NCBI RefSeq assembly: GCF_963853765.1
Contig: NC_088856.1
Span: 9,362,001 to 9,426,000, forward strand
Length of the DNA stretch: 64,000 bases
DNA from: Magallana gigas
Lineage: Eukaryota
Reading direction: 5' to 3'
This document shows, piece by piece, positions 1-64,000 of the stretch. The notes under the pieces are model-generated. The model saw only the letters and a program-made list of their open reading frames with translations. It did not search any database and was not told the DNA's origin. How positions within the stretch are numbered: the stretch's first letter is position 1; every line of letters starts with the position of its first letter. Position numbers and translations under genes: made by a program.

Positions 1-67
1 CAACCAAATACCGAAAACCTACAGGGGTTGTGCATTGCAGACATGAAAAGTACCTTGGAGATAATAT

Positions 68-720
68 TGAATCAAAGCACTGAAGTGCAAGAGGAAGTTG
101 ATTTTATCGATGATTATACATTTTAAAATCAACGATATGTTATTTTGCATGGCGAGTAGTTTCTATAGGTATTTGAATTAAGCAAATTTTTAAAATATGA
201 ATTCTCTGACAAGAATTTCGTGAAAACCCCTGATGAATCATGTTGTGTAATATTTAAAGAATTTTAAAATTCCACGTACGATCTACGTATCAGTAATTAA
301 AATATTTCTAGGAAATTGTAAGGACTCAAAGGAATATTAAACTTTTGTCTTGTCCAACTAGACGCTTGGCTTTCTCCTTTAATATACTTGTTGGAGATTT
401 ATTGAGTCAGCCGAACGCCTGGTTAAACAAGACTACATTTAACTCTGGCGTAGGAATACATACTACTTCAAAAATATTTAATATCTTCGTACTATTTAAC
501 AACATGGTATTTTTTTATTTTTGAAAAAAAAACCAATACTTTAGAATGCATTACACCGAATTTATAGATTATTTTCAAGAACTAAGTGTTGTCAGCGCTG
601 TTGATTTGTGCTTAGGTCCAAACACTGTTTCACTTCTGTTTTGACTGAAAAACTGCATAGGAGAGTTGATTGAAATAAAATCCCTAAAATTGTGCAAGAA
701 ACCAAAAACTTCAGAATAAA
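68..720 (+). repeat. Dispersed ~650-bp repeat with central palindrome, copy 1 (degenerate, internally shortened hairpin at ~346-435)
   Basis: Blocks such as gaatttcg(t/a)gaaa(a)cccc..gaatcat.ttgtgtaatatttaaaga and gtgcttaggtccaaaca..gtttcactt..ggagagttgatt recur at ~23248-23890 (+) and ~14050-14700 (-). Boundaries approximate. Confidence 0.75.
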
Positions 721-1124
721 TAAAAGATGTCATTTTCTTATCATAAATCTCTCTAAGAAATGTATTTTCGTGTTAATTTTTCTTGGTACAAAAAGGAAGG
801 TATGAAAGAAGACATCGATCTGAAAGGTGTTGCCATAAATTTATTTTATTAGCTTTCACATATGTGCATTTATTTTTAAAGTGAACAAACATGATGGAAA
901 CGACAACTTGCAATAGTCAATTCAAAATGCAGAAAATTATGGCACTTGTTCAATTTAAGTTGTCACTTTATCACTTCTAATAGATTTTAGTTTTCTCTTG
1001 ATTACTTTCTTCTTTCGAAGAAAACGCATTAGATTACTTAACATTTTTTTTCTCTCTAAAACCTATTAATGTATCAATAATATGATTACTTCTTGTAAAT
1101 ATAGTTAATAAGAACTTAACGTAC

Positions 1125-1260
1125 ACTATCAATTGTAGCGTTAGGCAGTGCATCACAGATAGACACACACTCCGGACCACTTGACCATCGACATCTTACA
1201 TCATCACCATCAGCATCAACAACCGGGATAAGAATCTCATTTCGACAACCATATTGCATT
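1125..1260 (-). CDS. Sib-like/integrin beta-like secreted or cell-surface protein, exon 4 (last visible; gene continues off the left edge or next exon not found)
   Basis: Acceptor ttaatacag|a, reads (R)MQYGCRNEILIPVVDADGDDVRCRWSSGPECVSICDALPNATIDS, donor gtacgt. Phase 2 in matches exon 3. Confidence 0.85.
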
Positions 1261-1319
1261 CTGTATTAAAATAATTCAATTCTAAGATTGATTCGAGTCT
1301 GTTGAATATTTACTTAGTA

Positions 1320-1321
<2 letters not shown>

Positions 1322-1383
<62 letters not shown>
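1322..1383. repeat. (GA)n microsatellite in intron 3 of the minus-strand gene
   Basis: About 31 perfect GA units. Confidence 0.98.
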
Positions 1384-1386
<3 letters not shown>

Positions 1387-1522
1387 GGTTTTAAATAGTT
1401 CAAATATACTGACCGTTGACACAGCAAACAGAAATACTAACAGTATGATAAACACATGGATCAAGGGAAGTGTAATCGTTAGAAAATTACTAAGACACTA
1501 AATTGAATAATGTTATCAGAAC

Positions 1523-1663
1523 CTGTAAGATGGCTTGCCGGTTGTGACAGGGCTGGTGTTTGGCTGACTCGTGTCATTTCTTCTTGCTAGGTTTACAACA
1601 GTTCCTATGGACCAGCGCCCTGGGGAACCATAACTAAGAGTCACCCAATCACCTCCTGTAAAT
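1523..1663 (-). CDS. Sib-like protein, exon 3
   Basis: Acceptor aaaaag|a, reads (E)FTGGDWVTLSYGSPGRWSIGTVVNLARRNDTSQPNTSPVTTGKPSY(R), donor gttctg (weak). 141 nt, phase 2 to 2. Confidence 0.8.
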
Positions 1664-1771
1664 CTTTTTAAGGTATAAGTAAAAAATTTAAAAATAAGAT
1701 ATATTCACTGTATGTTTCTTTGATTATAATTTTCTGTATAAATGGTCTTATCATTTTAGCTTGTCACTTAC

Positions 1772-2016
1772 TCTACATTAAAAGGACCAATCCCCGGAAA
1801 AGTATAAGTAAATGTTTTCTCTCCTTGCTCCCAATTCTCTAACTGACTGGCACCAGTACATATATAGTTTACGTTAGCGATGTTTACAGTTGAACCACAA
1901 CCACTTGTGCATTGCCAATAAGAAATGTTCATTCTAGTCACCAGTTGTCCAATTTTTGATGCTGTACATCCTGGTCCTTGACCGTATGCCCATCCAAGTT
2001 TAAACGAAAATTGTAC
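1772..2016 (-). CDS. Sib-like protein, exon 2
   Basis: Polypyrimidine tract plus catcag|GTA, 245-nt open frame VQFSFKLGWAYGQGPGC...WQCTSGCG...ICTGASQLENWEQGEKTFTYTFPGIGPFNV(E), strong donor gtaagt. Confidence 0.88.
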
Positions 2017-2177
2017 CTGATGGCAATGACAATAAAGTAAAGTAAAGTGCGTTGAATTAATTTTTACATGTAGTAGCTTGGTTAACCTGTTCTACCTTAT
2101 ATATACATTAATGACATTTACATGCATATCTAAACATTTTAAGAAGTTCACACAAATCTGTCATACACAGGATATAC

Positions 2178-2294
2178 CTCATTGCCATTGCCAGTGGGTT
2201 TCCAACTTATTGTCCCTCCTCTAAAGTGACTTGCGTTTACAAAAGTGAATAGAATGAGAAAAATACAAAAACATTTTATGTCAGCCTCCAACAT
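2178..2294 (-). CDS. Sib-like protein, exon 1 (signal peptide + SHFRGGTISWKP)
   Basis: ATG at 2294: MLEADIKCFCIFLILFTFVNA|SHFRGGTISWKPTGNGNE, donor gtatat, phase 0 matches exon 2. The SHFRGG start is recalled from invertebrate proteins annotated as integrin beta-like (Dictyostelium Sib-related). Confidence 0.85.
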
Positions 2295-3315
2295 CTTTCA
2301 TGTATTTTTTCCTGACTATGAAATTTTCGTAAAAGCGTTGGCTTTTATATTAAACAATGACGTTCTTTCGAGTTAATTAACAAGACTTTAAACTTGAATT
2401 TCTTGAGAGTAGTAAGTGTTCTGAAGAAGAAATTATTAAGGAAACACTCGTTTTTTTTTTCTTTTTTACGATATCGAATTCTGATTTCGTGTTTAGAGTA
2501 CATGATGATATATCAATCTGCTTAAGACAGCACTGTATGCCAAACATATACTGATTTGAGAATTTTTAAGTTTATAGAGTTAAAACTCTTATAATTATTG
2601 TTAAAATAAGCCATTGGTTTATATATATGTTATCAAAACGACAAAATTGAGGCATAAAATTTGTAGGGCATGTTAAAATCAAAGTGAACTCAAATCCCAT
2701 TTAATGCGTTACCACTTGTATCATTAACTGACGCCTTTGATGTAGAAGTAATTCTGGATTTAAGCCAAAAGTATATACGAATTCCATAAAATCAATGTGG
2801 ATTTATACATGTGATGTAGACTTTTGCACTTGTAAGATTAATGATTCCTCAACTTAGATTAGCGCACTAGAGAATTGATATGATACTGATTGTTACGTAT
2901 TGAAAACATGAAATAAATTCACATCATATAGATCCAAATGTTATCTATATTACAACGAAAATAAAATCCTTTCAACCTTTAGTAACTGCAAGGCCCATCA
3001 GCACTAAGAAACATTTGTAATAAAATTATTGAACCAGCAGGAGTTGTTTCTAGATATAAACTAGATGCTGTCATTAGACAGTAATACCCGCACCAAGTGT
3101 TTGCCCCGAAATAACACTGTTTTGTACCAATTTGATTAAAAATGAAGGCCACATGGAAGTTCCGGTAATACATTTAAAAATTGTAATTTTCATAACTGAA
3201 GGATGAGATCCCTTCTCATATGGTATCACACATGAGCAGCCTTTATGTGCAATTGGGGTTTAACTGTTTGCATGGGAATTTTAAGATAATCAATAACTTA
3301 ACATTTCTTGTCTTA

Positions 3316-3631
3316 CATGCACGTAGCATCAGGGGTGCCAGACACTTTTCCCACACTTTTTCTCGCAGCAACAATTTTTTTTTTAAATTTACATATATAA
3401 AAATGAATTATCATGGAGTTGGCCCCCACTTTTTTGGCGGTATGTAAAAGATTGATATTAAAATAAGGAAAAGAGGAGTGAAATTGAAGTTATATACTAC
3501 GCAAGCCCCCTACAAATTAGGATTTTGAAGATTTTGGGAAAGTTTTAATTTTTTCTTTTGCTTGTCAAGATTTTTGGATGAGTCTGCCCCCCCCCCCCAC
3601 CCCCACTTTCAAAAACGATGCTACGTGCCTG
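3316..3631. mobile_element. Complete MITE with ~15-bp TIRs and a putative 5-bp TSD
   Basis: Left catgcacgtagcatc, right gatgctacgtgcctg, flanked by tctta (3311-3315) and tctta (3632-3636). Partial relatives at ~8175 and ~16393. Confidence 0.75.
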
Positions 3632-3689
3632 TCTTAGAAAGTATAATGTCTATATAATCATTACAAACAAAATTAAATTATGCACCCTC

Positions 3690-3915
3690 ACGGCGGCGGT
3701 TGTCGGTGAAATGAAGAATAATGACCCCCGTAGAATAATGACCGGGGGTCATTTTTCGACGTAAAATAAATCTAAGCAGAAAAATGACCCCCGGTCATTA
3801 TTCTACGTAGATGAATGACCCTTTTGCCTGAAGAATAAGTGTCATTTTTATAAAAATGAGCACACTCCACATGAAGAAAAGTGACCCCTGTAGAATAATG
3901 ACCCCCTTGTAGATT
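3690..3915. repeat. Array of gaa(t/a)aatgacccc sub-repeats with local palindromes (probable MITE/foldback terminus)
   Basis: About six copies of the motif in both orientations, e.g. aataatgaccgggggtcatttt and aaaatgacccccggtcattatt. Confidence 0.6.
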
Positions 3916-4115
3916 TAAGTTTTTCAGTACATTTTTTTTTTATTATTTGTGAAATAGTCTTTACACTATTGTAATTTTATTGCTGCAGTTTACAGAAATT
4001 ATAATTCATATTCAAATAAACTTAAAGTGAAAGAAGGTTTTACTTTTTTGAAAATAAAAATCCCTCCGTTATAACAAGACATTGACGTATTGTATCGGGG
4101 TATATATACATATAT

Positions 4116-4379
4116 CTATGGTGTTCCGATAGGACCACTTCGACCTTAGTGCGAAGATGAAAAGTTGCAAAGGCAATAGTGTGAAGGCGAAGGAGCAAAA
4201 TTGCGACGACGAAGCGCCAAGATGTGATGTGTATGGTGCGAAGGTGAAGGAGCGATACTACTATCGCTCCTTCCCAACTTCGCACTCTGGCCTTCGCATC
4301 TTCGCACTATCGCCTCGCCTTTTTTGATTGCATTCAGCAAGTCTCGGTCGCTTACATGGAATTTAATGCAGGCACCGTA
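4116..4379. mobile_element. Palindromic non-autonomous element built from gcgaag/cttcgc sub-repeats
   Basis: Ends tatggtg...caccgta. Left half is rich in (g)cgaag, right half in cttcgc, with central gaaggagcgata/tatcgctccttc inversion. Confidence 0.55.
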
Positions 4380-7300
4380 CTCGCCAAGGTTTTCCAATTA
4401 ATCCAGGCTATCATTGGTACGCATGCGCTAGGCCATTGCACTTACTATGAATGTTTATTAATATTTTAATGTGTACATGTGACATATAAAAAATTATGTT
4501 TCCCAGTGCTAGGTATTCCTAATCATTATCTACTCCACACAATTTAATGTCTACCATAATGTGTACATATGCACTTCCAGACTCCTGTCACTTACCAGCC
4601 GTCTGTTTACCGTAGACGAAACATAGTAACATAATTAACTAATCGAAACCGGTATAGATTTTCCTTTCATTGCTTCAATATTTCAATTGTGTAACTCATT
4701 TATTTTCTTAGTATTAAAACTAATATAGTATTAATACTTTCTTTGTGTTTTTATTTTACAAATGTATTCCTTGGTATGAGAGGACGGGTATGGTTTAATT
4801 ATACTATCAAGCGAAAAAAAAAATGAATAGTTTAAATTTAAGTAACAAAAAAATTACTATTTTAAAAATCAAAATTGGTTTTAGTTATTCAAGAATTGAC
4901 AATGCCGTGTTTCAATTTTAGTTTGAATCCAAGGCATCAAAATTGGTTCATAGTTACTAGAAATGGTATGCACTTTTTAAATGAATGTTTTGTATTTGTT
5001 ATCTAAACGTGGTTGAACAATATTGCCATCGATATATTGAATTAGACAAATAAAAGTAACATATCGCATATTGCTTAAATCAAAATATTTCGAAAAAGTT
5101 CGATTCTTTCTCTTTTACAAGCAATCAAAATATTTAATTGGCAGGTACGAATATTTTTAGGGTTACCTATCTTAAATGTCAATATTTATCCAAAGTTTAG
5201 GTGGATTATAGCTCTTGATGGTCTTTAGATATTTCTATACAGATTTTGCTATCTTGAATATTAACAAGTAAGTTTAGATTTCCATTGCTCAAAAAGGATT
5301 CTGAATAGCAACTTTCCATACCAATCTAAACGTACAATCAAGATGAACAAAAATAATTAACTGGTTTAACAAGCTCAAGATCATCAATTTCTGCATAAAG
5401 GAAATTGGATGAAATTACAGTGTATCATTTCTTCCAAGGTGTTCGTGTGCCAACAATGCGAGTCGTGTTACAAATCTGAACAGACATTTAAAAAACCATA
5501 AATAGAATAATAGCCTTGAAACATTTCAATCATACTGCTTATCGTTTAGATTGGAATTTGTTAGCTCGCTGAATATAATGTGGCTTTCTTCTGAGTATTG
5601 AGTAATTTGAAAATTTTCCTTCTAAAAAATTAGTTGAAATAGAGTATTGCAAAGCATACACAAAATTGATAATGGCAAGTTCTTGAGATATAACAATATA
5701 TGAATGTCTTGCTCAATTTGTTTCTTTAAAATCTTTATAACAAACTAAATAATTATTTGCATGATATGTTTATCTACTCGTAGAAACTCCCTATTTTCGT
5801 TTTTAAAAATGTCAATAGAACTATCTTTAATTATGTATTATAGATTTCTTCCCATAACCACGTAAATTATTTTGTAAAAACAAAAGGAAAACACCTCTTT
5901 CTTTTTTCTATTTACTTTTTTTGGATAGAGATTAAAACCATAAAACAAATACCATCATTAAAGACAGAATTTGAGGTGATCAAATACAGACAGGGTGATC
6001 AAATCCAAGAAATCACGAAGCAATTTTAAGATATCAAGATATTCAATAATTAAATTTATTTGGATCATACGTTACCAAATTAATTCGTAGTGTTATCACA
6101 GACAAATAAACAGGGAACTGCAAAAAAAATTATAAGAATACTGTACATGTGTACATGTATTTGTCAACAAGATTAACATTTGATAAGGCAATTGTGTCTT
6201 GTTAAAAAAGGGGGAAAATACACCCCCCCCCCCCCCGCCCGGAACATTACACTGACAATGTACAGCATTATATTTTGGATACAAATTATGTGCAATAATG
6301 CTTGAATCGACCACAGAAAAGGGAAAATTGTTTTTATTTGCAAAAGTTATTATTATTATTGAATTGAGGGAACAGTAAACGGATACGTGTGTGGTTGTCT
6401 TATGCTGCATATATCATCCACGATGTTAACATAAAGGACTTTTAAATTATCGTTCGACCAATCGTTATGCAAGTCAAAGAGGCTGCAACTGACATATGCA
6501 AAATGGGGAATTTAAATCACAGAACAAAGAAAAGTGTAGGACAATGGTTTGTTTGTAGAAACATGTAGTTTGCATATGATTTAAGAGGTTGAATTTTTTA
6601 TGCATTGACGGCATACGAGTGCGCGGATTTGAAAGATTGAAACATGACGGTCAAAGATACAGAAACCAGGGCCGATCGGTATGCATGGATATCATGTTGC
6701 CACAAACCGTTTACAGTCGACCGCAAGTCATACGTATTTTTAACAAGGAAGGAAAATTGAGCCAGTTATAAATTAAAATATATGGGCTAATTCAACAAAT
6801 GATTCTTAGGATGTTGCGAATAAAGCATCTTTAAACTAGGTTCTATAAAAGTGCGAATCAATTGAGAAAGTTATTATAGTCCATTCAGCTTTTGAAAGTT
6901 CATTTCTCATTAAAAAAAAAAAAAAAGTATGAGCAGCTACTGAAATCAGACTGTCATTTTTCATATTAAATATTTGTCAACAGATGAAGACAATATATCT
7001 ATGCAGAGGTGGTTTACAAATCCCCGTCTTTCTCTCTAGGTATTTTTTTCTGCGTGTGTGTGTGTGTTAAAAAATCTATCCCAAATCAATAATATTGATT
7101 TTGTAATACATTTATTTCCCACTTTTGCCTGTCGAGTGAAATTGAATATGATTTTGAAAAAATAACTATACAAAGGATAATTATTCACTGAAATGCTACA
7201 CCACATTTTTATTTTTTGGATAGTTAAAATATCACTTCTAAACCATGATTTTGTTGTTCAAAGAAGGAATAATAATGCTGTCAATTATTTTATATGAGTT

Positions 7301-8174
7301 TTGTTTGTATCTTTATGAGAAAGTGGAAAATCTGTTTTGGCTGCATCTGACACACTTAAAGTTCAAAAGTTGTTGTGAGTTATATATACTTGTTGTTTCA
7401 ATATTTCTAGAGTTATTAAATAACAGTTCGCCACTTCTGATATATTCTTCGACAATTCAACAATCGGAGTTGACAATGTAAAAATTAATCCTTGGAAAAG
7501 CGGTAGGTTTCGTCTAACAATTTAGAAGATGCAATTTTAATTCCTTGATCGAATTGGTTTCTATTGGATTTTGATTGCCTGTGACTGACAAGGTCATTGT
7601 GCAAACGCAGGTAAACTCGGCTGATTTGTCAGTTTACGGTAAACAGACTAGAAGCATTGATCATGAACAATCGTAATTCCTATTTTTACATATTCGGAGA
7701 CAAGCTTAGCTTTTTTGTATCAGAGGTATACTAAAATTGTGCCAATCTATGCACTCCTTCAACAAGTGAGGTAACATTCCCTCGTCAATGTGCAGGCCAT
7801 TGATGTCCAAGGAAACACAAAGTTCCATATTTAGGCCTAATACGGCTGAGACTTACCATAGACCTAAGCTTTCAATTTTAATCTCTACATTATATGATAA
7901 AAGTTTATGAAATGCTTATCTGATGTTTTCATTATATACGCCGAATTCATTGTGTGATTTCAAGCCATTTAATATAACAGGTGATCGATAGATTATGTAC
8001 AATGCTATAAAGGGTATTTAAAAATTCCATTAATCGATTGAATATTATTTAAGATTAGAAATACATTTGAGATTGCAAAGATTTTTCCATTGAGTAAATG
8101 ATAATTTGTTTTCATTATTTTAATTCTTTAGCGTTAATAGTCCCAACTGGGGGACGAATAACTCTTTTTCAGGC

Positions 8175-8385
8175 AGACACGTAGCATCGGGGGTGGGGGT
8201 GCACGGGAAAGGGGTCATCCTTTTCTCTCGCAGCAAACAATTCCCCCTAAATTAATGTGTGAAATTAATATAATCACGGAGACGCCCCCCCCTCCACCAA
8301 AAAAAAATTAACGGGTTAGGAATTTCACATTTGTATTCGTTTTCTTCTCTTTCTTTTTTGAATTTTGCTTGTCGAATTTTTGCTA
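8175..8385 (+). mobile_element. Partial copy of the 3316-3631 MITE family
   Basis: Shares cacgtagcatcgggg, tctcgcagcaa and ttttgcttgtc blocks; right TIR absent. Confidence 0.55.
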
Positions 8386-8779
8386 CCTGACAGTCACGCA
8401 AAATTTTACATGTACTTATTAAAAAGTAACTTTACTTTTATAAGCATCTAGATACCTTTGGGTTTGAACAGTTACATCGGGGGGGTTAAAAAGACAATTT
8501 CTTTGCAATATCCGGGTACTTACCAACGCATACATTCGATTAATATATACAAATCCAGCTGGTGATATGTTTAGACCTTCACAATTTTTACCTTGCATGG
8601 AAAGACATTTAAACCCTGATGCAATAGAGTGTGTAAATCAGCTAAAAAAATATTATTTAGCATAGTGCTCTTGCTACAGGTTAAAAGCGGACGATACAAA
8701 TAATAATTTTTAAGAAAAGAGTAGAATTACAAAATGGTCATTGGTAATGCTAAACAAATCACAACTGGTTTCATCCGAT

Positions 8780-9345
8780 CAATAAATACAAAAGATTTTT
8801 TTTAAATATCCTGAACTCTGCAAATAGGGAATCTAATTGCCCGGTAAAAATAGAAGATATGTTTTATTTTTTTAAAAGTACCAATGAAGGTAGTCTTTCC
8901 GCTGATAGCGATACCCCGCTATGATAACATGTTTTTGAGCATAATGCATCTCCTTATAATACATTTTTAACTTTTTACAAGTTTTTATTAATGTTATACT
9001 CGATGGCGAAAAAGTGCCAGAAAAATGGTTAGTAGATAATATTAAACCCATATTCAAAAACAAGGATGACCTCCTTTTGCCGAAAAACTACCAACTCATT
9101 ACGCTACTAAAGCTGCTTGGGTAACTTATTTACATGCATTCAAGAAAGCGTTTGCAGTTGTACGTACATATATTCTAGAGAGATAGAACTGACTCATAAT
9201 AATAAAGCGGGTTTAAGAAAAAATGGTTTTTCTACTGCAAACCATATCCTCACTCTAAACTTTTTTAAATTCAATTCGTTCAAAAAGAGGCTTCTATGTG
9301 TTTATATGGAATTTTGGGAGGCGTTTAACACAGATTGAAGAATAG
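8780..9345 (+). mobile_element. Decayed non-LTR retrotransposon RT fragment (CR1/L2-like, RT domains 0-3)
   Basis: Frameshifted PEKWLVDNIKPIFKNK..KNYQLITLL(SCLGKLFT)..AGLRKNGFSTANHILTL..KRLLCVYMEFWEAFNT, matching W..A.IKPI.K..NYRPI.LL / QAGFR..ST.DHI / DF.KAFD. Confidence 0.75.
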
Positions 9346-10374
9346 TGGATGGCTTATGTATGTTATTCCTTGCGCAAAGCGAGACAACTCACAGCAATTT
9401 TCAGTGAGTTTAAAACTCATCACTAACAACACGTGTTATACTTCAAATCTTTTAAACATATAAAGTCTTGTTAACAAAAATTTTGATTCATCGACAGTAC
9501 TGAGTACATGGAACTTCCTGGCGATGCATACATCAATCCTAACATTTTGTAAGCTTGCAAACGATAGTTTTTTTCCTATCAATCCAAGGTCCTTAAACTC
9601 TAAAGAAATCCCATTCCAAAGATCATCAAATTCCTACTTATTGGAGGAGAGGGGATAAGGATAAGTAATATCTTTAAATTTTATTCAAGCGTTACTAAAT
9701 ACTGTTTAGTTATTAGATTAATTCAAGATGGTGAGGCGATGTGAACGTTGTGTTAAATAGGTAAGTGCTACACTTTTTATTGGCCTCTGTTTTGTAAAAT
9801 CATATCTCAAACAAGATTATTTATCGATAGATCAAATAAAACATTGATGTGTTGAGGAACCTTAAATCGAATTTTAGGCATTTATATTATTACAACCGTC
9901 CTTAGTTCAATTGGCCTGTTTTTTCATCTGGAATATTCATTCCACCATTTATCACCGAGTATTGGGTGATAATTCTTGAAGATGAAGATGATCTTTAACT
10001 TGAAATACATGACAGGAGACAGTGGTAAAGTTTAGGATTTTATTGGTTGTCGTCCGAGGAAGAAGTGTTCGTACAAACCAAAATGGCGTCCCCTGTCCGG
10101 CCCTGAATTATCTAATCTTATCACAATTACAAAATAAAACTTGATGAGCAATTTGCTTACCAGGTGACATCAAAAAGGATAAATTATCCTACGGCTGTAA
10201 CAGCAAAACTGAAGAAAAAGGAAAATCATTTAAGTTAAAATTAAGTCTGTTAAACGAGTTACTTTATCTTCTGGCTTCATTTGATTTGCGTGACACTAAC
10301 TGATTTCACGAATGTTCAAAGAAATCGGTATCATAATAAGAGGATGTATACTTGACAGAGTTCCACAGTGTGTT

Positions 10375-13300
10375 ATCGCCGAGGATTTGGCATTGGGGAT
10401 AAGCTCCCAGCGTCTACAAACTGCTCCTCGTGGCTTGCGCCTGGAGCTCTTATACCATCTGACAACGAAATTTAAATCCTAGCCCGCTCGTGTGGCTTGT
10501 AACAAGCCCAGCGGAACTGCTAATACTGATAGGAGAAGGGGCAACGGTGAGTTATCTGGCACCTAAAAACCAATGCTTTTGGTAGAAGAGGCTCACCTGT
10601 CTTGGAGGACCGCTCATCTAAGAGAAGGTAAACTCTGATTCAAACCTCCACTGCCTTGTAGCCATACCAACATGTGGAAAAGACTAGGTGAGAAAAAACC
10701 CCACCAATATTAAAAGCTAAATGGGGAGACTGTGATCAACATCCAAGGATAGAAAACAGTCTAGGAAGGAAATTCCAAAAATTAAACCCCCTTTCCTTGA
10801 AGTCATTAGAGATAGTTTTGATAAAGCAAGAAATAAAGACATGACGATACTTATGGGCAAGTTCAATGCAAAAAATTGGAGCTGACAACACTGGTTACCA
10901 TGAAGTCATGTGCACTCAAGGATTAGACCGTATGAACGCGAATGTTGAGATAGTTGCTGTCTTAACCAGCTTGTGATTGGAGGAAGCATCTTCCCCCACC
11001 AACGAATTAATAAGGTCAACTGGAGATTACTAGATCACGTAACAGAGAATCAGATTGACCACATCTGCATAAACAAGAGGTTTCGTAAAGCATGGAAGGA
11101 TGTCAGAGTGATACGAATAGCAGATAATCCATCAGACCATCATCTACTAACGACAGCTGTTAGACTCCGCCTCAGGAAGTTTAATAACATAACAAACAAG
11201 ATAAAAAAGTACAATGTCAGCCTCCTCAAGACCGAAGAAGTGAGGATAGCATTCCACATCAGCCTGTCTAACAAATTCCAACCATTACAAGACCAGCTAG
11301 AAAACACTGATACCAACATTCCAAATAAGGGGCAACATATCAGCAAGATGTGGCGTGGAACATGTAAAGAAGTCCTTGGAAGAAGACAGACTCAGCACAA
11401 AGAGAGGATATCTGCAGACATACTGTAAAAATAGATGTGGAGAAGGAAAAGAGAGCAGCGCCTAACAACAGCTGAACAAGAGCAGCAAAAGCTAACGCTC
11501 AGGAGGACTACACAACCTTAAACAAAGAAGTTTAAAAATACCAGAAAAGATAAACGTGATACTGTTATAAATGAAAAAAGTCATACTGACAATCTTGCCA
11601 AATGCAAACTAGCCGAAGAAGCAGCAGGACAGGAACACTTTAGGGAACTATAAATGGTCAAGGAAAAGCTCTCAAACAAATTTCAACAGAAACACAAGCC
11701 AGTAAAAGACAAAAAAAATAGGAACCCTCTTGCTACATCTAAAAAACAACTGAAGAGATGGGTAGATCATTATGAGGAACTATTAAAAAGACCAGAATCT
11801 GAAAGACCTCCGGACAAACAGCCATGCTACACTGACCCTGCGATCAACTATGACATACCAACAAAGCCAGAGATCAGGAGGGCAATCAGCACGCTCATGA
11901 ACGGGCCTGATGAGATACATGTACCAGCAGAAGCCGTCAAACTGATATTAAACATTTCTTATAATCCTGCATAACCACTTCAAGAAGATCTGGGAGAAAG
12001 AGAGTATTACAGAAAAATGAAAAGAATGTATACTTATCAAGGTGCCAAAGGAAGGAAACCCAAGGGAGTGCAGTAATTACCGGGTACTTATGCTCTTGTC
12101 AGTGCTAGGCAATGTCCTCAACAAGATACTTCTTGAAGGAATGAATAAGGCAGTCGACCCAAAACTCTGTTATCAGCAGGCTGGATTTAAAGCAACAGAT
12201 CTTATGCAGACCAGATAGCTAGCTTATGTATCACCAAACAATCATGGGAGTAGAATTCCCTACTTAATGCCAACTTCTACTTCGAGGAAACGTTTGGCAG
12301 TGTGGACAGACAGACTGTCTGGAAGATACTGAGGCACTATGAATTATCCGTGATAATTGTTTCCCTAATTTGTATCACATATCACACATCGTCAGGCATG
12401 AAATGAAGAAATACCCATGCTGGCCGGATGTCTGACAGTTTAAAGGCAAAACAGAAGTTCGACAAGGATGTCTTCAGTCGCCATTTCTCTTCCACCTTGT
12501 TATTGATTGGATTTCGAAGACTCTTACATCAGACAGGAGAAATAGAACACATTGGACACTCCCGACAAAACTTGACTACATGTACCTAGACTTTGCCGAC
12601 GACTTGGTTTTCCTTTCACAAACCACAATCAGATTCAGAACAAGACAACTCGGCTGGCAACTCAGCAGGAAATGGACTAAAGATCAACCTGAAGAAAACA
12701 GAATTTATTACGATAAACACTACTGCCCAGATACCAGTTAAAGTTATTGATAAGTCTATCAAAGAATTTGGTCCTACATCTACATCTGCATTTGCATTAG
12801 CCCCAGGCTACGGATCCTTAACTCAATCGTATTTTATGGAGCGGAAACCTCGAGGACTACAAAAACATCCTTGCAGAGTATATAGACCTTCTGCAACACC
12901 TGTTTCAACGCATCTTAAACATCAGGTGGCCGGAGATGATCTTAAATGTAGATCTGTGGAGGAAAGCAGGACAATAACCAATGGAGATACAAATAAGACG
13001 TCGGAAATGGGGCTTGATAGGACATAATTTGACGAAACCACCATCGAGCATTACACAACCTTATCTGGAACCCCCTGGACAAGAGGAAAAGAGGACGTCC
13101 AATAAACTCCTGGAGGCGGGAAGCAGCGGCGGAGCTACAGGCACTAGAAACGACCTAGAACGGTGGCGCCATAACAGAACCGTGTTCGTGGGAAGACAGA
13201 CTTTTGTTGATGGCATATGTTCCTAACGGAACGTCCAAGAAACCCCTGGGGCGGGATGCAGAGGCAGAGCTACAGGCACTAGATATGACCTGAAATAGTG

Positions 13301-13395
13301 CCACCAGAGCAGTCCATAACCGTGTTCGTTGGAGGACTGTTGTTGGCGGAATATGTTCCTCACGGAACTACTGTCACAAGTATATTAAAGTAAGT
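10375..13395 (+). mobile_element. Decayed RTE-clade LINE (5' UTR, partial APE endonuclease, RT, 3' end)
   Basis: EN motifs LMG(D)FNAK.GADN, IGGSIFPH, TENQIDHICI, SDHHLL. RT motifs NYRVLMLLSV, QQAGF, RQGCLQSPFLF, LDFADDL. C-terminus IRRRKWGLIGH. Many stops and frameshifts; ends near aagtaagt. Confidence 0.92.
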
Positions 13396-14049
13396 TGATG
13401 TACTTGACCGAGTAAATAAACAAATACGTTCATAAAATCAAGTGAAAGAAAAACACATGTAATGGAATGTAAGAGAAAAATGAGGAAAAGGGACACTGTT
13501 ATTATAAAATAAATTGACATGATAAATGTAAAATGTTGAATAAATTTCTTAAATTATAATTTTGTTTTAGGTCAGATCTACATGATTTTATTATGTTCAA
13601 TGCATTTTTAAAGACAAAATGTTGAAAGTATTGAGTTTCTAGAGAACAAACAAGGATATGCAGTTCAAAAGTTCACATCCAAATTAAGCGGAAGGCAGCA
13701 CAACCGTTTTGTACAAGTTCGATAATGTCTTTGAGAAACTGCGAGCCTATATCGGAAAGTTCTAATAAGATTTACGGGCCTTGCTGCATTCTTCTTTAAT
13801 CTTTTAGAAAGTATACATGAGTGATCAACAATAACTAAATAATTGTAATTCTCCTGAACAGGAATCAAACATTGACCTAGTAACATTTGTATGCTTTAAT
13901 TATGTTTGCCTTTTTAAGGACAGGATATAAACACTTGTTTTAGTGCATATCTGCACTGTTTTAAAGTGACTGAAGGCTTGTTGGAGATATACCAATACAT
14001 GATCGTATACTAAGGCGGGGCGGCTACTTTGAACATTCATCATACCTTT

Positions 14050-14700
14050 ATTTGGGAGTTTATTTAATCAACTCTCCTATGCAGTTACTCTGGCAACCCA
14101 AAAGTGAAACAATATTTGGCACTAATAATCACCGCTGACAAGACCTAGTTTTCGTAATTAACGGATAAATTCGCTGTAATAAATTCTGTAGCAATGTTTT
14201 TCAAGGAAACTTATTTATAAATACCTTAAAAATAGTCAGATTTTAATTGGTAGGAACAATTTAGATATTTTTTGTAGTGGTATGTATTCCTACGCTAGAG
14301 TTTACTATAGTCTCCGAGACTCGTTCAACCAGACGATCGGTGGTTTCCGTAAATCTTCGATAAGGAGAGAATCTCTCTTGCTTGTCGAAGATTAACGGAG
14401 ACAGCCGAGCGTCTGGTTGAACGAAACTAAAGTTCAATATTGCTTGGATTCATACAATTTTTCAGAAATATTTCGATTACTAATACGTAGCATGATGAAA
14501 TTAATAGTATCTTAAAATATTACACGACATAATTCATATGGGGTTTTCTCGTAATTCTTTTTGGAAATGTCCGAGTATTCATATTTTAAAAAAAAGAGTT
14601 CGTAATTCAAACACATAGAAGAAGCTACTTACCATGGCAAATAACATATCGTTGATTCAAAATTAATAATAATCGATAAAACTAACTCCCGTCAGTACTT
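14050..14700 (-). repeat. Dispersed ~650-bp repeat with central palindrome, copy 2 (hairpin ~14309-14429)
   Basis: Reverse complement aligns to 68-720 and 23248-23890. Hairpin ctcgttcaaccagacg...cgtctggttgaacga. Confidence 0.8.
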
Positions 14701-14899
14701 TTATTTTACTTTATTGTTTTACTTTATTTAAAAGATCATCTATAAATACATAATACAAAAATGAGGATATTACATTTCCTTGTCAGACCTTAAATAACAG
14801 GAGATCATTCTGACTGAACTTGGTTAAGAACTTTAGAACTTGCAGTGTTTGGGTGATCGTTTATCAACATCCATGGTTTGCTTTTAACATCAAACATAA

Positions 14900-15340
14900 T
14901 TCAAACATGAGAACCTTGACCTCAGAGTGAATCAAAAGCTTTGCTTCGCCTTAAAAAGCTTACATATTAATTGCTGCTTTGTGTAAAATTGTTTCTTGCA
15001 AGTCAAATGAGGCAGTAAGGCAGCTTAAAGGTTTTTGAAACCCTTGCTGTTGTGCACCGGGAAAATGTTGATTTGAGATCAGAAATTCAAATATGCGGGA
15101 CATAATATTTTTTCCGAAAATGTTTTAAGTACACTAGGCATTACGGGAACTGATCCATAAATGTCACACTTATTTTTAGGTGTTGATCCACCTTTGTATA
15201 AGGGAACTTCATGTATCAATCCTTGTTTCCATTGACGAATAATTTTGCAACAGGGCACTTTAAATTGTGTATCATCACGAGGCAGGTTACTAAAATTTCC
15301 CTCCATGTATGATATGCTCGTTTGTAACAGAGTCATGATC
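14900..15340 (-). mobile_element. Decayed non-LTR retrotransposon RT fragment (L2/CR1-like)
   Basis: Minus strand reads WKQG..VPLYKGG..KNKCDIY..V.VMPSVLKTF.EKIL, then QQQGFQKPLSCLTASFDLQETI and KAFDSL. Confidence 0.75.
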
Positions 15341-16392
15341 AGGAGCCTTATGGCGCTTCATACTGTTGAATACAGAGTTGAGTTCTTTTTTAAGTAATCA
15401 TTTGATATCTTTTAAAACTGTCATATTTTGTAAATCTAGATTTTGCCTCGGCATTAAGACGATCGAATTTCTTGCAAAGGAGATTATTATCTGAGCGAAG
15501 TAAATTGATAACTTTCCTTAAAGATAATTTCCCTAAACTTTGACGAGAGTCTGCGCAAATATTATTACTCTCATTCGCAAGCAAACGTACGTCGGGTACA
15601 CGAAAATCATAAGACGAAAGAGCGGTTCCTACGGGCATCGCTCGTTGAGAGTGGCTATTCGTCTTTGAATACCATTGTTCATGACCCCAACGACTGGCAC
15701 GTCAAACATCGGTTTGTCTTACGTTACATTCTCAATCACTTCATTGCGATTTTTGACGCTACGATATGTCATGGGAGCTACGACTTGCTAAACCCTTAGC
15801 TCCAGCACGATCACCAGACACGTACGGATGAAGCTTAAGTGAAGTGCAACTGCAGCGTACGTTTTTTAGATCTTCGAAGGAAACATTTGTGATTGCTGTG
15901 CATGTCCAACATCAACCGTGCGTGATTATGGGAAGCATAGTTACGTCCTACCAAAATTGTAAGATGTAGCTGCTTGTTTCGTAAGATTTTTAATAAATTC
16001 CGCCCCTAGACCAGCCGTAGAAGCACAATCGACCAATCGTTACTGGGGCTTAAACTATATAAACTTAAACTATAACTGTTTATTCCTTTAATATTTGGTT
16101 GTTAATGATGATCAAAACAACATCATTATATGTGTAAAATACATTACAATAGTTTAAATCCGATTTGCCCAAAGTTAAACAACAAGTACAAAAGCAAATA
16201 ACCCTTTTATTATAATATGATAATTGATTTAAGTCAAGACTCGACTGAAATACAAAGTTTCAAACAGCAAACAAACTGATGATTTTTTTTCTAAAACATT
16301 GTCCATGCTCTGATGATAACAATGCTTGGCCAACATTTAATGTTTTTCTCGTTCTTCGTTGTAAAACACTATATACTTATATGGTTACATGT

Positions 16393-16560
16393 ATGTAGCA
16401 TCGGGAGGGGGGTGGGTAAAGGAAGAGCATGCCCCTACCAACCTTTGTTTCTCGCAGCAAACCTAATTCCCTATTTCTTATAATGACTATACAAAACAAA
16501 AGAATTAATATGGAGTTGCCACCCCCCTCTTGCCATTGTTGTAAGCATGTAAACAAGTCA
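16393..16560 (+). mobile_element. Partial copy of the 3316-3631 MITE family
   Basis: gtagcatcgggagggg, ttctcgcagcaa and atggagttgcc blocks shared. Confidence 0.5.
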
Positions 16561-16642
16561 AGTAAAAGAAACGAGATTAACAGTATATATTAGAAATTAA
16601 AGCCAAATGTACAGGTACAGTACGCTCTGTCCCCCTTAGCCC

Positions 16643-17881
16643 CAGATGGTTAACTCATCTCCTGAATATAATCAATAATGCAATCTTATATTCTACAGTT
16701 TTGGCACTAAATCATCTATCCCAAAAATGAAATAGATATACCTAAACAAAACAAACAAAAATAGATCACCAAACTTTAAACATTTACGCCATGCTATTAA
16801 AATAACTGTACTGTTTACACGGAAAAATCATTCAAACATAATGTAGCTCAAGGACATTTAGGGATTTTCCACTCTTCTTTCGTTTTTCATTCAAATGCGC
16901 ATTTAAACACAAAATGATATAACAAGATCATTAACAAGTTTTGAACGACGAAGATCGGGTAAGTAAATGATATTTAGATATGAAAATTTGATTAAATGTA
17001 CAATTCTTTGCTGTATTTTGATGTGATCAATTATATATAACGTACGTTTATTTTAATATTTTATACCATATTTATTTAGTCATACATTAGGTACATCGTA
17101 CTAATGCTTGTGAATATCTGGTAACACGGGACTGATTAAATGAAATATACTGCAGAGTCCTATTAAAAAGGCAAACTTTGTGTTTTGCAAATGTCTGTCT
17201 TGTTTAGGACATGTTATACTGGAGATAATCTTTTCACAAATTTTAAATTGATTTGTTTTCAGAACTATGGGCTATCAACTGTTACATTTGTTACTTGTCT
17301 TCAATGTCTTTGACCATGCAGTCGCAAAATCGGTAGGTGAAGTGTTTTAACTTTTTTTTTAAATTGATACTTAATGTATCGTGGTATAACAAGCCTTTGC
17401 AGAATGGGTCAGTGTTGTAATGTGTTACATATTTCTGCAACTTTGCAAGTGCGAAATTCAGATTTTCAATACTTTAATGCTTTCGACTTTATTTTGTACA
17501 CATGCCCATTAACAGAAGGCAATTCCAGGCAGGTTCTCATTTTTCTTAAATCAGATAAAAGCTTCTTTTGCTGGATGCGATGTTCTTTAAAATACTCAGT
17601 AAAGCTAACTGTACAGATGGTTAACTCATCTCCTGAATATAATCAATAATGCAATCTTATATTCTACAGTTTTGGCACTAAATCATCTATCCCAAAAATG
17701 AAATAGATATACCAAAACAAAACAAACAAAAATAGATCACCAAACTTTAAACATTTACGCCATGCTATTAAAATAACTGTATTGTTTACACGGAAAAATC
17801 ATTCAAACATAATGTAGCTCAAGGACATTTAGGGATTTTCCACTCTTCTTACGTTTTTCATTCAAATGCGCATTTAAACAC
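16643..17881 (+). repeat. Pair of 268-bp near-identical direct repeats (16643-16910 and 17614-17881) around 703 bp of unique DNA
   Basis: Manual alignment shows three substitutions and no indels. Confidence 0.9.
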
Positions 17882-19090
17882 TAGTACAATTGTACTAAAA
17901 CAGTGATTATTCGACCTATTCGGGTCATTTGAAATACCAAAGATTAACATAGCAGTTGTAAGATACTGCACATGTATCCGGATGCCTTTATACAGTGTAT
18001 TTTGAAGACTAGTAGCCGGTAGACTCTATTTCTGACATATTTTCTTGCTTTTCTTTTTTCATCATTTTGAACTTCTCACTACATCAGTATTAATTTAAAT
18101 ACACTTATCGTTGGTAGGGTATTTTAGGTAGGGTCAGCCCACGTTTTAGTACAACTATCAACGACATCAACTTGGTTGTTAATTGATTTTCTCTCTATCA
18201 GATCTTAACTTAGCCCCCTTACTAAAACGTCATTGCAGTGACTCTATATGTTTTCTGGTGCACTTTGCCAGTTGAGATAACGTAAGTCGGTTAAATTTGA
18301 ATCGTCATTCTTCATTGTATTATTGCACTGATGCATGGTTTGATGTTATGTATTTTAAGCCGACTAAGCGTCACAATAACTGAACTTGGCGAGTGACAAA
18401 CAAAACAAATCTGAAATAGAACGACGATGCACTTGCCTTTGTAACGACCGTATTCATAGTAAGAAAGGTGTTGCTTAAATGGCATTTAAATATCTCTAAT
18501 AAGTGAGATTTCGGTTTTTAATTTTAGACATAGCTTCGAAGATGAATGTAAATACATGACAAGTTACTTTGTCCTTTTATTTTGGCAGGAAACGTTAAAA
18601 TTTATAGCACTATGCAACACGGTTTTCAATGTGTATAGATTAATATATAGGAACAATACGAATTGGTACACATGTCGAACACCAAATTTTAACCCTGAGC
18701 AAGAGATATCGATCATATTTTTATTAATAACTATATGAAGATGCCATCTCGTTGCAAACTATGAGTGGGTTCGATGTTTTGATCAGATAAAGAAAGATCA
18801 CGAACATAATTCAACTTTAAAAAATCTATTGGAACAACACTTATTTGAAACAAAGTAATCATGGAACTACAAAAACAGTTAGGATTACGCCCGGAAGAAA
18901 AATTAGGAACCAGTCCATTAGGCACTTATACTTATATGAAAGAATAAAAAAAAATGTTGGGAACGTTACTCTAAACATCTTTTGTACAACATCGCTTATT
19001 ATAACGTTTCCTTTTCGAAGTATATGGCAGTATCATTATAGCATTCTGGTCCCTTGTGGTTCCTTATTACGTTAACATATCATCAACACA

Positions 19091-20296
19091 TTTTTCGGTC
19101 ACCTGAGCTTACCAAGGTGACCAACATATCATCAACACATATCAACAACACATTTGTTGGTCACCTTAGTAAACTCAGGTGACCTGTTGCTAACCGTTTT
19201 CGTCCGTCGTCGTGCGTCGTCCGTTAACAATTTTACATTTTTTACTTCTTCTTGAAAACTATTTGTCCAATTGTTACCATTTTTATGTGAGCCATCTCTA
19301 TGGTAAGAGGAATCTATATTGTGATATTCATGGCCCACAGGCAAAATATGTAAAAAAAAAAAAAAAACCCACCAAATTTTCAAAATCTTCTTCTCTACTC
19401 CCACACATGTGAGGAAGAAACTGGTTGCATGGTTATGATTTCCATGAAGCCCACTACTTAAATTGTGAAATTCATGGCCCCTGGGTCAGGGGTTCAGGCT
19501 CTTAGGTGATATGGCCATATAGTAAAAATGCACCTAATCTTTGAAAATCTTCTACTTTACTCCCATATATATGCGTATTTGTTTAAATCTAAATACACGA
19601 TAATAATGTCCATGAAGCCCTCCATCAAATTGTAAAATTCATGATCCCTGGGTCAGGGGGTTGGGCCAATATAACCATAAAGGTAAATGTATTTAATCTT
19701 AAAAAAATCTTTTTCTCTTCTCCCATATATATTTGTTAAAAACTAAATGCATGATGATGATGTCCATGAAGCCCTCAACCAAAATTGTGAAATTCATGGC
19801 CCCTGTGCCAGGGGTTTAGGCTCTAGTGTAGGGCCAATATGGCCAAATATAAAATATATCAAATCTTAAAAAATCTTCTACTTTACTCTCACACAGGAGG
19901 GCAAAAAACTGAATACATGGTTATGATGACCACTAACTCCTCTACCAAAATTGTGAAATTCATGTCGCCTGGAGTATGGCTTTTGACTCTAGGGCAGGGC
20001 CAAAATTGATGTATAGATGTTGATGCATATAATGTTTAAAAATTATCTTCTTTACTCCCACACACCTTCAAGGAAAACTGAATTCATGATTTTGTAGATC
20101 GGATCTTTAAGTTTTTTCACCAAAATTATAGGTTTCATAGTTCTTTTTGAAAGATATCAGGCAGGAAGGTGGTCGTCATTACAAATTTAAAAATTTTCTA
20201 CTCCAGAATGAATCCTAATAAAATGCATATATGAGACTCCTCGACAAGTTTGTGTATGGGTTATATGGTGACCGTTAAGACCAATTGGCCTCTTGT
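19091..20296 (+). mobile_element. Non-autonomous Helitron/Helentron-type (HINE) element with ~5-6 satellite monomers of ~145-170 bp
   Basis: 5' ggtcacct..aggtgacc hairpins, (cgtc)n tract, monomer motif gtgaaattcatggccc at ~19321, 19465, 19632, 19787 and 19953, 3' ggtgacc subTIR plus a ggcc-type short palindrome. Confidence 0.8.
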
Positions 20297-21470
20297 AATC
20301 AAAAGCTGCGACTTGTTAGTAGGAGCAATTTTCCTAAAGTAATGTGTAATTAAATATTGATCCTTAAGGATTGAAAGATAAATGGTTTTTTGCCAAGCTG
20401 CTCCACTAATTCTTATTACGTAAAATATTATGATTTAAATTTAATGATGTATAGTTATAAATTGTTTAGATAGATTGGGTTACTTGTTTGGTTGGGCATA
20501 TATATATCCTTACCCATGCATGAATAGTATTTGTATGTGTTTACATGTATATGGGATTAAGGTTTGTAAGGCATATGTATATCCTGGCAAATATTAATCC
20601 ATTTTAAAATGTATAGGAATGCACTTTTCCACTTAAAATTTTCTCCCTCCCTCCTTGGGGTCTGAACTTGATTAATTACAATTAATCAAGTACATGGCGC
20701 TTTCAGACCACAAGGATTAGGTTTTGCATATATTATCTAATCAATCACATCATTGATTACATGAGTAATGGGAGTGGATTATTTTGGTTGTAAAATATTA
20801 TGGCATAAAGAATCAAATATTCATAATTTTATTATTAATTTTATAAACTTAATTATTGTTATACACCCATCTATTATCATTTTCCTGATTATTTCAATGA
20901 TAAAGTCACAAAAGTGACAGAGTGCAACATACCTATTTGTTATGTGATGTTTTACCGTACACAAATTTAAGGCTCAGGTGGCTCAATTTCTAGCAGATAG
21001 AGGTTACTTATTTCATGGGGAATATGCGTGAAATAATGCTATATACAGAGATGGTCTATTTTGAACATCATCAATTATGGATAAATAAATTTTATAATGT
21101 ATAGTTATAGATTGTTTAGATAGATATTCTCGCGGTGGTATTTGATAACCGAAATGTTGTTTGTTAAATATCGTATTTCAGGTTCTTTGAAATTGCTGTT
21201 GAAGGCATTAACCCTATTTCTTGTAAAATAATTTTGCACAAATTTTGTTTAATATGTCTAAACAACGTACTCAATTTAAAGTATGTGATATACTTGTATA
21301 AAAATATTTTCATGTGAAATGTAATGTCCTAAATGTTGACTTCTGTCGAGCTTGGAAACAAATATATTTTTTTTAAGATTAAAAAACCCAACAGCAACGT
21401 TTACCACTCATGTTGGTAAATTCATATTTCGTAGCAATAATATTCTAACCTACTCTCCGATAGGAATTTA

Positions 21471-22445
21471 AAAAGGCTCATGTGCAACATCGCTAACCTG
21501 AGGAACAATGGGTGCGATAAAATCAGCTTAATGGAGTTATAATATAAACTATCTGGACAATGTAGTATAGGTTCTCCATATAAAAAAAATCCACCCCTCC
21601 GGATATTGTTATGTTTATAATCAAGTCATATTTCTAACCGAATGATTTTATAGTCACATCAGATCTTGAGAATTGCAGTTCTCAAAAAGATCCTAAACAA
21701 GTGTGTATATAAAGTATAAACCTACATCAAACTCTGAACCCCTTTTAAAGCTCAAGAATCGTCCAGGGGCCAAAGTCTAAACAATTTCAAAGAATCAGAA
21801 AATGTCAATATGCTTGTATATAATTAAAACTATATATTATGACATTTCAGTCATTTCGAATAATTAACACTTTTTTCTTTGTAAAATTGGATCCCAAATG
21901 TGGTCCCTTCATGCACTTGAAGATTTGAATTTGAACAAATTTTAATCAACATAATCTGAGGTTTCTTTCAATAAAGGTATAGCTTATCTAGACAAATGGT
22001 TTATAGAAGAAGATTTTTAATATATTTTCTGCCGCAACAAAGATTAAGGTTTTAAAGGCCATTGGATTCTGATGATAAACTGTTAGAAGATTTTTTTCTA
22101 TATATTTTCATATGTAAAAATTAAACCTTCCATTTTGGCCCCACCCTACCATTGGGTATCATGAATTTAACTAACTTGAATCTACTCTACCTGAGAATGT
22201 GTCGACACAATTTTCAGCTACCCGGCTAATTAGTCTCTGAGAAGATAAGTTTTTAAGATTCACTCTATATATGGCTATGTAAAACTTCGACCCCCCCCCC
22301 ATCGTGGCCCCCACCCTACCCCGGGGATCATGATTTCCACAACTTTGAATTTAAACTACCTAAGGATGCTCCATCCAAGTTTAAGCTTTCCCGACCGATT
22401 ATTTTCCAAGATTGTTAAATAGTTACTTTCTTATTCCTTTGTAAA
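21471..22445 (-). mobile_element. Truncated HINE element with a second satellite family (~165-170 bp; resembles the oyster Cg170-type monomer as recalled)
   Basis: Terminus-like aaggctcatgtgcaacatcgctaacctgagg at 21471. ggcccc(c)accctacc recurs at ~22137 and ~22306, with further degenerate monomers from ~21700. Confidence 0.65.
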
Positions 22446-23247
22446 AACATAGTTTTCAGTTTCGCAAAATAAAATAAAATCGAATAGCATGCATGCCGTA
22501 TTTATCTCCTCCCCTTACAATATATTATTATAACATTGTGTAAATAGATAAATTATACACGTATAATGCATGAAAATAAATGATGTTAAAGCATATAATG
22601 CATCTACAACAGGAATTAACGAACAAAAAGGAAGAATACCAAAAATAAAATGAAGAAACAAAATATTCAAAAAATTTAAAGAAGTAATAAAGTAAATCCG
22701 CTATTCAATCATCTGTCTTTTGTTATGCTATAATTAGATAAAGATATGCACGTTTTATTAATTGCTACCATGTAATAAAATTTCCACAGATAGTGGTGTG
22801 ATAAATTTGTGTAAAGTATGTAACATTATTTCATTTGTATGTCATATTTTGGATAAGAAGGAAAAAAGTGTTCAGTATGTTCACATGAAATACAACAATA
22901 CTGGCAAGATGGGTCCTAATTTAAGAAATCTTCCTTGAGTGTGCATTTAAGTCTCTTGCTTTGTTTCTAAATTGACATTGCAGAATATTTTCTCCCCTGA
23001 GTCCGTGGTCTTTCTTGTGAAAACTTTTGTTGAGCTTTGATTTAAATGAAAAAAAATGAAGAATAATTCTTAGTGTCATGTGGTAATTCATTCCAAGCTT
23101 TGATAGCAGATAATAAAAAGCTTTTAAAGCATGATGTTGTTCTCAAAAAAGGAATTCTATAAGTCATACTACCTGTTCTTAAATTATAGATTATCTTAAA
23201 GTACATACAGGGTTCAACAATATCTCTAAGATACTGAGGTGCTTATC

Positions 23248-23890
23248 AAATCAAAGTACTGAAGTACTGAGGGGAGTTGATTTTATTGATTTATCAATTT
23301 ATCTTGCATGGCAATTAGTTTCTTGTCTGTATTTGAATTACGCACTCTTTTATTCTATGAATTTAGACTTTTTCGACAAGAATTTCGAGAAACCCCATAG
23401 GAATCATCTTGTGTAATATTTAAAGATAGATTTCAAACTATGTATTATTAATCGAAACAATTCTAAAAATCGTATGGATCTAAGCACTATTGATATCGAA
23501 CTCTAGTCTCGTTCAACCAGACGCTCGGCTGTCTCCGTTAATATCCGACAAGCAAGACAGCCTCTCTGCTTGTCGGATATTTATGGAGACAGCCGAGCGT
23601 CTGGTTGAACGAGACTTTATAACACTCTTGCGTATGTTCACATAAGACTACAAAAATAACTAAATTGTTCGTATTATATAAAATCTGACTATTATCAAAG
23701 TGTTTATAAATCAATTTCCTTGAAAAACAATGCTTCAGCATATGTTACATCGAATTTTTCTATTTTTTTCAAGAACTAAGTCTTGTCAGCGGCGATTTTT
23801 TGTGCTTAGGTCCAAACATTGTTTCACTTTCGGTTTGCCAGAGTAACTGCATTGGAGAGTTGATTAAAATCAACTCCCAAAAATTATTTT
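23248..23890 (+). repeat. Dispersed ~650-bp repeat with central palindrome, copy 3 (112-nt hairpin 23505-23616)
   Basis: 32-bp perfect outer arms agtctcgttcaaccagacgctcggctgtctcc, an 18-bp inner stem with 2 non-WC pairs, and a 12-nt loop. Confidence 0.88.
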
Positions 23891-25859
23891 ATAAAATAAT
23901 TTATGCCCTTTACGACGTTCACTCAGTAGCTACTAACCCATATCTTAATACAATTTTGAGCTTAAAGAGTTTAACATCTCATCCCTGTACTAATTCGTTC
24001 AGCTTCAATTTGGAATATTCTAATAAATTACAACTTTGATCGGAACAATTATCCCATACAATATCTCCGTATTCAAAGACTGGTCTTATGAATGCAAGGT
24101 GAACAATTTGCTGTCACTTAAAATTTAAGCAAGCGTAAAATGTTAAGGCGCGTACAATCTTTTTTTTTTTTAAATATCTTGTAAATGCATGGTCTATTTA
24201 CCATCTGATTGAAATAAAATTACCAAATGTGTACATGAATGTTCATTACCAATTATAGGACCGTTTATACTAAATGTTATACGGTATTAGGATAAATTGA
24301 ATTTTTCCTAGTATAATCAATATTCACAGTGTTGCTTTGATTAAAATCCACAACACTTCTTTGACCATTTATTAACTTTATCTCAGTCAGTTACATAAAT
24401 AAAAATCAACAACTACCAATAATGAAGTATCATCAGGAATTATACTTATATCATAAATGTTTTCTTAAGCAATATCATTAATGTATACAAAAGTAGTAAG
24501 AATAAAAAAAGGAAACAAAACCGAGCCTCTTGGTAGACCTACATTCAAGATTATTGTTCCTGAAATAAACCACCAAACACAACTGTACAAATTCGACAAC
24601 CACCTTTCTATCGGGGGTAATGATTTTCACAACTTTAAATCTACACTAATAATACTTTATGTAATACGAGAGCTCTGTCGCACCCTTATTGCATCATTTA
24701 GCATTGGCAACGGATTCAGCTTCACTTGAATTTGCTACGATTTTGCATTGTTATTATTTCTAGGATTTTTCCGGTTGGCTATGATGTTTTAATAAAAAGA
24801 ATGCCATTTTTATATGTATGAGTATGATAATAAATAAACGTAAGGATAATCAGAGAATATAGAACTACGCTCAAATGTGAGCAAAATATACGTACAAGTA
24901 GAAAAAGAGGAAAGTTATTTACATTTTTTTAGCTAGTTATATTCGAAGTCGTAGGTCTATTTAAATAGGCGATGACACATGTTGTGTTGGGGTGCTCTTT
25001 TACTTGTTATATAAGGAATTCATTCTACGCCAACCTTATTAATAGTTATTACGTTCATTTATATGTAGAATAAACTCATTTTAATGAGGATACATTGTAT
25101 TACATTTTACCTGGGGGCACATAACCAACTACAGTATTAGAAGAACACGAAAAGAAATATTTCATCTGTTTGTGTACAATATTTTGTGTTGTGAAGTTGA
25201 TGAAACAGAGTGTACAGGTTTGCTCTAAAGCGGTAGGTGGGATAGCCCAGTGTTTGGTGAGGTATCTGATAAATGGGACTTCCTCATAAGAATAATTAAA
25301 TTTTTCAAATGCTGATAGGAGTAATCCTTGAGTGGAAGATTCGAACAATTCCGAAGTCTGGGTCAGCTTGTGTTCAGGTTCTACATACCTCAGTTTGGTA
25401 ATGACAGATGGCTTGTTTTACAAACAATTTCCACTCATTCCCTCCCGGGAACTGACATTTTTTCAGTAAACGTACGTTAGTGCTGTAATTAAGGTTATTA
25501 TTTATTAATTATAGTTTTCGCACAGTTTCTTATTATTATTTAGGATTGAAATCGTCACTTCCGGTATCGAGTTACGGCCGATTTTCTATTTTTTACGACC
25601 TATTTTTTGCAGAGCTGATATCAGAAACTATCTGAGATATGAATACGAAATTTTCAGGATAGGTAGTATATTGTTTGAAGTTGTGCACTATTTTGTTGTT
25701 TTACGCCAGTGGCGCCATTTCTTGGAGTTCGCCTAGGCACGAAAATTGGGTACAAATTTTCATTCAAAATTTTGAGACGTTTTGATCTCTTTCTTTTATC
25801 AGTTGATATTTTGTTAAAACATATATAACAAAAATGGTAAAAAATCAAAATTCTTTTTA

Positions 25860-26272
25860 ATAAAATCAGGAAAAAAGGGCTGGCCCCGTATTTAGGGACC
25901 AAGACACTCGTAAACTCTATTACGAATAACTTAGACATGATAAAGATTTTGTAATGCCTTATACTAGCAAAGTTGTTAATCCTAACAATATCTATCAGAA
26001 AAAATCACTACCACGCCCATTTATTACGTAATTAGAGATTTTTAGGGGCCAAAGTACTTACACTTTGACGCAATATATATAAAGAAGGATACACATGTTG
26101 TTAGGCAATGTAGAAAAGAAAATGTTTGCATTTATGATTCTGATCGATTTCACTAATCAAAACACCAATGTCTGTCCCCATTAACGATCTCGAGGGCTGA
26201 CGAACGTCATCATGGACGGACCGAGGTAACAACAATATTCCCGAACTTTCTTTAGAAAGTGCGGGTATAATA
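25860..26272 (+). mobile_element. 3' part of a Helentron/HINE-like element
   Basis: (ggac)n-like tract at ~26211 and terminal hairpin cccgaactttct-t-tagaaagtgcggg (26240-26265) followed by tataat. Left boundary uncertain. Confidence 0.5.
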
Positions 26273-26333
26273 ATCGTTTTAAGGTTGTAAGATGTTTTAG
26301 TTTTTATAGTTTTAATATTTTAATTATTTTCAT

Positions 26334-26491
26334 NNNNNNNNNNNNNNNNNNNNNNNNNNNNNNNNNNNNNNNNNNNNNNNNNNNNNNNNNNNNNNNNNNN
26401 NNNNNNNNNNNNNNNNNNNNNNNNNNNNNNNNNNNNNNNNNNNNNNNNNNNNNNNNNNNNNNNNNNNNNNNNNNNNNNNNNNNNNNNNNNN
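26334..26491. other. Assembly gap; probably hides the 5' splice acceptor of the first visible receptor-ROCO exon
   Basis: N run. Other gaps: 30312-30492, 34463-34596, 34637-34781, 41364-41501, 42352-42512. Confidence 0.95.
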
Positions 26492-26674
26492 TTCACTCTT
26501 ACCGATTTCCTGTATACCCTGTGGATAAATGTCCCTCAAATGAAGCAGACTTTGAAAAAGCAGCAAGAAGACTAAATTGTTCTGAACACTCACGATACCT
26601 GTGCTCTCCTGATAAATACCTATCAAACTTGATAGAATTCTGCACGGATCGCAAAAAAGGGCTCTATGGAAAAG
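26492..26674 (+). CDS. Receptor-ROCO exon A (ectodomain, 4 Cys)
   Basis: HSYRFPVYPVDKCPSNEADFEKAARRLNCSEHSRYLCSPDKYLSNLIEFCTDRKKGLYGK(G), donor gtacag, phase 1. Confidence 0.85.
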
Positions 26675-26742
26675 GTACAGAATTAATATAACTATTTAAT
26701 AAACATTAACAAATTATTTGAGGAGTATCCTTTAAGTCACGG

Positions 26743-26821
<79 letters not shown>

Positions 26822-29800
26822 TTTTCCGTTATCTATTTTTCTGTTTCTAATTTACTCTTTTCCCAAATATTCAGATATGATTTTCATTCTTAATTGCAAT
26901 GAATAAAACAAAATAATAATTCACCTAATCATAGCTGTAATCCAAGCACCATTTTAATGTATCCTTTAGTTTTATTAACTATTTTTGTAAAAACTCCTTC
27001 CGTTAAAGCAAAACCCTTTTCAGTAAGATGCAGCTGGTTTCGTGCAGAGTTGTATGATATTTCATTTGTGGAAGAACACGAGAAAACTAAATAAATTGTT
27101 TAGTGAAAAAAAGTGACAGTCAAGTCCGAACAATATATCTTCTAATAGGTTAAGGAGAAAACAATTTCCGTTACTCATTTTATTTTAAATATGACAGGTT
27201 TCTGTATCCTATTGGAGGGCACAGGCGACCTCAATCATTACAGCTGTGTAGAGCGATTTAATAGCAGTTGTCCTGATCTGCCATATTACGATGATGAACT
27301 CTATACAAGTAAGACAATTAATTGTCTTTCAATGTTAATCAAACAAAACGAAACATACATTAGTTGATTTAAAAGTAATTTATTTTCATTATTTCAAAAC
27401 ACATACGTAAGAATTGGCTAAATGTAGTCCCTCACAGAATTAACTTATACTTTAGATATACTTGAAGTTTACTAAGAAGTAAACCCCAAGTATAGTTTTA
27501 AAGTATGCTTCAAATATACTTAAGGTAATTTGAATTTGCATGAAAATTAGGTTTTGTTAAGAATAAGAAAGATATATTATATGATTAAAGTAAAAGTGAC
27601 TTATTCTTTTGTTGAGTATTGCTGACTTATACTTGATAGCCTACTTTGCATAAAAATCCAAAATATTTAAAGTATTCTATAAGTATACTTGCGACAGGAA
27701 GTACTTCACAATTTCATTTCATATTCTACCTATAGATAAATCAATTCAGCATTATACATAAGTAATATTGTACATAATTTGAAATTGTATTTTTCAAATT
27801 GTACAAAGACTGATGATCTGCTGAACCATGAAAAGTTGACAATTAATACATATAGCCAAAATAATTAAATGCGAAATTTTCCACAGCATTACACAATACT
27901 TATAGAAGGGATTTTTTAACAACATGCACACAACAATGACTATTGTAACTGCAATATTTTGCCAAAAACGTGAATAAAAGTGGAGTTGCTTATTAATTTA
28001 CATAGAAATAACTTACTCCTCAAACATTGATGCTAGCTCCTCAGTGTAAAGTATACGATGTACATGTGTGAAATATAAACTATTTAAATCCTCTTTCTAT
28101 ATATATATTTCCCATGCTATAACAAGTTAAAGTCCCCACCGCCTGTTTTTACTTCCTAGCAAGGCAAGTCCTGAATAATCATTTTTAACGTAAATTTTAA
28201 ATAAATTTTTATTTTAAGAAAATTCTTTATTAAGATTTGGTTCATTTGGTGTGCCTGGCACTTTTTAAGCAATTATTATTTTTGATGCATTTTTAAAGAA
28301 AAAAATCATGAAATGAAAATCTTGAAACTTTGTCATTTTTCATGATCAGTGTTATCTAAAGTTGATTCTGATAAAAAATATATAAATTGATCTATGAAGT
28401 ATAAAAGCATATTAACATTAATTTTAGATTAAACCTGATATATACTTAGCTTATAAGTGGTTTATATTTGGCTTATAGCCTTGATTAAAGTACAAATGCA
28501 GTACAAATATTTTATACTTAAAGTATACTTGAATATACTTACATCTATACTTGACTAAACCACCTAAACTATTGTACTTGAAGTATAAGTATAGTATAAA
28601 TAAGTTACACTTTAATATAAGTTGTATAACTTAATTCCGTCAGGGGTGTAATCGCATAGTCTATATTGCTTTTATCTACATAAACTTGTAATAGAGGCAA
28701 AACCACGGTACCTAGGTAATAGTATAGTGGTTTTCATTAAACTCAATAAATCTCAATGTCATCTTATAAATTGTTAGCTATTTCAAAAATTAAGTTTTCT
28801 TAGTTCTTACTCCAAATTTCGGTAATAATTGAGATACTCTATTTAAACCAAAGTTTATTTTATATCGACGATTAAGAAATATTCCAACTTGACTAACTAT
28901 TCATGAGTGTCACAATTAATCTATACCTAGATTTTGATAATAAAAAAAAGGCTAAGGATTAATACGCTTATAATCGTGAATGAAATAAAGTACAAAATTA
29001 AACACATGTACAAAACGATTAAGTTATAGAACCTTTACTTTACCACCATGCGTATCAAGTAAGCCTGCCTTTTTAATATCGTTAACCAAGTAACCGAAAC
29101 CCAAAGCCAACACACTTAGCAAGGACTTAACACTACAACTATTATAACAATTTCCCAAAGTAAAAGAAATAGAACAATGATAACAAATGCGAGATATAAC
29201 AATGAACAGGTGATGCCATGAATTTAACAGTGAACGAGACAGGAGACTAGGGTCTAACTATCAACCTTAGGAGGCGAGCCGAATCGAACCTTAATAAAAG
29301 TTTCACGTCAACTGCTAGACTAAAGCTTATCCTCACACTTTATACACTTTGCGCTCTGGAGTAATGTTTTGTACAAACAATTTGAACGACAGAATGAAAT
29401 GTCATGATAACGAACAGAGTGTAAAATCAAAAGTCCAGAAGAAAAATACAATACAGGAGCAGAGCAAACACGGATCTCTACACGATTAAAAGTAGGATCA
29501 GGTGCCATGAGTGAGTATCCTCTGCTGACCGTTCACACCTACCGTTTGCTCTTTGTAGTAAAAGAGAAAACGGAAATATCCGCAGACAAATAGGTATTTA
29601 ATAATGGTCAAACAATAAGTAGGAAAAACGTCAGCTTCCCTTTGACCCAGCGGAAGGTCATATTTCAGACAAGATCGTTGTATCTGTCATAGAACTTACG
29701 TAATGCTGACTTCAATCGAGACTGTTGATAATCTTGTTTTGTTCAGGAGCTTGCCTAGCTTTAATGTATTAGTATCTCAAATAGTGTATTCCGAAATCGC

Positions 29801-30024
29801 TCTGCATAACAATGACACTTTCCGCATGTAAAATAAGTGATAACAACCAATCATACTATCGTTTAGTTTAGCATATAAAATGGATAAGCATGTCCTTAGC
29901 ATTTATACATGCTTAATAAAATACTATTATAGTAATTAAAAGTTAGGACATCACAGTTTGTCAGGCCACAAGACGGAAGGTAGAAAGGACTGACTGACAG
30001 ACAGAGACATATATACCAGTTTAT

Positions 30025-30108
<84 letters not shown>

Positions 30109-30229
30109 CATACAACTTATTGTGAGAAATGATAAAAAACTGCACAAAGGACTATATATGATATGGGCCTAAAATGCCCCCCCCCCTAAAATGAACATCA
30201 TCATTTTACTATAATTCTTTGTTTTCTTA

Positions 30230-30307
<78 letters not shown>

Positions 30308-33300
30308 CGTGNNNNNNNNNNNNNNNNNNNNNNNNNNNNNNNNNNNNNNNNNNNNNNNNNNNNNNNNNNNNNNNNNNNNNNNNNNNNNNNNNNNNNNNNN
30401 NNNNNNNNNNNNNNNNNNNNNNNNNNNNNNNNNNNNNNNNNNNNNNNNNNNNNNNNNNNNNNNNNNNNNNNNNNNNNNNNNNNNNNNNNNNNTGGTTCAA
30501 GTGCCCACAATTTAGTAATATGATATTGTAAAGACAACCTTTCTTGCTATTTTTGCATTTTTAGCATGAAACAGCTTGCTTTCAAGCAGTTATTTTTTCA
30601 GAAAACAAAGAGCGCATGCTTGAACAAACAAAATATTTTAAGCTGAGATGTATCTAACAAAGACTAATAAGTAACAAAAAAATTGTCGTTGTTCAAGCAT
30701 GCTCTATATTTCCCATTCGTAAGAAGATAAGAACAATTTTTGGCTGATTTTGATTGAATTATAGAAAGAGCGTCACTTCTCTCAAACATATACTGCCAGT
30801 GAGTGTATATATTTCATATCAACTCTTCAAAAAAAAATAAGTTAACATTTTATTGTACCCAAAGCACTTAAAAAATGTTAAATTATTGGGGCCAAATTGA
30901 ACTCATATCATATATAGTTCTTTAAAACAATTTCAATATTGAAATAATGCGTACATTTTTCAGGTCGACAAACAAAAGAGTTTAACAATTGGCAATAAAG
31001 TATTACATATCAAAATCACTAAGATATGTTTGACTGTGTTCTTTAAGAAAACTTGCCTCTTTTCTTTTTTTAGATCCAGCCTGTTTAGCGATCAACAAAG
31101 ACCTTCGCTGTTTTGTTGCTGACAGTGATTGCAAAGAGAAGTATAGTTTTTAGTCGAAAACATTTGTTTATACTTTTATTGGTACAGTTTATATGTACAT
31201 TTTAAAATAATATGTTTTATCACTGTTTTCAATTGTAGATCACATTCCTCTGAAGTGAAGACTGATAAATGGTTTTTAATTGTTGTTGTCTTTATGATTT
31301 GTTGTGCAATAGTGTTTGCAGTATATTGTGGTCTGATTCTTCATAAAAAAAGAAAAAAAGGTACAAAACTAAGTATATCAATTATTTATTTATCAAATAA
31401 ACTTCATGGCCGAAAATAATATTTTGACACTTCGGATTGTTTTGCAATTAATTGCCATTAAAACAACCTTTTAAAGTATACTAGTATACATCTACTTAAT
31501 TTTCACTATATAAAAGAGTAAATCGATCCCCTGAAAATCATTATGATTTATAAACAGACCGGTTCCCCGCACTGACTGAGTTTCTGCAAAAAAGATTTTC
31601 GGAACACCTATGAATTTCTGTAAACCTAAGAAAAAGTTTTGAAATTTTACGAATTCACAACCATATGATATTTATCTTGTTGCATTGTCCTTTTTGATTG
31701 GCTATACTTATTCATCTTTAGTGTATATCATAATTTTCCTATGGCACAATACGACGCGTGTGCAATTTGATTTGATTTTTTTTTTTACGTTAAGACTTTA
31801 AAAATGCACAAAATCTTAGAATTATGTTGATTTGAATTTTTTTCTGAATGATTACATCAGAATAATTACCAAGTTAAAGCTTTGTCTTAGGAAATACACT
31901 TGCGCGCGGGGAACTTGAACCGGCTCCCTCATGCTTGTATACTTTAATTGAATAAATTAATATATATAAATCGAAGCATTAAAAGTTCCTTTTAAGGATG
32001 ACGTTTACTCAGAATGAAAAAAAAATCCACTGATGATAATGAAAAACCATCTATTGTGTGTTATAGACCTTTGCTTGTATTGTTATTTTTCACTTTCAGA
32101 AAAGTAGGTCAATGACCTACTTTTTGAGTTAATGGCCATTGAATATTTATTGAAAATTCAAGAAAAATCCCATAAAATTTTACACTACGATTGAGATTTT
32201 CTTAATTATAAAAATATTACAAATAATTAAACACTTTAAAAAATAAGATACAGTTTACGAATGGTAGTGGCAATATATAAGTATACAACATTAAGATTTC
32301 AGCATCAATTTTTAAAAATAATTCAATCCGAATTTCCTCTATCAGTTTTAAAATTCCTACCCATTTTTGATTCAATTTTACAAAAAATTGAATGATGATA
32401 ATACAAAAACATTTATGATATTGAACTACTTATATTGACCTTATTCTGTTGGCATAAAATTTATATGAGGTCAATGATCAAAATTTTGAGATATGATGTC
32501 TTTTATCGTTTTTAAGCATTTTTCAATATTATTATTATTCGTGCCATAAGATTATTTTAATGAAAAAGTGAGGTAAAACCAACGGAAAATATGCAAAATT
32601 ACGTAGACTTAAATATAAAATCCTAACTTTTAATATTAGACTACTGCCAAAAAACTTTTAGCAGAAAACAAAATCTGCAAAATTTAGTCCGAATTTCCTC
32701 TGTTTGGCTAAAAGTCAAATTTTGTTTGAGCATAATTCCATAATAAAGTAAAACTATTGAATGTTTTGTCAATAATAATTCATTTCATAAATACTTTTTG
32801 TGTTTAGAACAAATTTTACTCATTGCATTGAACTTTTTAACAATCGGAATTTGAGAACTCAAACCCTGAGTAAATAACACCCTTAATCAGACCTACAGCC
32901 AGTAATGTAACAAAGTGTGCTTATTATATAAACCTCCTCATGGGATAAAGCCTTTATTTATATTCAGTTATTGATTATGTCTTCTAATCTTAATTTAAAA
33001 TTTATAAAAGCAGGTCAATTAATTATCATATCGACTGTAAATATTTTTTTTATATTGTTATTTACTTCTTAAAATGTTTATAACAAGTATTATAATTCAG
33101 ATATTTTTTATTTGTTATACCTCTTCAATTCACTAATTATATACTTAGTAAATTATTATATACATGTAAATGATTACAGCTAGATATGTACACAATACTA
33201 TATACATAAAGATCATGTAACTTGAGCTATCTTGCATGTACAATGAGAGGATATAATACTTAATGCCTGGTGTCCAATCCAATTCAATATAATCAATAAG

Positions 33301-35177
33301 ATATGTTTAAGAGAAAGCAAAGTTTTAAGTAACTGTTTCCGACCAGTTACATGAGCTGAATCGTAAATAAAAATCTATGGGTGAAAAAAAGTATAATCAT
33401 GTTCAAATTTTCCAGATAAAGAAAATATAAATACCAATGAATTGAGAGACTTTCTTGGAAAGGGACTTCTTGACATTATACATATTAGGGGAATCATTGT
33501 TGGTTGCACTGGAGCAGGGAAAAGCACTCTGTTCATGAGACTTCAGGATATGTGGTGGAAAGATACGATGAAGATAAATTCAACAAAAATAGCAGATGTG
33601 CATGTTAATAGCTTCGAACTTTTGAGGAAGAAAAAGACTATAAGAGGTACATGTAATAGGTCAAAATGATAAATTAATACTGGTTATTGGTTAGAAACCC
33701 TCATTTTTGTTATTTCAGCATTAAAAAATAAGATCTATTTAACTGATTCAACCAATATTCAAACATGCTAAAAAATTGCAATTTAAACAGCACGAATAAA
33801 CATACTTTTGCTAAACAACTATCTACGCCTGTAAAAAGTTATAGTGCTTTATTGCAGTTACAAAAGGCAGAAAGGCCAACAGAAATCAAACAATTACTTT
33901 TTCCAAGAAAGATATGCTAGAATCTCAAAAGAAAAAAAAAGGTCATACTGAACGTACAAACCATGACGATAAATGCAGTTTTGAAAAAGACGTAAGTACA
34001 CCACTTTTAAATAAAATCGAAGAAAAATCGACATCTATGCAAGAAGTTGACTTCGAACAACCCTCACATCCTCAGGAACCACAGACGCATACATGTAATA
34101 AGGAAACTCCTAATGGTGCGGATATCATGGACATTTCTTTGGAAGAAACACGTAGTACCAATGATGACCCAATGTCAAAAATTATGGATGCTGTTAAAAA
34201 AATACCAAAGGAGAACCAGAAACATCCAAGAATAACGTTTTTGGATTTTGGAGGACAAAGCATGTACTATGCATTCCATCAAATTTTTCTCAGTCCTAAA
34301 ACATTTTATATTCTAGTTGTGGATATGACAAAAAGACCTGATGAAAAAGTTCATGAAACAGAAGATAAATGCGGAGGCCGCTTTTTAACGTGGACGTATA
34401 AAGGTAACCTAATAAAAAAATTTGTAAATGTTCAGGCTAAACATTATCTAAAGAACATATACNNNNNNNNNNNNNNNNNNNNNNNNNNNNNNNNNNNNNN
34501 NNNNNNNNNNNNNNNNNNNNNNNNNNNNNNNNNNNNNNNNNNNNNNNNNNNNNNNNNNNNNNNNNNNNNNNNNNNNNNNNNNNNNNNNNNNNNNNNAATA
34601 TAAAAATATATCTGACACTAAAGATAACGAGTGTTGNNNNNNNNNNNNNNNNNNNNNNNNNNNNNNNNNNNNNNNNNNNNNNNNNNNNNNNNNNNNNNNN
34701 NNNNNNNNNNNNNNNNNNNNNNNNNNNNNNNNNNNNNNNNNNNNNNNNNNNNNNNNNNNNNNNNNNNNNNNNNNNNNNNNNTTGGTTGACATCGATTGAC
34801 AGTTTCAGTGATATCAATACACCAGTCATCGTTGTTGGCACCCATGCTGAACACAAATCCGAAGAAGTAAGACATATAATAAAGAAAACATTTATTTGTT
34901 TCTCAAAAACCTATTTGCTGCTATATTCAACTAGAATGGGAGTTGCATGCACATTAAAAACTTTTTAGAACTGGTTGTGGAAATGGTGTTATCTTTTTTC
35001 TTATGTCTTGTCTTTTATCTCATGTTTTTTTAATTGGAAGAAATGCAATTATTTAAAAAAGCAACGTAAGAGAACGTATAAAAAGCACTAAAGGAAAGCA
35101 TTAGTACTTAACTCCTATTTCGAAATCATGTTTTGTTGTCGAAAGTTAAAGTCGATGACGTCATATCACCTTCTAAA

Positions 35178-35228
<51 letters not shown>

Positions 35229-38200
35229 CATTTTTTTTTTTGCTTGAAATAAAAAAAAAACTTTATTTACTTCAATATTAAATAGTCTTATAAAAATCAA
35301 AATATATAATTTGTTGTTTAAAGAGTTAAAAAAACTGCTAAAAATTGTTTTTTAGATACATTACATTACAATGTGCATAATTGACAACAAATCTTTTGAT
35401 TTATGATCAGAAGTCTTATTTTCTACCTGGGTATCAATAACTTAGATTCAAGTTAAACTTCATAAAAATGTATGATCAAAATTAAATGTTTATTCTCCAC
35501 CCCGCAAGGCTACCCAATCAAATCTTACTCATAAGACTAAAAGTCTCTTAATTCTTACATTTGTACAGTAGCAAATCTTTAATCATTTCTTGATTGGTAT
35601 ATTTCTGTAAATGCACATTAAAATTTTGAAAATTGGTTTTAAATATTTTTTAAATTCATCTTTAAGCATAAACACACTGTTACAGTATATATATTCAGGG
35701 CATTTATAAATTCTCATACACAAAGCATCACTAGGCTAGGAATTGCCCACATTGGTCTAACACTTCTTATGAATGAGATAAAATATTTCATTATGTCCAG
35801 TTCTGGAAAGTCAGGCTGTCTCAAAGTGACCATAACCTATACACTATTTGATGTGCAATGACACAAAAAGCAAAATAGTTCACCTTTTTAGAAAGTGAAA
35901 GAAATACTTACATATACCGTTGTCTCATATTATTGGGCTACTACATATTGTACATGTATTATGCTTACCTGTATTGGAAAACATCATAATAATATACAAA
36001 TTAGAGCACGCTATGAATTCCGTAAGCTGATCTCCACAAAAGAAAGGTTTATGATTAGTGATTTATCCTATTCTGCATATCGAAAACACATATGTACCTA
36101 AACAACCTGAAACCCTATAGCCTAAGATGTTAACGCACAAAAGCAAATCTAGTGCTGATTTTAGTAATAATTATATAGACAATATTTATATGACTTGAAA
36201 TGTGAATATTTGTACATATAAAAAGGCCAATAATGTGTATTTATGAAAAACACAATTGTTCATAACCTACCATATATAACATTTGGCCTTCTTTTTAACA
36301 AAAATTGTAATAATGGTGTTTTTTATAGGCAAACGTTTGGTGCGGGTTTTGCTGTAAGTGTCACTAAATGGTTTATCTTGGTCAGTTAAGGACTCGATAG
36401 TGCAGTAAACAAAGTTTGACCACCCTATTGTTTAGGTAACAATTACGCTAGCTCCAATATGGCCTAAAATTAAAACAAGTACAAGCTTCTAAAACATTTA
36501 ATCATAAAGCAAGAATCCCTTAAAGTTCTTTGCATGTTGCCAATAATATTTTATATACCAAATTTTAATTCAATTCTGATTTTCAAGAAACTAATAACAA
36601 CAGAATAAGTATTATGGTCAAAGGTGTAACCAAGATTGTACCAAACTTTGTAAATTACGAAAAATAAAATCTCGTTTACATAATTGTTAATACTGGTTTC
36701 TCTATCTTGATTATAACTGGACTTTTGAGTTTAGATAAACAGAAGAAATTATTAAATGTTGCTTTGATAAGAATGAAATACGACTTTTATATCATTCATA
36801 ACCGAAATCCCTATTAAACTCACAATCGAAATTAAACTGACGAGTTTAAACAATATGCTCAGAAGAGGTATCATTCACGTTTGAGTGAAAAAAATGAAGT
36901 AATTGATTATTAATCAATTATTTGTTATAAAAATATCAAATACTGTAAAATATAATAATGTATGATATCAAACAATATTGTACAAAATGATAAATTAAAT
37001 GTATAAAATAATATAATTGTATTATATGATATTGTATCGTATGATATTGTTATGTACAATATTGTATGCAATCATACAATGGTATATAAAATGGCATTGT
37101 ATCATATGGTTTTGTAATGTGTGATATTGTACAATACATGGTAATGAATAATATGCGTTTTGTTTTCTCGAGGACTTTCATGTAAAACAATAATTCATAA
37201 AAAAAAAAACCGATGAACTACGTTAATCCATAAAAGTTCCCTTACATTTCGTGCATGTTTTAAATTAAACTGTTAAAAATTATAATTCCTACCTATTGAA
37301 TACGCTTTGCAGATTTTCCATGCACTAATATTTAATTGCAATGTTTTGTTAGTTGTCAATTATGATCGTTTTCTCCCATTCCTCCGCAGAAGTTTGAGCA
37401 TATCTCAACGTTGTCATTCTCTACGGATCCAGATTCAATATAAAGGGCAACTATTCTCATTTAAAAGTAAAACCAACGGGCAACAACTACTCTAGATATT
37501 TTAAGAACATACAAAACGCAGTTTCTGTATTAGATAATGAAAAAACTCGGTGAGCTTTGTAGTCTATGCATACAAATGTTTGATCTTAGTCTAACTACCA
37601 CTATATTTATGCTTCTCTTGTCAAAGGATAACAGCGATCAAAAGACAGCTTTCTCTTGTTATGGCCTGGGGCCTGTCAGAGGTGTTTTAAGATTAACCAC
37701 AGGGTGAACTGTTTTTAATATTAGTCAGATAACAAAAACTGTTGCACGGCCTGATTTTTAAAAAATACGTTATTTGTTGTATTTGGACATTTACAGATGG
37801 TTTTATTAGATAACTAGATAATATATTTACTACTTGTAGGAATGCAGAGCTTTCTTTGACGAGTTCTTTGCAATATTTGAGGGAAAAGAATATCTTAAAA
37901 GACATTTGCATACTAAAAGAAGATTTGCCATCAAGTTTCCATCTAAAGGGCCAAAATTGCAGAAGCTAACTAGGATCAAAAACTGCATTGCTCGACTTGT
38001 CGAGAAATCACTTTCGCAACAATGGAAGGAGACAATTCGACCTGCCTGCGCAATACTTGAATATATCTTACTAAAACAAAAACATCTTAAGATTATATCG
38101 AGAGAAGCATTGTCAGAAAAAAATAAAACTTTAGATGCTGAATTTAGGTTATCTGAGAGTGAAATTACAGAAATGTTAATATTCCTAAATAGAGTTGGTT

Positions 38201-41200
38201 CTTTGTTGTACATCGATGAAGATGAACTAAAAAATACTGTTATTCTTGATGTTCATTGGTTTGTTGGAGCTTTTAAATGTGTGATTGCCGAGTCAATAGA
38301 GATCGAAGAAATTACCAACAACAAAACAACTATTTTTCACGAGACCGGTGAACTAGACGATCATGATTTGGACACCATTTGGAGCAAACATGAAAACAAA
38401 AAAGAAAATTATCTTAAACACAAGGATAAGATTTTGTCGTACATGGAACACATGGGTTTGCTTACAATCTGCAATTGGGAAAATTCTGGTATCGATCAGG
38501 GAAACATGACTAAAACAGCAGTGCATGGAGTTTGGTATTATTTTCCTAGCATGAACAAAAGAAAACTCGACAATGCTCTTGAAAAATTTAGAGAATACAA
38601 AACCTCATCTATTCTTTGTCTTCAGTTTTCTGAAAAAGGACAGTTACCAATGTTAGTTTTTTATAAACTTGTTTCTAAATGTATTGGAATGAGTGGATGG
38701 TCCATTTTAAAAGAAGGAGACAGGAATAGCATTTTTGAAAATGTGGCTTGCTTTTTGTTAAAAAACCACATCGTTGTCATCTGCATTTGCCAATTTCAGA
38801 TCCAGGTACAGGTGTGTTTACCAAAAGACAAAATTTCGCCAGATATTCTTCATGAGGTACAGACAACGATTGTACAAGAAATAAAAAAGTTCAAGAAATA
38901 TGAATTTAAAATAGGATTCAAGTGCGAACGAGGTGTTTTCTGTTCTGAAGAAGATAATTCGTTTATTGCTGTGGAAGATTTTCCTATCAAACAACTATGT
39001 GAAATGTGCAACGTTGGCGAAAAGCACTTTGTCAGCAACAAGATTTGCTGGGTAATATTTACCTTTTGAGTGTTTATTATTGATTATGAAATACAATTTC
39101 AAATTGGTGGTCTGCTTAATTTGTAATCAAGAAAATTGCTATCTCAAAACACGTGTAAGGCACGTTTTTCACTCCTTTTCCCTTTCTATTTGATAAAGCA
39201 ATGCATTTACCATTTCTAGTCAATCAATTGTTTTATTTTATAAACCTATTGGATCTCTTTTGACGTATCCTGCCTTTTTATTAAGATATGAAAACAGCGC
39301 CTTGATCAAAATGGGGAATAATATAATCAACATCTTTACAATATAATAGAAATGTTTAACTACATAAGATTAAAATCACTTTTTAAAGCTCATTTAAATT
39401 GTAAAATGTGTAATTTATTCAGAAATGGAACCTGAATGTTAACTTAAGACGTGATGCTCAGTTTGAACATTTTTTAATATTTTGATTTTACAACGAAATC
39501 AATATAATTTTCAATTCGAGCATTAGAAAGATGCTTATACAAATATCAATATATCATTTTCTTCAGTACAATATGCTTATATTATCGAAGTGTCTTGATA
39601 ACAAATCTGTTTTCTATTTTATAGTTTGCACAAACCCAACAGGAATCGTTAAGTGAGTACTAGAAAAATGAGTGTGTTTCACTTACCTACCGTTTTTCAT
39701 TAATAAACATTTGGTAATGGCCAACTAATTATACTTTAACTACTTCACAACCTAGCAATTGTCAATCATAGTAGCTTCAACACTACTCTTAATCATAAAA
39801 CATGTATTTATACATTTCAGTTTATTTTTCAAAGTCATTTGATTTAAAAAAAATAATTTTTTCGATGCTTTAAAGAAGATTATCTTTGTAAAACTGCATT
39901 GCGAATCTCTACGACAGAATGACAAAAGCTGACAATAAAGTAGGACTTAGTTGTTGTCCTCGCTTTCTTGTTATCGTCACGCAAGTCCAAGAAAATCTGA
40001 GTACCCAAGCGCAGCGTATAACATTAGCAAGCGCCACCTCGGTGATATCTTTCAATAACTAAGGTTTATTACTAAACTAAGATGTTCTATTACGTATTAT
40101 TATCAAGATGTACCTCTTCTCTCCCATTGCATCGACACGAATGTTGCTAAATAAGTCATCATTCACGATCATGGTACAGCTGAATCAATGTTCAAGAACA
40201 GCTTGGAATTGTTACATGTGTTTTGTGATTCTGGATCAGATTTAAGAAGTTGTTAGCTGCTAGGTGATGGCTCAGAATAAATGAAACATTAAGTATTACT
40301 TAATATATTTCTGTCTATATCCACTCTCTTTCTTATACTCATACTCTTTGAAAGTATTTGTGTACTGATTAAAACATTTTAAAATGATTATCAAAACAAA
40401 TCTTTGTACATGTTGCTACATGCCACCATTCATATTGCATTTTGCCATCCAAAATTACAACAGTTGTTGACCGTCAACATTTTGAATGCTTAACTGAAGT
40501 TTTCTTGCTATTTTTTCTTTCGCATCATTTTTCATCTGAACGTCCATCTGTCCGTATGTGAACGTTTTCATCAGGACCAATCAACGAATTAAGACCAAAA
40601 TGCAAACAAAAAATTGTTGACGGTATTTAGGTTTGCTAACAAATGAAGGAAAGTAAGAATGAGAGTAGTTCGTAATATGGTATTATCTTTGGTAACAATG
40701 TAGAAGGTTCAATCTGGAAAATAAATATGTAGTCATGCAACATGGGTACCGATCAGACCCAAACTAACACCAGAGTAAACCCAAACTAAACCCCGGGTTT
40801 ACTTTTTGGGTTTACTTGGGGTTTACTCTGGGTTTACTTTTTGAAAATTTGGGTCCACTCGGGGTTTACTTTGGGTTTACTCGGGGTTTACTTTGGGTTT
40901 ACTTTGAAATTGCTTTTGAGGTCAACTGTATGCACTGAAGTGTGAAGCGTGAAGCAGACTGTCTAGTATTTTATTTTACCATCCTACTGCCCGTAATTTC
41001 TACCCTTTGAATATTCTGAATACACAGTTAGCGTTTGCTTTCAGGGGTATACTTCTGACTGGGTTTACTCTCTGTGTTTACTCTGGGTTTACTTTGTGTT
41101 TACTCTGGGTTTACTTTGGGTTTACTCTGGGTCCACTGTAGTAAACCCGAAGTAAACCCAGAGTAAACCCAGAGTACACCCAGAAAGTAAACCAAGGGTT

Positions 41201-44200
41201 TAGTTTGGGTTTACTTTCTGTTAGGTTGGGTCTGCTCGGTAGTGTAGCTTACTGGATTGCAAGTTTTTGAACATCGAATTTCCTTTGTAGGGCAGGGGTG
41301 TGTTGTTAAAATTGAAAACTCGTGACAATATTAAGAGAATAGTGGTTGATGAAAAATGAAAGCNNNNNNNNNNNNNNNNNNNNNNNNNNNNNNNNNNNNN
41401 NNNNNNNNNNNNNNNNNNNNNNNNNNNNNNNNNNNNNNNNNNNNNNNNNNNNNNNNNNNNNNNNNNNNNNNNNNNNNNNNNNNNNNNNNNNNNNNNNNNN
41501 NGAAATTCAGGGGACCATGCAAATTTTTTCAATATATCCATATTTCAATATAAGCGAAATTGACTGACGTGAAGCCGCCAATTTGAAAGTTTAATCCCGA
41601 TGTAAGCAGAGAAAACCAAACCCGAACAAATTATTTGGTCATCATTTATTTATTACAGTGAACAGATTACATGGAATATTAGTCCTTGAAAGTTTGATTA
41701 AAACTATATCCGCAAGTTTTGTAAGTTTCATTTTGTTACTATCTTTAACCTCATCATAATCTCCAGTCGCATTCTTTTACGTTTTAGAGAAAAATCACCC
41801 GACTCAAACGCTTCAATTACTGCTAAATGCTGCTTGTATATCATCGTAGGTGTACTCGCGATAATCTCAAAATCCTTACTATTTTAAATTTAGGCTTTGT
41901 CCTTTTATCAATAGCCATAACTAGCTCATATTTAGTGCCCGAAGTTAAGTTTTTTCTTTCCCGTGGGGTTTCCATATTACGTCTAGCCTCAATACATCCG
42001 TATACGTAAAATAAAAATCAATATTGAATAAATGATATACAAAGGTGTGAATTGATGTTCTCATCATGTGTGTTTTTATACTTCTTTTAAGTAGTAAAAT
42101 TTATGATAATAGACTTATGATAAATTACTGTCATTAACCGTGACGACAGCCACCAGGGAGTACTTCAATATAACCGTTATAAAAACAACTAATTATCACC
42201 TATGGGGACCGATCAGTGGCTTCAATATAAGCAATATTTCAAAATAGCCGATTTCATTCTATCCATTCAATCAATGCAAAGAAAATGAGAGGCAAAAACT
42301 GGGGATTTATTTCTATTTCAAAATAAGCGGAATTTCAAAATAAGCTATTTCNNNNNNNNNNNNNNNNNNNNNNNNNNNNNNNNNNNNNNNNNNNNNNNNN
42401 NNNNNNNNNNNNNNNNNNNNNNNNNNNNNNNNNNNNNNNNNNNNNNNNNNNNNNNNNNNNNNNNNNNNNNNNNNNNNNNNNNNNNNNNNNNNNNNNNNNN
42501 NNNNNNNNNNNNGTAATGGTTTTATTCATGAATAACCGCTTAAAGTCTGAAAATGGGCACAACCTATTAGATCTAGATAGTAGCTATTGAATTAAAAAAA
42601 TTATATATACTTTCATTTCCAAAAAAAAAATGTTGCTTGACTCAAGTTTTTATAAACACCTTTCCTTACTTGTCCTTGTAATCAGTCAATATTTTTCAAT
42701 AACTCTGAAAAAATATATATTACATGTATCATAATTCATGCAATCTACTAAAACTTCATATAAAACACATAGCTATTTTATGGGAAAGTAAATTGTGAAA
42801 TCGACAAAGAGAAGCAACCTATTATAGCTAAGTTCTATATATAACAAAGATTTTTTAAGGGGACATGGTCATGATTGAAGTCAATGCTATTTTCCCATTT
42901 TTACCGTTAACAATGCATTTGAAATGCATTTCTAATGATCAGCCAAAATTTGAAGAGTCAGTCAAATAAATATAACCATGATACAAAGCTATCGGTTTTT
43001 GTCAGGTAAACAAGGCTTGGGCCTTATTCTTGTTTACAGTATCATTACATCATTATATATTAAATAAATGATTAATGCAAAATTTAACTTTTGAAGGTTT
43101 TTAAATTTCTAAATTTGAACAAAATGTTATCGCTTATTAACATTACTCAATGAGGTTTTCTTAATCTGTCCTGTGAAACAAAGGAGGATGAAGTGCGTCG
43201 TATTTTTTCTTTTTTTAAATTCAAATTTGACTATTAATTTAACACTTTCTTTAAAGGGTTTTTTTGTCAATAAATTTCAGATAAAGGCATGTTTTGATAA
43301 AAAAAATTATAACAGGGGGATGAAGCCCCTCTTACATCTCATGCAACGTCCATGTTTCATGCAAACATCATTTATTCAGAAAGAAGATTTTATTTAGATA
43401 TTTTATTTAGATACCGTAGATTTGTTCACGTTTTCAAAAACATAATCAAGTATATGGTTTACAACAAATCACTCAGTGGAATATGTATGTTATCTGAACG
43501 CACACGTGCTTGCCTCATTATTTATATATTTAAACAAAGTTGTCTAATTTATGCTATCTGCTCTATGCATGATGAACTATGCATGATTTATTCAGAAAGA
43601 AGATTCTATTTAGATATTTTATTTAGAAAACATAATCAAGTATATGGTTTACAACAAATCACTCAGTGGAATATGTATGTAATCTGAACGCACAAGTGCT
43701 TGCCTTCATTATTTGTATATTTAAATCAAAGTTGTTTAATTCATGCTATCTGTTCTATGCATGATGAACTCGCCATAGACGTTTCGCCATGGTTTTAAAC
43801 AGAGAGCTGCAATCTCAGTTACCTCGTTCTGAGCATCATCCAGAGAGTTCATTTTATCAAAAGAAATTGAGGATTTAAAAAACGATTTGGAGTGTTTTGT
43901 TTATTTATTTTACATTCAATTTCAATGAATAATACATATCTCCTTTCTTTACGTAAATATCCTATAATTTATCGGTGCAAGCATATATTTGAACACCCCC
44001 CCTCCCCATGTACACGTAGCTCTGCCAAAGTGGGTCCACCACCTCACTCATATTTGCTATTACTAGGTACTTTACTTTAAATAATAATATTACTTTGAAT
44101 ACGTTTAGAGCAAATTCTTCGGTCTTTACGTATTTATTCAATATCACTACAAGCATATATTTTCATACCCCTTCTCAATCCCCACCCCCAAGTTAGCTCG

Positions 44201-45879
44201 TGTCCGCCACCTTACTCTCATATTTTTTATTACTGAATAGCTTACTAAATTTAAAAGTGTTTCAAAGAAAAGTAGATGTTTCAAATAACGGTGTTTTACC
44301 AATTCAGTACTAGCTATTTATCAAATAAATGTCATCTCACAGGTGTTAAAATATCAAAGGTGTATGAAGTAACTCTGTAGGCATTTCTTTGTTAATTGGC
44401 AAATTGTCGTAATATATAAGTATAGTTATTATGTAGTATGTACGTTATAATCTTAGGAAAACGAATTTAATTTGATTTTATTTTTCAATTATATAGAACC
44501 AGATATTTTTTGTATCCTGTGTAACCGTCAAGATAATAATTAAAAAAAAAATCTAATTATTGTCTCAAAAATTTCATCACTTATGTATCTAAAAAATAAT
44601 ATCTTTTGTTATAGACATTAAGAAAACATTAAAGAAATTCCACGAAGAAACTGACGAAGGACTTACTTCCATACTTCATATTATACAGGCTTCCCTGGAC
44701 GGAAACGTTGAAAGTTTCTTGTTTTATCTAAAACATGAAATTGGTAACAGAAAACATTTACTCTCAAAACCAGTTCAAAATGGTTGGAATGTAATGCACT
44801 TCGCTGCAAAGGGTGGAAATCTTAAAATTTTTCAAACTTTTAAATCTGAAGATTTAAACTTGTGTCAAAAAACACATGATCAAATGACTGTTTTACATAT
44901 CGCTTCATTATATGGTCACTTTGATCTTTGCAAATATATCTTAGAAAATAATGATTTTCAAACCATTTTGGAAACAACGTCGGTGTCTGGTAAAAACGCT
45001 TGTCATTACGCAGCAGAAGCAGGGTCAGTGAGCATATTTAAACTATTAGCCACAAAATGTATCGACCCAATAGCAACAACTAATAATGGACAAAACGCGT
45101 TCCATATTGCATGCATATACAATCAGTTTGAAATGTGTGAATATATTTCCAAACACTACCATGATTTAATATCTGCAGAATGTCAAGAAGGATGGAACGC
45201 CACTCTTTATGCCGCAAAGAATGGCAATACAAATATTTTGAAATTTCTTCAAAAAGAAAATGTCAGTTTTGAGCACAAATCTGAGAGTTCCAGGAACGCG
45301 TTACACATTGCATGTGACAACGGACATTTCGAAGCAAGTAAATATTTGTCTGACACGTTCCCGTGTTTATTGAATGCCGGTGATACTAAAGGTAGATATG
45401 CTTTTCACTTTGCTGCAAGAAGCGGTTGCGTTGAAATTTTAAAAGATCTTGAACTTAAGACTGACGTGACTCGAGCAACGTCTAGCGGAATGAACATACT
45501 TCATATGGCTTGTTTACATGACCACGTGGACATGTGTAGATATATTTTAAACAAATATCCTGATCTTAACCTTAAATTTTCAAGAAAACATTGGACAACT
45601 GCGCATTTCGTCGCCGGGGAAGGCAACAGTATGGGGAACGAGATCGAAATATTTGAAATGCTTTTGAATGCAAAAAAGCCTGTAAATTTTCGTGAACTTA
45701 CCAGAAAGAACAACTCAGTTCTAACAATGGCAATTAAATGCAATAAGTATGACTTTGCTGAATTTCTTTTTGAAACATATCGTAGTTTGTTAGATATTCC
45801 AAATGCAAATAATCCGATGGAGACAGGAAACGAAGATCCGAACATGAGAGAACTCCTGAAAAGACATTTAGAATGTTAA
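26492..45879 (+). CDS. Multi-exon gene: Cys-rich ectodomain - TM helix - Roc GTPase - COR - ankyrin repeats (putative receptor-type ROCO protein, ~1280+ aa, 5'-incomplete)
   Basis: Exons <=26492-26674, 27198-27308, 31074-31140, 31239-31360, 33416-33646, 33858-34403, <=34782-34866, 37840-39051, 39625-39652, 44615-45879. All visible sites are GT-AG with matching phases; the acceptor of exon G lies in a gap. Confidence 0.8.
26745..26818. repeat. (AT)n microsatellite
   Basis: Perfect AT run in intron A-B. Confidence 0.98.
27198..27308 (+). CDS. Receptor-ROCO exon B (ectodomain, 3 Cys)
   Basis: gacag|gt, FCILLEGTGDLNHYSCVERFNSSCPDLPYYDDELYT, donor gtaaga, phase 1 to 1. Confidence 0.85.
27429..28645. 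mobile_element. ~1.2-kb non-autonomous TIR element with aagtatactt-type subterminal repeats (intronic)
   Basis: Left ccctcacagaattaacttatac versus reverse complement of right end ccctgacggaattaagttatac. TSD not resolvable. Confidence 0.6.
29395..29760 (-). mobile_element. 3' fragment of a Penelope-like element (intronic, antisense)
   Basis: Reverse complement matches 48600-48860: tatcaacagtctcg.ttgaagtca..., ggtgtga.cg.tcagcagaggat..tcactc...ggcacctgatcctac. Confidence 0.75.
30025..30108. repeat. (GATA)n microsatellite
   Basis: About 21 GATA units. Confidence 0.97.
30231..30305. repeat. (TA)n microsatellite
   Basis: Perfect TA run next to a gap. Confidence 0.97.
31074..31140 (+). CDS. Receptor-ROCO exon C (ectodomain, 3 Cys)
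   Basis: Long pyrimidine tract ttttag|at, (N)PACLAINKDLRCFVADSDCKE(K), donor gtatag, phase 1 to 2. Confidence 0.85.
31239..31360 (+). CDS. Receptor-ROCO exon D (transmembrane helix + basic stop-transfer)
   Basis: ttgtag|a, SHSSEVKTDKWFLIVVVFMICCAIVFAVYCGLILHKKRKK, donor gtacaa, phase 2 to 1. About 24 hydrophobic residues followed by HKKRKK. Confidence 0.85.
33416..33646 (+). CDS. Receptor-ROCO exon E (Roc G1/G2)
   Basis: ttttccag|at, ..HIRGIIVGCTGAGKSTLFMRL..NSTKIADVHVNSF.., donor gtacat, phase 1 to 1. P-loop GxxxxGKS. Confidence 0.9.
33858..34403 (+). CDS. Receptor-ROCO exon F (low-complexity insert + Roc G3)
   Basis: ttgcag|tt, ..PRITFLDFGGQSMYYAFHQIFLSPKTFYILVVDMTK..TWTYK, donor gtaacc. 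Confidence 0.92.
34782..34866 (+). CDS. Receptor-ROCO exon G, visible part (Roc G4)
   Basis: WLTSIDSFSDINTPVIVVGTHAEHKSEE, donor gtaaga, phase 0. 5' end lies in a gap. Confidence 0.88.
35140..35225 (+). mobile_element. Helitron-type 3' terminus (intronic)
   Basis: Hairpin ctcgttgc-tc-gcaacgag (35196-35213), 7-nt spacer, then CTAG followed by T (35221-35225). Confidence 0.65.
36955..37145. repeat. Low-complexity (ATTGT)-like degenerate repeat
   Basis: Many attgta/atatga/tacaat units. Confidence 0.55.
37840..39051 (+). CDS. Receptor-ROCO exon H (end of Roc + COR domain)
   Basis: ttgtag|GAA, 1212-nt open frame with WKETIRP, MLIFLNRVGSLLY, VILDVHWFVGAFKCVI, LSYMEHMGLL, WYYFPSM, FYKLVSKC; donor TGG|gtaata, phase 0. 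Confidence 0.92.
39625..39652 (+). CDS. Receptor-ROCO exon I (28-nt micro-exon linking COR to ankyrins)
   Basis: ttctatttttatag|TTTGCACAAACCCAACAGGAATCGTTAA|gtgagt (FAQTQQESL). Converts phase 0 to phase 1 as exon J requires. Confidence 0.75.
40744..41244. mobile_element. Tc1/mariner-type MITE with GGGTTTACT(C/T) decamer sub-repeats, copy 1 (intronic)
   Basis: Degenerate TIRs gtaccgatcagacccaa / ttgggtctgctcggtagtg|ta. Internal segment shared with 59573-60016. Confidence 0.8.
43371..43770 (+). repeat. Tandem duplication of ~185-210 bp (43371-43579, 43587-43770), intronic
   Basis: tttattcagaaagaagatt...ctatgcatgatgaact repeated; first copy has an extra ~25 bp. Confidence 0.85.
44615..45879 (+). 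CDS. Receptor-ROCO exon J (terminal exon, ~10 ankyrin repeats)
   Basis: ttttgttatag|ac, open to TAA at 45879. Repeats GWNVMHFAAKGGN, MTVLHIASLYGH, KNACHYAAEAGS, QNAFHIACIYNQ, WNATLYAAKNGN, RNALHIACDNGH, RYAFHFAARSGC, MNILHMACLHDH, WTTAHFVAGEGN, NSVLTMAIKCNK. Confidence 0.92.
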
Positions 45880-48067
45880 AACTGCTGTTTTTTGTGAACA
45901 GTATTGAAAAATCATATCGAGGATGGTTTTCTTTTTGTAGGTAATTTTTTTGGTAATACATTATTTCATATAAAACGAACAAATATTAGTTGTAATTAGG
46001 TGCAGAAGCGTCAGAAAAGCTATGAGAAAAAATTTCAATTTTTTTTCTTTGCTGCTGTCGGTGTTTGATTTTAGACCATTTTTTCTTGTTTTTTCCTTAA
46101 CAGTATATTGAGAATTACAAAACTTCAAATTGATTAAAAACATGTTATACAAAGGAGGTATACAAATGGTGGATATTTTGGTAAAAAAAAACACAATCAG
46201 GGCATTGTTCATAATTTTATAATCCTTTTATTCACATAAGGTTCAGTTGTTCAATTACTTCAACCTCAAATATGGTTGAATAAAAACTCACTTTAAGCTA
46301 TACAAATGTTAAGCTGTTTTGCTTACATAAGATATGAGACAAGTGATTTCAAAAGAAGAGCATTTATCTTACATAAAATTGCTGAGTTGATTGTCACTTA
46401 AAACTCCATGTATATATTTGCAGTGTTTATTCAATTCATTCCATTTTGGGTGTTTTTTTATGCTTACATTATTGTACAAAATAATGTCTGAAGCAATACG
46501 CTTTCTTTTATGAATGTTTAGAATAAAATGATATATATGCAGTGTAGTCTCTATATAATATGTACATTTGTAGGCGGCTCTAAGTGTTTATACATAATTT
46601 TTGTTTGATTTTTGAAACTAAATATAATCAATTCAAGTACATATTTATTTAGGATATGTTTTGACCATTGCTCATGTTTGTATTATTACAGTTTTGCCAA
46701 CAATTCTTCCGGGTCCATTAAAAAACATAAATGGCAATGAATGTACCTTTTCAAGTATGTACATACGAACAAGGTTGAAAATTGTACTGATTCTCAATTT
46801 TCTAAGTGGGTCAAGTAAAACGATTGCATTACATTTATTAGTGAATAATTGCGTCACATTTTACACTACTGACACTAAAAATTCTCATATATATTAACTG
46901 TTAATTAATGATCTGTAATTAATATCTGGTAATGCCTGTTTGTATAATAAATGTGCTTTTATATTACACTTTTTTTTCTTAAACACTAATTATTCTTCAT
47001 ATTGGATGTTTCCAAAATCATGCCAACATTCTGATAAAACATGTCAACGAGAGAGATAGTAAGAAAAAACCTAAGCATTGAATCATGTATGTTTACTTGA
47101 TTGTTCTTTCCTCGAAACTTATGTTAATACACATAAAAAAGTTGAATTCCAAATGTTATTGTTCGTTTTACTTTGCCATTCCTATGAATGTATTTTTTAT
47201 GTTATCTTAATAGAAGTAAAATTGCATATACTTGTCTATACTGTAAAATATTGATATTAATGTTGATATTATTGGCCAAATAATGTTATTTAGCTATTAC
47301 CTTTTTTTACAATTATACTAATAAGTTAATCTTGTTTGCAGCACGCGGGCTTTATATCTTGGTTTTTTAATAAATGAATAACAAGGCTGGTTGTTTATGG
47401 CTCAGCTTTTTTATTGTCAACATGATATAATCAATCAAAGGGATAAACCATTAAATAAGTAGATCGGTGGGATAGATGGCCGTGCCAAATATATTTAAGT
47501 ATGAAACATTTAGTATAATTTAAAATTATATAAAGAATAAACAATAAACATCAAAATTCAAATAAACTGTAATGCATATGGTTAATTTAATACACTATAT
47601 AACAATTATATTTCACCAAAAATTTGCATATAAATTTGATTCAAAATGATAAATGTTGAACCTATTTATGATATATTTATTAAAAAATAATTGTATTTCA
47701 ACATTATCTTACAAAAATTATGACAATTAAGCACTGCTTTAATACAAGGTTTTCAAACTTCAGATTTAGGCCAGGAATGTGCATTCCTGTCATAAATGGA
47801 TTTAGCATGCAGGTTGTTAAATATTAATTTGCAATAATTTAACCCAAATCTTAATGACTGAAATACGGAAATGGAAACTATAAAAACTAAAACCAAACAA
47901 TCCAGATCTTGAATTAATTTCCTCTAACAAATAATTATCCACCTTCCCCTTCCTGGACCCCAAGTACACTAAACAAACCCTTAGAGTAGAACCAGTCTAT
48001 CCACTCGGTCATTTTACATATATAACACCCACTTTTCTAAGAAGGTCAAGAGTTGTCATAAGTTACT

Positions 48068-48862
48068 AAAAGATGCTTGAGTTTCTGATAGACAACATCT
48101 ATGTAGTTTTTTTCAAATCAAGTGTTCCAACAATCTGTTAGAATCTCCATGGGTATTAATTGTGCCCAATTGTTAGCAGGCCTATTTTTGTGTTCTTATG
48201 AAGTAGAATTTATTAAAAAAAAACTTGTACGTGAAAAAAATAAATTACTCCCTGTTGCCTTCAACTCAACATTCAGGTATATCGACAACGAAATATCAAC
48301 TAGCAATATTATTTCCATTCTTACGCCTAATCTTTATATCCCAGTGAACTTGAAATAAAAGATACCACAGAGTATGCGTCATCTGTTTCATATTTGGAAA
48401 TTGTTCTGGAAATGGACATTGATGAAACCTAACAAGAAAACTTTATAAAATCCGTGATGACTTCAATTTTTCTCTAGTCAAATTTCCTTACTTATGTAGC
48501 GACAACGCTTCATCACCTGCATATGGTGTTTTTGTCTTTCAGTTAATTCGATACGTAAGGGCATGCTCTTCGTATGAACAGTTTGTAAGGCGAGACAAGC
48601 TACTGACAAAAAAGTTGATAAACCATGATTATCAACAGTCTCGTTTGAAGTCATCTTTTCGTAGGTTCTATTTGGTTGATACAACGACCTTTTCAGCAAA
48701 TACAATCTTCCCCTGGGTCGCATGCTGACTGGCGTTTTTCATACTAATTGTATTGACAAATAGCATGCGGCGGGTGTGACCGTTCAGCAGAGGATAATCA
48801 CTCCTCCTTGGCACCTGATCCTACCTCTATATTTTTGGAGGTTCTTGTTGCTCTGCTTTGAA
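48068..48862 (+). mobile_element. 5'-truncated, decayed Penelope-like retroelement (RT C-terminal half + 3' tail)
   Basis: KMLEFLIDNIYV..QVFQQSVRISMGINCAQLLAGLFL..FRYIDN..ELEIKDTTE..SYL..DDFNF..VKFPYL..PAYGVFV.QLIRY.RACS, matching the PLE RT pattern G.PMG..CAP.LA.LFL / YIDD. Confidence 0.85.
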
Positions 48863-49973
48863 AATGATTTGGAAATAACAATTGTTAATTGATAATACGT
48901 CGTCGATATACCTGAATGTTGAGTTGAAGGCCACAGCGAATGATTTATTTTTTTCACGTCGAGGTTTTTGAATAAGTTCTGCTTCATAAGAATAAAAATT
49001 ATTTCAAAAGAGTTCAATCGATTCATTCTCTTTTTACAAACAATCAAACGATTAAATGGACTCGTAAAATTATAATATGTTCTATTCCCTTTCTTTAAAT
49101 GTTGAATTTCATGCATAATTTAGGAAGATTGAATAGTGCGTGTTGATTTTGAATTAATATATTGAAGATTTCGCTATCTTGATATTTTGCAAAAAACGTT
49201 TAGATCGACCAGTGCTCAAATAAGTTTTTAAATAGCGATTTTTAGATTCAATTGTACAATTAAGATAAACAAAAGTAACTAACCTTTCAATATATTCAAG
49301 AGCCTCAATTTCATTTTAATATAATTTAATTATACTATAACATTTCCCTAAAATATAAGCAGCGAGAAGTTATAAAGGGATAAATTATGTTTAGAAGGAA
49401 AATAGAAAAAAAAAATTAAACTCAAAAGGTTCAGCATTATCTTTGCGATAAAGACAATTGGCAATTCCATTGTGCCATCCAAGGTGAGTTGTGCACTTGT
49501 TGATGCTGATGTGAACACATACGCAAATCACAGTTTATAGTCAAATGTACCAACAGTTAAACACTGACTTGGCATACTGTTACCAGCAGTTACACACTGA
49601 CCTGGCAATAAGTGCATATAATTCATTATACTATAACCCGTACAAATGTAACATGAATGGCAATTCCAAGGTGATAACCCGCAGGCACTCTAATAGACTA
49701 ACTAAAAAGTTGTACTAACAATATCTAAAGACAAAATGTGCAACTAAAAAATAGCAGTTAAACACTGACCTATCATTACACATTACTACACCTGTAAACA
49801 TACTATAACTAACAAAATAAATTGAGAGACTTTCCTTATTTTACGCACAAGATTCTCTTATGGAAAAAGTAACAAACATTAGGACATTTTTTGGTACAGA
49901 TCAATAGCAGCAGTTAATCACTGGCCTGCTGTAAATAAACTGAAGGGGTAAGAAAGAATGTAGATACAAATAA

Positions 49974-50099
49974 TTACAGTTGAAACGATTGTATTCTAAT
50001 ATATATGTGTAATGCATTGGAGTTCCAGCGGCCTAAATGCTGAATAAAACTCTCAGAATAGCCTAACTGTGCAGCATGTGTTGCTGCCCCTATCCGAAA
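49974..50099 (-). pseudogene. Tyrosine recombinase C-terminal remnant
   Basis: FRIGAATHAAQLGYSESFIQHLGRWNSNALHIYIR matches the YR (H)SFRIGAAT..LGRW.S..Y.R motif; fused in frame to RNase H. Confidence 0.88.
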
Positions 50100-51665
50100 A
50101 CGCCGAAGTAGATGCATGAGGCACTTTTTCTTACTGGACTGTTTATTGATTACTTCTACCACTGCCATATTATCTGACATAAATAAGATTATTCTATTTG
50201 CCGTCTCTGAAACCCAAATTTCCAAAACCAAAACAATTGGAAACAATTCTTTTACGGCAATTTGCAAAGGTAGAGTTTGTGTCCATTCATCAGCAAACCA
50301 TTTTGAACCAAACACAGCAGCAAATCCTAACAAACCAGAAGCATCTGTAAATAGTCGCGTGACATCTGAAGATTCCCCTTCCTCTGGAAAAAGAACTGAT
50401 TTTCCATTGAAATTTTGAAGAAAATCTAGCCACATGGCTAAATCAGCTCTTACCTCATTATTAAAGTTTATTCGATAATAAGGTTTTTTCACACCTATAG
50501 TCACAATCAATCAAACGACGTAAAAATGCCCTACCAGGAACTACTACCAAACAAGCAAAATTTAAGACTCCAATTAAGCTCCTGCAAAGTAACTTTTTTA
50601 CGCCTACTAAACTGATATACAAGAGTCCTACATTTTTCTAATTTGTCTGGTGGCAGCCGACTCATCATATCAATAGAATCAACCTAAAATACCATAAATG
50701 GTGATGCATGTTACTGGCTAGAAAGTTTTCTTATCATTAATTGGAATATTAATCCTTCCACATAAATCCAAGAAATTCATCAAATCATTTTTACATTTTT
50801 CAGACTGAGGAGGCCCAATAAAAAAGAAATCATCCAACATATGAGACATACCCCCTGCTTCTAGCTTGTTTAACATAACCCATTGAAGAGCTGTACTTAA
50901 CTTCTCAAATATTTGACAAGAGCTACTTGCCCCCATTGGCAAACAGCGTTCGTAGTAGAATTGACCTTTCCATGTAAAACCCAAAAAATGATAATCCTTT
51001 GGGTTCACGGGGATTATTCTGAAAGCATCCTTTTTATCTGTTTTAGCCATAAGAGAACCCATCCCATATTGATGAACCAAACTGAGTATCGTATCAATTG
51101 AATCATAATGAACCTGAGAGTATTCCCTAGGTATATTAGAATTAACTGAGTCCTGAGCAGGAAAGGATAAATCATGAATGATTCGAAACCTGTTTTGCTC
51201 GGGTTTTGGTACAACCCCAAGGGGAGAAGTTTTAAAAAGAGGTAAAGGGGGTCTTGTGAATGGGCCAGCTATCCTCTGCTTACTTAAACCCGTATGAATG
51301 TAATCTTCAATAACTTCTGGGTGCTCATATGTAGACTTATGATTATGAGGAGGATGAATGGAATGGGACTTAACACAGCCTCATCGAAACCCACATGTAA
51401 AGCCATTCACTTACAATTTTAATTCATCTGCCTCATAACCTAATAGTTCATTGTGAAGTCTTAACGGGTTTACTGGAGTTGGAAGAACCGGCGCCATTCC
51501 TGTTTGATGTGATAGATTTGGATGACATGTTTCTACACTGAAATCGGGGGTGGGGTCCACTACAGGCTTGGCAAGTATGGGCGAATCGACAAGGTAGGGA
51601 GTTACATTTTTGCCCATTGTTATAATTGTAGCACTGTTTTGCCCAAAAGGGCTGCTGTTAACCAT
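50100..51665 (-). pseudogene. DIRS-type RT/RNase H (frameshifted)
   Basis: LPTPVNP.RL, SPLGVVPK, IHDLSF, MAKTD.KDAFRIIPV, YYERCLPMGASSSCQIFE, HMLDDFFF, PGRAFLRRLID, LFTDASG, IAVKELFPIV, SDNMAVVEVIN. Confidence 0.92.
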
Positions 51666-52564
51666 TATAAGCTTGGAATTGGGTAAGAGACTTTAAACCC
51701 ACAGAGGCTACCTTAAGTCGCAACTCTGTTACTACTCTCTCCCACGGCAGGAGGGATGTCTCTCTTATTTTCCTAAATGACTCATCATACATTTTCCAGG
51801 GTTGGTCCCCATGAAGCTTGTGAATCTCCCTTATTTGTAAACATGTATTTTAACAGATTGCATGCCTCATGGGGAAAATTTCTGTAAGTAAATTGTACTG
51901 AATACCAGAAAAGCATCTGTCCATTGATGGATTGTAATAGGTGTTTTATGTGAAGCCGCTTGTTGTAGCTCAATTTTCCCCGCTTGTACCACAATTGAAA
52001 GGGGTTCGTCTCCTGAGGTCGGCAATAAATTTTTTAAGTCAACAAATTCATTGTTCCAAATTTTAAGTTTCAGTTTTGAGGAAACTGATGTTCCTAGAGG
52101 CACACAATCTGATAAGTGAATTTGAGGGCTACTAAAGCATGCAAAACTACTACCCGTACTCTGAGATAAATTGCCTGCGGGCTCACCTGTGAACACATTA
52201 TCCAGTTATGTTCCCAGTGCAGAGGCAGGAATTGTGGTAGCCGCAGTGGCAGGAATTGTGGCAGCGGCCGGTATAGCTTCCCCAACTACTGGTGTAGTAT
52301 CTTCAACAGAATTCACTATTGGAGGTTGCCAAACACTTTCACCAATAATTTGTTTCTCACTAGCAGCTTTTTTTTTGGTTTACAATTTCTTTTGCCAGAC
52401 GTTCATAATCAATATTTGGTAGCACATTGACAGTGTCAGTCTCCGACTGTTTTCGGGTTCTTTTTTGCCCCTTTTTTCCCCTTATGTACTTCAGTTGGTG
52501 GTTTTGGTGGTGATACTCCTCCCGTTGCCACATCATCTCTCCTGGCTCTCTTTTTGGGTGGCAT
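51448..52564 (-). pseudogene. gag-like ORF1 with C-terminal zinc knuckle (frameshifts and stops)
   Basis: Starts MPPKKRARRDD; KIWNNEFVDLKNLL, WTDAFLVFSTIYLQKF, then CYNYNNGQKCNSLPCRFAHTCQACSGPHPRFQC. Overlaps the pol start. Confidence 0.8.
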
Positions 52565-52755
52565 AATGGCTAAATATATAATTTAAAGAATAATAAGTAT
52601 GAATCCTATCCTTTCACATAATTATATATGATTAGCCTAACCCATAAGCATTTTTTCATAATAACTTTTGCATTAACAGATGATTTCAACCATGTACTTG
52701 GTATTTTGACCTGATCAGTTAAGCGAATACCAACACAGATTTTGATATACATGTA

Positions 52756-53440
52756 CATGTTAACATAAAATTCATAATAATAGGAACATGTCCCACTGAC
52801 CATATGGGTAACACAGACCCAATGTTCCCTCATCATTATTAGTACATGTAGATTCAAACATTCATGTAACTAAATAGTCCCAACATGACTTTAATTACAT
52901 AACATTATTAACATTAAATTCATAATTGTAAGGAACATGTCCCACTGACCATATGGGTAACACAGACCCAATGTTCCTTCATCATTATTAGTACATGTAG
53001 ATTCAAACATTCATGTAACTAAATAGTCCCAACATGACTTTAATTACATAACATTATTAACATTTAATTCATAATTGTAAGGAACATGTCCCACTGACCA
53101 TATGGATAACACAGACCCAATGTTCCTTCATCATTATTAGTACATGTAGATTCAAACATTCATGTAACTAAATAGTCCCAACATGACTTTAATTACATAA
53201 CATTATTAACATTAAATTCATAATTGTAAGGAACATGTCCCACTGACCATATGGGTAACACTGACCCAAATATTCCTTCATCATTATTAGTACATGTAGA
53301 TTCAAACATTATGTAACTAAATAGTCCCAACATGATTTTTTAATTACATGTTAACATTAAATTCATAATTGTAAGGGAACATGTCCCACTGGCCACATGG
53401 GTAACACAGACCCAATATTCCTTCATCATTCTTTAGTATG
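52756..53440. repeat. 149-bp tandem array (~4.6 copies) in the leader between SGNH and gag
   Basis: ggaacatgtcccactg at 52783, 52932, 53081, 53230 and 53376. Units are nearly identical and contain ccatatgg and tgggt..accca palindromes. Confidence 0.95.
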
Positions 53441-53681
53441 CAAACTCACACCTATAGTCACAATCAATCAAACGCTTAGTTAAAAATGAAAGGTAAAACT
53501 TGAACTGATACTCATCAACATGAAAAATTCACGCATTTAAATTTCAGGGAGTTAAGACATAAACTGCCCCTACACTGTCTTATTAACACAAATAAAATGT
53601 AAATATATATAAATATGGATATATATATTCACATATTATTGAATATCATTATTCTAGAGTGGTAGCACATAAGATCTAAAA

Positions 53682-54274
53682 TCATACTGGCCTCAAAACT
53701 TTTGAGTGCATGATCACCGCATTCCTAATGCTGCGGCGAAACTTCCTCATGGGCTGGTCCTCGGCAGGGGTTCACAGCAGATGGACACCATCCGGGCCTA
53801 AATAATGAAAGTCCTTCCAAAACCCCCGATGTCCCCAGAAATGAATTCCACCAAGGGGCTCAGCAAAACGTTTCAAATGTTCATTAGTCTGAACCACAAA
53901 GACGTTAAAATTTTGGCATGATGCAAACTGCATTCGGCGAATTAACTGGCCTATTATCACTACCTTTACTCCAACACCATCTCTTAAATACTGTCCAATA
54001 GATATAATATCCCTAGCTAATTTCTCACTGTTTGTACTTTCACAGATATGATTTTCACCAATCTGTAAAAACACCACATCAGGAATTGAGTCAAAATGCA
54101 GAATCTCCGCCCTAAAGACACGCTTGCTTAATCTCAAAACGCCTTTTCCTCTAAATGATACTTTAAACACTTCAGGGTCCAAATTCAGATTGTCTGTTTC
54201 TGTCTGCATACAATAATCTCTTATAATCTTCTGATGTACGAATGTCCAATCACGCACACATTTAAAATACTCAT
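53682..54274 (-). pseudogene. SGNH/GDSL hydrolase-fold ORF (one frameshift near 54220, one premature stop at ~53772)
   Basis: Block I MSILNVCVIGHSYIRRL, block II FRGKG, block III PDVVFLQIGEN, block V GPDGVHL; tail continues PMRKFRRSIRNAV. Confidence 0.82.
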
Positions 54275-54431
54275 TGTTTACATATTGTACCCCAACCGGA
54301 ACCAGCAGAAATAATCATGCGATATCGCATACAACAAAAAAACTAGAAACTGCGTTTCAAAACCTACTGTATCAAAACATTACTCGTGCTTACACTCTCA
54401 TAGATGAAGACAGAATGACCCTACTCTCTCT

Positions 54432-54486
54432 GGTCAGATACTGACCGCATCAAACCACGTGACCGTATCTCTTAATTTGATTGGCT
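54432..54486 (-). promoter_or_regulatory. Candidate promoter of the YR element (CCAAT box, E-box, short hairpin)
   Basis: Minus strand agccaatc (54479-54486), cacgtg (54456-54461), ggtcag-ata-ctgacc (54432-54446), ~160-210 nt upstream of the SGNH ATG. Motif match only. Confidence 0.3.
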
Positions 54487-55418
54487 ATTAAATTAAATTT
54501 AGGGAGAATTACACCATGGAATTTTTAGCAATTACATGTACATAATAGGTCACTAGGAGGTTTTTAGACTAGGAATTTGGGCTAAAAATAGACGTGGACA
54601 CTGACCACTGCAGGGAAATTACATTTATTAATATGGCCAACGACGTCTACAAGGCCTGGGAAAGAAATGCAACTTATCTAATCAAACATAAACATGAAAA
54701 TTACAATAAATCAGCAAATAAAATTATAGCATTCAACACATAAATACAATTATTAACATAATTGTTGTTGTACAAAATTGTTTGAATCGACCACATAAGA
54801 GGGCAAACGGTATTTTGATTTATTTGCAGAATTTCTTGTGAAATTGAGGAAACATTGACTGAGAATATAAATAAAGATAGTGTTTGCATTAGGCTTTATA
54901 TTTCATCATCGAGGTTAACTCCAAAGGAGTTTGCAATACAGTTCTACCAAAAGTGTTTCATGTAATGTAAGAGAGGCTGCAACAAGCAAATGAAGAATGT
55001 TGTAGCACAATAAGATTGATTGTAGAAAAATTGCTTGCGTATGATTAAGGCGACAAATTTTGTTGGTATTGACAGAATTTGAGTGCATGGATTGAAACAA
55101 TAGACAATAACATCGAATATTAAAAAATCAGGGCCCGTCCATTAGCTTGGATACCGTTGTTGATGCAACAATCTGTTTACAGTCGGCCTTATGTCTGATG
55201 TGGTACAATTGTTTTCCAATATAGATTTTAAATGAAAGAAACATTGAGTTACATAAATTTATGGGCTAAACTACTGAATGATTCTGAAAACGTTGAGAAT
55301 AAAGCATTTTAGCTAGGATCTATGAACATACGAATAAGTTTAAAATATGGTAAAATCTATCCCGAATTTGAAGATTAATCATCGTTAAAGAAAGGCATGC
55401 GCTGCTAACGAAATGGCA

Positions 55419-56010
55419 TTTATTATGCCCCCCCTCCCCATTTCGAAGAAGGGAGGGCATATTGCTTAGCTGCCGTCTGTCGACAATTCGGACGGTCGGT
55501 CGGTCTACAAATAAATTTCGTTCATATTCTTTGCAGAGAATGCACATATTGAGATAAAATATGCTATTCAGGCATATCATAACAATATCAAGGTCATTCC
55601 TTTCTTGAGGGGGGGGGGGGATACAATTGAGCAATTTTTGACAGAACTGTAGAAAATATATTACTAGTATCCAATAATTTGCAGTTACTGTTTTTTTCTT
55701 GGCGGAGGATGGATATAGTGTAATGAAATTTGATAATCAGGTTTATCATAATAATATCTAGGTCAAGTTCGATTTGGGTACGATCGAGCAATTTTCGTCA
55801 GAATTATGCCCCTTGGACGTAGACAAATTCAAATTTTTGCAGTTTCCGCTCATTATCATCGTACAGGATGTACATATGGAAATGAAATTAGGTATCATAT
55901 GGAAATGAAATTAGGTATACAGGCTCACCATAATCATACATGCATCAAGGTCGAGTTTTTTTTCTGGCATGATCGAGCAATTCTCGACAGAGTTATACAT
56001 GTTCCCCTAA
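55419..56010 (+). mobile_element. HINE-type element with ~160-190-bp monomers
   Basis: 5' hairpin atgccc..gggcat, (gtcg) tract, gagcaatt.t.g.caga at ~55628, 55785 and 55974. Confidence 0.65.
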
Positions 56011-57438
56011 AATAACTTGCAGTTGTAAAGCAAGACAACACTCAGAAAGCCTTAAAACGATATGAAACAGATATTGCTCACTGACACATTTGTTGTGATG
56101 ATGGTGAATTTATGAACCAATAATATTAAAACTTACCGCTGAATACCACACTACTTCTCACTTCTTTGAAATCGTAAATTATCCCAATCCTTTTGACTAC
56201 TTTTTTCTGCTGTTAATAATACTTATGATAGACGTTCGGTTGGCTTAAGATGGATCCATGGTCATGATCATGTTTAGACCGTATTAATCCCCTTCAAAAC
56301 AGGGGCTCTTTGAAAAAATTAAAGAAACACCTTTAAAAGGTGAAATATGTGGAATTTTTCTTTACTATAAAATCTTTATGGCAAAAGAACTCATCTCTTA
56401 CTAAATCTTTTTATTTCATGCAGTACCTGCAAACGTCCTATTTTAGCAATTCTATTTTATCGTATTTTATACCATTTATATCGCATCGTTCGTTTACGCT
56501 GTTCTATCATGCGTTATTCCATCGTGTCTGAATTCCGCCGGGTTATAATTTTAATATATGTTTTTTCGTTTATCGTATCGTGTTAGTCGTATCGTGCCTT
56601 TCAATAAGTAGGTGATTTTATTTTCATTTGAGTTTAAAAGTCGTTTAGTTGCCATGCAGTAAACAAAAATTTACCGAACAAATAAAAAAAAAATGAAAAA
56701 TTCTATCTAGCAATATATCAAACAAAACAAAACCGTCACTACTGGCTCTAAAAATTCGTGCGCCAATCCACTCGATACTACAGTGTTACATTGTATATAT
56801 AGAACAATCAATAGTAAAAACAAAATTATAAAGATTTTTACCACTTTATGTAATTGATAAACATCTATTTAATGATTCTAAATTTTGAGCGATCGACTCT
56901 TTAATTGAACCATGTTAAATATTTATAATTATAAACTTAAGATGTTTTTATCCCGGCCATAATCACTAATTTTGTTTTCAAAATAAAATCAAACACTTTT
57001 GTTTCACATTGTATTTCCCGGCCATTTATATTTGTTTATTCTGAGGCTGCAAGACATATATACAGGTGGACAATTTTCACACCTTGCCACGGTCACTCTG
57101 TCGTGTATATATTCTGAGCGCTGTCTGTTAATTCTGAGGGTTTTCTTGATCCCAGACATATAAAAGAATCTTTTCAGCGACTGCCAGACATATACACAGG
57201 TGGTCAATTTTCACACCTTGCCGTGGTCACCCTGTCGTGTGTATAGTCTGAGTGCTCTCTGTTAGTTCTGAGGTTTTTCTTAATCCATATTTTTTTCTGC
57301 TTGCTTTTAGGCGTGGAGATAAAATATCTAAGCGTTCATAGATTAAGGAAAATCAGTTAAATTGTGTGTCTTCTTTTCAAAATTATATAGCCGCTGGTCA
57401 TATAACCGCATACAAGTGCATGAATAAAGTACATGTAT

Positions 57439-57442
<4 letters not shown>

Positions 57443-57518
<76 letters not shown>

Positions 57519-57627
57519 GTTTTCAATCAAATCGCTGTTGCAATCGGTGGTTATGATACTGTAATGGGACATAATCATGCTTATGCCTTTCTGCATTGAC
57601 GCCTCAAAATACGTTATAATAGATTAT

Positions 57628-57720
<93 letters not shown>

Positions 57721-58095
57721 AAAGCATGATAAGCCGTAACACTTTTTCACTATATTAAGCTGGTGTTCTTTGTAGTCTTAGAAAAGTTTACACTCGAAAT
57801 CTGTGTTTGAAATGGCGGTTGTGATGCTGAAATAGAACTTTATCGTGCAAATGCCGTTATGCCATTTTGACTCGGAAACTCAAATTTTAGGACTAGATAA
57901 TATATGCGAGCAAGAGAGAGAGAGAGAGAGAGAGCAGGGTGGGCAGATTTACAATAAAAGAACTAGATCATGACAACATTACTTAGCCGTGCAACAGAAG
58001 ATATATTACATATGTATTAAAAGAGAAAGAGTGAAAGGTCGGACAATAAAAATTATTCTTCGCCGATTGTTACCTTTTTTGATTTCAGCAAATGG

Positions 58096-58182
<87 letters not shown>
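57443..58182. repeat. Cluster of four (GA)n microsatellites inside the CACTA element
   Basis: Runs at ~57443-57514, 57629-57716, 57913-57933 and 58098-58182. Confidence 0.95.
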
Positions 58183-58185
<3 letters not shown>

Positions 58186-58816
58186 GATTATTTATCCAAC
58201 TTTTTTTAATCAATTGAATGCGGAACAAATAAGATGATGAATATGAAAATCATTCTAATACGTTATTTATATTGTTGTCAATAAAAATAATACTTTTCTC
58301 TTTGAATAAATATTCTCAAGATCATGGATTCCTGTATACGGATATTACGTAATGTCATACACAAGGTGCCAGACTGACAATTTACAAGGTTGAATTGTGA
58401 CATTCAAACCTTTTGATCTGCTGAAAGTATGTATACTATACACAGATACTGCATGCCTCGCTAATCTTTCTGTGAAGTAAAACCTCAAAGACATTTTAAA
58501 GTCCTGACCGGGTATCTCTCTATTTTGAAAAGAAAAATAATCATGTTAAGAATTATGGGGTTTTTCATTGTTGAAAAAAAAAAATGTCCACCGCATTTAG
58601 AAATTAAAACTTTTGTGGAGTCTGCCTTAAGTTTAAGTACCAATTTTTGACCGGCTTTCTAATATAATTGTCTAAAATGTGATCTGTGAGTTTCCGAAGT
58701 TCAAAAGAAGCTAAATATCAAATAAATAAAACTTAAGAATATATAATTAAATAAATTGTGTTAAATCTGAAATATGTGTTATTTAATAATTAAAAGACAA
58801 TGTTTTGGGCCTTAAA

Positions 58817-59031
58817 ATATTCTCAGTAATTATTAGCAATTCTCAGTACCAACAGTAAATCTCAGTAAATATCAGTAATTATCAGAGCTCACAGCAAAAG
58901 CATCAGTAAATATCAGTAAATATCAGAACCAACAGCAATTATCAGTAACAGCAGTAAAATTATCAGTAAATATCAGCAATTCTCAGCACTAACAGTACAA
59001 TATCAGTAAATATCAGAAATCATCAGTAAAA
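58817..59031. repeat. ATCAGTAAAT-like decamer array (CACTA subterminal repeats)
   Basis: Around 20 degenerate (t/a)cag(t/c)aa units directly inside the right TIR. Confidence 0.85.
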
Positions 59032-59572
59032 AATGGCACTTTCAGTACTTTTTAGAGCCAGTAGTGCGTGTACCAATCCTATATCCTGTTCTATCGTGCG
59101 ATAAACATGTCATGCGTGAATCCTATCCTGTCCTTTTTTTGTTAAAAATAAAGTTGCAAGTGTGAAAATGAAACTAATTAGCAATATATTGGTGTTGAGT
59201 CCCCTTAATAGCAGCGTGCCTGGTTACGTGGGTTGATCTACAGGAAATAGGAGTTGCATCAAAACTTAACACAATGAAGAACTATTTCATTTTAAAAATA
59301 TACAAAAAGGAAGCGTACTGCTAAGTTTTTTTTTCAATTTATGTTATTTCATACTTAGTTGAAGTAATATGGTGTACCTCTGAAACTAATTCGTATGAAC
59401 GACGTGATAAGTTGAATTTGAGTTGACGTTTTTATAACACATTTATATTAAGTACCTACGATAGAAGATTAGTCCTATGTACGACAAATGTATCCATTAT
59501 TTCGAGATTGTCATCCGTAACAACGATATATTGAACCGAACATACTAGAGGATAAGTCGAACATACCAAATA

Positions 59573-60016
59573 CAGTACCGATCAGACCCAACCTAACACC
59601 ATTGTACATGTAAACCCCAACTAAACCCTATGCTTACTTTCTGGGTTTACTTTGGGTTTACTCCGGGTTTACTTTTTGAAAATTTCCCCTTTAAAAGGGT
59701 CAACTCGGTGTTTATTTTGGGTTTACTCATGGTTTACTTTGGGATTACACGAGAATTGCTTCTGGGGATCAACTGTACGCACTGAAGTTAGAAGCAGTCC
59801 TAAATTTTATCCAACCATCTTACTGCTTGTTATTTTTGTCCCTTGTATATTCTGAATACACATGAAGCGTCTGCTTTCAGTGGTATACTTCTGATCGGGT
59901 TTTACTTTACTTTGGGTTTACTCTTTGTCCACTCTAGTAAACCCGGAGTAAACCCAGAGTAAACCCACGGTTAAGTTGGGGTTTACCTTCTGTTAGATTG
60001 GGTCTGATCGGTACTG
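59573..60016. mobile_element. Tc1/mariner-type MITE with GGGTTTACT decamers, copy 2 (complete)
   Basis: 25-bp TIRs CAGTACCGATCAGACCCAA(C/T)CTAAC with 1 mismatch, TA TSD at 59571-72 and 60017-18. Confidence 0.88.
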
Positions 60017-63000
60017 TACTAGTATGTCGTTATGACGAAATAAAACCAAGCAATACAAGATTCTTTGATATACAGAAATGTGTCAAGGGTTACGGCTTAT
60101 CTCTTGTTTTACACATAGTGTTATAACATTTAATTATATCAAATCAAAAAATAGATTGAAAATATTAACAGACGTCTATAACAATAATTAATATTGTTTT
60201 TTTCTTGCCTTTCACATTTTATAAATGAGGTCACGGCGCATGGTCAAAATTTGTGTTATGTCAACAATAAACCATATAATGTTGAAAGTTATATCAATAA
60301 ATTGGGCTTAAAACCAAATAATATTGAAACACCAAATAAAATATAGTCATGGTATTCTTTGTATTAAATAATGACGAGATATATTGTTTTGTCGAACAGA
60401 TATTAGTCACTAAAGACAAATAGTCCTCTTTAGAATTGACTAAAAACATCGACGTCGCCGGACGTCACGGCGCAACGAGAAGTACCAATAGAATGGATTA
60501 AACTTGGAAAAAAGCCGATACAAGCTGTGAAAATGCTCAATGGTGCCAAAAATCAATTCTACTATTATTTTAAAGTTGTTGTTTAACGGCAATACATTTT
60601 GTGTGTGTGATGGTAATTGTATTTTGAATATAAAACAGTCCGAAAGAGAGTAGAATGTCTGTAAATATTTTGTCAAAAAATAAGTAAAGTCAACCGACGT
60701 TCAGGGTTAACCTTACTGTAAACAAGATTACAGACGGTTACAAAATGAAAACTTTGATAAACTAGCTTATGATACTCGAATAAATATGTGCAAATAAGAT
60801 GTTAAGTTGTTTAGTGCCATTTTAAAATGTAAGGAGAAAGGCACAAGAGACTAAGCGTGTTGTAAAGATGAGGTATATCTATAAACTGTGCGTGTTTTAT
60901 CTTGACGTCATGTTTTGAATGTTACCGTGCGCCGTGGTGACAAAATCAGTTGTTTTTCAAAAGTGTACTCAATCTGACACAGAACACACAAACATATATT
61001 CTTAAAAAATGACTCTCCTCTCACCTTAAAATCTATCCTACTACCCAGATACTATCTTTCTAACTAAACCTTTATTTTTATTACATTTTAAACAGTGAGA
61101 TAATGTTATTGATCCATTGAAAAAAGAGATATTCTCGTGGGTATGATAAGGCAACTCTTAGCGATCGTTTGAGGAAAAAATCTTCTGATCAATATGACGT
61201 CACAATAAGCAGCATGATGTCATATTTTAATCAGAAACATGTCAATATTTACTTTTTCTCTGGTTTAAATTTTAAAAACTACAGGTGTAAATTGTCACTA
61301 GAAACTCTTCTAACTGAATATATCTTTGGTTTCTCTGTATTACGTATAATTATCGTTGATGACGTCACATGCATGTTCAATAGAGAAGATCAATGTCGGG
61401 AGACAAATCGTCGGAATGCAGAGTAAACAGTGTCGAAATAAGACTTATTTGATACAGATATTCAAAATTTAGATGAATAGCAGTTAGGATATAATCAGGA
61501 TCATACAGGCATGGATGTTTTGTTTCATCAGCGAGTTCTATGAGGTAAGCAGATAGACATTTATATGGCTTGACCTGCCTTTTCTCTGTCAATGGGTACA
61601 AAAAGGCATAAGTGTAACACTACGCCGAAAATTACGAAAGTTGAATTTGGTAAATAGCAAAAGCACAAAACCTAATATACTTGAAAAGTGCTGCTAGAAT
61701 CCTGTGTTTTGTTGTTGTAAATAAAAAATACGAAGTATTTTCAATTAATCTGAAGAAGTTAAGAAGGTTTCCGATAAATAATGACAATATTTATTTTATG
61801 CGAATAAATATAGGATTCCAGCAGTAATACTAGTCTTATAAACATGAACTAATTGCCTATTGAATTGTTGTATAATACTTACAAATGAACTTGGGGGTAG
61901 AAGTTACACTTTTTGATTTTTTGTTAAGGTTAAACGGTTATCTTTTTTTAACTGTCATATGATACCATGGCAGGACAGCTTCAACGATTGACTTGATTCC
62001 GAAGTAGAAAAATAATATCATGTCGAACACATTTACTTGATATTAATATTCAGCACTGTTTTCATAAAAAATAACAATTTTCAAATTGATCATAATATCG
62101 ACGGTCATTAAACTCTGAGTTGCCTTAACCTACCCGCGCTTTTACATTCTGGAGGTATGGAAAAGTATACACTGTGAAAGTATAAGAAATTTGTATCCTA
62201 TCATAGTAGGACAGAATGTCATCCGCACAAAGATGATGACATGTGAGAGCAAAAACAACTCGACAGCCCAAAAAATGACCATCGATCTCTAAAATTTATA
62301 CGACTCTAACCTTTATAGAATAACAGAGATTCAATATTCCTGAATTTCATTTACTTATTAGCCAAAACAAAAAAAATCTTCTTATGATTTTCTTAATTTA
62401 AAAATCCCCACTTTGATTTGTCTTCAAAAGTAGTCCGTCCCTGAAAATTAATAAATCTATTAATCATTTTAAAAAAAACCACACATTTTTTGGTAAATTC
62501 AACATTTAAACAATGAATTCTTTAAGATGATGTTATATTAAAGTTGTTCAATTATTCAAACCCGTTGTGTTGATCATTTGTGTATATTTCTGATGGCCTA
62601 CATTCACCACGTAATATGTGCTTTGCACTTTTGAAAATGTAAAATAAAAATCGTTTCTCACGAGGAACATAACATCCGTATCTAACTACAAAGCAAAGGT
62701 ATCCTCTATTTTCCTTCATATTTATAAGTTCTGTCATTACTAGACCCCGTAACACTTTTGCTTTTCTTTCTCCTGTCAACCTTCTGCTTCCTTTTTCTGT
62801 TCAACATATATATTTCCAATAGTTACATAATGACAAAAAGAAAACAATTCGAATAAAGAACAAGGGACGTTATTGGCCAAAAAATGCCGTGTTTTAAAAT
62901 CTAATGATACCTACCATTTTCAAAAGCCAAGAATAAACAAAACTCAATGGTATATGATTTATTCATATAACTTTAGTGTAAGTATGATATACTTAACGTT

Positions 63001-64000
63001 AAACACGGCGCCTTTTTAAAACGAAACGTCGACATTTTACGAAGCCTTTAACGCGGCGTCATAAACATGATGGACAGGCTTAACTGGGTTTTAACACAAC
63101 CAAACATTTCTCTTATTTTTTTTAAATTTTTGTTTTTTGGTATTAGTATTTATTTCCAAACTTTCCATTCCCTTTGTTTAGAATAAGAATTTCGTATTAA
63201 CTAACCCGACATAGTTAGGGAATCCGTACTGCAGAGAAATACTCGAAAGCCAGTAGACGTAAATGAATATATTATTTACATCCATCAAGTATGATTCCCT
63301 CTATTTTATTACGAAAATGGATTGTACATTTATAGCTCTGTTGAAATTGACAGAACTGAAATATAAACGATCCAGTTCTTACTAGTTTATCGATCGGTCG
63401 AAACCTTAAGCAACCTAAGAAAAATCCCGGACTACACAAAATAATCATGGTGATGTCAATCAAATTCCAATAGGATACGATTTGGCTGTTTCTTATACCT
63501 AACGTACTCATGTACGTAACAATAATTTTGTTAATTTTTCTGGCTTTTTTCAACCAATTTATTAATTTGTTGATAAAAAGATGTAAATATAAACAATAAA
63601 TTAGCGATCAATGCAGAGAAAAAGAACGCAGGTAATGTAATTTTTCTGCAATGTCGCCACCTTCTTTTACCGCATGAATCACCATAGAAAGCATTTTGTT
63701 GTTTAATATCTTAATTATACTTTGTTAGTTTCTTGATTTTTTTCTAATACACAAACGACTACATGTAATTTAAGACAATCGACGCGCGTGGATAGAACAA
63801 TTTAGCAACTTTATAAATGCGGGAATTTCACAAAGAAAATCATTTACCAACCGGTACAATAATATACAAGAAAACTGATTAATTAAACAGATGAATAATA
63901 TATTTTGTTATACTTTCATGTTAAATACTGAAATCTGATTGGTTAAGACGCAGTTAATAATATTTACTATTACCCTCAGCGTTAGCAACGCACTTGGCAA

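Follow-up and report, generated by a model that had tools for sequence, protein, structure and literature searches.

A candidate membrane-spanning ROCO protein of oysters: cysteine-rich ectodomain, transmembrane helix, Roc-COR and a probable ankyrin tail

The locus lies in a 64,000-nucleotide stretch of the Magallana gigas genome (contig NC_088856.1, positions 9,362,001 to 9,426,000), referred to here as the window. Reading of the open reading frames and splice sites of the + strand reveals nine exons in compatible phases (Table 1), with a phase fit at every joint from A through F and from G to H; a tenth exon, a microexon, is required. The visible exons are all open and in phase and together hold about 1,150 codons. 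By tblastn, exon A is 54–64% identical to the ectodomains of homologues, and exons E and G are 43–49% and 45–82% identical to the corresponding homologous sequences. In the first-pass annotation, which was made from the letters alone, ten exons had been spliced in frame; nine of them stand, and the tenth is a candidate only. No AG acceptor is found between the assembly gap upstream of exon A and the first Cys of that exon, and homologues carry five residues at the hidden start of exon G. The other ORFs of the window of at least 150 aa have no Pfam match. The stretch is best explained as one expressed oyster gene of about 19.4 kb and ten exons, encoding a single-pass membrane protein with a ROCO module. 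As part of the whole explanation favoured here, we give this reading a probability of roughly 0.7.

Table 1. Exons of the gene and assembly gaps, in window coordinates.
Feature	Position	Strand	Content and remarks
Gap	26334-26491		covers the 5′ end of exon A and any signal peptide
Exon A, visible part	26492-26674	+	first third of the ectodomain, Cys 1-4, N-C-S sequon; ends in phase 1; read from ORF and donor
Exon B	27198-27308	+	Cys 5-7 and N-S-S sequon; phase 1 to phase 1
Gap	30312-30492		within intron B-C; B-C junction still visible in RNA
Exon C	31074-31140	+	ectodomain Cys 8-10
Exon D	31239-31360	+	stalk, 24-residue TM helix, HKKRKK stop-transfer; ends in phase 1
Exon E	33416-33646	+	juxtamembrane segment of about 30 residues, Roc β1, P-loop (G1, GCTGAGKS), switch I
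Exon F	33858-34403	+	G3 (DFGGQ) and switch II of Roc; before them, an insert of about 130 aa within the domain, acidic and of low complexity
Gaps	34463-34596 and 34637-34781		intron F-G, with a 40-nt island between them; mask the exon G acceptor and about 13 nt
Exon G, visible part	34782-34866	+	Roc G4 (VIVVGTHAE); ends in phase 0; start inside gap 34637-34781
Exon H	37840-39051	+	404 codons, phase 0 at both ends; last part of Roc, COR-A and COR-B, with a Cys cluster (CxxC...CW) at the C-terminus
Candidate microexon I	39625-39652	+	28 nt, phase 0 to phase 1; predicted from splice signals
Gaps	41364-41501 and 42352-42512		both within the last intron
Exon J	44615-45879	+	linker, about 10 ankyrin repeats, stop codon; from Pfam and homology

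Expression was assessed from assembled contigs of public RNA runs (X1 to X4), which give no isoform proportions. Three GT..AG joints are found in spliced contigs: 31140>31239 between exons C and D (X1 and X3), 31360>33416 between D and E (X1, X2 and X3, three studies), which leads from the TM helix to the P-loop, and 33646>33858 between E and F. Taken together, these joints come from contigs of runs from three studies. In X1 (2781 nt), exons C, D, E and F all lie in a single contig, and its loose end at 31074 corresponds to the last 30 bases of exon B, which therefore demonstrates the B-C splice. Since exons C to F are joined in spliced contigs, the membrane part and the GTPase belong to one transcript. 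The D-E junction had been named in advance as the place to check that the TM and ROCO parts form one gene; its presence in the RNA of three studies confirms that they do and rules out two separate genes, one for a TM protein and one for a ROCO protein.

The contig pieces stop at 34403, the end of exon F. By arithmetic, not observation, the 1338 nt by which X1 extends beyond exon F equal exon G (about 98 nt), exon H (1212 nt) and 28 nt, and the same contig leaves about 183 nt upstream of the visible part of exon A. X4 (4495 nt) begins at exon E and extends 3716 nt beyond exon F; its length is that expected, again by arithmetic, for exons E through J plus a 3′ UTR. The two extensions leave room for COR in the same transcript. 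Moreover, 96–100% of the sampled words of exon H are present in RNA runs. A minor contig joint, 33991>34317, drops 325 nt and shifts the frame.

The N-terminal part of the encoded protein is a compact ectodomain of about 120 residues, whose ten Cys would be enough for five disulfides. All ten are invariant across 42 family sequences, and the N-C-[ST] sequon is retained in most of these. The TM helix reads WFLIVVVFMICCAIVFAVYCGLIL followed by HKKRKK; its mean Kyte-Doolittle hydropathy is 2.88 and the charge around it fits the positive-inside rule. Only about 30 residues after HKKRKK lead to Roc β1. The ten-Cys ectodomain and the helix of about 24 residues with its stop-transfer signal, both noticed in the first reading of the sequence, are thus intact. 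The type-I topology proposed at the same time holds in part: the helix and stop-transfer are read directly, and the signal peptide is visible in homologues only, which begin with hydrophobic signal-like N-terminal segments. Because the N-terminus of the gene itself falls in an assembly gap, type-I topology is predicted here from the signal peptides of the homologues. From these segments, the invariant Cys, the sequon and the positive-inside fit, the ectodomain is probably outside or lumenal and Roc inside.

The structure model of the ectodomain is confident. None of the 42 members has a Pfam match, a PDB profile search returned only spurious Elongin matches, and the best hits were at E=3.3 in a Foldseek comparison with the PDB and at Z=3.0 in a wide VIA-align search. 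The ectodomain compares with nSTAND3-Ank clusters at TM-scores of 0.67–0.87. In the Atlas, one mollusc cluster is labelled 'FZ domain-containing'; as no Fz match backs this label, a Frizzled-CRD reading was rejected.

The cytoplasmic part is a ROCO module. Pfam Roc matches with E=5.8e-6; exon F alone reaches 27.0 bits, which is the cut-off, and homologues score 44–47 bits. COR-A, immediately behind Roc, matches with E=1.2e-9 (38.6 bits against a cut-off of 35.3). The G1 (GCTGAGKS), G3 (DFGGQ) and G4 (GTHAE) motifs are all intact and conserved in 24 relatives, and the G1-G3 spacing of about 185–195 aa is common to the closest clade. G4 is THAE rather than THxD or NKxD, and guanine specificity is therefore only putative. 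The G4 motif of LRRK2 is THLD; a TH-x-[DE] pattern is common to the oyster gene and LRRK2. In a sequence search of the PDB, the Roc region of a homologue matches LRRK2, CtRoco and MbRoco2, and a profile of the window COR exon with its homologues matches CtRoco (E=1.2e-5) and LRRK2 (E=1e-3) in the COR-A region. The AF2 model of exon H (pLDDT 77.1) aligns with the COR domain of CtRoco (3DPT_B, 299 residues) over 352 columns (E=1.4e-9, TMt 0.65) and also fold-matches LRRK2 and LRRK1. This model match shows that COR-B, and with it the whole COR fold, is present. Roc and COR are predicted to lie in one polypeptide, as exon G ends and exon H starts in phase 0, and more than 20 homologues are collinear over this junction. 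On the Pfam matches, the PDB sequence matches, the COR fold match and the conserved G motifs, the gene encodes a ROCO protein. A kinase, LRR or Death domain had been said to be lacking, and indeed no Pfam match to any of the three is found in any exon or in P0001 and P0010, the full-length homologues nearest to the gene; DED likewise has no Pfam match in any exon.

These features bear on whether the locus, as one copy in an expanded family, could be in decay or without function, transcribed but yielding no working protein. We consider this highly improbable. Three gaps do hide coding parts, the minor joint 33991>34317 loses 325 nt with a shift of frame, and the family is large and fast-evolving; but the roughly 1,150 visible codons are open and in phase, G1, G3, G4 and all ten Cys are intact, and spliced contigs occur in several studies.

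The link between COR and the ankyrin repeats depends on the microexon. Exon H ends in phase 0 and exon J starts in phase 1; a tenth exon is therefore required, and a direct H-J splice leads to a stop after five codons. Scanning for splice signals yielded more than 100 candidates, among which the one listed in Table 1, 573 nt after exon H, was singled out for its consensus sites (ttttctattttatAG...GTGAGT), the best of those scanned. In homologues, 8–10 variable residues and a split codon lie between the COR and ankyrin parts; because these residues are not conserved, the microexon cannot be placed by homology. Exon J matches Pfam Ank_2 with E=1.4e-47 (about 10 repeats) and, over its full length, shares 53–56% identity with the ankyrin ends found in ecto-TM-Roc(-COR)-Ank proteins of C. 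virginica and O. edulis. The presence of a microexon and of some ten ankyrin repeats after COR is thus a prediction supported by homology and phase. When a protein collection was searched with the ankyrin exon, the matches were ORF-sized fragments (about 420 aa, 90–94% identity) whose N-termini read into the intron; they therefore stem from genomic or unspliced sequence and say nothing about the junction. The same collection searched with P0001 for long transcripts of the gene itself gave only relatives.

It is quite unlikely that exon J is normally left out of the protein, so that the main product would be ectodomain-TM-Roc-COR and exon J a minor isoform or a separate downstream unit. Such a product would be compatible with the early stop of the direct H-J splice, with the ankyrin-less relatives that are annotated (S. 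cucullata XP_062606508.1, 950 aa; C. angulata, 900 aa; C. gigas, 930 aa) and with X1, which by arithmetic ends about where exon H or I ends. However, exon J resembles the ends of the Roc-COR-microexon-Ank relatives at 53–56% identity with its linker included, a 28-nt candidate with consensus sites follows exon H, and X4 is as long as E through J plus a 3′ UTR.

Full-length 'uncharacterized' homologues in Crassostrea gigas, C. virginica, Saccostrea and Ostrea have the same domain order. Collinear with the window are C. gigas XP_034310230.1, C. virginica LOC111106843 and LOC111106871, S. cucullata XP_062607057.1, O. edulis 'ankyrin-1-like X3', and Logan transcripts. The order Cys-rich ectodomain-TM-Roc-COR-ankyrin, first proposed from the exons of the window, is borne out by the RNA junctions together with these full-length oyster proteins. 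The same ectodomain also occurs in oyster proteins with DED, HEPN (HEPN_DZIP3), NADAR, AIG1, Death, UBA or ankyrin-only tails. A proteome check for the ectodomain fused to Roc-COR or to other effectors, suggested with the first-pass annotation, thus finds both among oyster proteins. The window ectodomain is 57–66% identical to those linked to DED, HEPN and NADAR (57–62% for DED alone), 52.5% to the AIG1-linked one and about 34–44% to those linked to Death, UBA or ankyrin repeats only. It is the best conserved part of the protein (52–66% identity when the types with DED, HEPN, NADAR and AIG1 outputs are compared), which argues against a diversifying pathogen-recognition role. The ectodomain tree mixes output types; its support is weak, and we therefore claim no number of shuffling events. 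Judged from these sequence comparisons, the gene is one output variant of a large oyster receptor-like family and not a singular invention.

A Crassostrea expansion with the order Cys-rich extracellular domain-TM-DED-TRADD-N-variable C-terminus was reported by Kaur, Iyer, Burroughs and Aravind (2021, eLife, PMC8195603), and the available text of that paper reads it as receptor-like immune and apoptotic signalling. As far as that text goes, the expansion shares with the window gene a constant Cys-rich outer domain and a TM helix placed before variable immune or apoptotic modules. The Cys-rich ectodomain and TM helix that mark its members in the text available are found in the window and the DED and NCOA6-clade TRADD-N module is absent; ROCO (AP-GTPase) is not among the outputs given there. 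From architecture rather than an accession match, we infer that the outer domain described in this part of the paper is the window ectodomain. Literature searches returned no transmembrane ROCO of this kind and no description of a ROCO branch. The architecture had been taken as uncharacterised, and the searches agree: as far as they reached, the ROCO branch of the oyster Cys-rich-ectodomain family appears undescribed.

Similar in layout are the oyster ecto-TM-ankyrin and ecto-TM-nSTAND3-ankyrin proteins (C. virginica LOC111108435, C. gigas 'ankyrin-2-like'), which have the same outer domain (40–44% identity), a TM helix and cytoplasmic ankyrin repeats. Between membrane and ankyrins, the window gene has a ROCO GTPase module, whereas these relatives have a STAND ATPase or nothing. 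Molluscan immune-type receptor or adaptor domains are also joined to ROC-COR in TLR-like and MyD88-like proteins of Aplysia, identified in silico (PMC9334734). These differ from the oyster protein in carrying LRR together with TIR or Death domains, in their outer domain and in lacking an ankyrin tail; a TM helix beside Roc is not stated.

Among ROCO proteins of solved structure, Chlorobium tepidum Roco (CtRoco; 3DPT, 3DPU, 6HLU) and human LRRK2 and LRRK1 share the Roc-COR tandem with the window gene. In contrast to these, the oyster protein is without LRR, kinase and WD40, adds an N-terminal ectodomain and TM helix, and has about 130 inserted residues between switch I and G3 of Roc. Its ankyrin repeats are C-terminal of COR, and not N-terminal of Roc as in known ROCO proteins. 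DAPK1 (kinase-ankyrin-Roc-COR-death) likewise combines ankyrin repeats and Roc-COR in a cell-death or immune context, and oyster sisters of the window gene end, as DAPK1 does, in a Death domain. The window protein differs from DAPK1 in having neither kinase nor death domain, in the reversed order of ankyrin repeats and Roc-COR, and in spanning the membrane.

These architectures suggest how the protein might work. In a large oyster family, the outer domain may serve as the unchanging sensor or docking element, and different members would place different immune or cell-death outputs after it and the shared helix; in the window member, that output would be a membrane-held GTPase switch. If a ligand or a contact clustered the outer domains, the COR-mediated dimer state would change. 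As in bacterial Roco and LRRK2, this would alter Roc's nucleotide state and, as a result, how accessible the ankyrin platform is to partners. Inclusion of the microexon could decide whether the ankyrin tail is made at all, because exon H spliced straight to exon J stops after five codons. Ligand-driven Roc-COR dimer switching is plausible. The full scheme is put forward tentatively, as possible rather than probable: a single-pass receptor in which extracellular engagement of a conserved five-disulfide domain without structural precedent would set the COR-dimer and Roc nucleotide state and gate the ankyrin platform, as one of the routes in a 'one sensor, many outputs' system of oyster receptors (GTPase, DED/Death, HEPN RNase, NADAR, NLR-like), with a 28-nt microexon deciding ankyrin attachment.

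The site of action could also be internal. An endomembrane ROCO (ER, Golgi or endolysosome) with a lumenal Cys-rich domain would take part in LRRK2-like trafficking or organelle-damage signalling and would be no cell-surface receptor for an external ligand, a reading we find somewhat doubtful. In its favour, lumenal and extracellular placement share one topology, endolysosomal and Golgi membranes are where LRRK1 and LRRK2 act, and the ectodomain is conserved rather than diversifying. On the other side, the same domain is followed in sister proteins by DED, Death, HEPN or NLR-like modules, and the available text of PMC8195603 takes such a module pattern as receptor-like immune or apoptotic signalling.

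A cell-surface, receptor-like ROCO protein is the reading preferred here, and it would be of interest for the wider group. To our knowledge, known ROCO GTPases are cytosolic and reach membranes by indirect recruitment. A permanently tethered natural ROCO with an outer domain that can be clustered at will would offer a simple test system for the activation of LRRK2 and other ROCO GTPases at membranes, in which to see whether proximity and dimerisation control the Roc cycle. The practical value is limited for now; beyond architecture and expression, everything proposed is inferred. For invertebrate immunity, the gene brings a GTPase branch into an oyster-specific receptor-like family, in which one conserved outer domain is reused before many death and defence modules; a common ligand or self-contact of this family would be an attractive target. 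The family itself is large and fast-evolving.

The window is AT-rich eukaryotic DNA (GC about 0.27-0.33) in which coding pieces follow one another on the + strand from 26.4 to 45.9 kb, in stop-to-stop frames. Exon limits were set by splice-site reading on these open frames, and the resulting phases agree from A to F and from G to H. Together, exons A, B and C account for about 120 residues, among them ten cysteines, and contain two N-x-S sequons. The product of exon D is WFLIVVVFMICCAIVFAVYCGLIL (mean hydropathy of 2.88), followed by HKKRKK. The Roc motifs GCTGAGKS, DFGGQ and GTHAE are read in exons E, F and G. Pfam analysis of the separate exon pieces identified Roc (E=5.8e-6), COR-A (E=1.2e-9, exceeding the curated cut-off) and ankyrin repeats (E=1.4e-47, about ten repeats), and returned no kinase, LRR or Death domain in these pieces.

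Exons of the receptor-like ROCO gene and assembly gaps around them (window coordinates)
Feature	Position	Strand	Description
Exon A	?..26674	+	Ectodomain; 5' end inside gap; ends phase 1
Exon B	27198-27308	+	Ectodomain; phase 1 to 1
Exon C	31074-31140	+	Ectodomain; phase 1 to 2
Exon D	31239-31360	+	TM helix; phase 2 to 1
Exon E	33416-33646	+	Roc G1; phase 1 to 1
Exon F	33858-34403	+	Roc insert and G3; ends phase 1
Exon G	?..34866	+	Roc G4; start inside gap; ends phase 0
Exon H	37840-39051	+	COR; phase 0 to 0
Candidate microexon I	39625-39652	+	28 nt; ttttctattttatAG upstream, GTGAGT downstream
Exon J	44615-45879	+	Ankyrin repeats and stop; begins phase 1
Gap	26334-26491		Conceals 5' end of exon A
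Gap	30312-30492		Within intron B-C; coding sequence untouched
Gaps	34463-34596, 34637-34781		Intron F-G; conceal acceptor and first bases of exon G
Gaps	41364-41501, 42352-42512		Last intron

RNA contigs were used to follow the joints between these exons. The COR exon was found at 86-100% of sampled words in 20 public runs from 12 studies, one of these runs being recorded as RNA-seq. Splice joints were scored over window positions 28463-34462 from contigs of four runs (X1 to X4, from three studies). GT..AG joints connect C to D (31140>31239, in X1 and X3), D to E (31360>33416, in X1, X2 and X3), which carries the TM helix into the P-loop exon, and E to F (33646>33858, in X4, X1 and X3). A single X1 contig of 2781 nt includes C, D, E and F with zero or one mismatch, and continues at 31074 with sequence identical to the final 30 bases of exon B. 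Thus the membrane module and the GTPase belong to one spliced transcript, as the first-pass annotation had proposed, and the D-E joint removes the scenario of separate TM and ROCO genes. The same contig reaches 1338 nt beyond exon F, and a 4495-nt X4 contig starting at exon E reaches 3716 nt beyond it. By arithmetic, not observation, these overhangs fit G+H+28 nt and G+H+I+J plus about 1.1 kb of 3' UTR, respectively.

One X3 contig contains a GT..AG joint (33991-34317) that deletes 325 nt of exon F, and with them the greater part of the acidic Roc insert. This joint shifts the frame, has a depth of 8 and a shorter side of 24 nt, and could reflect either noise or a rare aberrant splicing event. 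In all four runs, 30063-30862 (intron B-C) and 31863-33062 (intron D-E) are covered on both strands by numerous short contigs of high depth with many loose ends. These resemble dispersed repeats, or pieces of transposons, that are transcribed from other loci, and do not look like exons belonging to the gene. Perfect microsatellites occupy 26745-26818 in intron A-B, (AT)37, and 30025-30112, (GATA)22, and 30231-30305, (TA)37, in intron B-C. The last of these adjoins the gap at 30312 and is probably the reason for the break there.

Exon H, used as query in an exhaustive HMMER search, returned 362 proteins at E≤0.001. The best full-length homologues are oyster RefSeq models annotated "uncharacterized protein". 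In Saccostrea cucullata, XP_062606508.1 (950 aa) has a signal-like N-terminus, the same ectodomain, TM helix, Roc and COR, and XP_062607057.1 (1293 aa) has these parts plus ankyrin; Crassostrea gigas LOC105325100 isoform X1 (1372 aa) runs from signal peptide through ectodomain, TM, Roc and COR to ankyrin. C. virginica LOC111106843 and LOC111106871 and models from C. angulata and Ostrea edulis are also among them. The best oyster homologues align collinearly with the window, with identities of 54-78% over the ectodomain exons, 43-82% over the Roc exons and 34-50% over COR; the ankyrin exon is 53-56% identical over its full length in C. virginica, O. edulis and one Logan transcript. The architecture is therefore kept across four oyster genera, and this collinearity and the RNA joints from C to F bear out the proposed order ectodomain, TM, Roc, COR, ankyrin. 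Three S. cucullata models (P0029, P0167 and P0025) place immunoglobulin domains between the TM helix and Roc-COR. For a single-pass protein this topology is odd; the models may be fused gene predictions, or the proteins may cross the membrane a second time.

The intracellular part belongs to the ROCO proteins. The COR-exon profile matches Chlorobium tepidum Roco (CtRoco) at E=1.2e-5, and also LRRK2, while the Roc region of one homologue matches M. barkeri Roco2, LRRK2 and CtRoco. An AlphaFold model of exon H (pLDDT 77) matches the entire CtRoco COR domain (3DPT; E=1.4e-9, TMt 0.65), as well as LRRK2 and LRRK1, indicating that both COR-A and COR-B are present. Motifs G1 and G3 are canonical. 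In G4 (34842-34853) the window reads TH-A-E, with the guanine-specificity Asp replaced by Glu; this residue appears unusual, and close relatives vary between Asp and Glu (THAD, THLD, THAE). G1 and G3 are separated by about 185-195 residues in the closest clade versus about 65 in Death-ended sisters, so the Roc insert of about 130 residues is clade-specific. Coding probably continues across the F-G gaps: in homologues, five residues separate the last residue of exon F from the first visible one of exon G, suggesting that little is missing.

If H (phase 0) were spliced directly to J (phase 1), translation would stop after five codons. In ankyrin-bearing relatives, 8-10 unconserved residues and a split codon lie between the COR end "...CW" and the ankyrin linker, which implies a microexon of 25-31 nt; among the candidates in the window, I has by far the best splice signals. 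The ankyrin tail is well supported as part of the protein. A main rival reading is a product mainly without ankyrin. The annotated O. edulis isoform "ankyrin-1-like X3" (P0182) joins the G4 exon to the microexon and the ankyrin exon, skipping the whole COR exon, and since exon H is phase 0-0 such a skip would keep frame here. Alternative splicing could thus include or omit COR in the product, and likewise ankyrin. The last intron also contains a minisatellite (40795-41193; unit 11/22 nt, GGGTTTACTTT). Its final block, 41140-41193, repeats the block before it in reverse complement, making it an inverted satellite shortly upstream of the gap at 41364.

The ectodomain has ten cysteines that are invariant in an alignment of 42 members. 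Its AlphaFold model is a confident alpha/beta fold (pLDDT 89.7, pTM 0.81). No Pfam match was obtained for any of the 42, a profile search of the PDB gave spurious matches only, and neither Foldseek against the PDB (best E=3.3) nor VIA-align wide with 48,161 chains (best Z=3.0) found a relative. In the ESM Atlas the fold is confined to mollusc clusters, including two of nSTAND3-ankyrin proteins (TM-score 0.67-0.94). The search for the same ectodomain on other effectors, suggested at first pass, was productive: an ectodomain-only search found it ahead of DED, HEPN_DZIP3, NADAR and AIG1/GIMAP (59-72% identity to the query), and among the fetched proteins it precedes Roc-COR-Death, Roc-COR-UBA and ankyrin-only tails. 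The window ectodomain is 52-66% identical to those linked to DED, HEPN, NADAR and AIG1, equal to its similarity to other ROCO-linked ones, and exceeds Roc-COR itself in conservation. A quick tree places it with a ROCO-linked group (SH-aLRT 92), other output types being interleaved with weak support. Phase 1 is found both at the end of the ectodomain-TM module and at the start of the cytoplasmic part, which is compatible with exon shuffling.

One expressed gene therefore unites the outer domain and helix of this family with a complete ROCO module, combining two known kinds of protein, ROCO GTPases and the oyster Cys-rich receptor-like family. In a Crassostrea expansion described by Kaur, Iyer, Burroughs and Aravind (eLife 2021, PMC8195603), a constant Cys-rich extracellular domain and a TM helix precede DED-TRADD-N, behind which come Death-like, STAND, HEPN, AIG-GTPase or ankyrin domains. 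The authors suggested a receptor-like role in sensing pathogens or cells; the passages of that article on the expansion name no ROCO output. ROC-COR has been noted in TLR-like and MyD88-like proteins of the Aplysia immunome (PMC9334734), and brown-algal LRR-ROCOs are proposed immune receptors (PMC11378527). The view that the architecture is uncharacterised held: the ROCO variant is already in the annotation as "uncharacterized", and no description of a transmembrane ROCO with an ectodomain was found in literature outside subscription journals.

The outer domain might sense a common ligand or contact; clustering of outer domains would then alter the COR dimer and the nucleotide state of Roc, and partners would be recruited by the ankyrin array. 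The other main rival is an endomembrane-anchored protein. Exon A enters the gap and no acceptor is present between this gap and the first cysteine, which places the start codon and any signal peptide out of view. Elsewhere in the window, the stretch 10001-14000, with a 151-aa ORF (10973-11428) that has no Pfam match, differs from the remainder in its higher GC (0.40) and its strong AT skew (0.13-0.26).
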